A stretch of 63,997 bases of DNA, counting the filler, from Jimgerdemannia flammicorona (taxonomy: Eukaryota): assembly GCA_003990765.1 (NCBI GenBank). It is 3 parts of 3 records of this genome, joined end to end, with 100 filler letters (N's around TTAATTAATTAA, not from the genome) between each part and the next. Parts side by side here need not be neighbours in the genome. Positions count along the whole stretch, not along the records: positions 43,088 to 63,997 come from RBNJ01001569.1; 2 more parts are not named here. One strand, given 5' to 3'. The notes beneath the pieces were generated by a model. It saw only the letters and a program-made list of their open reading frames with translations, searched no databases and was not told where the DNA came from. The position numbers were made by a program, and so were the translations under genes. Position 1 is the first letter of the stretch, and each line of letters starts with the position of its first letter. This document shows positions 1 through 63,997 of this stretch, piece after piece.

Positions 1-206
1 AACCCCACCGCCGCTTCGGCGTCGCTCAGCGCCTCGCGAAACTGCGAAAGGTTCAAGTACGCTTGAGCGCGGTTGGATAGCACGACGGCATCGTCCGGTT
101 TCTTCTCCAGGACTGCGGTGTAGCTCTTGATTGCGCCGAAGTAATTCTTGTGCCGGAACCGCTCGTTGCCCTCCCTTTGCAAATTGGTGAGGTCTTGAGC
201 TTGCAT
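1..206 (-). CDS. TPR-repeat protein, N-terminal part (continues beyond the window's left edge)
   Basis: Manual translation from ATG at 206: MQAQDLTNLQREGNERFRHKNYFGAIKSYTAVLEKKPDDAVVLSNRAQAYLNLSQFREALSDAEAAVG. This matches the TPR pattern (EGNxxF...AIxxY...SNRAxAYL...ALxDA). Missing from the ORF track because it has no stop in the window. Confidence 0.88.
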   Translation of the reverse strand, partial: MQAQDLTNLQREGNERFRHKNYFGAIKSYTAVLEKKPDDAVVLSNRAQAYLNLSQFREALSDAEAAVG

Positions 207-1961
207 GGTCTGTTGAGGTTATAAAATTTTGGGGCAACGCAGAGAAAACTCACCCACTTATACCTTATTGATCCATGATATCATGATGCGGGAATATCAG
301 TCTCGTGTTTCAATTCCACGGCTCACGCGATTTGATAGAGAATGGAAAGGAGGGACTACATGCAGCGTATATATATATTGAGCCCGAGAAAGCATTCGTA
401 AATCGTGAGCCGCCTGAAGGGTTGGATCGCAAATGTTGGGGTTGCTTTTTCCAATGTGGAGACTTTGGTTATGAGACATGCATATCTAATAACCAAATAA
501 CGTCTATTGCCTCATGTTGCCTGTTCACATAGTGAGTCGTGTAAAAGACGAGTGAGTTGTGTAACTAGCATAGCTAGAGGGTGTCAAGGGTTCGGCAAAA
601 GTGACTTTCATGCAAGACTAAGCCACCAACGTATATACGAAACGTCGAGCAACGGATTCAACACAACAATGGACAAACAACTCCACCACCTTCTAATTTA
701 AGCACCAATTACCTGCAACACCAACACACCCACAAGTTAAAAGATATCACTTTTCCTTTTCCAAGACCTATCTTCATCTGAAGATCAACTTGAAGATCAA
801 CCATCACAAAAATAAAAATCAGTTCGCAGTTACTAGTCATGTCCATAACCGTTCAAGTTCATATTATAGTTATTTAGTGCATATGACTGTATTTCTGTCC
901 CTTTGCATTTACTAGTTCAATGTAACTATTTAAAGACATATATTTATCAAGAGTTTAACAGAAAATAAAAATTATTTGAAATTATATGATTTAATAACTA
1001 TAATTAGATATTATAACTCTATATCAATATCTAATATATATATGTATAATATTGTTATATATACTTTATATATATTATTACTTACCAAAGAAGACAAGTA
1101 GGCGATTTGATATGAAAGAGTGTAGAAGAGTATAAAGAATGTGAAAGAGTATGAAGAACGTCAAGAGCAGATTCTTTGACTTAGTGATTATTCATCACGA
1201 TGGTGGTTTCTTCTCACCATGGCCTACTATAAACAGGCAAAACTGAGTTCCTATTGCCTCCTATAGAAAAACTTCATTAATAATAGAGTACTTCTGAATA
1301 AAAAATATTCTTCAACTCAGTGATTATTTGGTGGTTTCTTCTCTCTATAATTTGGCAAATCTGTTTGTGGTGATTTTATGATGACCAAACACCTGACATT
1401 CAGATCTCTCTTTTGTGGTGATAAAACAAGAGCTTGTAAACAAGGGCTCAAAACAAGGGCTTGGTTACAATGTATGCTATAATGAGATGTATATTTTGCA
1501 TTCATTGTTGCCATTTTATTTTTCTCATTTTTATTGCCACTAAGTTTATTACTACAGTGGGACTAGTACTGTTATAGAAACAACATGTGTACAGGTTTCA
1601 TTTGCACGCATGGTACCCTTTTATGGTTGTTCATGAATAGTACATATATGTCAATGAGTCTAGTTTAGCCACATTTGATATATTGGCCATTTTCGCTTTT
1701 AATATAGTGAAATGATGTCTGATTTTGATATACTTAGGGTTGTTGAAAAGCCACGATTCAGGGTTTTCTAGCAAGCCTAGGTATGTTAAAATTGGATGCC
1801 ATTTCGCCAAGATATAAAGCTGCAGGAAAATTTGCCTACATTCTAGATATGGATTGCCCATAATTACATAAACATTATAAAGCATAGACTGCAGTATTTC
1901 ACTCCAAACTTTCACAGGATGTTTGCCTACAATGGGGGTTATAGTATATATGCTTATACTC

Positions 1962-3175
1962 AGTCCTTTCTCTGCTACCATACTGGTCACAAGATTGGTA
2001 GATGACCTTCTGAGTCTCCTTTCTCCTACTTTTACCCTCTCTACCTTGAGTTGGTTTGCTATACCTATGAGAGCATAGTGAGAGGGAGGCAATGGTAATG
2101 AGTTGCCCCTTTATTGGTGTCAGATCAGTACTTTCTCTACTTTTGTATGTATAGTTTTTAGTACCTCTGACTATATCTGGAGTATATATATCTGTTTTGA
2201 TACAGCACTTTCTTCCTTTTGCTATTATCAACAAGATATTATCTTGATGTATCATAGACTATATAGAAAGTTGGCTGACCTTGGGCATCAAGTGTTAGTA
2301 TAGATTATCTATAGGTTCTCAGTATCTATAGTAGAATCCTCTAACTTTGGCAAGCTTTTCAGCAAGTACAGTTCTGGCATAGATAACTGCTTTTTAGATA
2401 AAGTTGGGATGGGAGAAGAGATGGCTATCACAGATAGGTAGAAGGATGATAACAGTAGACTAGTAGAGTGTTAGGCTGGAGGTGATCATCAGAGTTGGTA
2501 TAGATATTATCTCATGGATCCTTTTAATTAGCTGGCAGGAGAGTGGGTAGTGTAAGAGCCAGTGTCCTAGCTATACATAACTAGAACTAGAAGCTGATGT
2601 GGCAATGTAATTGAGACCTACAGGTTTGAGGAGTGGGTCCTCTCTTATTTAGTAGTATCTAACTAGAACCAGAAGCTGATATAGTAATATAATTGAGGCC
2701 TGCAGGCTTAGGGTATAGGAGTATGACTTTTTCAAGCCTTGGCCCATGTGTCAGTCCTTTTGAAGAAGTCTGGTATATAAGTTCTTTACTCACTTACTTT
2801 AAATCTATTCTGTCTTCTATTGGCTAGTTAGAGGGTTTTCTTTGCCTTAGATCTTTATTTAGAGTTCAGAGAGCTATTTTTTATTCAGTTCTGGCATTAC
2901 TAGATCTAATATATTGGTATGCTCTCATATATATTGTTCATGATAATCTAGCCCTAGTGAACAGATATGTAAGTCTAGTCTATATAATAGAAGTCAGTAT
3001 ATTCAATATATATAGCTAGAATAATAAGATTGCAGGATAATTTGATAGTCTAGATTAATGAAGGGATAATGTCTGATGGGTAGTGGGGGAGGGTTTTGGC
3101 CTATATAGTCTAGGTTATCTTCTAATAAAAATTCTTGAGATATTGAGTCTCTTAAAAAAAAAAAAAAAAAAAAAA
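1962..3175 (+). mobile_element. ~1.2-kb non-LTR retroelement (SINE-like/non-autonomous), copy 1
   Basis: AATAAA at 3124, poly(A) 3154-3176, 16-bp TSD ATATATGCTTATACTC (1946-1961) / ATACATGCTTATACTC (3176-3191). Homologous to 41604-42987 and 57088-58203. Confidence 0.85.
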
Positions 3176-4968
3176 ATACATGCTTATACTCTGGATAAAT
3201 ATAGTATAGAATGAGATATTTTATACTAAATATTTTTACAGGCAAATTTGCCTGCACTATGATCTAAGAGATATATTTTTTTAATTATTATAAATATTAA
3301 ATTATTTTATATTAGTTTTCTTTTTATCATTTTGAATATTATAATATTTGAAGATTTCAGATCTCTGCTAAAGTAATTTAGTTTATATTAAAATGAAATA
3401 ATTATATTTTTATAAATTTTAAAATACTGGCTAATGTTTTTTATTATAATATTATAACTTTCCTATAAAGATTGAAACTTGGGAAATATGGGTAATTGTT
3501 TTCATTTTAATTATAATTTTGTAAATTTTATATTAATAATCTTAATTTTATATTTCTTTATTCTTCAAACAGCTAAATTATAATAAACATATTAATTTAA
3601 TCATTTTTTTAATATAATTTCAAGCTGCTCAGAGTAAGTGACAAATTAAATAAAGTTATTTACTTTGAGTCTCTCCTCATATCAATTTGTAGCTCATCAC
3701 TTGTAAGATAGTTAGACCTTATATATCAATCCTGGTCCTATATAATATCTCATCAACTAAACTAGTAATTTTCCATATTGTATGAACTATTCTCTGGGCT
3801 CCTTAAAAGCTTACTTCAATGTTCAAAAAGAAACTTCAAATATTCATATAAAAAAATCTTTACATGTGTCACAATCACTACTGTTTTTATGAATAGGGAC
3901 TTTTTCAGTATCTTTGATAGAGTTATGAATAAAGTTCAAACTGCAGCAAAGTGGCATGAACCACACAATATTTATTTCAGTAATGCAGTCATGCAATTCA
4001 CCCTAGCAATATTCATTTCAGCAGTGCAGTTATGCAATTCACCCTAGCTCAGTTTCACTCATAGTCTTAGCCTCCCTTTCAGTCTAACTTAGTCAAGTTT
4101 CAAGTATGCCAGTTTCAGCAGCCATAACACACTTCCTTCTTTCAGCACTCTTCATTAAGCAGACATTTTCTATCATATCTTTGTATCTTTAATTGATTTT
4201 TACATATCCCTCCCACCCATCCCTTTTGGAATAAATAGGCGAATGGCCCCCTCGCATATGGACGCGAATGGCGGGCCTTGAAAAGCCCAAACCCACGTCC
4301 GGCCTTTTTGTATTCTGGTTTTGCTTAACATTTTCAATTACTCCTTTTCACCATACTTTCATTTATTTTATAATCCACACATCATACATTTACTCTACAC
4401 GCAAACCCTCGCGTGCAAGACACTTTGGTGACGAATGGAAGGATAGGTGGATTATATAATTCGTCTATTCATGCAAATCGTTCATCCCTAAAAATTTCTG
4501 ATCCTGTCAATTTCTGTGACGACCGTGAGGTTCGCGAAAAAAAACAAAAAGCAAAAAACAAAAAACAAAAACGAAAAATAATTACTACAACAACCACACG
4601 GGCAAGCTCAAACTCATTGTACAGTTATCATTTCTGTAACGACGTCGAAGACATTTCACTTCCTTCGCCCTATGGAAATTTGTAATCACAATTTCCCCTT
4701 CAGTAAATGCTGCTTTCCATGGAGATTAGCACCCTTGCTTGTTGATGGCGGAAATGGCCGAGGCTTGCCTGGCACTATTCTAAAAATGATTCTCAACACG
4801 ACTTACATTTAAAACTTGCATTATATTAAGGCGAGCTTAGAGTCCGCCAATCAGGCTTGGTGAACCATTCGGTGTAACAAAGGATATTCCTTCGACCGCC
4901 TTAAACTTCTGTTTTTATAAACTTATCGTAACTTATTCCTCCTGACGTCCAAGTTACGCTTTCCGACA

Positions 4969-5844
4969 ATGGATTTGTACCAAATTGCCGCGGTCACCTT
5001 GAACGGAGCCACCATCGCCCTTGCTCTTCAGGGACTTTGGGATGTCATCCTCACTTGGAACCGTATCCCGCTCAAGAAGGTCATCATTCTCAAGATCGTC
5101 TTTACGATCACGTTTGCCGGCTTGGCCTGCATAGGATCCGTGCTACAGGCGCCCATCACTGGGTGTTTTGTCACCGCTAAGACATTCGCCGCACTCTTCC
5201 AAATCAGCATGACCGCCGCTGACTGGATCTTGCTTTCGCGAGCGACCACAGTATTGATAAGGAGGCCGAAATTCGCGATGGTTATGGAATATACATTTGT
5301 GATGATTAGATTTGGCGCCGGGGTGGCGGACATTATTCAGACGTATGCCATCGATGGCCCTCCGGGCGCCAAATGCATTTTCATACAGAATCACGTCACC
5401 GGGCTGGCCACGGCCTCCATCGACCTTGTCGTTGACATTTATGTGACCGCCGCCATAACCTTCTACCTTACAGTCTACACCACTAGGTTTGAACGGAATC
5501 TAACCAACCTGTTTGCCGCTCTCGTTTCTTCCAACCTTCTCCGTACCGTCATTCTCTTGATCTTCAACGCTTTTATGGTTGCCATGAGCCTTTCCCCTTC
5601 CTACCCGCAATGGGTATTAATCATCATCCGTTTAATGAACATTACGTACATCCTCACCCTCGTCTACGATTCGGACATTTTGAAGATGATGATAAAAGTA
5701 CAGGATAAGATTCATCTGCAGAAACAGAAACCGAGTATGGACCTTTCAGTGGAGTCGTATGTTGACCACGCACACCAGGCCTACGTTATAGACGATATGG
5801 CCAATCTGACGTCGTCCAACGCGGAGAGTAGCAATTGCCTTTAA
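4969..5844 (+). CDS. Intronless 7-transmembrane GPCR-like membrane protein, 291 aa
   Basis: Intact ORF with about seven hydrophobic segments. Cys at the start of TM3 (ITGCFVT) and in ECL2 (AKCIF), polar C-terminal tail, CpG retained. Confidence 0.78.
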   Translation: MDLYQIAAVTLNGATIALALQGLWDVILTWNRIPLKKVIILKIVFTITFAGLACIGSVLQAPITGCFVTAKTFAALFQISMTAADWILLSRATTVLIRRPKFAMVMEYTFVMIRFGAGVADIIQTYAIDGPPGAKCIFIQNHVTGLATASIDLVVDIYVTAAITFYLTVYTTRFERNLTNLFAALVSSNLLRTVILLIFNAFMVAMSLSPSYPQWVLIIIRLMNITYILTLVYDSDILKMMIKVQDKIHLQKQKPSMDLSVESYVDHAHQAYVIDDMANLTSSNAESSNCL

Positions 5845-6708
5845 TTCTTTCGGACAATAGCAGTCTAGTTTTCGATATTGTGGATTACCCAATAGTTTTC
5901 TTATGCCAAGTCGTCGGTTCCGTTTTTTTTTTTGTTTTTGCTTTCCGTTTTTTTTCGTTTCGACATATTTCCTCTGATTGCTTATGCAAATCGGTGGTTC
6001 TAGCAATAATCACTTACCATTATTACGTTTTGTAAGCGTTTTAATATGTTTGACTCGACGAATATTAGATGTATATATATTTCTTTGAAGTATATTCAAA
6101 TTGTATTTCTTAATATTAGGAATCATTGGAAATTCCACACACTAACTGGGTTTTTGGAGTCCGAGAGTTCGCCTGTTGGAAGTCTTATTGTGGCAACAAC
6201 CATGGTTGCACTAGGCCCAGACAAGATAGGCTGCGACGACAGAAAATACGTTTAAATGAATTACTGCACGACACCATTGCGAAACCCTTATTTCCGTGGG
6301 TTCGGTCTTCGGATCCTTGTTTCTATTCTCCAAAATCGGACCACGTGCAGGTAGTGGCCATCGCGTTGTGACATCCGATGATGCGATCCTTCTCAGGTAC
6401 ACTACATTATAATTTTTATTTAGCAATGGCCATTAAACCTGTGCATGCGAAGAGAAAAACCGAGATGTCACGCCAATATCGACCGAGATATGAACGCTTC
6501 ACTCTTGGAACAGGTTCATAGTTTCCGGCGCTTTATAGGTTGATTGAAATAATTATTATATGCAAGGATGTGAAGCATGCTACTGTTGATGAAGTGGTCA
6601 ATTACATCAGTGGATATCTTCGAAAATGGATTTTTGGCCTTTGGTTCCAAAATATCTCGGACGAATTCGCTCTCAGTTACGTGCCAGATAGATACATCGA
6701 CATACAAC

Positions 6709-6750
6709 ACGGCAACGGCAACGGCAATGGCAACGTTAACGGCAACGGCG
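6709..6750 (+). repeat. (ACGGCA)n hexamer microsatellite
   Basis: acggcaacggcaacggcaatggcaacgttaacggcaacggcg. Confidence 0.8.
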
Positions 6751-7719
6751 ATGATAACGCAATGACAATGTCAACGGCTACAAAAGCAAGGACACTGGCA
6801 ATAAAGTTAAATCAAAGTTAGAATATATTCATGCTGACGACAAGCTGATCCATACAATATGGAGAGACGCTACGGAAGTTAGACTGACCATAATTGCTAA
6901 TGCTGTTAAGTGCATTCGATTTATGGGCTATGGGCTATGAATTGCGAGCTGGACTATTGTTGCTATGTGACTATACTGTTGCGTGTATGCATAATATTTT
7001 TCTAGCACGGAAACCATTCTCTTTGTGGACCTTCAACAACGGCGACAACAATGTGTATTTGTCTCAACTAGGGCACGATCAACAAGCAAAAAAGTGTTCT
7101 TACCAGGATCTCTTATGCAATAAATATTCCGTTGTACTTTGAATAAATAATAATCGAGATCTCAATCTGTTGAGATATGCGCTTATATGTAGACGTCATC
7201 CACGCAACGGCATCATAGTTTATGTCATCAATTTAGAACGCGTAACTTGAGTATCAATAAACATCCTCGTCATTTCTCCCCGATTATACTGTAAATCCCG
7301 ACACAATCGAGGTCCTGGTGTGGTAGTATGCAAAATTCGCCCATCTCTCTGTTAAAAGCGCAGTGTGGCGTCAGCAAACTTTCCAGAAATCACAGCGTGG
7401 GAGTAGGAAAAAATACAAGCTATGTTTAATTTTTTTCAGATTTTATTGGTGACTAACGTAAGTGGAAGGTTTCTTGGCAAACTACCCAAATGTTGCACAT
7501 AACAATGCATACATTTTAGGTTTGCAAAACAGGGGTCCCCAAAACAGGCGCAAACAGCGGATGTCAAAGATGGAAATAGGACAAATGCACACATGTTCGG
7601 GTTTGCGAAGTGCACACAACGAAAAGGAAGCGCGATTTCGAACAATGCCAACGGCGCGGTTTCAGAAAATTAACGGTCGAAGGATTTACAGCTAATAGCG
7701 TTGGTATTCATACATATGA

Positions 7720-7782
7720 GTGCGTTCAGATCAAAATCGACCTTATCTCTCAATGAAATAAGGTCAGTTTTGATTTAAGCAC
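7720..7782. repeat. Short inverted repeat/hairpin (possible tiny MITE relic)
   Basis: Arm ATCAAAATCGACCTTAT pairs with ATAAGGTCAGTTTTGAT around an 11-nt loop. Confidence 0.55.
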
Positions 7783-8205
7783 GGTAATATGGTTGGTGAT
7801 ATGGTTGTGGATAGCGACTCCCGGTTAACTAACGAGAGTGGAAATCGGAATTTAGGTATAGACAGCTAATATCCAATATCCTGCTAATGTGTGATGCCCC
7901 ACCACTTAATATTTTTTGTAGGGTTTCATATGGACTGTGGGAGCACTTTACTAGTGTATATTAGATGGCGTAGCATCAAACCCTCAGCCCCTCAGATGCA
8001 AATTGCGTCATTGTACGTGGATTGCCGTATAGCAAAAATAAAAATAAAAATAAAAACCGTCTCCAATACTAACCCCTGCGTGTTGTAAAGATAAGAGTGT
8101 TTTAAGACTTATTTTTGAATAGTCTCCTATTTATCGACAACTTTCTCGTCAAGCTCTACGCCTGTGACAATGCTGTCAACTTCGTCAGACCTCTTCATCT
8201 CACAG

Positions 8206-8726
8206 ATGGCACCGCGCCGCAAAACCAAGCCTCTGGTGTCCCGCCGGGATCTTGAATTAGCCAAGAGCTGATTGCTCGCACTGGAACGCGACGAAGGAAG
8301 CACCGAGGTCGAAGCAGGGGAGAAGGCAGTAGAGAGAGAAACCCTTATCGTCGACAACGTATCTGTGCACAACTACCTCAAGTATGTCGACAACGAGCCA
8401 AAACTTCCGGCTAAAACACATGACTGATGAAAGGAAAGTCATAGTATATAAAATACCCCTGCGTCTCCACGGGCAGGCAATGTTTGAGATTAGCTACGGA
8501 TTCAGTTCATGGGTCAGCCCTAATTTTATATACGCGACCGAGGTGCAAAGGTCCGGCGTCTCAGCTAGATGGAGCATGTTTTGTGAATGATGTTAGATCA
8601 ACCCAACATTTTCCAATTGACCAAAAATATGGAGTCAGCACTAGTGACCTAACGATAGCTTTCTCGGTCAGGGTTCGCTTGCCATTCCTCCTGATAGCGT
8701 GCAGCAGAAGCATGCCTTGGCTGTAG
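8206..8726 (+). pseudogene. Degraded Uma2/PD-(D/E)XK-like nuclease family gene fragment
   Basis: MAPRRKTKPLVSRRDLELAKS*LLALERDEG...IVDNVSVHNYLKYVDNEPKLP, then a frameshift to RKVIVYKIPLRLHGQAMFEISYGFSSW and TSDLTI. In-frame TGA at 8269 (likely CGA>TGA). Family assignment rests on recalled resemblance only. Confidence 0.5.
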
Positions 8727-10944
8727 TCGCCACGCTCATTTGCTCGAGGTGGCGGCGCTGGGCATCGCTTCGCCTCTCTTGGGGTTTGAGTTAAGGTGCG
8801 AACTACGGGGTGTTTGGGGTGAGATGCCAAAGGTGTTCCAAAAAAATTGCACAAGCCGGAGGGAACAGAGTTTTTGAATGATATATTTAATTATGTACTG
8901 AACAAAGCATGAGCGCAAGCAAAGAGAAAGACCAATGGTAATGCTAATTTACGAAAGCATAAAACCTACTGGCAACTTCGCAATTGTTTATATTCCTATC
9001 CCACCTAATACACTCCATCCCAGCAGGCCTCTCGCATGCTAGTGAAATCCCCCAGCTCTCCGGCCCGCCCACGTTCACATTACGCAAGTCAACTTGGTGA
9101 TTTGGTTGCTCTTCGACACGGTTGGGTCGCCGCTCCAGACAACCAAACACGTGGGTGTCGTGAGTTCCTCAAAATAGAGGTTGTCAGATATCCGAACAGG
9201 TCACATCAAGATTGACGATACTGAATCTAAAAAGGCTTACACTGGCTTCTGAGTGTTGATACAAGACAGCAATTTTAGTCTTGTGACTGCAATCAGCAAT
9301 ATGGTGGCGTGCTAATTGTGACATAGTTCCCTTTGACGAAATACTAAGCCGAACAATATTAATGAGACCTGCTGTTGCTCTGAAGACCATGACTTACGTT
9401 CGCATGGTATTTGAGGCACTGAAGGGATAAACGATCGATAAAGAAGACGCTAGAACCAGTTAATGGAGGGGATGGGTGGTGGAGGTTCAAGTTGTGAATT
9501 GATTTCCGCTCCCGTACAAATTCGTTGGTAGTCATCATTTGACAATATATCAAAATGATGGCCCAGTTTAGAAAATAAGATAAGCGTCACCTGTATTTGG
9601 ACCATCGAATGGATTGTTTATTATTTCACACTTAAAACAGTGACAATGTTAATTTTTTTTTTTTTTTTTGATAGTGGAAGGGAGGGTAATGTGAAATGAT
9701 GATCACATCAAAATAAATGCCGCTAACACGGAATATCTATCTAATGTATCGAACAAAATGCGAGCTCGTGTAACATTTTGCGGACTCATTACAACCAAAT
9801 CCATACTCATTGCTCGCGTAATTCGTGACGCAGTGTTCTGGTTCGTAGAGGATATTAGAAAGTACGGAATAAGCAAACAAGCAGAAGGTGAAACTGTGAG
9901 AACGTACTCGCGCACAGTTTTAAGATGCGTTTGCTGATAGAAATTTTTCACATGAAAAGAAAATAAGAAATGTTGGAGCGCACACAGGTGGGCATTTGGG
10001 AATGTGTAAATATTATTGGTTCGAACTGGTCGTTCAGTGTGCAAAGAATTTGATCTGCTGATTCCTTACGTCGCCGTAATATGTAGTGATGTTTGTAAAG
10101 ACCGCAATGAGTGATGACGAAATATATATATAATCACTTAAAAACTCTAGAAACATATTTTACTAAATTTTTAGAGCTCATTAGAAATATTTTAATAATT
10201 AAAAAGTAGATTTCAAAAATTCCAATGTAAACGTGTTTCATCGACTAACTTGGTAAAATGTCAAGGAAATAGAATGTAGGCACCCACGTAATGATCAATT
10301 CATATAATGCCAACTGCGATTCCCATAATCAGATGCGTGGGACACAAACCCAATGCATATGGCCAAGCATCTGTTAGATGAAACAAATGAAAGCAATTAA
10401 ACAACAGAAATTTTTTAAGCACCTAGCACCTATACTCACTTCGGACACATTTTTGAAGGCTTGTCTGAAAACAGAATATGGAAAAGTAAGGCAGCCTCAG
10501 CCTTATCTACGAACCTGACGGAAATGTGGTCAATTTGGATATAACGGGTGGTACGCCAATGGCAGACATAGAATACAAAACACGAATATCTGCTCGAGAA
10601 GTTAAACGAGAACCCAGCCCCCGGTCGCTGCACGTGGCTATACGGTTGAGCATGGAACATTGTACGGGATGCACGGCGAGAAGACAACTAGACACTCATG
10701 TTACTATAAATTAATTAGTTCTCTAAATGTACTTATTTAATGGCTACCCGCTTGGCGTACGGTGTGAACATCTCTGCCACTATTCATCTCGAGAATGATC
10801 AATCTCAATAAATGGTTCGTACATGGCATATCTTGTGCACATGTGTACTTAAACGTATGATACAAGTACTCGAATTTATGGTGAAATTGCAGTGTATATA
10901 GCAGACATGAATCACCGCCTTCGAGTATGGTCCTTAAGTGCAAA

Positions 10945-11225
10945 ATTAATTACAGCACAGGAAATTGCGGCTTATGAGTATATACGGTCCTTGGGTGCAC
11001 AATGGACTACAGCTCACAAAAAAGCATGCACACTGCACACAAGAAATCGCGGCCTTGAGGCAATTACAATACACAGAAAATCGCGGCTTTCAAATTCATA
11101 ATTACAGAAATTCGTCCTTTGAGGCAATTACAATATGCAAGAAATCGCGGCCTTCGAATTCCTAATTACCAAAAATTCGTCCTTTGAAGGAATTACAGCA
11201 CACAAGGAATCACGACCTATGAGTG
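10945..11225 (+). repeat. Degenerate tandem repeat, ~64-65 bp unit (GAGGCAATTACAATA..GAAATCGCGGC..GAAATTCGTCCTTT)
   Basis: Units start near 11057, 11121 and 11186, with a partial copy near 10948. Confidence 0.7.
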
Positions 11226-12127
11226 CGTACGAATTTTTCGCGTGCAGCATGCCCTCAACGACGGCAATTTCTTGAGCGGTGTATTCGCCCAAAGGTTCAT
11301 TCAGAAGCTGTAAAAGCATATAATTCAATGATTTCATGTGTGCTGTCCACATCCATAAACTCTTGATTTCTTACAAGAGAAATTCGGTCACATAATCACA
11401 AGAAATCCGTTAGTTGGTCAGCTCGTGGATCGCATCAGATGAAACGACAATATCAACGAGACCCCCTTGTAGGACTGTCTTTTATACTTGGCCCATTCCC
11501 GCACGTGACCTGCTCCTCTCCACTTCGCAATTTGCGATAAAAACAAAAGTTGAAATACTTTTTTGCACATGAACCATTGATATTCTTTAAATACTACAAA
11601 ATATTAAGGGCTTGTCATTTTTGGATTTTACCACATTTTATATGCTCATGCCTATCAGCACCCTCTATTCTACGAAATACATGTATATATATACTGATGC
11701 CGGTGCCCTTGCAAGCTTTGTCTCCACACAACCTACCTATACACACATAGATCCTTCCTGGTCAACGCAATCCTTGAAGGTGAATAAAAAAATATGCGAA
11801 CAGTTAATCCTGGTCTCTCCCTCGCTCATTTCATCAACGTCGTTCCCTAAAAATAATTGAGAAAATACAAAAAGTTAATTCTGGTACGTCGATTCTGTTT
11901 CGCTTTCATTACGATGGTGTAAGAGAATAATTAGGTGATCAATACTCACCCTCCAACAGCACCTCGTGCACACTCCCCGCTGACGCTGTTGGCTCCCACC
12001 CCTTCAAGGACCAACATGTTGTGCACACTCGCCTATGTCTTTCCCTTAAATGGAATAGGTATTATTAAATCCTCCATCCTGGAATCTAAGAACTAGGATA
12101 CCTCCGTTAAAAGATGAAAGAAAATGA

Positions 12128-12938
12128 TTACCTCTTGGCGGGTTGCGTTCCAAACTCAATGTCTTCCATTACATCATCGGGATACTCAACCCCTTGCATT
12201 GAGTCGTGATATACAAGGGGAGCAGGCTCGACCCCCTCCATGGGGTCACCATGCTGCTGTATGCTGTTCATGAGGGCATCCGTCATCGTGATTGGCATTG
12301 GAGTCAGGATCGGAACAAAAGTCCCTATAGGATTAAAAAGCGTTTTCAAGATGAGTCAATATCCACACACTAGTGAATGGGAACTGAAAATTTGCTATTA
12401 TTTTATTAAAAGTCTTCATACCAGCAGCAGGAAACCCGTTCTCATTACATGGAGGAGGCGGCAGACGAGAGGCATTGATGCGGATGGTGTTGGCGGTGCC
12501 GACGGCATTGGCACGGATGGTATCAGCGGTGTGAGGGGTATGGCGCAGGTGGGAGCCAGTTCGGAAAGACCGGAAGGCGGCGCCGATGCGGGCAGCATCA
12601 CCTCGGAGTTCCTGGTGTGGGCAGAATCACGGAGGCGGGAACGGAAAGCATGGGCACGGGCGGCGTCGAAATCGACCACACCAGCGCGAAAGGCGTCGGT
12701 GTCGTCAGTGAGGACAGCACAGGTATGTAATGGGTAGGAAGTGTCGGGTTGGGGGATGTCCCCAGTGGAGGTGGCAGAGGAAAACATTAACCTTAAGAAC
12801 AGAAGCATGTTTGATTACTTACCTGAAGACGCGGAACTTGAACTTTGAAAGGAGAACCATCACCAAGGCCTGGATCATAAGAATGATCAGCACCCCAGTG
12901 GTGGTTTCCAGCAGGGTGATCAAGGAGAAGAAAGTCAT
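12128..12938 (-). CDS. Possible orphan multi-exon gene/pseudogene with N-terminal hydrophobic segment and Pro-rich region
   Basis: CACC-ATG at 12938 (MTFFSLITLLETTTGVLIILMIQALVMVLLSKFKFRVF). GTAAGT...TAAG (12822-12792, only 31 nt) joins it in frame to ORF 12416-12808. Joining ORF 12128-12349 needs a frameshift. GC/CpG-rich. Confidence 0.3.
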
Positions 12939-14497
12939 GGTGTGGTGTAGTTGAGATTAGAAATGCTTGAAAGCGTAGAAGCAAGCAACCCACCACCCTT
13001 ACACCACGCATCACGCAGTCACGCAGTCAGTGCGCCACTTGATCACGCACAATCAGCCACATTTCGTATCTGCGTCGAGTTAATCTACTTTCTGGACAGT
13101 TGTCTATACCACGCCATAGTCGGAATGATATATTAGACCGTTGTGCGGATCCATCAGCGAGAGAGCTAATATCCCTAAATATAATCACAAAAACACAAAC
13201 ACTCTTTATTTCTACCGACTTCCATATTATCTCTTCGAATCTCTTCAACGCCTCGGCAGCCTACATCTTTACCCATATCCTTCTCACTACATGACGTTCT
13301 CGTACCCTCCTCTTGTTGAATGTGTATTGGTAATTCATCGATCAATTCGGCAATCCACCCCATTCATATCCTTACCAGCTGCGCTTCTACCGCCTCCAAC
13401 TTGGGCTACGTTCCCGCGGCCGACGTCAAAATTACATTTTCCCCATCCCAAATATTTCTATCCCCACCAGCACTTGTCCTTTAAAAAAAAATCAATTTCA
13501 AATAGCGCTCGGATTTCATGCTCCAGCCGAAAGAGGTATCTTATTATGTGGAGTGCTGATACATCGAATTGCCAGTAGGGACATTGAATAATATATCTGA
13601 CTGTTATATATCGACTGTCTTTACTTTGATGTTGTGGCCAGTGCCCGGGCGTGTACTCGAGATTCGGAAAACTTGCGGATAGCCCTTTTGTAAAAAGGTC
13701 ATCATCCTATAAATGCGTCCATATTGTTAAAAAAAAAAAAAAAAAAAAAAAAATAGTTTGTATCTAGTTTGCACCAGGCTCCCAAACATAATATCTGAGT
13801 TATTTTCATAAATATTAGCAAAGGGGATGCCATTTTATATCTGGATTATTTTGAGTTATCAGTAATGTAATTCTCATACTATGTAATATAATATTTTATA
13901 ATATCAACAGAGAAACTTATATATTAATTATATTACAATCTGCAGATAAAAACTATATGAGTCTATCTCTTAAACAATATTATAACTTAATTTTATTATA
14001 AAAAATAGATTTATAAATATATATAAATTACTTTTTGTCTTATAATTTATTTAATAATATTTAATAAATATATATTATATTTTATAATATTAAAAACAGT
14101 AGGTTTATATATAATAAATATTACTCTCCTTCTATACTTTATAATTTTAAAGTCTTTATAAGTATATATTAGTTTCGAAAGAATCATATATACATCTCTA
14201 CGTGTGGCTTGGTAAGTCACGAAGGTTACATGAGCACGATCAAGATCAAGGCGCTGGTTAAGGCTGCCAAAGTAAGGACGCATTGGTTGTATATATATAC
14301 AACTCATTTGGAAAGAAGGTCCCCGACAGCCTGGTCTGTATATCTGTATAACCAATTCTGGTCGCGTCAAGCGGACCGTTGACATATGTGGACAATTAAT
14401 TTAAGTTCATTATAAACCATAATAATGTTGAAACACACCTTCCCAGCTGACTACGGTACTCGATTTATAGCCGGCCTTTATCAGAATGGGAAGGGTT

Positions 14498-14754
14498 CAA
14501 GGCTGGGAACGGATCTGTCAAACCTTAACTCTTAATCTTTCCCAGCCCTGGAGTTGCATCGATACTAGGGATCCCAGCAGCTAGCCAATCCATAAATTTA
14601 AGGCCGAGCCACCCTGTCTCGGCTTTAAATTTACAGCCAACTGGTCAAGTGGCATTTATGGACCTTTTATTTAATTCGGAAAATTTGGAAATCAAAACAG
14701 CCAAATAAGGCCTAGCCAGCCATTGGCCATATGGCCAGCCATCTGGGACACCGG
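14498..14754. mobile_element. Two adjacent small MITE-like relics with hAT-type ends
   Basis: 14498-14550: CAAGGCTGGGAA...TTCCCAGCCCTG. 14566-14754: TAGGGATCCCAG..CTAGCCA...TGGCCAG..CTGGGACACC, with internal hairpin TAAATTTAAGGCCGAG/CTCGGCTTTAAATTTA. No clear TSD. Confidence 0.45.
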
Positions 14755-15545
14755 TCACAACTTTGATGTTCCCTCAGACGGTCGTTCCTTTATATCTCGG
14801 GCGGCGGTTACATTCCTCAAATCAACAAAGTCGCTAACCCCATCAATTTTTCTATAAAAGAGAGCCTCGTCTCCAGTATTTACATATATACGTGATATCG
14901 TTGGCACCGCGCGGCGACTTTTATTCAGGCCGACGGACCCAACCATATTATGCACCATTCAATGGGATGACGTAAGAAGGCGGCTGAAGGTATTTGTCAT
15001 TGACGAGGAGGTTGAGTGCATGTAACGACACAAAGATTCTAAAAGAAATAAAAACAATGTGAAAGTCAATGGCTATCTCAAACGACAGGCTTTACAACTG
15101 TCGCTCACTGGCAATCGCAGGCGATCACTGTTGTGACCAAAGTTGATATGAGTTAATCCATCGTAACTCGAAAAGAAATCGCCGTCACTTGTCTTTCCTC
15201 AACGAAAACTGGAATATCTCCAATCGCACTACTTAGCAGAGACAACGATAGACCACCTCTAAAGAACATCATGAGCAATTTCCCACGCAAAGTTTCGGTG
15301 GCTTGAATTTGTCGCAGTTCTCGTTCTTCCCATACAAACGAATGTCACTTTTTGATTTTTTTTTTTATTCATCCAATTCATGGACGATATCAATCATCTA
15401 TATATGTCGTCTAATAGAACTAGAGTCAACCCCTTTTTACCAATTACATTTCTCCAAAGGCGCTCCCCCTACATTATACGCCACCTTCACGCCGATTGGG
15501 AACCCTGAGCAAATACGGCCAGCTGTTCCCCAGAATAGTATTGGC

Positions 15546-16800
15546 TCACATATTTGAGACGGTCGTTTGTTCCGAGAATATGAAGGAGTCGGACGTTTCC
15601 TCTCGTTTGTCGGCTTCAGCCTTCATTCTCTTGAGATACACTAGTCGCTTTCCAAACGGCGGGATCATGTACCTTATGCCGCCGACCAAGAAAAACGCCT
15701 GAATCAAAATGTAATTGTGGAGCTTGGACAGCCGACGATGAACCTCCTTGGCTGTCGGTCGTTTTTGCGGGTCAACATTCCAACAATCGTTGATGATCTG
15801 CTTGTATCGCTTCGGCGTCCCTGGCACGTGCTCTTCCCTCATTCCATCCACTTGAAGCTTCACCGCTGTATCACGGGGTGAAACCTGGCTGCCGAGTTGC
15901 CACAGAATGGTTCCCAAGCAGTAGACGTCTGACGCAGCAGTGTACGGGCTTTTGTCGTCGCCAAAGCACTCGGGAGGGATGTACGGCAGCCTGCCGTAAT
16001 GGCCATCTGAATCGTTGTGAGAATCGGCAATGACCTGTGAGAGCCCAAAGTCGATGATTCGAGCATTTCTACCGGCTTCATATTTATAGACGATGTTTTT
16101 TGGGTGCAGATCCTGGTGTATTATGTTGATGTCGTGAAGCGTTGCTAGACATGCGCTAATCTGCCTGGCATTTTCAATAACGTCGCCCCAAGAGTCGAAA
16201 AACATACTCCTCTTATTTTGATTATGTTCCAAACTCCCACATTCTGCATATTCAGTAACGAGAAAATAATTGCCTGTCTCTGCATGCCTCGACAATCCAA
16301 TTAGACGGATGAATCTAGCACCAGGAGACCGGTACATTAATACTGTATGTAAGACAACCTGTAACGACGAGCAAATATGGCAGTAAGCAACAAGATAGCC
16401 AACGTTTTACAAAGCGCGTTAACAACCTAAATTTGGATAAGACAGCCGACGAGTGCTGTATAATTACCTCCCGCAGCATTGTTAATTGAATCTCTTTGAG
16501 AGCGATAATTTTATGCCTATTCATCAAACCGCAGAGCAATTTGGGGACAGCAACATCAGCCCTGTAGACTCTTGCGTATCCGCCTTTAGCGACTTCCTTG
16601 ACAGCGGAGAGCAACTCGAACGGAACCCAGGCCAAATATGGCGCAAGCGTGGATAGGCCAATTTCTGACAGATTCTGCTTGAGCTTGTCATCGAAAGGAA
16701 ACTGCGATTTGATGGATTTGATGTACTTTCTCCAGGAGGGCGAGAGCTCGTTCACAGGCGGCAAGAGGGATAGTTCGTTGTCGAAATGGGTTTGGGGCAT
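15546..16800 (-). CDS. Tyrosine-kinase-like (TKL) Ser/Thr protein kinase, 2 exons (16800-16468, 16358-15546), ~381 aa
   Basis: Motifs VAKGGYARVY, IALK, HQDLHPKNI, DFG, YIPPE, SDVYCLG, CWNVDPQKRP. A 109-nt GTAATT...TACAG intron joins ORFs 16315-16800 and 15546-16337 in phase 0. Confidence 0.92.
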
Positions 16801-17111
16801 GGTGCGGACTGTTGGTGTGCGCTGAAAGATGTCGGACTTTTATTCCGTTTGGCTGCGACACATAAATTAAATTGAACAATTATCTCCGTCCTTTCTCCTT
16901 AACATTACGTATACATTACGTATGATGAATACTATAAGCTGCCAATTGAAGGGGTGGTGTGGGATGAAGTCTTGTGGTCCAGTCTTGTGGTCCCTCCATA
17001 AGGCCATAAGGTCAGGCACGCGCACTGAGAATTTATCGTGGCACAGCAATAGATAGGACTATATGATCTGAGAAATTCGTGGATTTATCCCCTCAACAAG
17101 CTTCTGCACAA

Positions 17112-17459
17112 ATGAGGGTTTCTGTGTCTCCCGCCACTGTGATACTCGCACTTCTTTTCACCGCCGTCCAGATCCAAGCGCTGTATATTAATGTCCCAAT
17201 CAACAGCGACACGACCGTCAGTTTAGCTAAAAGGTATTTGACTATCCCGCACTATTTTACACGATTCCCATCATTTAGTACTTAAACCATCCTTCAGTAC
17301 TTAAACAACCTGCACATTTACCCATTCTCCAGAGGTGTAAAACGCATGCCATTGGTTTTACTGGTGTGCTTGCCAATTTTGGGCCTCTTGCTAATAATAC
17401 TCTTTATACGGTGCTTATGGAACTGCGTGAAGAAGCTCAATAACGTGGACCAGTCGTGA
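17112..17459 (+). CDS. 82-aa signal-peptide + single-TM microprotein, 2 exons (17112-17233, 17333-17459)
   Basis: Removing GTATTT...CTCCAG (99 nt) gives MRVSVSPATVILALLFTAVQIQALYINVPINSDTTVSLAKRGVKRMPLVLLVCLPILGLLLIILFIRCLWNCVKKLNNVDQS*. Confidence 0.65.
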
Positions 17460-18169
17460 ACTTTATCGGGATAACCTTACACCGTTCATTATTGTTGAAG
17501 ACTGGGGTTTATTCTTTTTATTTTTTATTTTTAATTTTAGTTATTTAGTTATTTATTAATTTTTTTTTTTTTTGGGGGGGATATCTCTTCTATTGGCTAC
17601 CTCTTCAATGGAGTGTGCTAGCAGCGCTGCAATTTTCATTCCTAAACGATACGCTGCAGATGCTGTATAAATAGGCTTTCACTATAATTAAAACATCATT
17701 CGTTCAAGCGCCGGGGGATTTGCTTTTCAGTGGAATTGTTCGACAGAACGAGATTGCATAGCCTCACTAGTGGACCAAGAGGACGTAAAGTTGCCTTCCC
17801 ATGCTGAGTCGGCAGCGATGCTTATTTTCACTTAATGCTACTTTTTGTCAAAGTATTCGCGTGCGGAATAGCCGCGTTACGGTGTCCTCCGACCATGCTC
17901 TGAAGAAACGTGTATGTCCTATGACTTAATGCCGAGTTATAAATCAAACTGCCTGTCCCACTGTCACACTCAAATCGCTCCCAAATTCTCACTAACAAGA
18001 TTCCCATCCACTGAGATTTCCACTGCCGCCGAGGCTTTCCTGCTGCAATGACGAACCACTGGCAGAATGCACCCCATGGCTTTCTATAAATACAATTGAT
18101 GAAATTCATCAAGATCTGCGAGTGCCCTGCTCGATCGTGTTGATTGACATGTTTCACTCAGTTAACATT

Positions 18170-19200
18170 ATCATTGTGCTGCGCAGTTCTGTAGTCATTG
18201 TTCTGTAGTCCATCGTTGTGCTGTGGTCCACCATCGCTTTGCGCCCATCGTCGTTTAGCAGGTCATCCTTGTTTTGTGATTAATCGTCGTTCTAGGATTA
18301 ATTGTTATCCTGCGTCATTCTTCAGACCATTCTCATTCAGCGATCTGTAGTCCATCATCATTCTGCAATCCAATTTCAATCTGTAGTCCGTTTCGCTGTG
18401 GTTCACATTCGTTTTTGGTCCATTTTGTGATTAATCGTCGTTCAGAGTTTAATTGTCATTCTGAGTCATTTTCCAGTCCATCGCCGTTTGGCGGGCTGCG
18501 GTCTATCGTTATTCTGGAAGCTCTACAGTTTGTTGTCGTTCGGCCTGCGATCATTGGCGTTTGGCTGTCCATAGTTAATCGTCTTTCTACGTCTAATTAT
18601 TGGTCTGCATTTAAGCAATAATCTGCGTCGTTGATGTCATTCTGCAGTTTATCGCTGTTCAGCAGTTTGCAGTTTACCATAGTTTTGTGCTCCATCGTCA
18701 TTTTATGGTCCGTCGTACTGCGGCCCATAATTTTGTGGTTCACCGTTGCTTTGTGGCTTTTTCGTCTCTCATCAGCAGCAATTAACTATTGTTTTGCCGT
18801 CTATCATTCGGTATCACTTTTCAGTCTATCGTTGCTGTGCGTTCTACAGTTTATTGTTGTTTAATAGTCACTTGTCACTCATTGCTCAACAGTTTACCAT
18901 CTCCGCATCGTCAGTCCATTGTCATTCTTCGGTCCATCATCATTCTGCGGTCCATAATCATTCTGTGGTCCATCATCATTCTGCGGCACATTGCCCATCG
19001 TCGTACTGCTGTCGGTCATCGTACTGTGCCCATCATCATTTCATGGTTCAACGTCAATCACCATTTGTAACTCAATTGGCTGTTAACCATAATTCTGCAT
19101 TGTTTTGTACTCTGTGATCATTGCTTCGTGCGGCAATCTGCAGACCATCTTCGTTTTGTGGTCACCGTCCTGCAGTTGTTCTGCAGTCTGCTTTTTGCAG
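18170..19200 (+). repeat. Degenerate ~18-bp minisatellite (GTCCATCATCATTCTGCG)
   Basis: Best-preserved units at ~18913-18990; diverged units run across the whole interval. Confidence 0.75.
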
Positions 19201-19789
19201 ATTATTGTTTTGGAATTACAAACCTCTAGAAAATTCTAATAAGATTAAGAGAATTTTATAAGATATTGTATGGTTAGATTAGGTAATATTCTCAAGTAGT
19301 ACTATTATCTGCAACTGCAAAATTTGGTTTTGGAAAAATTATCGGAGTGCATTTTATATCTCAGGGTAACTACAGTCAATATGAGTCTGATATATTGACA
19401 AATATAGTACCAACTATGGCTTTTAATTTTCTTTTATCTCAAAAAAACAAAGTGTAAACATAGCTATAATTTCAAATATAATATTAGTCTTAATTTATAA
19501 GAGATGGTTAGGGGAAAATTAGTTACTTTATATATATTAAAAAAAAAAAAAACCCCCCCTATAAATTATATAATAATATAAATTTTCTCTTTTTAATTAG
19601 AAATTTCAAATTTTAGCTCTAAAATATACTAAAACTTATTATATCTAATATTATAAAGTTATATTACAGCTATATAGATATTTTATTATAATCTTAAGAT
19701 AATTTCATAAATCCCTTAGCAATTTTTTAAATAAACAATAGTTTAAAATATAATAAATTGACTCAGCTTTCCTTATGAGTTTCTGTAGC

Positions 19790-20143
19790 TAAATGGTGCA
19801 GTTAAACTAAATAAATATTACTTACAAGAAGTGTTTACAGTGGAATAATGTAGGTAAAGTGTGTGTAAAACATTCTGTGATCAGATAGCGCAAATGAAGT
19901 AAATATTACTTAAATACATGGAATGTTCGCAACAGAGTTCCAACTAACGAAATGTAGGTAAAATCTTGGTGTAAAATAAATATTGCTCAGGTGGCGAAAT
20001 GTAGGTAAATTCGTGAGGTAGAAATATGACGGTCGGGTCAAGGGTCGGGTCAAGGGTCGGGTCAAGGGTCGGAGGTTGGGTCGGGTCGGGTCAACTTTCT
20101 GACCCTGACCGGTAAGACCCGACCCGACCCATTCGGAGCACTA
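19790..20143. mobile_element. Terminus of a hAT-type DNA transposon (TIR and subterminal repeats)
   Basis: Ends ...GACCCGACCCATTCGGAGCACTA (reverse complement TAGTGCTCCGAA, same TIR core as at 22966, 57245 and 59177). Preceded by GGGTC/GGGTCAA repeats and AATGTAGGTAAA repeats. Confidence 0.7.
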
Positions 20144-20434
20144 TAGATTTTGGGTCGTTTCGCGTATAGCTTTGTTACTATAAGAGTCCATTTCTGCTTT
20201 GAGAGTTCATCCCTGCATAAGTACCTTTCCGCCAAGCAAGTACTTCAATTAGAACGGCTGCTCCGAAGGCCGCAGCAATACGCGTTATCCTTCTCACCTT
20301 GACACCCCCGCGCGCTCGTTACATACACCCGCGCGCTAAGATTCGGAAACCATGGCACAGAAATAATATACCGACACAATTCTCACACGAATTTTACCTG
20401 CTTGCTCTGTCTCGCCACAGAATCCGGCAAAACG

Positions 20435-20913
20435 ATGAGTGCGGCTAACCTCTACGACATCGAAACCCTGCTGACCTCTCAATCTGTAACCGGCACTCGT
20501 CAAATGCCACACTTGTGAACTTGATTATATGGCAGATTGGTTGTGATATAGCAGGTACTGTGTACATACAACCTCGAGCGCCACAATCTGTCCATTGCTG
20601 TCAACATCATTCCGGACCTCCAAGCACCCCGGCGTGGTTCATGAGGTAGAACCAGGGAAATTTCGCTTGACGTTCGGTGGTGGAACGAGTACTCATTTGT
20701 GACAATGGGATATGCCGCGCGGAGAAGGCCCCAGGGAGGCGGAGAGAACGGGTGGTGTGGGTTGCGCCAGGAGGGGAGAATGCATATGGATTTTGGAATA
20801 TAGCGGTGGTATTTCGGAATGCGAACGTCAGCTTGTCTCCTTGCAGCATCTATGAACGCCGACTCGTCTCGTTGGAATTCTTGGCAGGCGTGACCTCGCA
20901 ATTCCTCCCGTAG
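20435..20913 (+). pseudogene. Possible degraded GINS Psf3-like relic
   Basis: MSAANLYDIETLLTSQS [GTAACC...GCAG] VLCTYNL resembles the Psf3 N-terminus (YYDIDDIL....PCTFNL). Later fragments are ISLDVRWWNEYSF and YERRLVSLEFL. Stops and frameshifts present; similarity is weak. Confidence 0.25.
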
Positions 20914-21445
20914 CCCAACTCGGAAACAGAAACGCCGTGCAGTGTGCGTCCAGCTATGTCATCTTGAGCGGCCTGGATATCTATTGGCTACTCTTTCCTA
21001 TTGGGAGCGACTTTGGCTACGATTCCTTATTGGGAAGCCAGTGTTCGTGAACGCTACAAGAAGCAAGACAAAAGACGACGACCTCAACCAGATCAATGCA
21101 ACCTGACCAACAGTATTTGGTCTCATTCAGATCAAACGAACTTGAATACCGAAGAATCCCTAATAACCAAAACTAAGACGTGAAGGATGTGCAACATCAA
21201 CATTGCATCATCTCCACGTAAATTAGGTGGAAGCGTTGGTCGCTCAAGGGAATGTCCTTCAAGATTGTGGCCAAAGGATAAGAGAGATTTATTACAGATT
21301 CCACAAACTTCTATAGGTAGTCGAAGAGGATTCTCAATAATGCTGCTAAACTGCGGCGCGACAAAAAGAATTTTTTTTCAGTGTTTGAGCAGTATACGGG
21401 TGTTCTGATCCAAGCACTTTCTCACGACGGTTCTGCTTTTTTTTT

Positions 21446-21545
21446 NNNNNNNNNNNNNNNNNNNNNNNNNNNNNNNNNNNNNNNNNNNNTTAATTAATTA
21501 ANNNNNNNNNNNNNNNNNNNNNNNNNNNNNNNNNNNNNNNNNNNN
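21446..21545. other. Assembly gap with artificial TTAATTAATTAA six-frame stop linker
   Basis: 44 N + TTAATTAATTAA + 44 N. Confidence 0.98.
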
Positions 21546-22966
21546 GATGTTGTCTCCAGAATGAGGGCCAGCAAGTTTGACGAAGTCAAGGGTGAGAGAT
21601 TTAAGCTGCCAATCGAGGTCAATCCAATGACCGGTAATGCCCAGAAACGAAATTGCATTAGGGGATGTCCATGTGTCGATCGTAAATGAAATTTTGCCTG
21701 CTGAATTCTGCTTATTGAATGTGAGGTTAAATTGGTGAGCTCTTTTGTATAATTCAGCTTGCAAAGGTCATGGTGCTGCCCTTATTTTACCTGAAGTGTC
21801 TGGCGGAGATTGTCGTACTCCTTCCTATAGGCCTCCAGGACATCTTTGCGAATAGTATCGGTACTTGGCAAATATAAATCATGCTTGAGGAGGCCAAAGA
21901 TGCTATGCAATTGATCACTCTCGATGGTTGTGAATGACTGGTCTGTGCATACAATCCAGCGAACGAGCCAATTTCGAAATTCTGCTGAAGAGTATGGCTA
22001 AAATTTTTGATTAAATGGCGTTGTTGGTACAGAAATGGTCAGGCAATCGGATAAACGTACCCACCACAGCTTGGATGTCAATTTTATTTGTCTCTGTGTT
22101 CTTTTTGATTTTGTCAGAGTACTTGTCTTTTATGTGTCGATTCATGTTCGAAGTTGTACCCCCAAGCATTTTGAACTTCTGGCTGGTGCAGTTCATGGGG
22201 GTGGATGAAACAATATCATGTGTGTATCAAACAATATCATGTGTGTATCAAACAAAGTGTCAATAGGTGCGTCTTAATTTTTTACCTGCAATAATTACAA
22301 ACAACATCATCTCCTATCTTAGTACAATGTTGCCAGATTTCGGAGCGAGGATTGCGTGGAAGGTGTGGAACTATCAGGGATGTTTGACTTGAAGCATCAT
22401 CGGTACTGTGAACTGTTGAAGACTGATCTGTCGACATGTGTGTTTGCGTGTTTGCGTGTGCATGTGTATGCGTGTGTATGTATGCGTGTATGTGTGTTGT
22501 GTTGTGGACGCGTCCGGCATATAAGTTATGTGGAGGATTTGGATTGGAGGATTCGGTTGAAGGATTCAGATGAGGATTCGGATTGAAGGATTCGAATTGG
22601 AGGATTCAAATTGGAGGATTCGAATTGGAGGATTCGAATTGAGTGATTCGGATTGAGTGATTCGGATTGAGTGATTCGGATTGAGTGATTCGGATTGAGT
22701 GGTTCGGATTGAGTGGTTCGGATGGGTGATTCGGATGGGTGATTCGGATGGGGCGATTCGGATGGGGCAATTCGGATTGAGTGATTCGGATTGAGTGATT
22801 CGGATTGGGGTGGTTCGGATGGGTGATTCAGATGGGGCGATTCGGATGGGGCGATTCGGATTAAATCCGAGTTGATCCGGATGGCTTCGGATTTGAGATT
22901 CGAATCAAACCGTCATGTGACGAATCGAATCCGGATTTGATTCGAATTGACTCGTTCAGAGCACTA
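21546..22966 (-). mobile_element. hAT (Ac/ZBED-like) DNA transposon, 5' part with intron-containing transposase, truncated by the gap
   Basis: Fragments: BED-finger-like GTTSNMNRHI; WLVRWIVCTDQSFTTIES...LPSTDTIRKD; and ISFTIDTWTSPNAISFLGITGHWID..LDF..HSGDNI (first catalytic D). TIR ...CGTTCAGAGCACTA ends at 22966. Confidence 0.88.
22540..22865 (+). repeat. hAT subterminal tandem array (GATTCGGATTGAGT, 13-14 bp)
   Basis: About 20 tandem copies directly inside the TIR. Confidence 0.9.
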
Positions 22967-23211
22967 TTGACAAAGATGAAGCAGAAGACAATGATCCCTC
23001 TGACACCAACATGACCTTGAGCCAAGGATTCCTGCCAACCTTGATCACTCTACCAACCTTGCTGATGAACTTGCAATAGTTCATAACCACCTATGAAACT
23101 TATTGGAACAATGACCACTGGTACAAATACTAACTCATATTCACCCCTGATTACTTTAACTATAATGAAGAGACTAGAGAACACAACCTGTACCTTTAGA
23201 CAATCCTTAAG
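22967..23211 (+). repeat. Older host LTR of the chromovirus family, fragment 1 (continues at 34212-34869 and 41223-41603)
   Basis: Matches the LTR interior at ~23983-24216 and is interrupted at the TTAAG/TTGAG TSD. Confidence 0.85.
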
Positions 23212-23468
23212 TGTAAGTGCACAACCTCCAAGCCACCAAAATCACATGTCACCCTCTGAACAAGTCACTGAAATCACATGCGACCTCCAAACAAATCTGG
23301 AAATCACCTGCTTGATCATGAAGCTGAGTCAACATGAAGTCATGGAATACAAGATTTATACAAACAGAATCTTACCAATCAGAACCAAATGCATATATAC
23401 CAAGCACTGAGACACATCGAAACAGAGAACCAAAACAAACAACAACTACAACTTCCAAACATACAAAC

Positions 23469-24090
23469 ATGACCACTGAGATCTATAACTGTATCTGTAC
23501 TGACATTTGGAATACCATTGTCAACCGAGCCACACCTCCTCTGCCCCTCATGAATATCCATAGCCTAGTACCCCTCTACTTCATGGAAGCCCGATGGAAT
23601 ACTCTGAACATGCTGAACAAGGCCTACCAGATTAGACAAATCTCAAGTTACTACCAGATTGGCCACCTCCTAGAAGATATGGTCAAACACCACCATGATA
23701 CAGATATTACCCAGATGTCTCAATACCAGAAACTCATTGCCTACAAATACCAAGAACTCTTCTATGAATATAATACTATTATTCTCTGCCTCCAAGTTAC
23801 TATAGCCAAAATGATTACTATCCTGTCCTATGGCCAAATTGATGACATGATATAAGAACTCAACCACAAGTATCTTGAGTATATCGAAACTACAGACAGA
23901 ATCTTTCCCCACCCCAATGATCATATCCTGCAAATGCCCCAAGTCGGATATGCCATGAAGGACATCTATGATATAATCCACTTTGACAAAGATGAAGCAG
24001 AAGACAATGATCCCTCTGATGCCAACATGACCTCAAGCCAAGGATCTCTACCAACTCTGATCACACTGCCAACCTTGTCAATGAACTTAT
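23469..24090 (+). pseudogene. LTR(U3)-encoded accessory ORF, 5' LTR copy (3' end approximate)
   Basis: MTTEIYNCICTDIWNTIVNRATPPLPLMNIHSL...YYQIGHLL... The stop at 23853 (TAA) is CAA in the 3' LTR. Confidence 0.65.
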
Positions 24091-24506
24091 AATAGTTCAT
24101 AACCACCTATGAGACCTATTGGGACAATGATCACTGGCACGAATACCAACCTGCATTCACTCCTGATTACTGAAGAAACTGAAGAATACAATCTATATGT
24201 CCAGACAACTCTTGAGATTGAACCAACCACTCCACCACCTGAGTATGAGTGATACGAACCACAGCTGCCAGCTTACTACAACCCCACAACTTATAGTGCT
24301 GTAACCTGTAGAAGATATATAGATAGTGAAACCAATGAAAGCAAAGATGATGCACTACTCCTTCACCCACCAACATCTTATCCAGCATATGAGACAGATG
24401 ATGCCATCCTGTGGGACAGTGATGAAGTTCCAATGTATTACTACCATAGCCAACAAGGAGAAGTAATCCGCAAACCACTCTTCCTAGATAATTACTTCAT
24501 CAGAGA

Positions 24507-24751
24507 TGATGTCATCAATGATGATGTCATTGAAGACTACCCAGACAGTGCCTAAACCATAAATAGCTTAGCAGTTATAGTATAGTTAGATTAGTCTTAA
24601 TCAACATGACTGTGAACTGACTCAGCAGTCAATCAATCTCTTGATATGTCAGATTACACTTATACTATATGACTGCATTCTGACTCAGCAAAGTACTTAA
24701 TACTATATCCATATCTAGTATAGTCCAGATAGCCCCTCACTAGTATAAATA
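24507..24751 (+). promoter_or_regulatory. Putative LTR promoter: CRE-like TGATGTCA x2, AP-1/Gcn4-type TGACTCAGCA x2, TATAAATA
   Basis: TGATGTCA at 24507 and 24522, TGACTCAGCA at 24618 and 24681, TATAAATA at 24744. Largely conserved in the other LTR copies. Confidence 0.55.
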
Positions 24752-25237
24752 CCTCCTCCCTCTGACCTCAGAATCTCAGACTTGAACAATCTGAACACAA
24801 CTCCTGAGCACTTCCCCATGATATCCCTTCACACAACCAACTCCTAGTATAGCAAAATCATAAATAGCAAATAAAGCCTATTTAATAACCCACAAACCAC
24901 TCTTAAGTAAATCCACTCCCCATTAGGTCCCACTCCTAACCCCATCACGAAATTTCCTAATTGGGTATTGTCTGCAGCGATACGCCAATTCAACTAAGCT
25001 GGTCTTAGTTTCTTAAACTTCCTGAAATATGGAAAATCCTGAACATCCAGAACTAGTCTAAAAAAGGACTTTGGTTGAGACGTCAACCTGATCTTGAAAT
25101 CAATAAGCATAGAGGACATACTCCATACAAAATTGATCTTGACCATAAGAAAATGGTCTTTCAGAACATCCAGAACTTCCAGAAAACCCTTCCAGAACTA
25201 TGTAATGGTTACCCTAAAAAGCAACTCTCTTACAACT

Positions 25238-25249
25238 TGGAAGCAGTGG
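25238..25249 (+). other. Primer-binding site (tRNA-iMet-like)
   Basis: TGGAAGCAGTGG 3 nt after the LTR end. The sister element has TAGTAGTAGTGG, giving a consensus close to TGGTAGCAGTGG. Confidence 0.6.
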
Positions 25250-26592
25250 TTTACAATCCAAATCTGCTTCAAGACGCTTCCTCACCCCACTACAAACCCC
25301 TCCATGAATTCCTACAAGTTGGTATAAAGCCCAATCTCTGAACTGGAATTTATCCTGAACCATCTGACAATCTGGAGAGAATTGAACCTGATGTACAAGG
25401 ACAATTTGACCTCCATACCTGCAACAAGTGGGACAAACTTCATTTGAAAAAAGAAATACTCCAGTTAAATCAGCAAATAGGTGAAACCCTATTCACCAAA
25501 CTCCTTGCTCTACACCCAGCAAGTCAAGATGAAGAAGGTCTTATTGAAGCCTTCTTTACTCTTCTCAACAAGAGTTTTGTTAGCTCTACAAATCTGAGCA
25601 ACCTAGGACAACCAGCAGCAGTCTTTCTAGCCTTAGTCCCTCACAAAGCCCAAGCCTCTGTAGCCAAGTAGCTCAACTCTACCAACTTTCACTATACCAG
25701 GACCAAGACTACACTATACTACCAATTCCAGAACAGCAAGGCCTGCTATATCCTTAAAGAAGAAGCAAGAGAAACTCTTCATCAACTATCTGACCCTGAA
25801 CCTGAAGCAGGCCCTGCTATAGCCCTACCTGAATCTGAAACCAATATCGAACCTGAACTTGACTTTGAATTAAGTCCATCTAAAATCAGATATATAACTG
25901 TTTTTGTCTACTTTGATACCAAGCAAACCCAATTACACAGAGACCAAACCAAAGAAGAGGAGGAGTATCTTGGTGAATTCGATCCCAGATATACTACTAA
26001 AGGAGAAGTATCTCCATCAGGACAGAATACACCTACACAGCAACAAATAGTTATCTATCAAGCCCTCACTCTAGACTCACAACTACTATTCCAGCAACTT
26101 ACATAGATCTAAAGAACTCCATCACACTCTGCACCAGTACCTCAAGTAGTACCAGTAACACCACTACCAGCAGTCCAACTACCTCCAGTAAACAATATGG
26201 CAAACCAACAGATTCTAGACCTCACAGCCCAGATAGCCATAATGGCAGCAACCATTACTGCCTTAGCTGAACAGACCCAATCTACCAAAAATCTGAGCCT
26301 ACTTACCTTCAATGGTATTGCACAAGAAGTCCAAAGCTTTATTAGTATAGTTGATACCAACTTTGAAGCCAATCAATGGACCAATGAGCGAGTTGCTGAC
26401 TGCATTCTAACAAACAATCAAGACCACACTCTGGAACAACTCTTTGCTACCACTATAGCCTATGTCCACTAAGTTGTTACATTCTTCTGAGGACCTGCCA
26501 AAGAATGGTGGTGAACCCTTCCTGAAAAACCCCTTACATGAGATATCCAACTGCAGTAGTTGCTCAGAATGCAGCAAACAATACCCCAGGAT

Positions 26593-26981
26593 GTACAGGG
26601 GAGGTGGGGGGACCTGAGGGATCGATTGATAGGAGGGGTAGGGGAAGAGTGGATTACACTAGACTGGGCATTGGCTATTTGGGTTGGGCTGGCCGGCCAC
26701 TGGCTATTTGTATTTGAGGAGGAGAGGTGACAGAGCTTGGGGAGCCGGTTAGCAAGGTGGCAATTCCTTATGGAGGATACCTTGACAGGCTGGTGGCTTG
26801 GTTGGGGGCTGCAGGGGGGTCGGAGGTGCCGCTTGGTGGTGAAAATCTGTGGTCAGAGTGGTGGGAGAGTGGTCTTTTTACGTGAAGAGGTGGGGTGGGG
26901 CCCCTCAATGGGGATCAGCTAGTGGGTGGTGATATTGTATACTTATTCATAGACTGGTAATAAAGACGGAGTCCTAGGGAC

Positions 26982-27014
<33 letters not shown>
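26593..27014 (+). mobile_element. 5'-truncated LINE/SINE insertion inside gag
   Basis: Perfect 17-bp TSD AAACAATACCCCAGGAT (26576-26592 / 27015-27031), AATAAA at 26959, poly(A) from 26985. G-rich and CpGs intact. Confidence 0.92.
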
Positions 27015-27018
<4 letters not shown>

Positions 27019-27705
27019 AATACCCCAGGATACAGAGCCCATCCTGCAGCCCCTAGACTCAAATAACTCATGATTGCTCAATACTGCAGCAAAACCATGA
27101 TTGCTGAATCTCAAGTAAAACTCCGCAACCTCAAATTTGATGTACATAGCAAAGAAGAATTCGAAACCTTCTGTACAAAACTCGAGTCACTCCTGAATAC
27201 TATTGGCCTAGGATATATTGCCAATGATGAAACATGAAATGGTACAAGAGCAGACCATTTATTTAATGCACTGCCTGAATGGCTTACTAGAAAAATCTGA
27301 GAACAAGATTACCCAGTTGGTTGTGATCACTAACAATGGTGCCTCGCAAGAATCAAGACTATGGTTAAGTGAATCCTAACAGCTGGACCAATTCTGCCCT
27401 GAAGGCAATTCAACAATAAGGAAAAGACTTGGACCAAGAAAGAAGAACCCAAGCATGAAGCATCTCGAGCTCCCTCCACATCCACCTCTTGGATACCCAG
27501 AAATCATGAACCTACCCAACCGAGTACCTTCAAGAAACTCACTGAAGGTGAAAGGAATGAACTTCGAAGAAGCGGAGTATGCTTCTATTGCCAAAAGACA
27601 GGACATATGGCCAATGCCTGCCCTAACTGAAAACCCCGAACAGCAATACAAGCAACTGTTACCACTCTGCACCACCTCAACAACCTGACCACCAGAATAC
27701 TAGAC

Positions 27706-28110
27706 CTTGTCAAGTTAAGATAAACTGCTAAGGCCCCAACCAAAGGAAGTCAAAAAGCAGCTGGATATGACCTGTATGCAGCCGAAGAAGCTATAGTTTC
27801 CAACCGAGAAGTCAAACAAATCTATACAGGAATTAGTATCCAAATCCCTGAAGGACATGTTGGAAGAATATACTATTGCAGCAGTCTAGCATTGAAAGGA
27901 CTCACAGTAGAAGGAGGAGTCATTGATGAGGACTACACAGGTGAAGTTATTGTCCTCATCTGAAACCACAGTTGGACACCCTTCAAGATCTCTATTGGTT
28001 TCTGCATCGCTCAGATCCTATTCGAAAAAATTGAGTCAACTCTGATAGTCAAGAAAGTCTCTGAACTACTACCTACTATCTGAGGATCCAAAGGATTTGG
28101 CTCATCAAAC
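27706..28110 (+). pseudogene. dut: dUTPase domain of the retrotransposon polyprotein
   Basis: All five trimeric dUTPase motifs: AAGYDLYA, GRIYY(C)SSLA, GGVIDEDYTGE, (C)IAQI, (*)GSKGFGSS. Expected Arg codons appear as TGC/TGA. Confidence 0.93.
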
Positions 28111-31100
28111 AAGGCCCCAGTTCAACCTACTATGAACAAAGAAGAGCAATTCTATAAGAAAATCAAAGATAGATATGTACCAAGTAGCTGATATCTCCAT
28201 GGCATTGGAATGTACTCTTCCTGAATAATTGATGATTGCTTCTCTTGTGTCAATGAACTGGCTCAAAGAAGAACCAACAGAAGGAAAGCTCCTACAACCA
28301 AAATTACCACCATTGGATCAGACAAACTGCTTATACTTAAAGCTTTTATCAATTGAGCACCTGTCAAGATTATGATAGACAGTGGTGCCTCAGGCAACTT
28401 CATCAGTGAAGAGACAGCCAACAGACTTAAGGTCTTCACCTCTCTGGTACAACAAACTCAAGCAGTTGCCACAGCTGATGGAACCTCACATGTCATTAGC
28501 AAGGAAATCCACAATCTACCCTTCCAAATTGGTAACTATCGAGTACATGTTACCCTCCAAATTGTACCACTCCCTGACAATGAAATCATCCTTAGAACTC
28601 CATGGTTGAAACAAGAGAACCCCATGATTGATTGGGTAAACCATTCTCTGACCATCAAGAAAGGATGCCACAACTTCAAACTGCAAGGCGAAAAGAACCC
28701 ACTCAGTTCTAGTGACCCTGGACCAAAGATTACCTACATCAACAAGCTACAACTCAAGAAATTGGCCAAGAAATGCCCTCTCTTCACTATCTCCATCTGC
28801 CCATCTAAAGGAGAACTTGAGAACTCTGAAGAAGATTTCTTCAAAGTTGACAGCTGTGTCAGACCACTACTCTAGAAATTCTGAGACATATTCCCAAAGA
28901 AACTTCCAAAAGGCCTACCTCCTAAATGAGCAGTAGACCATGCTATTAAGACCATCCCAGATGCCAAACCAGTCTTCAAGTCAATCTACCACATGTCTCT
29001 GAGAGAAATTGATGCACTCAAGAAGGAAATCGATGAACTCCTAGAATAAGGATTCATTAGACCGAGTGTATCACCCTATTGTGCACCGGTCCTCTTTGTT
29101 GTCAAAAAAGGAGGAGATCTGCAAATGTGCATTGATTACCATGACCTCAATGAACAGACCATTAAGAACTGTTGCCCATTACCCAGAATCAATGAAATAT
29201 TCAATAGACTCACTAACCCACAATTCATGAGCTCTTTTGATCTGCGAAATGGCTATTGGCAAATTGCTATGAAAGAAGAAGATATCTACAAGACAGCTTT
29301 CCAAACTCGCTATGGACACTTCGAGTTCCTGGTTATACCCTTTGACTTAACTAATGCTCCTGCAACCTTCCAGACCCTGATGAATACTATTCTACACCCA
29401 TATCTAGACAAATTCATTATTATCTACATTGATAACATCCTAGTCTTCAGCAAAACCCTGGAGGAACATCTTGAACACCTTGAACTAGTACTACTGAAAC
29501 TCTGAGAAAACCGACTCTTTGCAAAACTCAGCAAGTGCGAATTTCTCCTGAAAGAAATTTAATTCCTTAGACACATTATCATGCCAAATAGAATTAAAGT
29601 GGACCCCAGCAAAATCTCTACAATCAAAGATTGGCCCAGACCCAAGAAGCTGAAAGACCTCCAGTCATTCCTGGGATTAGCAAACTATTACAGGCAATTT
29701 GTTGCCAACTTTGCTAAAATTGCTACTGCCCTCACCCAAATAACCAAGCACAGCAAGAAACAAGAACAACCCTGGACCACTAAACAAGAGAAAGACTTCA
29801 ACAATCTTGTAAATTGGAGACCTGAGTAAGATACCGCCTTTTAAGCACTGAAAGATGCCCTGATAACCACTCCAGTACTTCAAGTAGCAAATCCTGCTCT
29901 ACCATATAAAGTCACTACTGATGCCTCTGACCTAGCTCTTAGAGCAGTGCTTATGCAAGAAGGACACCCTGTGGCCTATCACTCCTGCAAGTTCAATGAT
30001 GCTGAAATTAACTATGCAATCCATGAGAAGGAAATGCTAGCCATTGTAGACACTCTGATCAAATGGTGACCATATCTAGAAGGAGCACACTTTACTGTAT
30101 TGACTGACCACAAATCATTAGTCAATATCAAGACCCAGGCTACCCTTTCTTGAAAGCAAGCCAGATGGATGAAAGTCCTCACCAACTTTGACTATGAAAT
30201 CCAGTATCACCCTAGTAAGGAGAATATTGTTACCAATGTAATTTCCAGACCACTCATTGAAGAAGTTATCCAAACTCTCACCTTGGTTACCAACACTATC
30301 ATGGAGCATATTATTGCAGTATGTGCTGATGACAAGGAAGCTCAAGCACTCTAAGAAATCCTGAGCAGTGATGATGCTGACAAACATATCCAGTACCATT
30401 AATACCAACTGAAGGATAATGCTATCTACTATAAGGACAGATTGTATGTTCCAAACAACCAAGACCTCCAAAGGAGTATCTTATTTGAATGTCATGATGC
30501 CCCAACAGCTGGACATTTAGGATTTGACAAATGCTATAAAGTTATCTCCCAAAACTTCTATTGGCCCTGTATGGCAGATTAGCTCAAAACCTACATCACT
30601 TCCTATGATGCCTGCCAATGGAATAAGTCCTCAACACTAGCAAAACCTGGCCTACTCAACCCTATTCCAGTACCATCTGCTAATTGGGAACAAATCTCTA
30701 TGGACTTTATTGTATAACTATCTCGAACCAAGAATGGGAAAGATGCAATTATTGTCTTCATGGACTATCTCAGCAAACAAGCCTACTTTGTACCAACCAC
30801 CACCACTGCAACAGTACCAGATATAGCCATACTCTTGTTTGACAATATCTTCTGCTATCATGGTCTTCCTAAGATCATTATTAGTGACTGAGATCTGAAA
30901 TTTACCAGCCATTTTTGAAAAGCCCTCCATACATACCTTGGAACAAAACTTGTACTATCTACAGCCTTTCACCCTGAAACTGATGATCAAACTGAAAGAA
31001 TGAACTGAACTTTGGAACAAATACTAAGGAACTATGTTTCCTATAGACAAGATAATTAGTATGAATACCTCACTGCAGTCAAGTTTGCCTATAACAACAG

Positions 31101-31599
31101 TAAGCAAGCCTCTCTGGAAATGACCCCATTCTTCACCAACACTGGACAAAACCCAAACACCCCTTTGACACTTATCCGAACCACTGAAGAACCCTCTACA
31201 GTTGAAGCTGTTGAAGAATTCTTACTCCGAATGTGCAATCTAAGCCAGATTACCATTGAGAATTTATCACGAGCTCAAGAACAACAGTTACAGTATGTTA
31301 ACCAACACTGCCAAGAAGAAACCTTTGATATTGGAGAAAAGGTTCTACTGGACATCAGAGGATACTGAGTTGACAACCTCAAGCACAGACCATCTACAAA
31401 GCTAAATAGCAAGTTCATTGGACCATTTGAAGTTATTGCACAAGTCTCTCTAACCTCCTAAAAATTGGTACTACTAGACACTATTAAGATTCACCCAGTC
31501 TTCAATGTCCAACATCTTAAGTGATATAGTGAGAATGATGATGAACTATTCTCTAACTGAATCATGAAACCACCTGCACCTGTTATTATTAATGATTAA

Positions 31600-31767
31600 G
31601 AAGAGTATGAAGTTGAACAAATCCTCAACAAACATGGCTACAAGAACCACCCTGAGTACCTTGTTAAATGGAAAGGTTATCCAATCCATAATACAACCTG
31701 GGAACCCAAGACCAATCTCCAGAATGCTACCAACTTATTTCAGAAATATGATTCCTTGAACAACTAA
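31600..31767 (+). pseudogene. Integrase C-terminal chromodomain
   Basis: EEYEVEQILNKHGYKNHPEYLVKWKGYPIHNTTWEPKTNLQNA. Confidence 0.9.
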
Positions 31768-32174
31768 AACCAAATACTCTGCACCTATCTATACATACTA
31801 TGTATTATCCTCCCAAATACTATAATTATAAAAAATCAAGAACTCAGCAAAACAAGACAAGAATACCAACCCTCTGGAAAAAATAGCAAAACTGAAAGCC
31901 AGCCTATTCTCCCTGTATCACTGGTGGGAAACAAAACATAGACATTTAAGAAGATTCTTTAGAGAAAATTCTCCAGCAGTGAATGATGTCAGAATCACTT
32001 CTGGCATATGGCATTGAACACACAACCCTTTAATGTGTGAATCCAATGTGTTAGGCAACTGTACTACAAGCATGCCACTTTCTGAAAAAATGGACTTTAC
32101 TAGACTTTTGACCTCTCAAATGGTGTAACAACACTAGAACAAAATTAGAAGGCCCGACAAGGACATCAAAAGCT

Positions 32175-32187
32175 AAGAAGGGGAGAG
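32175..32187 (+). other. Polypurine tract
   Basis: AAGAAGGGGAGAG just upstream of the 3' LTR TG. Confidence 0.9.
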
Positions 32188-32188
32188 T

Positions 32189-34211
32189 TGTAAGTGTACA
32201 ATCTCCAAGCCACCGAAATCACACATCACCCTCTGAACAAGCCACTGAAATCACACATGACCTCCAAACAAATCTAGAAATCACCTGCTTGATCATGAAG
32301 CTGAGTCAACATGAAGTCACAGAACACAAGATTCACACAAATGGAATCTTACCAATTAGGACCAAATGTATATATACTGAGCACTGAGACACATCGAAAC
32401 AGAGAACCAAAACAAACAACAACCATAACTTCCAAACATATAAACATGACCACTGAGATCTACAACTGTATCTGCACTGACATTTGAAATGCTATTGTCA
32501 ACTGAGCCACACCCCCTCTACTCCTCATAAATATCCATAGCCTAGCATCCCTCTACTTCATGGAAGCCCAATGGAATACTCTGAACATACTGAACGAGGC
32601 CCACCAGATCAGACAAATCTCAAGCTACTATCAGATTGGCCACCTCCTGGAAGACATGGTCGAATACCACAATAATACAGACATTACCCAGATGTCTCAA
32701 CACCAGAAACTCATTGCCTGCAAACACCAAGAACTCTTCTACAAATATAGCACTGTTATTCCCCACCTTCGAGTTACTATAGCCGAAATGGTTACTACCC
32801 TGTTCTATGGCCAAATTGATGACATGATACAAGAACTCAACTACAAGTACCTCGAGTATATCAAAACCACAGACAGAACCTTCCCCCACCCCAATGATCA
32901 TATCCTGCAAATGCCCCAAGTCAGATATGCTATGAAGGATGTCTATAATATAATCCACTTTGACAAAGATGAAGCAGAAGACAATGATCTCTCTGATACT
33001 GACATGACCTCAAGCCAAGGATCCCTGCCAACCCTCAACCTTGCTGATGAACTTACAGTAGTTCATAACTGCCTATGAGACCTATTGGGACAATGACTAC
33101 TGGTATAAATACTAACTCGCATTCACCTCCAATTACTTCAATTACAATGAAGAAACCAGAGAACATAATCTATATGTCCAGACAACCCTCGAGATCAAGC
33201 CAACCACTCCACCACCTGAGTACGAGCGACATAAACCACAGCTGCCAGCTTACTACAAACCCATGACTCATAGTACTGTAACCTATAGAAGATATGCAGA
33301 TAGTGAAACTGATGAAAGCGAAGATAATGTACTGCTTCTTTGCCCACCAATACCTTATCTAGTATATGAGACAGATGATGCCATCCTGTAGGATAGTGAT
33401 GAAGTCCTAATGTATTACTACCATAGTCAACAAGGAGAAGTAATCTGCAAACCACTCTTCCTGGATAACTACTTCATCAGAGATGATATCATCGATGGTG
33501 ATGTCATCAAAGACTACCCAGATAGTACCTAAACCATAAATAGCTTAGCAGTCATAGTATAGTTAGATTAGTCTTGTACAATATAACTGTGAACCAACTC
33601 AGCAATCAATTGATCTCTTGACATGTCAGATCACACTTGTACTATGTGACTGCATTCTGACTCAGTAAAGCACTTAGTGCTATATCCATATCTAGTATAG
33701 TCCAGATAGCCCCTCACTAGTATAAATACCCCCTCCCCCAGACCTCAGAATCTCAGACTTGAACAATCTGAATACAACTCCTGAGTATTTCCCAATAATA
33801 TTCCTTCACACAACCAACTCCTAGTATAGCAAAATTATGAATAGTGAATAAAATCTATTTAATAACCCACAAACCACTCTTAAGTAAATCTGCTCCCCAT
33901 TAGGTCCCACTCCTAACTCCATCACGAAATTTCCTAATTGGGTATTGTCTATAGTGATATGCCAATTCAACTAAGCTAGTCTTAGTTTCTTGAACTTTCT
34001 AAAATATGGAAAATCCTGAACATCCAGAACTAGTCTGAAAAAGGACTTTGGTTGAGACGTCAATCTGATCTTGAAATCAATAAGTATAGAGGACGTACTC
34101 CATATAAAATTAATCTTGACCATAAGAAAATGGTCTTCCAGAACATCCAGAACTTCCAGAAAATCCTTCCAGAACTACATAATGGTTACTCTAAAAAGCA
34201 ACCCTCTTATA
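32189..34211 (+). repeat. 3' LTR (2023 bp)
   Basis: TGTAAGTGTAC...CCTCTTATA followed by TSD TTGAG. Confidence 0.95.
32446..33078 (+). pseudogene. LTR(U3)-encoded accessory ORF, 3' LTR copy (~210 codons)
   Basis: Two early TGA stops correspond to TGG and CGA in the 5' LTR. The rest is the 172-aa ORF 32560-33078. Confidence 0.68.
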
Positions 34212-34869
34212 TTGAGATTGAACTAACAACTCCACTATCAAAAAAAACTTGCCCATATAGGGCTATCCACTCAGGAAGATAGTGTCATCCTTGTGTAGGG
34301 GCCATGCTAATCTTCTCTGTATCATTCCAATTTTTTCAAGTATCAGCAGTCCCGAAGGACTTGACAACAACTCCACTATCTGAGTATGAGCAATATGAAC
34401 CACAGCTGCTAGCTTACTACAATCCAGCACATAACTTATAGAAGGTATATAGATAGCAAATCCAATAAAAGCAAAGATAATGCACCCCTCCTTCACTCAC
34501 CAATACCTTACCCAGCATATGAGACAGATAATGCTATCTTGTGGAATGGTGATAAAGTTCTAATATATTATTATCTTAGCAAATAAGAAGAATTAATCTG
34601 TGAATAACTCTTCCTAGATAACTACTTTATCAGAGATAATACTATTGATAGTAATGTCATTGAAGACTACTCAGACAGTATCTAAATCTATAGATAGCTT
34701 AGCAGTCATAGTATAGTTAGATTAGCCTTATATAATATAACTATAAACTAACTCAGCAGTCAGATGATCCCTTGATATATCAGATTACACTTATACTATG
34801 TGACTGTATTCTGACTCAGCAAAGTACTAAGTGCTATATCTATATTCAGCATAGCCCAGATAGCCTCTC
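34212..34869 (+). repeat. Older host LTR, fragment 2
   Basis: Continues fragment 1 colinearly with LTR positions ~24212-24738, with a short extra segment near 34240-34360. Confidence 0.83.
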
Positions 34870-37800
34870 TGTAAGAGGGTTGCTTTTTAGGGTAACCATT
34901 ACATAGTTCTGAAAGGGTTTTCTAGAAGTTCTAGATATTCTAAAAGACTATTTTCTTATAGTCAAGATCAATTTTGTATAGAGTACATTCACTATGCTTA
35001 TTAATTTCAAGTTTGGGTTAATGTCTCAACCAAAGTCCTTTTTTGGACTAGTTCTGGATGTTCAGGATTTTCCATATTTCAGGAAGTTCAAGAAACTAAG
35101 ACCAGCTTAGTTGAATTGGTGTATCACTATAGACAATATCCAATTAGGAAATTTCATGATAGGGTTAGGAGTGGGACCTAATAGGGAGTGGATTTACTTA
35201 AGAGTGGTTTGTGGATTATTAAATAGGTTTATTCGCTATTCATGATATTGCTATACTAGGAGTAGTTGTGTAAAGAGATATTGTGGAGAAGTACTCAGGA
35301 GTTGTGTTTGGATTGTTCAAGTCTGGATTCTGAGGTCTGGAGGAGGGGGTATTTATACTAGTGAGGGGCTATCTGGACTATGCTAAATATGGATATAGCA
35401 CTAAGTGTCTTGCTGAGTCAGAATGCAGTCACGTAGTACAAGAGTGATCTGACATGTCAAGAGATTATCTGACTGCTGAGTTAATTCACAGTCACATCGT
35501 ACAAGGCTAATCTAACTATACTATGACTGCTAAGCTATTTATAGGTTTAGACACTGTCTGGGTAGTCTTCAATGACATCACTATTGATGACATCATTGCT
35601 GGCAAAGTCTGAGCAGTTTTCTGACTTCTGACATCATCAGTTTCAAGGTACCGTCACTTCTATCTCTTGTAAGATTAAGGCTGTTCTTGGTGGCAGTGGT
35701 TGTACAAGGATAATAGGTCTTGGTTCTCTTTTTTTTTGGTCTGCTGGCGCATTTGCAAGGACTGGCCATTCTTGTCTAGGGCAAGGGCTCTCAATGTCAC
35801 AGCTGGGGGTTCAAACCTCTTAGAAATAATATTTTCTGTAATCTGAGGCAATTTCTAGTAGCAATATCTATCATGTGGATGGCTTAAGATTGGTTTCGAC
35901 ATTGTTAGCTTTCTTGAGTTCAGATGAAGCATCTGTCACTCTCTAACAGAGGTGATACAGATAGAGTGAACAGAGTTGTTCAAATGCATTTTGCTTTTGC
36001 TAAGTAATGAGGTCTTGTATAGTCATAGTATATCTTGGTCTTGAGTTGATAAGTACAGTTTGTGAATCTTTTGAAAGATGAGATAGGGTTCTTCTTGTCT
36101 CAATTTGAGTTTGGTACTTTTGGTTTCCTTTTGTAATAGTACAGTATACCAAACTAGTTATAGTAGTTCAGAGTCAGTCTTATGGTTGTAGTACTTCTTC
36201 TAGTATTCTTATATCTTGGCAGTGGGTTCTCATACTTGCTGGCATATTTTGTGTAACCAGATGATCTCTTGTTTTGTAGTCTCACATGTGGTTTCCAAAT
36301 TAGTTCTGAGAATGCCATGCAATTTTGGTGGCTTAGAGGTTGTGCACTTACAACTCTCCCCTTCTTAGCTTTCAACATCCTCATCAGGGCCTTCTAATTT
36401 ATTCTGGTGTTGTTGTACCATTTGGATGGTTCTTGTGGCTATGTTTGTTGAGGATTTGTTCAACTTTGTATTCTTTTTGGTCATTAATAATGACAGATAC
36501 AGGTGGTTCTGTGGTTCAGTTCAGAAATGTGTCTCGGGCTTTCTGGAGTAGTGGTCTGACACAGCTGTCAACTTTGGAAAAGTCTTCTTCAGAGTTCTTG
36601 GGTTCTTCTTTGGATGGACAGATGGAGATAGCAAAGAGAGGGCATTTCTTAGTCAATTTCTTGAGTTGTAGTTTATTGATGTGAGTGATCTTTGATCTAG
36701 AGTTACTAGAACTGAGTGGGTCCTTTTTATCTTGCAGTTTGAAGTTGTGGTGTCCTTTCTTGATGGTCAGAGAATGGTTTATCCAATCGATCATAGGGTT
36801 CTCTTATTTCAGCCATGGGGTTCCAAGAATTATTTCATTGTCAGGAAGTGGTACAATTTGGAGGGTAACATATACTTGATAGTCACCAATTTGGAAGGGT
36901 AGATTGCAGACTTCCTTGCTGATGAAATGTGAGGTTCCATCAGCTGTGGCAACTGCTTGGGTTTGTTGTACCAGAGAGGTGAAGACCTTAAGTCTGTTGG
37001 CTATCTCTTCATTGATGAAGTTGCCTGAGGCACCACTGTCTATCATAATCTTGACAGGTGCTCAGTTGACAAAAGCTTTAAGTGTAAGCAGTTTGACTGA
37101 CCCAATGGTGGTGATTTTGGTTATAGGAGCTTTCCTTCTGTTGGTTCTTCTTTAAGCCAGTTCATTGATACAAGAGAAGCAATCATCAATCATTCAGGAA
37201 AAGTACATTCCAATGCCATGGGGGCATCAGTCACTTGGTATATATCCATCTTTGATTTTCTTATAGAATTGCTCTTCTTTATTCATAGTAGGTTGGACTG
37301 GGGCCTTGTTCGATGAGCCAAATTCTTTGGATCCTTGGGTGGTAGGTAGTAGTTCAGGGACTTCCTTGACTGTTAGAGTTGACTTGATTTTTTCAGATCT
37401 GGGTAATGCAGAAACCTATAGAGATCTTGAAGGGTGTCCAACTATGGTTTTGGATGAGGATAATAATTTCGCCTATATAATCCTCATCAATGACTCCTCC
37501 TTCTACTGAGAGTCCCTTCAATACTAGACTGTTGCAACAGCATATTCTTCCAATATATCCTTTGGGAATTTAGATACTGATTCCTGTATAGACTTGCTTG
37601 ACTTCTTGGTTGGAAACTATAGCTTCTTTGGCTACATACAGGTTATATCTAGCTGCTTTTTGACTTCCTTTGGTTGGGGTCTTAGCAGTTTGTCTTAACT
37701 TGACAAAGTCCAGTGTTCTGGTGGTCAGGTTATTGAGGTGGTGCAGAGTGGTAACAGTTGCTTGTATTGCTGTTTGGGGTTTTCAGTTAGGGCAGGCACT

Positions 37801-40800
37801 GGCCATATATCCTGTCTTTCAGTAATAGAAGCATGCTCTACTTCTTCGAAGTTCATTTCTTTCACCTTTGGTGAGATTCTTGAAGGTACTCAGCTGGGTG
37901 GGTTTATGATTTCTGGGTATCCATGAGGTGGATGTGGAGGGAGCTTGAGATGCCTCATGCTTGGGCTCTTCTTTCTTAGTCCAAGTCTTTTCCTTGTTGT
38001 TGAATTGTCTTCAGAGCAGAATTGGTCCAGCTGTTAGAATTCACTTGACTATAGTCTTGATTCTTACTAGGTACCATTGTTGGTGATCACAACTGACTGA
38101 GCAGCCTTGTTCATGGATTTTTCTTATAAGCCATTCAGGCAGTGTTCAAATAAATGGTCTGCTCTTATACTATTTCATACTTCATCATTGGTGATATATC
38201 CTAGACCAACAGTATTCAGGAGTGACTCAAGTTTTGTACAGAAGGTTTCAAATTCTTCTTTGCCATATACATCAAATTTGAGGTTGTGGAGTTTTACTCG
38301 AGATTCAGCAATTATGGTTTTGCTGCAGTATTGAGCAGTCATAAGTTGTTTGAGTCCAGGGGCTGCAGGATGGGCTCTATATCCTGTGGCATTGTTTGCT
38401 GCATTCTGTGCAACTACTGTAGGTCAGGTGTCCTATGTGAGGGGCTTTTCAGGAAGGGTTCACCACTATTCTTCAGCAGGACCTCAGAAGAATATAATAA
38501 CTCAGCAGACATAGGCTGTAGTGGTAGCAAAGAGTTGTTCCAGAGTGTGGTCTTGATTGTTTGTCAGAATGCAGTCAGCAACTCACTCATTGGTCTATTG
38601 ATTGGCTTCAAAGTTGGTGTCAACTACACTAATGAAGCTTTGGACTTCTTGTGCAGTATCATTGAAGGTAGGTAGGCTCAGATTTTTGGTAGATCAGATC
38701 TGTTCGGCTAGAGCAGTAATGGTTGCTGCCATTATTGCTACTTGGGCTATGAGGTCTAGAATCTGTTGGTTTGTCATATTGTTTACTGGAGGCAGTTGGA
38801 CTGCTGGTAGTGGTGTTACTGGTACTACTTGAGGTACTGGTGCAGAGTGCGATGGGGTTCTTTGAGTCTGTGTAAGTTGCTGGAGTAGTAGTTGTGAGTC
38901 TGGAGTAAGGGTTTGATAGATAGCTGTTTGTTGCTGTGTAGGTATATTCTGTCCTGATGGAGGTGCTTCTCCTTTGCTGGTATATCTGGGATTGAATTCA
39001 CTGAGATACTCCTTCTCTTCTTCAGTTTGGTCCCCATGTAATTGAGTTTGCTCAGTGTCAAAGTAAACAGAATCAGTTGTATATCTGATTTTGGATGGAC
39101 TTAATTCAAAGTCCAGTTCAGGTTCAGTGTTGGTTTCAGATTTAGATAGGGCTATAGCAGGGTCTGCTTCAGGTTCAGGATCAGGTAGTTGATGAAGGGT
39201 TTCTCTTGCTTCTTCTTTAAGAATATGATAGGCCTTGCTGTTCTGGAATTAGTAATATAATGCGGTCTTGGTCCTGGTGTAGTGAAAGTCAGTAGAGTTG
39301 AGCCACTTGGCTATAGAGGCTTGGACTTCATAAGGAACTAAGGCTAGAAAGACTGCTGCTAGTTGTGCTAGATTGCTCGGATTTGTAGAGCTGACAAAAC
39401 TCTTATTGAGAAGAGTAAAGAAGACTTCTATAAGATCTTCTTTATCTTAACTTGCTGGGTGTAGAGCAAGGAGTTTGGTGAATAGGGTTTCACCTATTTG
39501 CTGATTTAACTGGAGTATTTCTTTCTTCGAATAAAGTTTGTCCCACTTGTTGCAGGTGTGGAGGTCAAATTGTCCTTATACGTCAGGTTCAATTCTCTCC
39601 AGATTGTCAGATAGTTTAGGATAAATTCTAGTTCAGAGGTTGGGCTTTATTCCAACTTGTAGAAATTTGCAGAGGGGTTTATAGTAGGGTGAGGAAGTGT
39701 CTTGAAGTGGAATTAGATTGTGAACCACTACTACTAAGTTGTAAGAGGGTTGCTTTTTAGGGTAATCATTATGTAGTTCTGGAAGGGTTTTCTGGAAGTT
39801 CTGGATATTCTGGAAGACTGTTTTCTTATAGTCAAGATCAATTTCATATAGAGTACATCCTCTATGCTTATTGATTTCAAGTTTGGATTGATGTCTCAAC
39901 CAAAGTCCTTTTTTGGACTAGTTCTGGATATTCAGGATTTTCTGTATTTTAGGAAGTTCAAGAAACTAAGACCAGCTTAGTTGAATTGGCATATTGCTGC
40001 AGACAATACTCAATTAGGAAATTTTGTGATGGGGTTAGGAGTGGAACCTAATAGGGAGCAAATTTACTTAAGAGTAGTTTGTGGGTTATTAAATAGGTTT
40101 ATTTGCTATTCATGATATTACTATACTAGGAGTAGTTGTGTAAAGAGATATTGTGGGGAAGTGCTCAGGAGTTGTATTCGGATTGTTCAAGTCTGAGATT
40201 CTGAGATCTGGGGGAGAGAGTATTTATACTAGTGAGGGGCTATCTGGACTATACTAAATATAGATATAGCACTAAGTACCTTGCTGAGTCAGAATGCAGT
40301 CATGTAGTACAAGAGTGATCTGATATGTCAAGAGATCATCTGACTGCTGAGTCAGTTTACAGTCATGTCGTACAAGACTAATCTAACTATACTATGACTG
40401 CTAAGCTATTTATAGGTTTAGACACTGTCTGGGTAGTCTTCAATGACATCACTATGATGACATCATTGCTGGCAAAGTCTGAGCAGTTTTCTGACTTCTG
40501 ACATCATTAGTTTCAAGGTATTATCATTTCTATCTCTTACAAGATTAAGGCTGTTCTTGGTGGTAGTGGTTGCACAAGGATAACAGATCTTAGTTCTCTT
40601 TTTTTTTGATCTGCTGGTGCATTTGCAAGGACTGGCCATTCTCATCTAGGACAAGGGCTCCCAATGTCATGGCTGGGAGTTCGAATCTCTCAGAAATGAT
40701 ATTTTCTATAATCCGAGGCAATTTCTATTAGTAATATCTGTCACGTGGATGGCTTGAGATTGGTTTCGATGTTGTTGGCTTTTTTGAGTTCAGATGAAGC

Positions 40801-41222
40801 ATCCATCACTCTTCAATGGAAGTAATACAGATAGAGTAAACAGAGTTGTTCAAATGTATTTTGCTTTTGCTAAATAATGAGGTCTTATATAGTCACAGTG
40901 TATCTTGGTCTTGAGTTAATAAGTGTAGTTCATGAATCTTTGGATAGATGAGATAGGATTCTTTTTGTCTCAATTTGAGTTTGGTACTTTTGGTTTCCTT
41001 TTGTAATAGTATAGTATACTAAACTAGTTATAGTAGTTCTGAGTCAGTCTTATAGTTATAGTACTTCTTCTAGTATTCTTGTATCTTAGCAGTGGATTCT
41101 CATGCTTGCTGGCATATTTTGTGTAACCAGATGATCTCTTGTTTTGTAGTCTCACATATAGTTTCCAAATTAGTTCTGAGGATGCCATATGATTTTAGTG
41201 GCTTAGAGGTTGTGTACTTACA
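34870..41222 (-). mobile_element. Internally deleted (non-autonomous) sister chromovirus: extended Gag, dUTPase and PR retained, RT-RH-IN lost
   Basis: 1483-bp LTRs at 39740-41222 and 34870-36352, TSD CTCTC/CCCTC, PPT at ~36354-36366, PR ORF 36804-37046. Jumps from the start of RT to a chromodomain remnant near 36515. Confidence 0.93.
37308..37707 (-). pseudogene. dut: dUTPase domain, second copy
   Basis: Reverse-complement homologue of 27706-28110 (GGVIDEDY; TQGSKEFGSS). Confidence 0.85.
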
Positions 41223-41603
41223 CCCTCACTAGTATAAATACCTCCTTCTCCAGATCTCAGAATCTCAGACTTAAATAATCTGAACACAACTTCTGAGTAT
41301 ATTCCTTTATACAACTATTCCTAATATAGCAATATTATGAATAGCAAATAAATCTATTTAATAACCCACAAACTACTTTTAAGTAAATCTACTCCTATTA
41401 GATCTCACTCCTAACCATGTTATGAAATTTCCTAATTGGATATTGTCTGCAGTGATACACCAATCCAACTAAGCTGGTCTTAGTTTCTTGAACTTCCAAA
41501 AATATGGAAAATCTTGAACATCTAGAACTAGTCCAAAAAAGGACTTTGGTTGAGATGTCAACCAAATCTAGAAATCAATAAGCATAGAGGATATACTCTA
41601 TAC
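41223..41603 (+). repeat. Older host LTR, fragment 3
   Basis: Resumes at CCCTCACTAGTATAAATA and is colinear with the LTR to ~25128, then is interrupted by the SINE-like element. Confidence 0.85.
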
Positions 41604-42987
41604 AGCTCCTTTCTCTGCTACCTTACTGGTTACAAGGTTTGGTAGACAACCTTCCAAGTTCCCTTTCTCCTATTATACCCCCTCTACCTCAGGTTGGTTT
41701 GCTGTGCCTATATAAGTATGGTGGGAGGAGAATAATGATAATGAGTTGCCCCTTTATCAGTATCAGATCAGTGTCTTCTCCACTTTTTCATGGTTTCTGG
41801 TATCTTTGGCTACATCTGGAGTACATCTGTTTTGGTGCAGCACCTTCTTCCTTTTGTCATCGTCCATAAGGTGCTGTCTTGATATATCTCAGGCTACATA
41901 GGAAGTTGGCTGACCTTGGGCATCAAGTGCTCAGTATAGGTTACCTATAGGTCCTCGGTGTCTGTGGTGGGGCCCTCTGGCTTTGGCAAGCTTCTCGATG
42001 AGCACAGTTCTGGTGTAGGTGACTGTTTTTTGGGTATTGTTGAGATGAGAGGGGAGATGGCTGTCACAGATAGGAGGATGGGCAATTATGGTGAACCAGT
42101 GGGGTACCAGACTGGAGGCAGTCATCAAGACTGGGGCAGATAATATTTTGGTGGGGCCTTTTGATTGGCTGGTGGGGGGTGGGGTAGTGCAGGAGCCAGT
42201 ATCCTGGTTGTACTCAACTGGAACCAGAAGCTGACATAGTAATGTGATCAAGGCCCACAGGCTTGGGGAGTGGGGTCTTCCTCATTTGACAGTACCCAAC
42301 TGGAACCAGGAGCTGATATGGCAACATGATCAAGGCCCACAGGCTCAAGGAGTGGAAGTGGGATCTCTTCAGGCCCTAGCCTATATATAAGTCCTTTGAG
42401 GAAGGTGTTGTATATCCTTTTAACTGTTTTGCACCTATATTTAGAGGCAAGATTTTAAAAGTTTATAACTTTTAAAATCATAATAGCTTTTAAAAAAAAA
42501 TTTACCAATAATTTTTTATATAATAATTCTACCTTTGGTAAAAATTTTACAAAAAAAAAAAATTTTGTTTTTAAATAAATTGAGATATATTTTTAACAGA
42601 AAAACAATGTTTCAAAAAATCATTTTTTTCAAACTTTAATTTGTCTGCTAAGTAATTTTAAAAGATGATCTTATCTACAGACAAAGGGATAAGTCCTTTA
42701 CTTATCTGCTTTGAATCTACTTTGCTCTATATTGGTTGATTGGGGGGTTTTTTCTTTGCCTCGGGCTTTCTTTTGGGGTTTGGGGGGCTATTCTTTATTC
42801 AGTTCTAGTGCTGCTAGATCTGATGCATAGGTGTGCTCTCGCATGTAAATGATGATCTAGCTCTAGTGAGCAGACAAGTCTAGTCTATGTCATGGGGGTC
42901 AACATAGCCAGTGTTTGACAGGCATAGCTGGAGTGGTGGGACTGCTGAACAATTTAGTAACCTAGATTAATGGGGGAATATTATTCA
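41604..42987 (+). mobile_element. SINE-like non-LTR element, copy 2, with a ~275-bp AT-rich insertion at ~42415-42689
   Basis: Colinear with 1962-3070 and begins at the same 5' sequence AG(C)TCCTTTCTCTGCTACC. The insert is bounded by TCCTTT...AAAGGGA. Confidence 0.8.
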
Positions 42988-43087
42988 NNNNNNNNNNNNN
43001 NNNNNNNNNNNNNNNNNNNNNNNNNNNNNNNTTAATTAATTAANNNNNNNNNNNNNNNNNNNNNNNNNNNNNNNNNNNNNNNNNNNN
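42988..43087. other. Assembly gap with artificial TTAATTAATTAA linker
   Basis: 44 N + TTAATTAATTAA + 44 N. Confidence 0.98.
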
Positions 43088-46000
43088 CCCCCCTATTCTT
43101 TCATGCTTGAAAACCACCTTGTCTCCCATAACTCCAACCCTCCCCCACTCTGTCTGCATATCTTCTCTACCAAATAACACCACTGACCACCCTATAGTCC
43201 TCACCCAAGCCACTAGTCCATCAGAGTATCCTCCATCAGATCTTCTCATCACAACAGCTGTACCTCTAAGCCTAGATATCTCTTATCCTCAAACATATAC
43301 AGCCAATGTCCTGCCAGCCCTACCCATATAGTTAGCACCCATCCTAAAGTAAGCTATTCTCTCTCAATCCCTCCTACCAATCTATCTCACAGATCCTCCC
43401 ACTGATCTCTCACACCATCACCTCTCTGCACAATACCCAACCTCTTCCCAACTACTATCCAGAAGTCACTGAGCACCTCACACTCTCCTAGCCAATGTTT
43501 AGGCATCTGTATAAAACCCCCTTCCTGTCCAACATTATAGTACTCCTCACAGTCAAAGGTTCTCCCTTCCACCAGATGACCAGAGCAAAAGTTGAGCATG
43601 ACATTCCTCCTCAATATGCACTACCAGACAGTGGCAGCCACTGCCAAACCTCAGTGCTCCAACTCCAGATCCTATTCCAGTTCCACTCTTCACCAATACC
43701 CACCAACTGCTATCTGCTGGGCTACAGATCCTGCCCCAACCCCCACTGGTAGTCAACTCTATCACTAATATCAAAGTCACCAAGGGGGACACCCTCCAGC
43801 AGCACTCAGTCTCATCTCTACATTACTTGGCCCTAAGGTCTTTCTCCCTCATCACCCTGCCAACAAATGTTGATATAGTGGGCCCCATTAGCGACTCCCC
43901 ATCAGAAGCCCTTAAACCACATGTGTCTATTGTTCTGCAGTCCAATTAAGGACAGAAGATCTCCCATAGATCCTCTTGGTGAGGACCTCATCTCCCAGAC
44001 CTTCTTCAATAGAGGAATCCAGCTGCCACCCCCCAGCTCAATAGCTCTCTTCAGCCACCATGCTCTCAGGCAGAGTAATCTCTTCAGAAAGTCAACCAAT
44101 TCAAGTCCCCCTCTAGTTACTGGTAATGAAAAAATTTCCCAGATAATCTGACTCCTCCTCCCTGCCCAGATCCACTCCTTAGCCAGTTTCAGCAGTCTCT
44201 TCACCACCCAGGCCAGGAAGTCCAGGTAATACGCCAGATACCACAGCTTTGGCAGTCAGTAAGTATTCAAGATGGAAACACACCCTGCCAGAGACAAGTA
44301 GCAGCCTCCCCAGCTTTGCAGGGCCTCCCCCCAGATAACTACCTGCTACTCCCATCAGAGTTTTGGGAGAATGGACCCATATACTGACAGATAGATATCC
44401 AAGTACCTCACTATCTCACCAGTAGGAATAATCATTCCAATGACCTCCCCCCCTATCAGGCCATTATCCAGTACCATTGTTTCACACTTATGCCAATTGA
44501 GTTTAGCCCCAGAGTGCACCTCATACCACTCTACATTCTCCTTGAACTCCTCAACATCAGTAATTGAACTACTATATCATCTGCAAAAGCAACTTTCCAC
44601 TCAATGCTATAAACTAAAAGCTCTCCTATCTGCTGAATCTTGTCCATTAAGGGCTCAGAGAGAGTACATACAAAATGGGGGACAGCAGGTCCCCCTGGGG
44701 AACACCTCTACCCAGAGGAAAAGTCACCCCTTGATGCCCATTATACATGAGTGCAGCCCTGCTCCCTTCCAGTAGGCTGACCATTGCTGCTTGGAACTGA
44801 TGAGAGACTCCAATTCTGTCTATTATCTTTGTCAACCAGACCCTCCAGACATGGTCATATGCCTTCTTCTGATCCAAGAAGACCAGGTTCCCATCCAATC
44901 CACAGGCCTATGCCCCTTCAATTATACTATATACCCAAGCTGTGCTATCCTGAATGAGTTAGCCCTCAACAAAACCTCACTATTCTATCCCCAAGACCTG
45001 CTGGGCCATCTTCTGCAGCCTCACCACTACTATCTTAGTAATCAACTTCCTGTCCATGTTCAGTAGCATGATCAGCCTCTAGTTCCTCCAGTCCTCCCTC
45101 CTACTCTTGTTCTTATACAGCAGTGCCACTAGCCCCAGATCCTGCTCCCCTATCTATCTCCCAGACTATAGTACCAAGTCACAGAGCACCCTCAGCTCTC
45201 TCAGTACACTGGGAACATCCACCATCTTCTTCCAGAAATCCCAGGGCAGGCTATCCTCACCTGGTGCTGTACCTAGTATAGTTGTGGCAAGAACCTGATG
45301 AATCTCCTCCTCCTGCACTGATATTACCAGATTGCTCAGCCCTACTGCCTGGTGGGTGCCAATCCTCCAAGATAAGGCCAATGGTAACATTGTCTACCCC
45401 ACCCTCCTCCTCACTTCACAAGCCACTCCACTGTTCCTTCAGTGACCTGAGAATGTCTTGTATACTATACACCAATATCCCCTCAGAATCAAGAACTCCC
45501 TCCCATTGCTGCTGAACCCTCCTTACCTGAAGGGCTCTTATGAGAAACTTAGAGGACCTTTCTCCTTCCTCCAGCCCCTGCCAATGTGATATACTATCAT
45601 ACTCTGCACCTCCTCCTTCTGCAATACCTGTTGCAACTCCACAACCTCCTTTTTCATCCATAGCAATCTCCAATCCTCTAACCCCTCCAGGGCCACCAAG
45701 CTCACCCAATCTTCCAACAATCTCATCAATATAGCAGAGGCCCACAACCTCTTCTTCCTCCTCTATCTCCCAGCTACTGCACCCACCTCCCTTCAATAGA
45801 TCCTAGCAGCCTCCTTTGGCCTCATCTATCTAACACCAACTGAGGCACCTTTCTATATCCACTCCTCCACCCTCTGCCAAATATCCTCAGCTCACTTGTC
45901 CCACAGTACCTTATTGTTTACCAGGGAGGAGTTGAGGCACCAATGTCCAGGTCCATCTCCACTCTCCCCAAAATGGCCCTGTTCCAGCAGTCTCCAATGA

Positions 46001-48720
46001 TCAGACCACAGATATTATTTCACCTCCAGAGACCCCCAAACATCCAGACCCCAGCAGTCCACTGTCAAAATCCAGTCAATCCTCATCCCCAGACCACTTG
46101 TCCAGTGTGTATACATCCTTCTGTCACCCCATAGCTCCCTGCTAGCATCCACCAAAGCACTCAGCCTCTCTACTTTCTTCCATGCCTCCAAACCACCACT
46201 CCTTCCCTCTGTCCCCTGCCCTTCATTAGTTCTATTCAACAGTACATCCCTGATCATATTAAAGTCCTGCCAAGCATATCCACTCCAGTCTCTGCCAGTG
46301 CCCCTTCCTTCTGGAGACCCTTTACCTACTCTACATACTTGCTCCTTACTGCAGGACAGTAGCAGGATCCAACCATAACTGGTTCCCAACTAGTGTGAAT
46401 CCACTTATCTCAAACCAGCCTGTCTCCTCAGTTCTGCACATTCCATATCTCCCCTCTACCCTTTCTGACCAGAATCCCAACCTTGTTCTTCCAAACTGCC
46501 TCTCCTTCCTATTTCTTTATCTATTCTAGTTTATCTAAGTCATCCTTGCACCAGACATCCTGCAAAAGAAAGGGATTGGCCTCTAATCCCTTCAGCTAAG
46601 CAAAATGTTCCATCGACAAAATGAACCCTGAAGCCTATTCACATTTAAAGAAAAAATATTAGTTGTACTATTTATAAGAAATAATATACATATAATAGTA
46701 ATCATATCCTCTACTGCTCCATGTTCCTCTCATTCTGAGCCAGGTCCAAATCATACTTCACAGCTTTCTCCTTCTCTTCAGTCCTCTTAGCCTCTAATCC
46801 AGCCAGAAGTTCCTTAAGCTCCCCATCCTCCTTCTCCTTGAATTCATCACAATACTCCAGGTAGGCCTCTTGCCAGAGCTGCAACCCATGCTGCTCCACC
46901 CAACAGAAAGCAGCCCTTTTACTAGCAACAACTGTCAGCCTGGCCTCTCTCTCCTAATCAACCTCATATCCTTTCTTCTCCAGGAAAATTGCAAGAATCT
47001 CTGCCTTCAGTACCTCCACTACTCTCTTGTCATACAGAACATGTACCCAATACTCATCACTCATCACTCACGGATCCACCTCCCCCAGCTCCTCTACCAC
47101 AAAGTTGTTCATCATCTTGCATATCCATAGCAGATTTCTCACCTCCTTCCCTCCAGGGGTCACTGGCCACCCTCCATCCAGCATTGAGATATTAGCTTCT
47201 ATACTCACAGCCTCATTCCATACCTCTACCACCTATTCTCCCTTTTCTACCTCAGGAACTCCAAAGTATACTCTCTAGACTCCCCATATGGGCACATTCT
47301 CTGCCACCCTACCCCTTGAAGCTAGACCTTGTTTAATAATAGCATAGGGGTTAGAGATAACTTCCAGACCTCAAAGATACCATCTACATAAGGATCATTA
47401 CCCTTCACCTCCTCTCTCCCTCCTTACTCCTTCTCTATATTCTCTTTATCCTTGCTGACCCAGATGCTCTCCTTGGCTCTCTCTATGATTTCAATATCAC
47501 TAGCATCTGTCTTCATCCTGTTTTCCAGTTTCGCCAACAGCTCTCTCTGCCTCTTGCATCTTTGGGATCTTTCCCACCACTTCTTATCAACTTAAATCCT
47601 CTTTCCATCCACTACTTCCAAATGCATTGACTTGATGAACACCTTCTAAGCCTTAGCCCTCTACTCTACAGTACTGCTCAGCTCTTCCAGTACCTCTAGC
47701 AGACCCTCTTCCTCCTCCTCACTCATCTTCACCCTTGTCATCTTACACAAGAAAGTCCCCTAGACCATCACTGAAGGCCAGTCCCTAGCTTTTCTAGTAG
47801 CTTCCTTTCCTATCAACTGAATTTGAATATCAATATCCCCAGTCCTAAATAAGGTCCCCTCTCAGACCTAGAACCCAATATTGACTACCTCACCATACTC
47901 AGCCATGACCTCTACAACTCTCCTCCTTATTTCCTCAGTCATCACTGTGTGCACCCCCTTCACCAGCAATTGCACCACTCTGAGGTCCCACCTTAGGCAG
48001 TATACCATTGGAACACACACCTCTCCAACTATCAATCCTATCTTCAATACCTCCTCCAATGGTCCAGCCTTCTTGAAGCTCACCTCTACTTCTTCTAGTC
48101 TCTTCAGGAACTTCATAGATACCACTCTAGCCATCTGCTTAGCAATCAGCCCCAGGACTATTTTCACTGTCACTGCTAAGCTCTGGAAGCACAAGGTGAC
48201 TGTGAACTCTGAGATCGACTTCTTGAGTAATGGCACCACTGCCAGTCCTGTTATATCATCTGCCAAATCACTAGACCTCATATCTTTCTCACTACTCAGT
48301 CCACCATCAGCCATCCTATCTAGATTTTTTTCCTGATTGCCTGTTATGCTCCCATTAGTAGTTAGCTCCTCAGCCCCTACATGACTAGCCCCACTACTCT
48401 GGCCCACTAGAGAGACTCTCCCTTGAGGCCACTACTCTGTAGTCTTTACTGTCTCCTTGCCTCTCCTAAGCCAGCTCTCTAGCCCAGCTCTCTGCTGACT
48501 CTCCTTCATCTTATCTGCAAAGCTTGCCCTCTCTGTCCCCTGACCTCCAGCACTGCCCTCTCCCCTACCACACCCTCCCACTAGTAGGCCCCTTATGCTT
48601 TCCCTCAAGTCAGAGCTCCTCTCTATATACTGCCAGTTGAATATACCTAGGCCACCCTGTCCAGTATGTACCTCAGAATACTTATTGATTGCCATAATAC
48701 TAGTAGCTTTTCTCCAGAAA
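43088..48720 (-). mobile_element. Degenerate L1/Tx1-clade LINE (ORF1, APE endonuclease, RT)
   Basis: APE motifs SLNVN, QDFNMIRD, RIDWIL, SDH. RT motifs APGEDSLP, FLDQKKAYDHV, GVPQGDLLSPILY, AFADD. Tx1-like LPVTRGGLEL. ORF1 remnants at 46711-48695. Boundaries approximate. Confidence 0.88.
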
Positions 48721-48779
48721 CTACATTGAAAGTATTGCCAAAAGGTTGTGTAACCTGAATGTTATCAGAGAAAGATGTG

Positions 48780-49500
48780 TCTTATATAATACTTAATATT
48801 TACTAATTTAAAACTTAATTTTATTAATCTTATATATTTTTACTTTTAATATTTATTATATATTTATATAAATTAATATATATTATTTCTGATTATTATA
48901 TAGATTATCTTAATTAATATATCTTAGTATAGCTAAATTGATCTATAATATATAAATTAATTATTAAAATAAAATAAAATAAAATTAAAAATTAACAGAT
49001 AAATTTTACAATATTAAAATATAATTAAACTATTATAATTATTTATTAAAACTAACTTAAAAATGTTATAAATAATAATTAAAGTTTAGTTTTTATTTTT
49101 ATATTAATATGTAAATATTATTAAGTAAGTTATAGAAAAAGAATAATATATATTATTAAAATTAAGTTTAGATATTATAAATTTTATATTAATATAAAAA
49201 TAAATTTATAAATATTTTATCTAGAATAACTTAATAATATTATAATTAATTGTTATATTAATATATTAATATAATATAATTAAATTATAATTTCTTTTAT
49301 TAGTTTCTAATATTTATATTTTATTTATTGTATTTTTTATAATAAACAATATTAGCTTAAAAAATTAAATTAAAATATTTTGATAATATAATTGAGTTAG
49401 AGTATACTTTAATTATTTTAAACTAAAGCTCAAAAGATCTCAATTCAAATCAATTAATTTGAATTAACTAATACTAAACAAAAATATTTCAAAATATATC
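48780..49500. other. Extremely AT-rich tract, probable end-stage decayed transposon
   Basis: Almost no C/G and no ORFs; adjacent to decayed TEs. Confidence 0.6.
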
Positions 49501-49615
49501 CCAGAAGTCTCACAATGTTAAATATCGTAATTTATGGTCATAATTTCAAGTCCAACATCACACTTTGACTAGTGTCTTGGCCATCTTTAATACAGTAGGT
49601 GGTCCACTGGAACAC

Positions 49616-50877
49616 ACGGATATTGTGGTGAACTCTGCTAACTATCTCACGGCGTATGTGTAGGATGAGGCGGTATGTCCTCGTGGTGGATAATTCGAAT
49701 AGCTTGAAGTTCAAGGGTGGGTATTTACAATATGGTCGCCTTCTCTTTGATAATTGCCCATTTACACTATATTCTAACCATCTTGGACACGATTACTCCC
49801 TCGCCGTCAGATTGGAGAGTCTCTTCCTCCTGTAGCAAGACTCGTGTTATCTGCCTTAGGTAAGGAAGAATTAGTTTCTGCGTTCAAGCGCGACAAACAC
49901 GTCACATGCATCATCTTAGGGGTCCGCAGGTATTTACGAGCAGGACTCCATCATGAATCCGCGAATGCTGGCACCTCGACCGCGCCATGTTCGACCAGTT
50001 CATATGCGACTGGTGGGGAGAGTGGACCTTGAATGGGGTCAGGGAATTATATGAAGGCATCACCTTCCAGTCTGCGGAGAAGAGCAACGATGGAAGGTGG
50101 GTCGTGACGGTACAAAAGGCAGGATCAAAAGGCGGTCATTGCGATTGGTTGGTCGATGCATCGGGAAGGAGGGCCTGCATTGCCCGAAAGGTGAGAAATG
50201 ACGATACCATTCAGAATGAAACTCATTCCCCTTGAAAATCCGTGTAACTTTCAAAGTCTTCTCACACAACCAGGAAGGATGCCAACCTGTGAAGCACGAC
50301 CAATTATTGTCTTTCTACGCTGTCTTCGATTCACCATCCCTCGACCACCCCACCGACCTTGACAACCCCACTCTCATTGAAGCACGCGAGGACGGCTGAT
50401 GGTATACCCTCCCTCCTCCCTGATCACCACCACGTGGTAGCCTTTCATACGGACGCCAATGCTCCAGCCGCAAAGCAGGCGCGACGACACGATGGGTTCC
50501 TGGAACTGCTGCACGAGTAGACCACGCATCTCCGGGAGATACCAATATGTCATCGCGGACCGCGTGGCTTTTCCGCAGTATACGGCCGCACTGGGGCGAG
50601 ACTGGAACGGTTTTTCTACACAGAGACAAAATGTGTTGCAGTTGGAGATAGTGCCCTGGCGTTCGATCCACTGTCATCACAGGGGATGATCATGGCCTTG
50701 AAGAACGCGGCAATACTGGGACACGTGATTTGCGGCAATAATGCATCGGGATTTTCAGAGTATGGCGGTTATTTGGAAATGGTATGGGAAAAGTATGTCA
50801 GGGGAAAACATTTTTATTATAGTAAGGAACGTCGATGGCCACAGAGGATGTTCTGGAAGGCGCGACGTCAAGGTTGA
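49616..50877 (+). pseudogene. LodB/GoxB-like FAD-dependent oxidoreductase (tryptophan-halogenase-like fold), intron-containing pseudogene
   Basis: Motifs in order: IGESLPP, WHLDRAMFDQ, VDASGRRA, TLIEAREDG*WYT, VAVGDSALAFDPLSSQGM, YYSKERRWPQRMFWKARR. GxGxxG is missing; stops and frameshifts present. Intron acceptor at 49810, donor at 50191. Confidence 0.8.
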
Positions 50878-51264
50878 TCAGTACATCTTGGATAATTTCA
50901 TGTATATACGCATATTCTTTTTTTGTCCAAATATAAGTGTAGAACATATCTGCGCGTTCTAGAATGACCTTTCTAGTCAAACCGCGACCCATTAACACCG
51001 GTTGGGTCTCCTTGACCCTGATCTGGAACATCTCTAGCAACAAAAGAAGATGTTGCGTGATTCGTATAATTTTTTTTTTTTTTTTTTTTTTAATACATAA
51101 TACTCCAGTTCTACTGTCAGTATCATTTGCAATATCAAACCTTTTGCATCGCCATTCTCCCAGACAGTGTAATCAATACACTAAATCATCTACCATGTCT
51201 TCACCTGTTCTTCAAGCTTGGAGTCCATATCACCAATCTAAAAATGTTTCGGATATCACTGTCA

Positions 51265-51760
51265 ATGGCTATTCAACTACTCCTAATGAATGTGTGGGCA
51301 TATTGTTTGGATCGGGACCATACGCATAGGTATCACCCCCTGACCTCACTGACCGGCACATGCTAATACAATGGGCCCCGATTTGGATAGATACAATGGG
51401 CCCCGATTCGGATAGGTGTGAACAAGAGGTTGAAATATGTGACGTTTTTATTATAATTAACGTTTTGTTTACGTCTATTTGAAGTGGGACCCATAGTATA
51501 TTCAACTACTTCTAATGCGTGTGGGAACATATTGTTTGGATCGCATACATATCGACCCCTGACATCAATGACTAGCACATGTTAATATATTCAACTACTT
51601 CTAATGCATGTGGGAACATATTGTTTGAATCAGGTATTTCTGATGCATGTGGCCTGGATCGGGACGACATGCAAACATATCAACCTCTGACCTTAATGAC
51701 TGGTACGTGTTAATAAATTCGACTACTTCTAATACATGTGCGGGGCACATTGTTTGGATC
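51265..51760 (+). repeat. Four dispersed copies of a ~45-90 bp motif (TATTCAACTACTTCTAATGCGTGTGGGAACATATTGTTTGGATC)
   Basis: Copies start near 51270, 51499, 51588 and 51716. Confidence 0.75.
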
Positions 51761-52230
51761 AATGACCGCCAACACCAGATACATCATTGGTGTTGACCTG
51801 TCTGTACGTATCCTTCTCACAACAAGCCAGGCTACTCTAAATATTTTTGGCTTATGGAGTCCAGGAAATCGATAATGATATTTGGTTCCAAACAATTAGT
51901 ATATCACCATTGAAAATAATAGATTGTGAAAGGTTTGTTGTAGCATGTGCTCTGTGTTATATCATTGGCAACATCACCCCACCTAACCACCCGGTACCAT
52001 TGTTTATAATACACGAAAATGTACAACACAACTTGTTGGCTTATGGAGACCCGAACTCCCATAAAAAATTTGTTCCAAACATTAGATTATCTACCTAGCA
52101 CCATTGAAAACTACTGGTTTGTTGTGACGTGCTCTTTGCAGGATCATCTAACGACATCGTCCAACGGTTTTGAAAACCACAGGTTTGTTGTGATATGTGT
52201 TCATCTGACGACTTCATCCCACGTAGTGCC

Positions 52231-52866
52231 AACGTTTTCCAGCTTCAAAATCACGTCGGAATTATTAAATTTATTGGCATTGTGCCAGCTGGTCAGGTGT
52301 ACGGATTATGTAGTGCTGCCGCCACGCGCCGCACCTGTATAACTCTTCGATAGTCATATTTAGGTGGTTGTGGTGATGGGAACATTTGCCATATTTGACA
52401 ATAAATGTACGTACCAAGTTTTGGAATTCTGTATACACATGTAGTACATGTGCGGTTGCAGTTAAACGCCTCGGTGCCATTACCTTTATTGGGTTCGATA
52501 GGATATATTGGCACTTTTGGGCTACTGTTTACAAGTAAACTTGATTTTTCCCATTATCCTAGCGTCAACGTCTTCCAGCATAAATGTCATGTCGAAATAA
52601 TTAAATTTATTGTCATTGTGCTGGCTAGTTAGATATACGGACTATATAGTGCAGTACCCGTATAACTTCGATAGTGATATTCAGGTGGTCTGGTGATGGG
52701 AACACTTGCCATATTGACGATAAATATACGTCCCCGGCTGCAGATACATGTTGTACACATGTGGTACTGTGCGGTTCTATTATATAATCAGGCTCGGTGC
52801 CATTACCTCTATTGGGTTCGATCGGATATATTGAATATATTGGTATACTTTTGGGTTACTGTTTAC
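52231..52866 (+). repeat. Diverged ~336-bp tandem duplication
   Basis: 52231-52532 versus 52567-52866 share blocks such as GTGATGGGAACA, GGTGCCATTACCT.TATTGGGTTCGAT and ACTGTTTAC. Confidence 0.8.
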
Positions 52867-53498
52867 TTATCGAATTCTTGGCGTGACCAAGTATACAAGT
52901 TCAAACTCGCTAAGCGAGGAATTATGATCGATGAAAAGGACATTTCATATATCTCCATCTAGCCTCCAATTGGAATCGCAAGGGTGGGAAACAGTAAAGA
53001 AGATGAAGGCAAGGTGTGGTTCATTGACCCGGAACTGCTGGAAAGGTATTGAAAGCCTAAATATGATTTGGAATTGAAAGATAAGACCAACAAGGTCAAA
53101 ACGCCAGGTGAGTGTCAATTATCCCCTGTTTGCTATCCGCCCACGTGATATTTTTTTTTTTTTCCGTAGGCGGTCAGGTTCCGGGTGTACGCGTTCAATA
53201 TGGAGGTAGCCATTTTGCTTTATTATTTATCGATCTTTTCTGGATATCCCACCCAGCTTTTTTAGACTGTCATTTTTCGGGAACCAAAGGTCATGCGGTT
53301 GTGTTGACAAATATACGTCAAATTAGATGAATCTTGTTTACGTATTTGGTAGTCTACCTGACTACCCCGAGCCATTCACAGGAAGTTCTATTGATTAATC
53401 GGTTATCCGAAATTGTTATAAGAATGACAAAATAATTTCGATGAGTCCTGTGCGAACATAAGAACTCTCGTTGGGTTTTTCAGATTTATCGTTGCATC

Positions 53499-55722
53499 AT
53501 GCCTTTTGAACTTTTCTCGCATGGCAATATTTTCGGATACAATGCCGACTTGAATGACCTTGACGGTGAAGATGAGATAGACCAAACTGATGCGACTCCC
53601 GGTGCTGATGCTAATCCGACTCCCGATGATGGACTGCGTTTCAATTATTATCAAGACGTGTTAGTATGTCCCTACTTTATTACATGCAACCGAAACCGAC
53701 ATCATCTCACGCGTGTCTATCGGTTAGTTATCGGCAATTTCGTGGTATTCATGCAACATATATTGGAGAGAGAACCAATCGCCCACCTGGAGACTGTAAG
53801 TATAGTTCCTTTCACTCCAATACTTGTTAACAACAATTAATCGTCCCTTTTAACAAAAACACCCTCCTCCAGTGCACGTTGGTATCATCGGTGCTGGGAT
53901 GGCAGGTCTCTTCTCCGCCCTCATCTTAAAGACGGCCGGAATCCATGTAACCGTTTTCGAAGTAAACGATCGCGTAGGAGGGCGAGTCAACACACACTAC
54001 TTCCCCAGTGAGGAGACCCAAAAGTGGCAGTACGGTGAATTCGGTGCCATGAGGCTTCCTTTCGAAAACGCTGAACATGACCTTGTGTTCAAAGTCATTG
54101 ACTACTTGAACGAGTTGAACAAAAAGGATCACCCAGACAGACTTATCGATTTGGTTGAATTCAAAATGACATGTGATAAGTATGTGTTTGACGGCAGGGA
54201 GATGGGTAGTTTTGCACGACTCTAAAACGCAAGCTTACACCTTCGTTTTCCTTAGCGGACTCACGTTCTACAACAATAAGATGTTGACGAACAAAGAGGC
54301 TGACGATTCGCCTGATAGGATAGGTTTCCCCTCGGGTGTCCTCAATTTGTGGAATAGGGCCATCGCCATATTCATCAAAAGATTACAAGTCAACTTCAAT
54401 TTGGGTCTGTGGTTCCTTAAGAAGTTCGATTCGTACTCAGTTCGTGGATTTCTTGCTGCACCACCATTTTCTTTCTTAAAGAAAATAAGTCAAGAGTGGA
54501 TTTCCTACATTGAAACATACTATTCCGCCACGGGTTTGTTCCGTTTGGCTTTCGTCGAAGCCGTTATTGATGGTAAGTGAAAGACGATTGGCCAGTCCTT
54601 GCAATCCTTGCGCGATGCTCACATACGATATTTTTTCTTTTTTTCTAAAGCTTACACTTTCTCGGCAACCACATGGAGAACAAGTAATTATCGGTTATCT
54701 ACTGATCGGCACCAACATCCTGTGAAATGTTTCTGACCTCGCTTTTGCTTTTATTTTATTTTTTTTTTAAAAAAAAAAAAAAAATAGTTGTGGGAGGAAT
54801 GCAACGCTTACCTGACGCTTTCCGTCCCTTCCTTGGAAATAACATCAAATATCGGCACTCTGTGCAAAAGCTTGAGGTATTGCCAGGAGACAAAGTCGGA
54901 ATCACGTACACTACCATTCAGGACAATCAACGCCAATTTCCACCACTCAACGGTGAACAAACGAAAACCGAATCCTTTGACCATGTTATTGTAACCTGCC
55001 CTCTTGGTGTCGTCAGACGCTGGGACTTGCCTGGTAAGTGTTATACTGTTCACTGATTTTGCATTTCATAATTATCTTGTGATTTAATTTTCGTTGTGTG
55101 CACAGAATTCAGTCTTCAGAAAAGAACCGCCATCCGTTGCCTGAATTACGATAACTCCACCAAGATCTTCCTTCAATTCCAAACGCGCTTCTGGGAAAAC
55201 GGCACAAATCCCATTGAAGGCGGCAGTAGCAATACGGATTTGCCAATTCGTACAATTGTCTACCCCTCGTACGGGATAAATTCTGGTGAACCTGGTGTGT
55301 TGCTCGTTAGTTACACATGGGCGAATGATGCCGCAAGGTATGGTGCCAATTCCGATGAAGATATCGCTGAGCTAGCTTTGAGGGACGTCGTTAAGATTCA
55401 CGGTGATATCGCCAGAAGAGAATACATGGGTCGTTATGGTGTGCATTATTGGTCCACAGATCCAACTGCCGGAGGTGGTGCATTTGCGCTCTTCGAACCT
55501 GGACAATTCACTACCTGGATGCCACACATCAAGGAACCTGAATTCAATATCCATTTCGCTGGTGAGCATACCGATGTTCATCACGCCTGGATTGTTGGTG
55601 CTTTAAACTCTGCCCTATTCACGACATGTAACATTATGGTAAAAGAAGGCCTTGAAAAGTTATTCCGTAAAGTTACTGAACCATTCACCAACAAATATAA
55701 TGTACCCGATGAATATCTCTAA
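53499..55722 (+). CDS. Flavin amine oxidase family, L-amino-acid oxidase-like, 7 exons, ~582 aa
   Basis: Exons 53499-53659, 53728-53795, 53873-54179, 54256-54572, 54651-54683, 54788-55033, 55106-55722 (all GT-AG, 1749 nt, open frame). Motifs GIIGAGMAGL, RVGGRV, EFGAMRLP, GGMQRLP, HFAGEHTDVHHAWIVGAL. Confidence 0.93.
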
Positions 55723-55965
55723 GTCAGATAAATAAAGTCATTTGGAGTGGTTTCGATCAAGTACTTTCAAATCAGTTGCTTTGAGAGCCAATGTGAAAGT
55801 GGCCCGATTCAACATGCTACAGGTCCATATGTGTAGCCAACTTTGATAATTCATCTCAAAATTATATATTCTTGTCAGCCGGAAGCAAATATTAGCCCGT
55901 AAGACAAGTTGTAATAAGAATTACATGACGAGCGAACGACTTCGAAGAAGACGCGAAAGACGGGT

Positions 55966-55987
55966 CACGTGATTGGTGATGACGTCA
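55966..55987. promoter_or_regulatory. Compact cluster of E-box (CACGTG), inverted CCAAT and CRE (TGACGTCA)
   Basis: CACGTG ATTGG TGA TGACGTCA within 22 bp; no associated gene identified. Confidence 0.35.
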
Positions 55988-57087
55988 CGAACTGAAAAGA
56001 CGAAATAACGAACCACAGCACGCGAATGCAGCAGGTGTTTGGACAGGACTATGGACAGGACACGTCCAGGCCAAACAGACGTAACCTGCTGAATGCAGCA
56101 AGTATTAGTTAGCCAAATGCACCAACTATCACATCAGCAATAAATCAGTTTTAGCTTCAGTTTAATTCTTATACACACCATTCTCTGAAGAGTTCTTAGT
56201 AATTATGCCTAAATTACTCTAGATTTCTGACTAAACTCCAGAAGAGTAGCTAACTTCTGAATTATTAAACTGGTATTCAAATCCTTGAGCTTTGAATTAC
56301 AAATAATTCAGTCTACATATAAATTGAACTCACTTAATTGTAGTTATAAGAAGAAGAGATTAATTATTCTATTATAAAGAAATGTACTTACTCAACTCAG
56401 TAAAAAAAGAGAAAAATAAAAACAGAAGGCCTCTTGATTCTATGAATCTCAAGTTGCCAGTAATTAAGTTATTCTATTGAAATCTTATTAAAAATTAATA
56501 ATAGTAGAATATTAAGCCAAATTAATATCAAGAATACTCTTTTCTATATTGATAGTTTTAACTCAATCTTTAATAAGAAAAAACAAATCAGACACTCTAA
56601 ATAACTCAAGATTAAATCTATAGATAAGAGCTAATTTAGTAGCTATTTTTTGAAATAAATAGTATTATAAAAAATATCATTTAAGAATTATATTAGTAAA
56701 TTATTAATCAAATAAATAAAGAACTATATTATATATTTAAAACCCATTACTTATCTTTTAAAAAACTTCAAGTAAGATAATAATTTATTACCCTTATCTA
56801 AAGCTATAACAATGAAGCCAGAATATATATCAAAATCTATAATAGTAGTAATGATAGAATTTCTTAACTATATTTTTGAAAATAGAATAATAGTGAGTTA
56901 AATAGCTAAATAGTAGATTAATTTCTCTATTTACTATTAAATAAATATATGTCTATATTGTAAAGTGGTCAATTTTATTGAAATTACATAGATTATATAT
57001 TTTTACATAATACTAATAAATAATATAAAACTAATGAAATGATATAAGTTATATACTGATATATTAAGTTACTATCCTAATACTCTC

Positions 57088-58203
57088 TTTTTTTTTTTTT
57101 TTTTAACAGACTTAAGTCTTACAGATTTTTATTGAAAGAGAACCTAGACTATATAAACCAAATCCCTCCTCTATCTCTCTACTAAGCACTATACTCTCAT
57201 TAAACCTAGACTAGCTATTGTTTAGTAACTTGACTATACTGGGCTAGTGCTCTCAATGAATTAAATCAAATTGAATTTAATCCAAATTTAATTTAATTTA
57301 ATTTTAATTTAATTTGATTTGAGATTCAATTTGAACTCTATTTTTTAAAATATAATAACTTGATAAAAATATATTCAAATTTAATGATATTTAGCTTATT
57401 AGATTTCCATATAAGAGGAATCTAATAAGCTAAATATTATTAAATTTTGATATATTTTTATCAAGTTATTACATTTCAAAAAATAGAGTTTAAATCAGAC
57501 TCTTATTTGAATTAAAAAATTTCCAATTTAATTCAATTCAAATGATCCTTAATTTAATTTAATTTAAATTAATTTGATTTATTTAGAAGTACTATATTAG
57601 GTACAGCATAGCTTATATTTGCCTACATCTCATTCTGTATATTATGCTCTCTCTACCACTAAAGAGAAAGTGACTATATATTTATAACTGAAAGTATATA
57701 TTCAAAACCCCAATATATATATATATAAGACTATATTTAAACTAAATAAAAAAGCCCCCTTAATCTCAAATAGAGCAACAGATAAAGAAAAATCTTTTAA
57801 GAAATACAGAATAGTAGATAGAACCTAGTTCTCTCTGATGAGATAATTAGAGAACTTATATGAAATAGAAGGATATCTCTAATATCTTACTACTCCAGTC
57901 TATAGACCTTGATTATATTATTATATTAGTTTCTAATTCTAGTTGAGTATAACTAAGATACATACTTAATCTGGATAGTCTCAGACTCTTCAATAACTTC
58001 CAAATAACTGGAACTCAACTCTATATATTCCAAGAGTAATACTTACTATCTAACTACTCTATACTAATTAGAAGACTCTACTGATATAGTACCCACTCTA
58101 GCTCTGATGACTGTCACTAGTCTGATACTCTACTAGTCTACCATAATCACTCTTTCTCTTATCTATGATAGCTATCTCCTAACTTTACTTAAAAAATAGT
58201 CAG
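57088..58203 (-). mobile_element. SINE-like non-LTR element, copy 3 (highly decayed, 5'-truncated)
   Basis: Poly(T) at 57088-57104 followed by the reverse complement of the 3050-3153 tail. 57880-58203 matches ~2385-2760. Confidence 0.72.
57245..57594. mobile_element. hAT-family foldback MITE (350 bp)
   Basis: TAGTGCTCTCAAT...AGAAGTACTA ends, 8-bp TSD TACTGGGC/TATTAGGT (differences are all transitions), internal palindrome centred near 57412. Confidence 0.8.
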
Positions 58204-58959
58204 AAATCCACTATCTCTAAGAGATGGAATAATTTTAAAAATAAGATAACTAGAGTAATAATTACTTAAGATTTGAGTTGGAGAATTTCTCTTAATATAG
58301 AAAATTATCACATTATGAAATTTAAGATATAAGTCAATTGGTTTGTAATACCAACTTAAGTTTGAGTATAAAAGAACTTTGAAAAAAGACTCCAAGAGTT
58401 GAAGAATTACTCTTACTACTACTGCTATAAAAAATCATCACATACTTAAGATATAAGTCAGATAGATAAAGCTACTGCTATGAAAATTAGATACAAGACC
58501 AGAAAACACTACTATAGTTAGTAATACTACTATGGAAATCAGAAATCAAGACTCCCAGAACTTAAGATACAAGTTAGTTAGTTAACACTATCTCAGAAAT
58601 CAAGACTATATATGTAAGTCAGTCTGTTAAAAAAAAAAAAACCACTATAGGAAATTTTAGAAAAGACCTAAGGATATATTATATCACTAAGAAATATAGA
58701 GAATCCATTAAAATGATTGTCTAAAACTATATAAATACTCACCAACTTTTTTATCATTCCAAATATTTTGCTATTCTGAATGACCAGTTATGTAACCAAT
58801 AACTTGAGATATATAAACTTTTACTTAAACAAATCAAATAGTAGTGAAAGTAAACATTGAGCCAGAATATTATTAGTAAAGAAATAAATAGTATATAAAT
58901 AATCAGTGGTATATTGAGCTATACAATTTAACAAATAATCTATATAAATTGTATACTAT

Positions 58960-59177
58960 AATATAGATGTATTCAGTATATAAGTTATATGAAGAATTTA
59001 GATTATGAGATTCAGATTGGAGAATTTAGATTAAATGATTCAGATTGAGTAATTTAGATTGAGTAATTTGGATTAATCTAAGTTGATTCAGATTATTTCA
59101 GATTTGAGATTTGAGTCAAACTATTATATGATAAATCAAATCCAAATTTAATTTAAATTGACTCATTCAGAGCACTA
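58960..59177 (-). mobile_element. Decayed copy of the hAT end seen at 22520-22966
   Basis: GATTCAGATT repeats and ...AATTGACTCATTCAGAGCACTA terminus. Confidence 0.78.
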
Positions 59178-60481
59178 TATTAAAACTTCAATCTCTTATT
59201 TTGAGCTTTTACTAAACTCATCTCTAACTCTCTACTCTTTTATAAATATACTATCTTCTCTCAATATAACTTTATTTTCTCTCTCTTAAACCATAACCAT
59301 CAAAATTTACCATATATAACTTCTCTTTACTCTTCTTCTATTCTTCTATAATATCTTACTCTAACTCTCTTTTCACTTTCAGACTCAAAGATTCCAATAT
59401 ATATATTCAAGTTATTATATACTACTATCATACTACTATTACTCTTTTATATTAGTACAATTATATATAAGAAAGTATTCAGCTTTTATATATTAGAGAA
59501 GTCTATAGTTTGATATATATATAGATATTAAGTATTTACTATTATTATTAAACAATATCTAAGTTTGCAGTTATATTAGTAGAAAGTATTTATTTCTAAG
59601 TTTATAATATCTATACTAGATACTATAAATTAAATATTAATATAACCAAGAATCTCTATATTATTTAGGACTATAGAGAGAGTTTAATAAGAGTGTTTGA
59701 TAGATTAAAATATATAATAGTTCTAATATCAAAGTTTACTAATAATATATATATATATAAAATTACAAATTTCTCATAATCACTATAAAAAATTAAGATC
59801 TATTATTAGTTATTCAATATAAATCAAAATGAGAAATATATATGAGTAAAACTACAAAAAATGAAAAAAAATAAAAACTAAATAACTATCTTTTTAAATT
59901 TCTTCTTAGGTTTAATAAATCCTCATTAATAATCTTAAGTATATCAAATTTGGTGAAGTTGTAATTATAGTATTTATATATATATTGAAGGTAAAGATAT
60001 AGTATAAATATATTCAGTCAGTTAAGATTAAAGTAGTTATAATTCTCATCTCACTAAGAGATAATATTGAGATCAATAATATATTTAATTTGTTTTTTTT
60101 TTTTTTTAAGAGTGAGTAGAGTAAAGAAGAGAGAGAAGTAGAATTGTAGAGATAAGATTGAGATAGATGAGTGGCCAAAACAAGTAGTTTATATTAATAA
60201 ATAATATCTATTAATTAGTAATTAACTTTCAGTTTAATAAACTATATAAGAATATAAGAATGGTTTTTAATTTTTGACTATTAGTAGCTAATTATTAGAT
60301 AGAAAAATATAGAAAAATACATAGTTATAGTATTTACAACTTTTTATATAAACTATATAGTCTATTAATATCTTAAGTATATTAATATCTTATCTATTTA
60401 AACTCAAATTCTAACTATAGTCTAATATATTCATAAAGTATATACTAAAGTTAATATAATATTATTAATTATATAGTGTCA

Positions 60482-62019
60482 TATAATGGTTGCTGAGTCC
60501 TTCAAATATGCCAGATTCTCTTCAAAGGGTATCTCTTAGACTAACTCAAGTTTGTTATAAGCAAGTTCTTATTAGAGTACCTTTCCAAGGTCTTATAGTC
60601 CTCAAACTTCTTATCTTTAAACTGTCTTATTATCTCTTAGATTGCTTGCAAAGAAGTGTATATATTGTACTGAGAGGAACTGACTTTATTTCAGAGGAAA
60701 TAAGAGGGGTATTTATATAAAATATAATTCAATAGTTGCTAAGATATAAAGCTAAATATATACTAAAATAAAATACTAAGATAGGAAAAACTACTAAGTT
60801 CCAGAGTTGGCACTGATGGTTGTACAGGTTCAGAATGCTGATATAATTTCAGTAGTACAGAAAAATGGTACTGGAATAATTCAGTGTTATATCAGAATAC
60901 TGGTGCTAGAATAATTCAGTGTCATTAAAGGACTTTAGAGCAGAATGTTCAAGACCATAGGAGCTTCATTCTCATTAGAGGTCAGGATGTCTTCAAAGGA
61001 GATGAGGTCTACAAATTCATCATCATTATGTAGGTCATGTGTTTTGTATATGTTGTATGTCTCACATATGCCATATGGGATGATGTTATTGCTGATGACA
61101 TCATCACATTTAATGGCAGTAGGAACAAAGAGGTCTGGGGCTCTCTAGTCTATGAGGTTCTCTTCCACAAAATAGGAGACAAATGTAGAGTCTTGAGGAG
61201 GTCTAACCTGAATGCTTGGGCCTTAGAATACTAAGATCAATCCTTGCAGAAATTGGTCTGGGTTGTCCTGGAGGATGGGATACCAGAAGTCTTCTACTTC
61301 ATCACTATTGAGAGTGATAGTAGACTGGGCTTCTGTAGCCACCCTGGCTTCTAGTATATTGATATGGTGAGCTGACAGATCTCTGAAGTCTGAGACTCTA
61401 ATATACTTTAAGTTGGGGATCAACCATGATGCATGCCTGAAGATCTGATGAATCTTCTTAGCTGTTCTTGTCTCACATATATCCATGGGAGTAGCATCTT
61501 GTAACTCTTGAGTGCTGGCCTGTGGGAACTCCCAGCAGAGGAGGTTTCCTATTTCATACTCCTGCCATATTTAGAGGCATTCAGTAGTAATAGTAATCCT
61601 TGTTTCTATTTCACAGCAGTAGAGGATATAATGATAAGGGTTATTCATATCTAGGTTAATACTAGAAGTCCTTCTTGAGCAGGTCCTCATGACTCTTCTG
61701 ATGTCTTAGAACATTCTTTCTTTGACTGAGATACCTTAGTAGTTCCTTGACCTTGAGGTTTGGCAAGCAGCAGGCATTTCATTTGTAGTAAGTCTTTGAG
61801 CTATTTTGGGATTGGTGGGTCTTGTTGGTTGCTGTTACTGCAGTTCCTTGATCCTTCTTTTATATTCCTCAAGATACCCATACTGTAGTCACAATGACTC
61901 ACAGTTGGTCATTATTGCTCATCTTGTATACTATATGATCTTCTTGTACTCCAATCTGGTGGCTTATAAGGAAAGGCTATCTCCTGTGCTGATATCATCA
62001 TTCTGGAGTCACCATTACA
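60482..62019 (-). repeat. LTR of a second LTR-retrotransposon family (1538 bp) preceded by a PPT
   Basis: Minus strand reads AGGAGAAAGA-TGTAATGG ... ACCATTATA. TATAAATACCCC near 60718 and TGATGTCA near 61100. Confidence 0.75.
61223..61777 (-). pseudogene. U3 accessory ORF of the second LTR family, apparently homologous to 23469/32446
   Basis: MPAACQTSRSRNY*GISVKERMF*DIRRVMR...LDMNNPYHYILY...IWQEYEIGNLL...MDICETRTAKKIHQIFRHASWLIPNLKYIRVSDFRDLSAHHINIL; three TAA stops. Confidence 0.6.
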
Positions 62020-62052
62020 TCTTTCTCCTGAATAAGGATCTTCTTGAACAAC

Positions 62053-62805
62053 ATGGGTAATACAGGCAGGCAAGATGGGTAAGACAGGCAAGACAGCAAG
62101 ATAATAAGATGGGTGATATAAGCAAGACAGGCAAGATAGGCAAGATGGGCAGATGGCAAGACAGGCAATATGGGCAAGACAGGCAAAATGGGAAAAATGG
62201 ACAAAATGGGCAATATGGGTAACATAGACAATATAGGTAATATAGACAATATGGGCAGGCAATATAGGTAATACAGGTAATACAGACAATATGGACAATA
62301 TGGGCAATATAGGCAGATAAGACAATATGGACAATATGGGCAATACAGGCAGATAAGACAGATAAGATGGGCAAGATGACAAGATGGTAAGATAGGCAAC
62401 ATAGATAAGACAGGTAGATGGCAAGACAGGCAACATGGGCAAGATAGACAAAATAGACAAAATAGAACATGGGCAATATGGGCAATATGGGCAACATGGG
62501 CAACACAGGCAATACAGGCAACATGGGCAGGCAAGATGGATAAGATGAGCAAGATGGGTAAGATGGATAAGATGGGTAAGACAGCAAGATGGCAATATAG
62601 GCAATATGGGCAATACAGGCAGGCAAGACAGACAAGATGGGCAAGATGAGTAAGATGGGCAAGATGGATAAGATGGATAAGATGGACAAGATGGGCAAGA
62701 TAGCAAGATGGTAATATAGGCAACATGGGCAATATAGGTAGGCAAGATGGGCAAGATAGGCAAGATGGGCAAGATGGGCAAGACAGACAAGATGGGCAAG
62801 ACAGG
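62053..62805 (+). repeat. Degenerate 9-bp tandem repeat (GGCAAGATG/GGCAATATG)
   Basis: ~750 bp array; accounts for the three overlapping low-complexity minus-strand ORFs. Confidence 0.92.
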
Positions 62806-63019
62806 AGGCACTAATAGGGGTTGGTCAGGTGTACTAGATGCCAAGTACTTGAGGTGGTTGGGGCTCACAACCCATACCCACTCTTGGGTGGGGTAGGCCA
62901 GATAGGAGGATCTAGTTATTTGGGCAGTGAGGTCACAACTCACACCCTAAAGGTACAAGGCTGAGTGAGTATGAAGGTAGGTTGAGATTGGGGTGAAATG
63001 GGGCTACTGATGTTATATG

Positions 63020-63720
63020 AGGACATGAACATATACAATAAGGCAAGAAGAACTATGTAGTGGTCCAAAATGGAAGAAGACCTGTGCCAATTTTTCAAAA
63101 GATGTGACAAGTGCCAAAAATAGAAACAAGATCAGCAAGACTAGGCATCTGGGTCATCAAGAATTGAGTCTATCCCCTTCCACCACATCACAATGAATAT
63201 CATTGGGCCACTACCAGTAATACTATTAGGAAACTACTATATTATAGTTATTGTAGACCTCTTTACCAAATGGATAGAAGCAGGAGTATTACAAGAAGCC
63301 AATGCCCTCTCTATAGCTGACTTTCTCCTAAATCACAACCAACTATAGTACAGAATTTGTCAATAGATTCCACAAGATAATATATCAGAAATACAAGATT
63401 CAGCACATCAAGACTACCATGTACCACTCTTAAGGAAATGGACAGATAGAGAGAACCAACAAGACCCTCAAGAACATTCTGGTGAAGATCTCAGAGACAT
63501 ATGAGAATTGGGATAACTACCTCCCAACTGCCCTCTCTGTCCTTCAAGACATATGGTCACAGAGCACACACTTTACCTTAAGAGAACTGCTCTTTGGAGA
63601 AGAAGATTCTGATGGAACCTCAGCCATAAATCTAGACCTAACTTGGAGATAGGTTGATGCAGAAATCTGGAGACTACACCAAATTAGGAAGAAGACTGAA
63701 GATTACATCATCAAGTCACA
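63020..63720 (+). mobile_element. Ty3/Gypsy integrase fragment (different family)
   Basis: CDKCQK, PFHHITMNIIGPLP, YIIVIVDLFTKWIEA, TEFVN, TTMYHS*GNGQIERTNKTLKNIL, WDNYLPTAL. Confidence 0.85.
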
Positions 63721-63997
63721 AGTGCTGACAAGAAAGAATGTATTGTGGCAGTATGGGTGGGGTTGGCTGGACATTGGCTCTTTGTTTTTGAGGAGGGGCA
63801 ATAGTTAGGGATAAGAGAGAAGTTGTTGAGATGGGAGGAGTTGGTGGCTGATCTGCTGATGAGGTAGTGGGTTGGATGGGGACCACAAGGTGGGTGGCAT
63901 CGCCATCTGGTAGAAGGGATCTGTAAACAGAGTGGTGGGTGGGTGGAGATGGTGTTTGATAAAGTGGTCTTTCATTGCGAAGGGGTTGGGGGGGGGA
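63721..63997 (+). mobile_element. G-rich non-LTR fragment related to the 26593-27014 insertion
   Basis: GGCTGGACATTGGCTCTTTGTTTTTGAGGAGG resembles GGCCGGCCACTGGCTATTTGTATTTGAGGAGG near 26700. Confidence 0.45.

Follow-up and report, generated by a model that had tools for sequence, protein, structure and literature searches.

In the textbook view, LTR retrotransposons encode gag and pol and have purely regulatory LTRs, and complete genes within U3 characterize a few complex retroviruses of the MMTV sag type. Lentiviral nef and foamy-virus bel/bet begin in the internal region and run into the U3 of the 3' LTR, and the additional ORFs (aORFs) described in LTR retrotransposons are found in the internal region, either after the 5' LTR and ahead of gag or after pol and ahead of the 3' LTR, in sense or antisense orientation. 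To our knowledge, U3-encoded genes are not a standard feature of Ty3/Gypsy elements. In a window of 63,997 nucleotides of Jimgerdemannia flammicorona DNA (the whole stretch that was analysed, joined from three parts with filler), we found a chromovirus family whose LTR U3 probably houses a genuine protein-coding gene that belongs to the element, is ca. 364 codons long and is now dead in all three copies of the window. Like MMTV sag, this gene is a complete frame of ca. 1 kb in U3, located 5' of the LTR promoter and present in both LTRs, and it accounts for the unusual length of the LTR, but the two share neither sequence nor protein family and the carrier is an env-less chromovirus instead of a betaretrovirus. 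With nef and bel/bet it has in common the overlap of an accessory gene with U3, which superimposes coding and cis-regulatory constraints, yet its ATG is located 257 bp into the LTR, its stop precedes the TATA box, and there is no homology.

The portion of the literature on ORFs in LTRs covered here deals mostly with MMTV sag and includes no fungal or plant LTR-retrotransposon case among the matches listed. As far as the covered sections of two papers go (PMC7264820; PMC5408684 for bdelloid elements), aORFs resemble the frame described here in being a lineage-specific addition beside a standard gag-pol, but here the frame sits inside the LTR itself, outside the interval from primer-binding site (PBS) to polypurine tract (PPT). 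The heading "aORFs-3R" of the plant aORF review (PMC7264820) suggests an internal-region location, and a word search of its covered part retrieved neither "in the LTR" nor "within the LTR". Postia PosPlaTy3, Phanerochaete elements and Tuber Tmt1 are fungal chromoviruses that, like our element, combine a chromodomain Gypsy organization with a dUTPase domain, and the covered part of the paper on them makes no mention of an LTR frame (PMC2864245).

The carrier, element A, is a complete but decayed Ty3/Gypsy chromovirus, as judged from its LTR pair, target-site duplication and order of Pfam domains:

23212-34211, plus strand: element A
23212-25234, plus strand: 5' LTR of A (A5), 2023 bp, TGTAAG...CTTACA
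25235-25256, plus strand: primer-binding-site region, ACTTGGAAGCAGTGG..., following the 5' LTR
25237-31785, plus strand: gag-pol of A in a single reading frame
32169-32188, plus strand: polypurine tract AAAGCTAAGAAGGGGAGAGT, adjoining the 3' LTR, with the same sequence in element B
32189-34211, plus strand: 3' LTR of A (A3), 2023 bp

The two direct repeats are 88.5% identical. Decay of pol amounts to 36 stops in 1560 codons with zero frameshifts, and Pfam recovers the domain order zf-CCHC, dUTPase, protease, RT, RNase H, integrase and chromodomain, with the dUTPase placed after the zinc knuckle of gag and ahead of the protease. Matches along the one pol frame are RVP_2 (residues 428-543), RVT_1 (690-844), RT_RNaseH (953-1051), Integrase_H2C2 (1141-1198) and rve (1218-1313), followed at the integrase C-terminus by Chromo PF00385 (residues 1524-1560; E = 1e-9, 38.6 bits at a cut-off of 25.1), which together bear out the initial assignment of the carrier to the chromoviruses. 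The 420 bp between pol and the 3' LTR contain no env-like frame and no coding signal. A less decayed form of the PBS region is found in a loose end of run X6.

Within the LTRs, the gene and its surroundings are laid out as follows:

23212-23468, plus strand: U3 head 5' of the ORF, candidate own promoter by sequence reading
23469-24555, plus strand: U3 ORF in the 5' LTR, ATG at 23469, natural stop TAA at 24553-24555
24556-24775, plus strand: U3 tail with TGACTCA at 24618 and 24682 and TATAAATA at 24744, read as the promoter of the genomic RNA
32446-33532, plus strand: U3 ORF in the 3' LTR, ATG at 32446, natural stop TAA at 33530-33532

The initial annotation had reported the same frame in both ca. 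2-kb LTRs from these two ATGs, contained in U3 and upstream of an AP-1/TATA block, and this stands in full: the ORF lies between the LTR start and the TATA box, with its stop 190 bp 5' of TATAAATA. The U3 head contains three AAATCAC(A/C)TG repeats, TGAGTCA at 23325 and TATATA at 23394, and codon and stop analysis detects no coding signal in it. An upstream ATG at 23334 was rejected in favor of 23469 because P0006, one of two relatives of the protein, begins at the Met equivalent to 23469.

It had also been claimed that the stops differ between the LTRs and that each is a sense codon in the other copy. For the internal stops this is correct, since the TAA at 23853 in A5 is CAA in A3 and the two TGA codons near the start of A3 (codons 14 and 20) are TGG and CGA in A5; the closing TAG after codon ca. 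208, in contrast, is common to A5, A3 and the older LTR copy C. Position 23853 is C and not T in most run contigs (X1 35, X3 2, X5 1, X6 6). Altogether, A5 has stops at 23853, 24092 and 24095 and a TGA at 24250, and A3 has TAG, TAA and TAG downstream of its two early TGA codons. Each copy has a separate 11-bp deletion (near 24171 in A5, with the frame resuming from 24172, and near 33020 in A3, with the frame resuming from 33029), so that neither is in one frame throughout. The three window copies have died through transition decay and small deletions.

The proposed end of the frame at ca. 210 codons had to be abandoned in view of the second relative, P0007, a stop-free frame of 247 aa and 61% identity that spans codon ca. 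210 and reads through to the same C-terminus (...DYPDS). P0007 continues past the TAG at codon ca. 208, which is Q in this relative and CAG in loose letters of an X3 contig, and the gene is therefore ca. 364 codons long. In the alignment of P0007 with the window copies, every gap is a whole number of codons, and the match is uneven, with 18-19 of 25 positions in the last block and 11-16 of 28-30 in the preceding ones. P0006 covers the N-terminus at 76% identity over 128 aa. Both come from contigs of ca. 1 kb, which do not display their LTR context, and P0007, known only through being an open frame, carries an ascertainment bias. No further relatives were returned by an exhaustive HMMER search of 1.84 billion representatives or by word-index searches of 5.8 billion clusters at near and longer lengths, and a JGI metagenome scan with protein alignment confirmed 0 of 592 matched pattern stretches, while a degenerate DNA pattern search for ORF relatives gave 0 matches. 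At the DNA level, contigs from soil metagenomes and from two coded organisms cover the whole LTR at 80-99% likeness, and some run contigs bridge the U3 head and the ORF or the ORF and the promoter, from which we infer that the ORF-bearing LTR is a multi-copy family elsewhere.

Element A is nested inside the LTR copy C, which is itself interrupted by a second element:

22962-23211, plus strand: LTR copy C, left piece, ORF codons ca. 172-255
34212-34869, plus strand: LTR copy C, middle piece, remaining ORF with stop at 34683-34685, ending at the insertion of B
34870-41222, minus strand: element B, sister copy of A with an internal deletion
34870-36352 and 39740-41222, minus strand: LTRs of B, 1483 bp each, lacking the ORF
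41223-41604, plus strand: LTR copy C, right piece, R-U5 part

The ends of A are fixed because A interrupts copy C, which resumes exactly across the insertion; the middle piece of C is broken by a U6 copy. Element B is flanked by the target-site duplication CTCTC/CCCTC, and its repeats have the last ca. 727 bp in common with those of A while retaining, of A's LTR head and ORF, only the first ca. 48 bp and the last ca. 17 ORF codons. The U3 gene is thus dispensable in cis, as B with its ORF-less U3 still integrated, and the ca. 17 codons kept in B-type LTRs suggest that LTRs with the ORF came before those without it. In the lineage of this genome, the family may have gone on transposing with an already truncated gene, since the TAG is common to A5, A3 and C.

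Because the gene sits in the LTR, each insertion has two copies of it and a solo LTR has one. It might, tentatively, be transcribed from its own promoter within the 257 bp that open the LTR, with the TATATA 70 bp before the ATG, the TGAGTCA and the three CAC(A/C)TG-type boxes as candidate elements, and such an RNA would end at the poly(A) signal of R. An equally tentative possibility by analogy to retroviral U3 genes is that the ORF would be the 3'-terminal reading frame of an LTR-driven RNA. The predicted product would begin with a helical domain and end in a strongly acidic tail rich in aromatic residues and proline, and one could speculate that it serves the element in trans, as an adaptor or a factor of the activator type, in transcription or in escape from silencing. 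It would then stand outside the replication machinery, in line with the integration of ORF-less family members such as B. A bolder version, which we consider rather unlikely, would follow a complex-retrovirus plan, with a U3 trans-regulatory gene under its own promoter, LTRs and solo LTRs as autonomous units for a transcription-boosting or anti-silencing factor, and B-type elements as free-riders. If a conserved orphan gene resides in the U3 of a chromovirus, acquisition of LTR accessory genes would extend to env-less intracellular elements, some very long LTRs would owe their length to an encoded protein, and solo LTRs could be protein-coding loci concealed from annotation by repeat masking. 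With ORF-bearing and ORF-less LTRs of a single family next to each other, the window also provides a simple test system.

The alternative that survives best, though we regard it as unlikely, is a passenger, i.e., an intronless host or foreign gene or retrocopy that was caught in U3 by template switching, has no role for the element and is freely lost or broken. The integrated ORF-less variant and the stop shared by A5, A3 and C, after which transposition continued, would both be expected of a passenger, and an ATG, a stop and an upstream TATA-like box of its own are what a self-contained gene would bring along. As for the codon-position bias that the initial annotation proposed to test, transversions between A and C (n = 11 and thus of little power, all 3' of the TAG at codon ca. 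208) fall 5/3/3 on the three codon positions and lack a third-position excess, compared to 11 of 19 at third positions in the pol control. However, a captured gene sits poorly with homologues limited to two short-contig relatives in databases of this size, and the ORF resembles pol in being rich in A and poor in G, with codon use and strand composition that fit the element's gag and pol and differ from the two host genes in the window. Furthermore, the 61%-identical relative keeps its 247-codon frame open, and the last ORF codons in B-type LTRs make the gene older than that variant. We prefer an element-borne gene.

The U3 frame is not a chance ORF and has a coding character, as shown by its stop and codon statistics and by the open frames of its two relatives. 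Over the first half, the claimed frame has 3 stops in 234 codons in A5 and 2 in 195 in A3, while the other sense frames have 10-20 over that part and shuffles of the same composition average 9.7-12.3, being as stop-poor as observed in only 4 and 5 of 2000 cases; for the second half, the corresponding counts are 27 and 54 of 2000. The whole ORF has 4-5 stops in ca. 364 codons, a density below that of the decayed pol. When trained on A's own pol, a codon log-likelihood score ranges from +0.18 to +0.23 per codon in the claimed frame and from -0.02 to -0.22 in the others, compared to +0.17 for held-out gag and -0.08 to +0.08 for four non-coding controls. An open frame arising merely from the A-rich, G-poor skew of the sense strand is thereby largely refuted and very improbable: such a composition does make stops rarer in some frames, the antisense frame facing the ORF is stop-poor as well (7 of 234 codons), and family and fold searches found no match, but neither the shuffles nor the frame-specific signal at the level of gag agree with it, and both relatives, whose frames are open, can be aligned at the protein level at 61-76% identity with gaps of whole codons.

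By its sequence, the U3 protein is an orphan, its two relatives apart. The four ORF translations match no Pfam family at E ≤ 1, a PDB profile search with the protein reached E = 1.3 at best, and Foldseek gave 0 matches at E ≤ 0.001 with a low-confidence model (pLDDT 50.1), so that the fold or profile match sought after the initial annotation did not emerge and no relation to Sag, Nef or Bel is seen at these thresholds. In the ESM Atlas, P0007 has no usable match and the matches of P0006 stay under the recognition bar. AlphaFold2 models of the ORF protein reach pLDDT 39.7 and 50.1 and the Atlas model of P0007 0.39; because the models are poor, "helical domain" is a statement about secondary structure only. 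At this level (pLDDT 40-50), the early description as helical-looking with an acidic tail is borne out by a helical N-terminal half and an acidic, Tyr- and Pro-rich tail with a pI of 4.05. A fragment of gag or pol, which had been raised as a potential pitfall, is ruled out by Pfam and by tblastn against the window, where the protein matches the LTR copies alone and everything else has E > 1.

The least tenable alternative, that the repeat is mis-delimited and the ORF an internal gene that is located 3' of pol, is followed by a short LTR and is doubled by a tandem or recombinant arrangement, draws on the ca. 727 bp common to A and B, which at first sight look like a shorter LTR, but is refuted by TGTAAG immediately 3' of the polypurine tract in A as well as in B, CTTACA immediately 5' of the PBS in A, the 5-bp target-site duplication TTAAG/TTGAG around the ends 23212 and 34211, the exact continuity of copy C and the same 48 bp opening both LTRs of B. 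The same junctions exclude a shorter true LTR and establish the repeats as the true LTRs that they had been taken for, with TG..CA ends.

In two runs guessed as RNA, contig depth is 0-21 over the ORF and 1000-6000 over R-U5, although such depths are a poor measure, and it rises between 24776 and 24844, which is a weak hint only. At its 3' end, the ORF overlaps two TGATGTCA motifs in the codons for DDVI..DDVI.

The frame considered here, an ORF of ~364 codons found at 23469-24555 and again at 32446-33532, is carried by the two LTRs of element A, one of three nested copies (A, B and C) of a single retrotransposon family that emerged from self-comparison of the window and a five-way alignment. 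These copies and two host genes of the window are arranged as follows.

Features of the window
15549-16406, minus strand: protein-kinase exon of a host gene (Pkinase, E = 4e-28)
22962-23211, 34212-34869 and 41223-41604: copy C, an older LTR that received the insertions of both A and B
23212-34211, plus strand: element A, with two 2023-bp LTRs
23212-25234 and 32189-34211, plus strand: LTRs of A (88.5% identity; TGTAAG start, CTTACA end)
34870-41222, minus strand: element B, an internally deleted sister that matches A at ~89% identity in its internal DNA
34870-36352 and 39740-41222, minus strand: LTRs of B (1483 bp, 90.7% mutual identity)
53854-55722, plus strand: compact flavin amine-oxidase host gene (Amino_oxidase, E = 1e-11 and 1.5e-27 on two ORFs)

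Element A has TTAAG/TTGAG on either side, a PBS-like sequence just after its 5' LTR and the polypurine tract AAAGCTAAGAAGGGGAGAGT directly before its 3' LTR; the target-site duplication of B is CTCTC/CCCTC. Because the sequence of C resumes exactly across each insertion, the ends of A are fixed independently of the repeat itself. The same continuity excludes a shorter LTR with the ORF as a neighbouring internal gene.

In both LTRs the frame opens with an ATG (at 23469 and at 32446) and, as described in the initial annotation, its stops differ between the copies and are sense codons in the respective other one: the TAA at 23853 in the 5' LTR (A5) is CAA in the 3' LTR (A3), and two TGA codons of A3 are TGG and CGA in A5. 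Most contigs of four public sequencing runs likewise have the base C at 23853 (35 in X1, 2 in X3, 1 in X5 and 6 in X6). The original length of ~210 codons proved too short. The TAG closing that stretch is common to A5, A3 and C, but P0007, one of two public protein relatives from ~1-kb contigs (247 aa, open, 61% identical), has no stop at this site (..LQQFITTYETYW..) and runs on to ..DNYFIRDDVIDDDLIAEYPDSI, which is the C-terminus of the window copies at the TAA of 24553-24555 and 33530-33532. A CAG is found at the TAG codon in loose letters of one X3 contig, and all window copies have an 11-bp deletion of their own (near 24171 in A5, near 33020 in A3, further on in C). Since the ORF begins 257 bp into the LTR and stops 190 bp short of TATAAATA at 24744, it lies wholly in U3 and, as originally noted, upstream of the TATA box. 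Contig depth in two runs guessed to be RNA steps from at most 20 to thousands between 24776 and 24844, a weak hint only, which fits a start site just past this box.

We consider it likely that the ORF is a real gene borne by the element in its U3. Its frame contains 3 stops over 234 codons in A5 and 2 over 195 in A3, compared with 10-20 in the other sense frames; in composition-matched shuffles the mean is 12.3 and 9.7 stops, and only 4/2000 and 5/2000 were as low, and for the second half of the ORF 27/2000 and 54/2000 shuffles equal the observed count. When codon log-likelihoods trained on the element's pol (in-frame versus out-of-frame) were applied, the ORF frame scored +0.18 to +0.23 per codon and the two other frames -0.02 to -0.22, with +0.17 for held-out gag and -0.08 to +0.08 for four non-coding controls (B-type U3, R-U5, pol-LTR spacer and U3 head). 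The ORF carries 4-5 stops in ~364 codons versus 36 in 1560 for pol and is no more decayed than the genes that the element needed; its sense strand is A-rich and G-poor like that of pol and differs from the two host genes of the window. Its only relatives are P0006, 76% identical over the N-terminal 128 aa, and P0007 (5.8 billion clusters; 1.84 billion representatives searched exhaustively). Both are open in frame, their alignment gaps to the window copies span whole codons, and conservation is blocky, with 18-19 matches in the final 25 residues and 11-16 per 28-30 residues in the blocks before. By our own rough estimate P0007 is ~30% of residues away from A's progenitor, and we would expect neutral drift to P0007's divergence to leave several stops in 247 codons.

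Other observations count against this reading. That A5, A3 and C share the TAG suggests that the gene may already have been truncated in this lineage while the family still transposed. All 11 transversions between A and C lie downstream of the TAG and are spread 5/3/3 over the codon positions, compared with 11/19 at third positions in the pol control. Element B shows that integration is possible with a U3 that lacks the ORF: what it retains is just the initial ~48 bp of the LTR and the gene's final ~17 codons. The same ORF-less variant recurs in loose contig ends of X1 and X3. In the B-type LTR, ~706 bp of unrelated non-coding sequence replaces ~1244 bp.

The protein itself has no Pfam family, no sequence relative in the PDB (best E = 1.3), no usable Atlas neighbour for P0006 or P0007 and zero Foldseek matches at E<=0.001 for a low-confidence AlphaFold2 model. 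Of the helical protein with an acidic tail proposed initially, the tail is borne out by P0007, the C-terminal two thirds (pI 4.05, 46 acidic versus 10 basic residues, 23 Tyr, 24 Pro; Atlas model at pLDDT 0.39). The helices come from poor AlphaFold2 models (pLDDT 39.7 for residues 1-234, 50.1 for P0006), which concur in placing four long ones at residues ~3-120, with others as far as ~178. The final block, ..PLF.DNYFIRDDVI.DDVIEDYPDS, has a net charge of -9 over 30 residues with aromatic and aliphatic residues interspersed, which we take to resemble an acidic activation or docking motif. At 24506-24535 its DDVI..DDVI codons coincide with two TGATGTCA motifs in the DNA, and homology to the ORF-less B-type LTR begins at this site; the conservation of the block may therefore be partly cis-regulatory, and the sequence suggests that coding and cis-regulatory constraint overlap here.

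With its own ATG and stop, the frame is self-contained in the U3 of both LTRs, and the 257-bp U3 head in front of it holds three AAATCAC(A/C)TG boxes together with TGAGTCA (23325) and, ~70 bp short of the ATG, TATATA (23394). This head is a candidate promoter of its own, from which a transcript would reach the AATAAA in R ~1.4 kb on, so that every LTR, solo LTRs included, could express the protein. Alternatively, expression might be retrovirus-like, with the copy in the 3' LTR read from LTR-driven RNA, spliced or unspliced. The LTR start TGTAAGT (23212-23218) resembles a 5' splice site and an ACTGAG..CAG lies at ~23404-23423, 45 bp upstream of the ATG; an intron of ~211 nt between the two is conceivable. 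The protein would work in trans and be dispensable in cis. Any specific function, such as the transactivator or anti-silencing role put forward initially, seems doubtful to us, be it as activator or as anti-silencing adaptor.

A whole ORF within U3 is already known from MMTV sag, which has the same layout, and nef and bel match it partially in that those genes run into U3. None of them is related to the ORF in sequence, and the ORF is carried by a chromovirus that has no env. Among the matches listed, the literature on LTR-borne ORFs comes down essentially to MMTV. To our knowledge, the described extra ORFs of LTR retrotransposons are located between the LTRs. The heading "aORFs-3R" suggests the same placement (PMC7264820), and excerpts on aORFs (PMC7264820) and on bdelloid elements (PMC5408684) mention none inside an LTR.

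The Pfam domains of A run in the order zf-CCHC, dUTPase (E = 4e-31), aspartic protease, RVT_1, RNase H, integrase zinc-binding, integrase core, Tf2-type SH3 and chromodomain (E = 1e-9), which makes A a chromovirus whose dUTPase is placed between gag and protease, a type known, according to an excerpt of PMC2864245, from basidiomycetes and Tuber. The stops in its pol frame (27037-31716) come with zero frameshifts. A5 and A3 differ by 210 transitions and 6 transversions and the LTRs of B by 131 and 5; the element has a CpG observed/expected ratio of 0.16, its flanking DNA one of 0.93, and TpG is at 1.59. The decay spectrum across 23212-41222 is extreme, many C/T differences lie in CpA context, and whichever orientation a copy has, the family's sense strand is rich in A and poor in G. 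The family is also present in soil metagenome runs. This occurrence in soil, the compact amine-oxidase gene, the CpG depletion of the element but not of its flanks and the transition-dominated differences between A5 and A3 make a fungal host likely.

Several further insertions and compositional features mark the region. A 416-bp G-rich insertion in the gag region of A (26599-27014), with a 33-nt poly(A) run at its end, is missing from B and is probably a retroposed sequence or SINE. On its 5' side copy C is cut short at 22531-22960 by unrelated DNA and a 14-bp tandem array with 12 register copies, possibly the subterminal part of a DNA transposon. The ORF of C is broken up by a full-length U6 snRNA copy (34253-34356, minus strand, flanks 34225-34385; Rfam RF00026, 74.1 bits, model positions 1-105) that has the 14-bp direct repeat ACAACTCCACTATC on both flanks and a T-run at its 3' end, and looks like a retroposed U6. 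Strand skew is very strong at 43000-49000 (GC skew -0.3 to -0.5), where chromovirus pol was not matched and Pfam was blank for the single ORF tried. AT-rich blocks with a GC content of 20-29% lie at 56000-61000, 3001-4000, 19001-20000 and 49001-50000, between regions of ~40-50% GC.

Follow-up and report, generated by a model that had tools for sequence, protein, structure and literature searches.

The region analyzed, hereafter the window, is a stretch of 63,997 nucleotides from Jimgerdemannia flammicorona (assembly GCA_003990765.1) composed of three joined parts. It contains long terminal repeats (LTRs) of two families, both with a gene in the U3 region: the first family is represented by an element with two LTRs and by an internally deleted element, and the second one by a single LTR (LTR2). 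All the copies of the U3 gene in the window, from both families, are pseudogenes. The features referred to below are the following:

60482..62019, minus strand: LTR2, the second-family LTR, 1538 nt; one copy within the window, in a 3'-LTR context
62020..62029, minus strand (reverse complement): polypurine tract AGGAGAAAGA, directly 5' of LTR2; read from the sequence
61857..61864, minus strand: TATAAAAG, the upstream TATA box and candidate promoter of the U3 gene, whose ATG follows about 80 nt further 3'
60938..61777, minus strand: decayed U3 gene of LTR2 (translation P0002), 280 codons with five in-frame stops (four TAA and one TAG)
61096..61103, minus strand: CRE/ATF-like octamer TGATGTCA, within the acidic C-terminal coding part, encoding D-D-V-I
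60706..60717, minus strand: downstream core promoter TATAAATACCCC, presumed start of the genomic RNA; an AATAAA follows at 60685-60690
23212..25234, plus strand: 5' LTR of the first family, with a primer-binding-site-like TGG after the LTR end
23334-24089, plus strand: U3 gene copy in the family-1 5' LTR, 252 codons with one TAA stop
32189..34211, plus strand: family-1 3' LTR, 2023 nt, 88.5% identical to 23212-25232, with a polypurine tract upstream
32311-33075, plus strand: U3 gene copy in the family-1 3' LTR (P0007), 255 codons with two TGA stops
34870..36352, minus strand: LTR variant of the internally deleted family-1 element, 1483 nt; partner LTR at 39740-41222

Read on the minus strand, LTR2 starts with TGTAATGG and ends with CCATTATA (both taken directly from the sequence). 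These termini constitute a short inverted repeat of the TG...CA type, in which the final dinucleotide is TA instead of CA, one transition off CCATTACA. The extent of the repeat was compared with soil-metagenome contigs from four runs, to which 2201 bases were offered at a likeness of at least 80% (162-1551 contigs per run). Cover was confined to approximately 60477-62047, corresponding to LTR2 plus about 28 nt upstream, and depth was zero left of 60422 and collapsed right of 62049 (from 517 to 4 in run X1). The loose contig ends left of 60477 showed one common consensus in runs X1, X2, and X4, which, on the strand of the element, looks like a primer-binding site opening with TGG, and the loose-end consensus was consistent on both sides of LTR2. 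Other copies of LTR2 in these contigs matched the window up to about 62047 and diverged beyond that point, and the bounds of the repeat unit agreed with the proposed ends across independent metagenome copies. Within the window, neither a second LTR2 copy flanking gag-pol nor a target-site duplication was found, and no pol domains were detected on the minus strand between 62020 and 63997, the internal region of this element being absent from the window. Since the window ends at 63997, the absence of a second copy is compatible with a truncated or rearranged element. LTR2 had been predicted to be a separate LTR with its own polypurine tract, and this was borne out by its TG..CA-type ends, the adjoining AGGAGAAAGA, and the contig bounds: LTR2 is a genuine LTR, represented here by a remnant 3' LTR that retains its polypurine tract. 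The absence of nucleotide similarity to the first-family LTR was likewise confirmed by blastn (best E values of 0.049-0.18), with the exception of an identical 12-mer, TATAAATACCCC. As a separate observation, sequencing runs of soil metagenomes and of an organism coded A shared only small portions of the sequence (0.04-0.16 of words), and no RNA run was among those listed with matches.

Within U3 of LTR2 there is a copy, inactivated by mutation, of a real protein-coding gene in sense orientation, about 270-340 codons long. This copy occupies LTR positions 243-1082 of 1538, on the sense strand and upstream of the downstream TATA at position 1303. In the original prediction this gene was an open frame at 61223-61777, which did not hold: that interval contains three in-frame TAA stops, and the longest stretch without a stop in it measures 87 aa (61223-61486). 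The frame was found to continue beyond the stop then named, as far as 60938. All five stops of P0002 fall at Q or W codons of intact relatives, and P0002 is 67-72% identical to the intact proteins P0003 and P0004 across 93-100% of its length.

Intact relatives, of 271-342 aa, are known only as unnamed metagenome proteins. Database searches for relatives yielded four of 297 candidates, five at E<=0.001 in a library search, and 12 of 8000 scored candidates, with full-length proteins of this size range among them. A scan of metagenome loci confirmed two loci among 161 pattern matches (L001 and L002), each with an intact ORF (291 and 323 aa) that is by far the longest on its contig. Scans of viral contigs using alignments A2 and A5 gave 25 and 80 pattern matches, none of which was confirmed. 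One further relative, P0011, sits on a 4848-nt contig that was not recovered by the metagenome locus scan. The N-terminus MP..R..QT(S/A)R and the ATGCCTGC start are kept across all the family-2 subgroups. The nucleotide alignment of LTR2 with L002 covers only LTR2 positions 224-878, in the coding part, with 70.6% identity. In the three sequence pairs with DNA, pN/pS values were 0.309/0.693, 0.446/0.732, and 0.401/0.754, dS being saturated, so that dN/dS serves only as a rough guide. Since non-synonymous change (pN of 0.31-0.45) is far under synonymous change (pS of 0.69-0.75), the U3 gene is under selection; the earlier proposal of a selected protein is thus backed by these values, by the intact relatives, and by the coding-only alignment of LTR2 with L002.

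Association with an LTR outside the window was examined at the two loci and was clear for L002. This locus is LTR-like because it carries the same upstream TATA, pre-ATG block, and TATAAATACCCC promoter, the latter about 180 nt past the ORF stop. At L001, an LTR boundary and a downstream TATA were looked for, and neither was recognized. The ORF of L001 is flanked by a 33-nt direct repeat (170-202 and 1481-1513; 82% identical). This repeat was considered as an LTR edge and rejected, since the similarity does not extend further.

The ORFs of the two families had originally been aligned by eye. Pairwise comparison did not place this alignment above chance: Smith-Waterman local alignments gave z values of -0.31, 1.59, -0.07, and 1.17 against shuffled sequences, and semi-global alignments gave z values of 2.0-2.7, none of them significant. 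With the relatives included, hhalign and hmmsearch recovered the same register and all six motif pairs noted by eye, and in the profile comparison of the family-1 and family-2 U3 ORFs both hhalign and HMM scores were above those of shuffles. The hhalign E value was 0.27 with five sequences, 0.0021 with nine, 3.8e-4 with 14, and 2.3e-4 with 16, and the aligned stretch lengthened from 55 to 136-137 columns as sequences were added; the probability given by hhalign itself was 44% at 16 sequences. When the columns of the 14-sequence alignment (A4) were shuffled, none of the 203 shuffles reached the real score of 34.2 (shuffle mean 14.1, sd 2.5); the highest, 29.0, was attained once. The family-2 HMM scored the intact family-1 protein P0001 at 19.9 bits (single-target E 1.8e-8; 0/3000 shuffles as high, shuffle maximum 10.5), P0007 at 7.6 bits (E 1e-4; 3/3000), and P0008 at 5.7 bits (E 3.9e-4; 12/3000). 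Run against the six-frame translation of the window (about 128,000 residues), its top non-self matches were the two family-1 ORF copies, in frame and colinear. In the opposite direction, the family-1 HMM, built from a profile of three sequences of which two come from LTRs of one element, scored L002 at 13.1 bits (0/1000 shuffles as high), P0011 at 7.8 bits (0/1000), and L001 at 5.8 bits (1/1000), and it did not place the remaining four of the seven long family-2 proteins above shuffles (P0003, 85/1000; P0002, 106/1000; P0004, 178/1000; P0013, 40/1000). The U3 proteins of both families are alike in charge polarity, and the two low-confidence AlphaFold models (pLDDT values of 51 and 50) predict helices throughout, placed at matching positions of the alignment. 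The profile comparisons support the assignment of both U3 ORFs to one protein family, with homology at the profile level between sequences that have diverged too far to be recognized pairwise.

The U3 product is inferred to have a basic N-terminus, a core of about 170 residues that is probably all-helical, and a strongly acidic, disordered tail that ends in P-x-x-L-N-F/L. Searches for known proteins gave the following results. Pfam assigned no family at E<=0.1 among 16 members, apart from two weak ATG5_HBR matches, and none to the U3 ORFs of the window; a PDB sequence search gave no match at E<=1; and Foldseek with the family-2 model returned nothing at E<=0.001 from PDB and BFVD. The ESM Atlas, queried with P0003 and P0001, gave nothing above chance levels. 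No relative bears a Pfam domain or a cellular-gene name, and no LTR-internal gene of this kind was found in text searches of the literature. None of the sequence and fold searches tied the protein to a known function. The suggestion that the family may be undescribed is consistent with these outcomes for Pfam, PDB sequences, folds, and literature. Some neighbour clusters of the ESM Atlas were common to the P0003 and P0001 listings, which we record as a lead only.

The layout of the LTRs was compared between families. In both, the U3 gene starts 120-240 nt inside the LTR and lies upstream of the shared TATAAATACCCC core promoter. This 12-mer is common to LTR2, the family-1 LTRs, and L002, with TTAGCA about 25 nt upstream in the shared block. 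Both motifs are enriched in the window (TATAAATACCCC, five matches vs. 0.56 expected; TGATGTCA, 13 vs. 3.8), with 0/100 shuffles reaching either count. The predicted arrangement, in which the ORF is followed by both TATAAATACCCC and TGATGTCA, stood in part: both are present and TATAAATACCCC is downstream of the gene, but TGATGTCA lies inside the frame and not after it. L002 has three reverse-complement copies of this octamer at the matching place, and the family-1 LTRs have one to three copies located 220-240 nt upstream of the TATA. At the other end of the gene, TATAAAAG is invariant in LTR2, L001, and L002, and so is the block directly before ATGCCTGC, whereas the neighbouring non-coding DNA does not align. 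A TATA upstream of the U3 ORF was also looked for in family 1 and none was found, so the own-promoter model does not generalize.

In family 1, the U3 ORF occurs in both LTRs on the sense strand, 122 nt inside the LTR start. The internal frame (25237-32188) codes, in this order, for zf-CCHC, dUTPase, RVP_2, RVT_1, RT_RNaseH, Integrase_H2C2, SH3_Tf2-1, and Chromo domains. By its order PR-RT-RNase H-integrase and its C-terminal chromodomain, family 1 is of the chromovirus type of Ty3/gypsy elements, an assignment that covers family 1 and not the element of LTR2. The 1483-nt variant aligns with the 2023-nt LTR at positions 1-98 and 745-1481 only, with the promoter half in common and the gene absent; the replaced part has stops throughout all frames, and the family-1 HMM found no match there. 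Since this gene-less variant has transposed, the U3 gene is dispensable in cis. A second stop-poor frame exists in the family-1 LTRs (24169-24555 and 33146-33532), with 129 codons and one stop each, and ends in R-D-D-V-I-x-D-D-V-I. It was considered as a displaced family-1 C-terminus and rejected, its comparison with family-2 C-termini being not significant (best cases, 10/500 and 16/500 shuffles).

Based on these results, we consider it probable that LTR2 is a real LTR with a decayed copy of an old, selected accessory gene belonging to a retrotransposon lineage and also found in the chromovirus family-1 LTRs. We hold the structural and homology part of this explanation with high confidence, and regard the specific functional reading of the U3 protein as speculative and rather doubtful. 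Since the LTRs of both families have the same gene at an equivalent place, it would be an accessory gene of long standing, kept by selection and copied along with each LTR. In family 2, the U3 gene may constitute its own transcription unit, flanked by the conserved TATAAAAG, some 60-90 nt ahead of the ATG, and by the AATAAA of the LTR on the downstream side; expression would then be possible from either LTR, and even from a solo LTR. Family 1, which is devoid of that TATA, may need a spliced mRNA or one from an internal promoter. As for its function, the U3 product would most likely be a trans-acting nuclear regulator of the element that either activates the downstream LTR promoter or serves in RNA export/expression, in a role that would parallel that of retroviral accessory genes in or over U3.

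Three other explanations were weighed against this one. The frame could fail to be an independent gene and instead extend the main transcript or form a 3' exon of it, for instance in a spliced fusion with Gag or Pol, with expression solely from the 3' LTR of the full-length RNA. Such an arrangement would fit the genomic RNA, whose only U3 is the one at the 3' end, after pol, and also the lack of an upstream TATA in family 1. A precedent is the regulator CERV of Cer1, which is reported to be made from a spliced mRNA (PMC10309623). We nevertheless find this explanation unlikely, since the LTR2 frame is full of stops upstream of the ATG, and the conserved MP..R..QT(S/A)R N-terminus, the ATGCCTGC start, and the TATA 60-90 nt upstream fit a self-contained ORF. 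Slightly less probable is the capture of host sequence, in which each LTR family would have separately acquired part of a cellular gene by transduction and carried it passively, the metagenome relatives being the host gene. Extra-ORF capture by LTR retrotransposons is documented (PMC5408684, PMC7264820), the relatives are anonymous and located on short contigs whose context is mostly unseen, and L001 has no recognizable LTR features; against this, L002 is LTR-like in its upstream TATA, pre-ATG block, and TATAAATACCCC, the metagenome cover at a likeness of at least 80% stops at LTR bounds and not at ORF bounds, the relatives carry neither Pfam domains nor cellular-gene names, and the place and orientation of the gene are identical in both families. 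Least probable of the three is a chance resemblance, by which the LTR2 gene would be real and decayed yet unrelated to the family-1 U3 ORF, its motifs arising from similar composition and a free choice of register: the pairwise local scores inside the shuffle distributions, the one shuffled profile in 203 with an hhalign score of 29, and the four of seven family-2 proteins that the family-1 HMM fails to distinguish would all suit it, but the signal grows stronger and longer with added independent relatives, P0001 scores far above the maximum of 3000 shuffles, the best non-self matches in the translated window are exactly both family-1 ORFs, and the two families agree in position within the LTR, in orientation, in the pattern of charge, and in the downstream promoter.

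An old, selected accessory gene within the LTR would have several implications. Extra genes are rare in LTR retrotransposons and mostly unexplained and, to our knowledge, genes located wholly inside an LTR are known only from retroviruses. A conserved and selected U3 protein in env-less elements would show that the placement of accessory genes in LTRs either precedes the evolution of retroviruses or runs parallel to it. Such a protein would also turn LTR and solo-LTR copies into protein-coding loci that are masked by standard TE annotation, and would offer a tractable candidate for self-control of the element promoter or for evasion of fungal genome defence; the abundance of LTR2 in soil metagenomes, given above per run, is enough for a comparative study. 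We put forward only tentatively the existence of a soil-fungal Ty3/gypsy lineage with a self-contained U3 gene, comprising its own TATA, an ORF, and the polyadenylation signal of the LTR. In that case, any LTR, solo LTRs included, would have the potential to express a trans-acting regulator (a transactivator of the LTR, or a factor for RNA export/anti-silencing), a retrotransposon counterpart of the retroviral U3 accessory genes, and solo LTRs would represent a dispersed multigene family beyond regulatory debris.

Retroviruses have accessory genes in or over the U3 of the 3' LTR, namely MMTV sag, HIV/SIV nef, and the bel/bet region of foamy viruses. The LTRs described here resemble them in having an extra sense ORF in U3, upstream of the LTR promoter and duplicated with the LTR, and by analogy the expression of this ORF would have to be separate from gag-pol translation. 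They differ in belonging to LTR retrotransposons that lack env, family 1 being a chromodomain Ty3/gypsy, and in the TATA box of its own that family 2 appears to possess within the LTR. Sag and Nef are represented by models in Pfam, and the U3 proteins do not belong to those families, showing no Pfam or PDB likeness in sequence or fold.

Additional ORFs (aORFs) of LTR retrotransposons have been reviewed in plants (PMC7264820), and an "add. ORF" of fungal chromoviruses is named in a figure legend (PMC2864245). The U3 gene is similar to known aORFs in being a lineage-specific extra ORF of Ty3/gypsy elements, with function unassigned, evolving faster than pol and yet retained (PMC7264820, PMC3485330, PMC2864245). 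It differs from ORF0 of rice Retrosat2, which is described as lying between the 5' LTR and gag, outside the LTR (PMC3485330), and the text of the plant review has no phrases placing ORFs in, within, or inside the LTR, nor the word "overlap" (PMC7264820). The fungal "add. ORF", considered here from its legend, may overlap the present family (PMC2864245). Crapaud of Podospora, in the sections consulted, has LTR subfamilies with variable 5' halves, as do the family-1 variants, with their common promoter half and wholly different 5' half; unlike family 1, it is drawn there with two ORFs only (gag and pol) and with no mention of an LTR-internal one (PMC10787394). The last system to be compared is Cer1, a Ty3/gypsy element of C. 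elegans. Its spliced origin sets CERV apart from the present U3 gene model, and the likeness concerns the proposed role: CERV is an element-encoded, non-enzymatic nuclear regulator required for genomic RNA expression/export (PMC10309623), and the U3 product may, by analogy, play such a role.

The second-family LTR (LTR2) and the adjoining polypurine tract were read from the sequence as follows:

60482-62019, minus strand: LTR2, start TGTAATGG, end CCATTATA
62020-62029, reverse complement: polypurine tract AGGAGAAAGA, directly 5' of LTR2

No second copy of LTR2 was found within the window, and its boundaries were therefore tested against copies elsewhere, by aligning contigs of four soil-metagenome runs (X1-X4) to 60200-62400 at a likeness of at least 80%; 1551, 355, 198 and 162 contigs were placed. 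Cover was heavy from about 60477 to about 62047, was zero left of 60422 and collapsed right of 62049 (in X1, from 517 to 4). Left of 60477, contigs of X1, X2 and X4 ran into one common sequence, primer-binding-site-like and with a TGG start on the element strand; right of 62047, contigs of X1 and X3 entered a common sequence unlike that of the window. Since contig cover and common flanks bound the unit at the proposed ends, 60482-62019 is a bona fide LTR. The original prediction of a separate LTR with its own polypurine tract was thus confirmed, termini, AGGAGAAAGA and cover limits being in agreement. Besides LTR2 and this tract, the window retains some 28 nt of internal sequence. A minisatellite (family D2, 9-nt period, 62049-62805) adjoins the polypurine tract region on the upstream side; it produces spurious long minus-strand ORFs and shows many length variants among metagenome contigs. 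Near it lies an integrase fragment (H2C2 zinc-binding and core, 63034-63652, plus strand) of another retroelement, oriented opposite to LTR2. The window also holds an AT-rich block at 56-60 kb (23-24% GC) and two host-gene pieces: a protein kinase domain, best as Tyr/Ser-Thr type (15546-16406, minus strand, E 2.6e-28), and the C-terminal part of a flavin amine oxidase (55072-55722, plus strand, E 1.5e-27).

The first family comprises a chromovirus-type Ty3/gypsy element and a deleted relative:

23212-25234 and 32189-34211, plus strand: family-1 LTRs, 2023 nt, 88.5% identical
23334-24089, plus strand: family-1 U3 gene, 5' LTR copy, 1 stop
32311-33075, plus strand: family-1 U3 gene, 3' LTR copy, 2 stops
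34870-36352 and 39740-41222, opposite orientation: 1483-nt LTRs of the deleted relative, only the promoter half in common

In this element the 3' LTR is preceded by a polypurine tract and the 5' LTR is followed by a sequence starting with TGG; one internal frame encodes zf-CCHC, dUTPase, protease, RT, RNase H, integrase, SH3_Tf2-1 and chromodomain. The dUTPase domain (about residues 831-957 of the frame in 25237-32188, plus strand, E 6e-31) separates the Gag zinc knuckle from the protease; the available text of PMC2864245 describes dUTPase-bearing fungal Ty3/gypsy elements in Postia, Phanerochaete and Tuber. The U3 frame begins 122 nt inside the LTR, and among 18 candidates its only database relative was P0001, an intact protein (128 aa, 77% identity). 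The U3 gene was absent from the 1483-nt LTRs by alignment, frame and HMM checks. Additional family-1 LTR fragments lie at 22962-23211 and 41223-41604: an older LTR copy harbours the element at 23212, the flank of the insertion coding for the last 36 residues of the U3 protein, and a plus-strand fragment adjoins the reverse-oriented element. A second stop-poor frame (24169-24555 and 33146-33532, plus strand; 129 codons, 1 stop each) lies downstream of the U3 gene in a different reading frame and ends in R-D-D-V-I-x-D-D-V-I, encoded by TGATGTCA repeats; its similarity to the family-2 tails was not significant.

The open reading frame originally predicted in LTR2 at 61223-61777 is closed by three in-frame TAA codons (longest open piece, 87 aa). 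It belongs to a decayed, stop-poor frame that extends from 61777 to 60938 (280 codons, 5 stops), across which stops abound in both other frames. The translation of this frame (P0002), its stops entered as X, matched the intact 271-aa metagenome protein P0003 with 67% identity and 100% cover, and also the intact proteins P0004, P0005 and P0006. All five stops align with Q or W of the relatives and are therefore C-to-T or G-to-A transitions; consistent with this origin, differences between the window and metagenome contigs (plus strand) were mostly A versus G or T versus C. An exhaustive HMM search with a 5-sequence alignment yielded 5 proteins, a profile search with 9 sequences yielded 12, and a metagenome scan confirmed 2 loci among 161 pattern matches. 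These loci, L001 and L002, carry intact ORFs of 291 and 323 aa, each the longest of its contig. All relatives were anonymous metagenome proteins. In L001, a 33-nt direct repeat (170-202 and 1481-1513, 82% identical, 1311 nt apart) flanks the intact ORF, with no extended similarity beyond the repeat.

Differences between the two family-1 LTRs comprised 210 transitions and 6 transversions, with a preference for CpA (88/155 contexts), and those between the 1483-nt LTRs 131 transitions and 5 transversions, with the same preference (58/94); CpG observed/expected was 0.22 in the family-1 LTR and 0.0 in LTR2. The decay pattern looks like RIP-like or methylation-driven C-to-T change, which would account for the TAA, TAG and TGA stops and hints at a fungal host having a defence of RIP-like or methylation type.

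The alignment by eye of the two U3 genes did not survive a pairwise shuffle check, local scores giving z values of -0.31 and 1.59 (-0.07 and 1.17 once the frame was extended). Semi-global scores (z 2.0 and 2.7) were equalled by 91/2000 and 18/2000 shuffles, in a register unlike the one proposed. Profile comparison gave the following results.

hhalign of family 2 against family 1
5 family-2 sequences: E 0.27, 55 columns
9 family-2 sequences: E 0.0021, 105 columns
14 family-2 sequences: E 3.8e-4, 137 columns
16 family-2 sequences: E 2.3e-4, 136 columns

The register was constant at all four depths. When the columns of the family-1 alignment were shuffled 203 times and compared with the 14-sequence profile, scores averaged 14.1 (sd 2.5, maximum 29.0); the real alignment scored 34.2. 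The family-2 HMM matched P0001 with 19.9 bits (E 1.8e-8, one target) over 119 of 128 residues, the maximum of 3000 shuffles being 10.5 bits, and the decayed window copies with 7.6 (3/3000 shuffles) and 5.7 bits (12/3000). Searching all six frames of the window gave, apart from LTR2 itself, no matches with E<1 other than the two family-1 ORFs, in frame. The reverse test, with a thin family-1 profile and restricted to the 7 of 16 family-2 sequences of at least 240 aa, distinguished L002 (13.1 bits, 0/1000), P0011 (0/1000) and L001 (1/1000) and failed to distinguish P0003 (85/1000), P0002 (106/1000), P0004 (178/1000) and P0013 (40/1000). The HMM alignment pairs the same motifs as the original prediction (DIxxAI; N-[IL] block; YEIG/YQIG; AKKxHQxF/ACKHQELF; IPNL/IPHL; LSxxxxD), so that the motif pairing stood and its pairwise significance did not. 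At the profile level, these results indicate that the family-1 and family-2 U3 genes are very probably homologous.

Among the three sequences with DNA, pN was 0.31-0.45 and pS 0.69-0.75, a ratio to be read qualitatively because synonymous sites are saturated. Nucleotide similarity between LTR2 and L002 (70.6%) was confined to LTR2 positions 224-878, where the N-terminal two-thirds of the protein is encoded; the remainder of the LTR was unalignable except for short motifs. Relatives of at least 80% likeness covered the N-terminal domain well and gave little cover of 60792-61087, which comprises the variable acidic tail and the spacer. These observations and the abundance of intact ORFs 271-342 codons long indicate purifying selection on the LTR-encoded protein, as predicted. 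The AlphaFold2 model of family 2, built with 16 sequences, is of low confidence (pLDDT 51; 53-77 for residues 50-160); it has helices between residues 18 and 185 and a short beta region, and its tail is disordered. The P0001 model, likewise of low confidence (pLDDT 50), was all-helical, with helices at corresponding aligned positions. Net charge was +1 to +8 in the first 45 residues, -8 to -12 in the core and -13 to -27 in the tail, and family 1 has the same polarity (basic N-terminus, acidic core and tail). Most family-2 members have a P-x-x-L-N-F/L tail end (L-P-T-L-N-L in family 1).

In both families the gene is sense-oriented, occupies the 5' part of U3 and is followed by TGATGTCA-type octamers and then TATAAATACCCC, with TTAGCA conserved about 25 nt upstream of the latter. 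The window contains 13 such octamers (3.8 expected), 10 of them inside these LTRs, and TATAAATACCCC had 5 matches against 0.56 expected, all within these LTRs or fragments. The predicted succession of ORF and common motifs held in the presence of both motifs, the family-2 octamer lying inside the coding frame instead. Beyond the window, LTR association was examined in two loci; L002 carries this promoter block some 180 nt past the stop and three reverse-complement octamers within the acidic tail. The family-2 octamer is coding (D-D-V-I) and is found in both orientations, so that it may be a site acting at the DNA level where it overlaps the acidic tail. LTR2, L001 and L002 share a conserved block around ATGCCTGC and, 57-90 nt upstream of the ATG, an invariant TATAAAAG; no upstream TATA of the TATAAAAG kind was found in family 1.

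In the 5' LTR, U3 precedes the presumed start of the genomic RNA, and in that RNA it is 3'-terminal, so that its gene cannot be translated in the gag-pol manner. An AATAAA occurs at 60685-60690, about 22 nt past the downstream TATA; together with the conserved upstream TATA of family 2, it suggests a separate mRNA from any LTR of that family; family 1 would require a TATA-less start or splicing. The existence of an LTR variant without the gene shows that it is dispensable in cis. The basic-helical-acidic layout suggests, with low confidence, a nuclear regulator, either a promoter activator or an RNA expression/export factor of the CERV/Rev type (PMC10309623, in the portion available).

Extra ORFs in plant and fungal LTR retrotransposons have already been described (PMC7264820; PMC3485330; PMC2864245, in the sections available). 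Those of the first two lie, in these sections, outside the LTR, whereas the U3 gene lies inside it. The accessible text of PMC2864245 names the fungal 'add. ORF' in a figure legend, its placement being given only in figure or supplement. Full-text literature searches found no LTR-internal retrotransposon gene in the text so covered, and we rate the U3 proteins as an apparently undescribed family. There was no Pfam family for them, no PDB sequence match and no match in fold searches, in line with the suggestion that the family may be undescribed. Retroviruses carry genes in or over U3, namely sag, nef and bel, and these are the closest in layout to the U3 gene described here.
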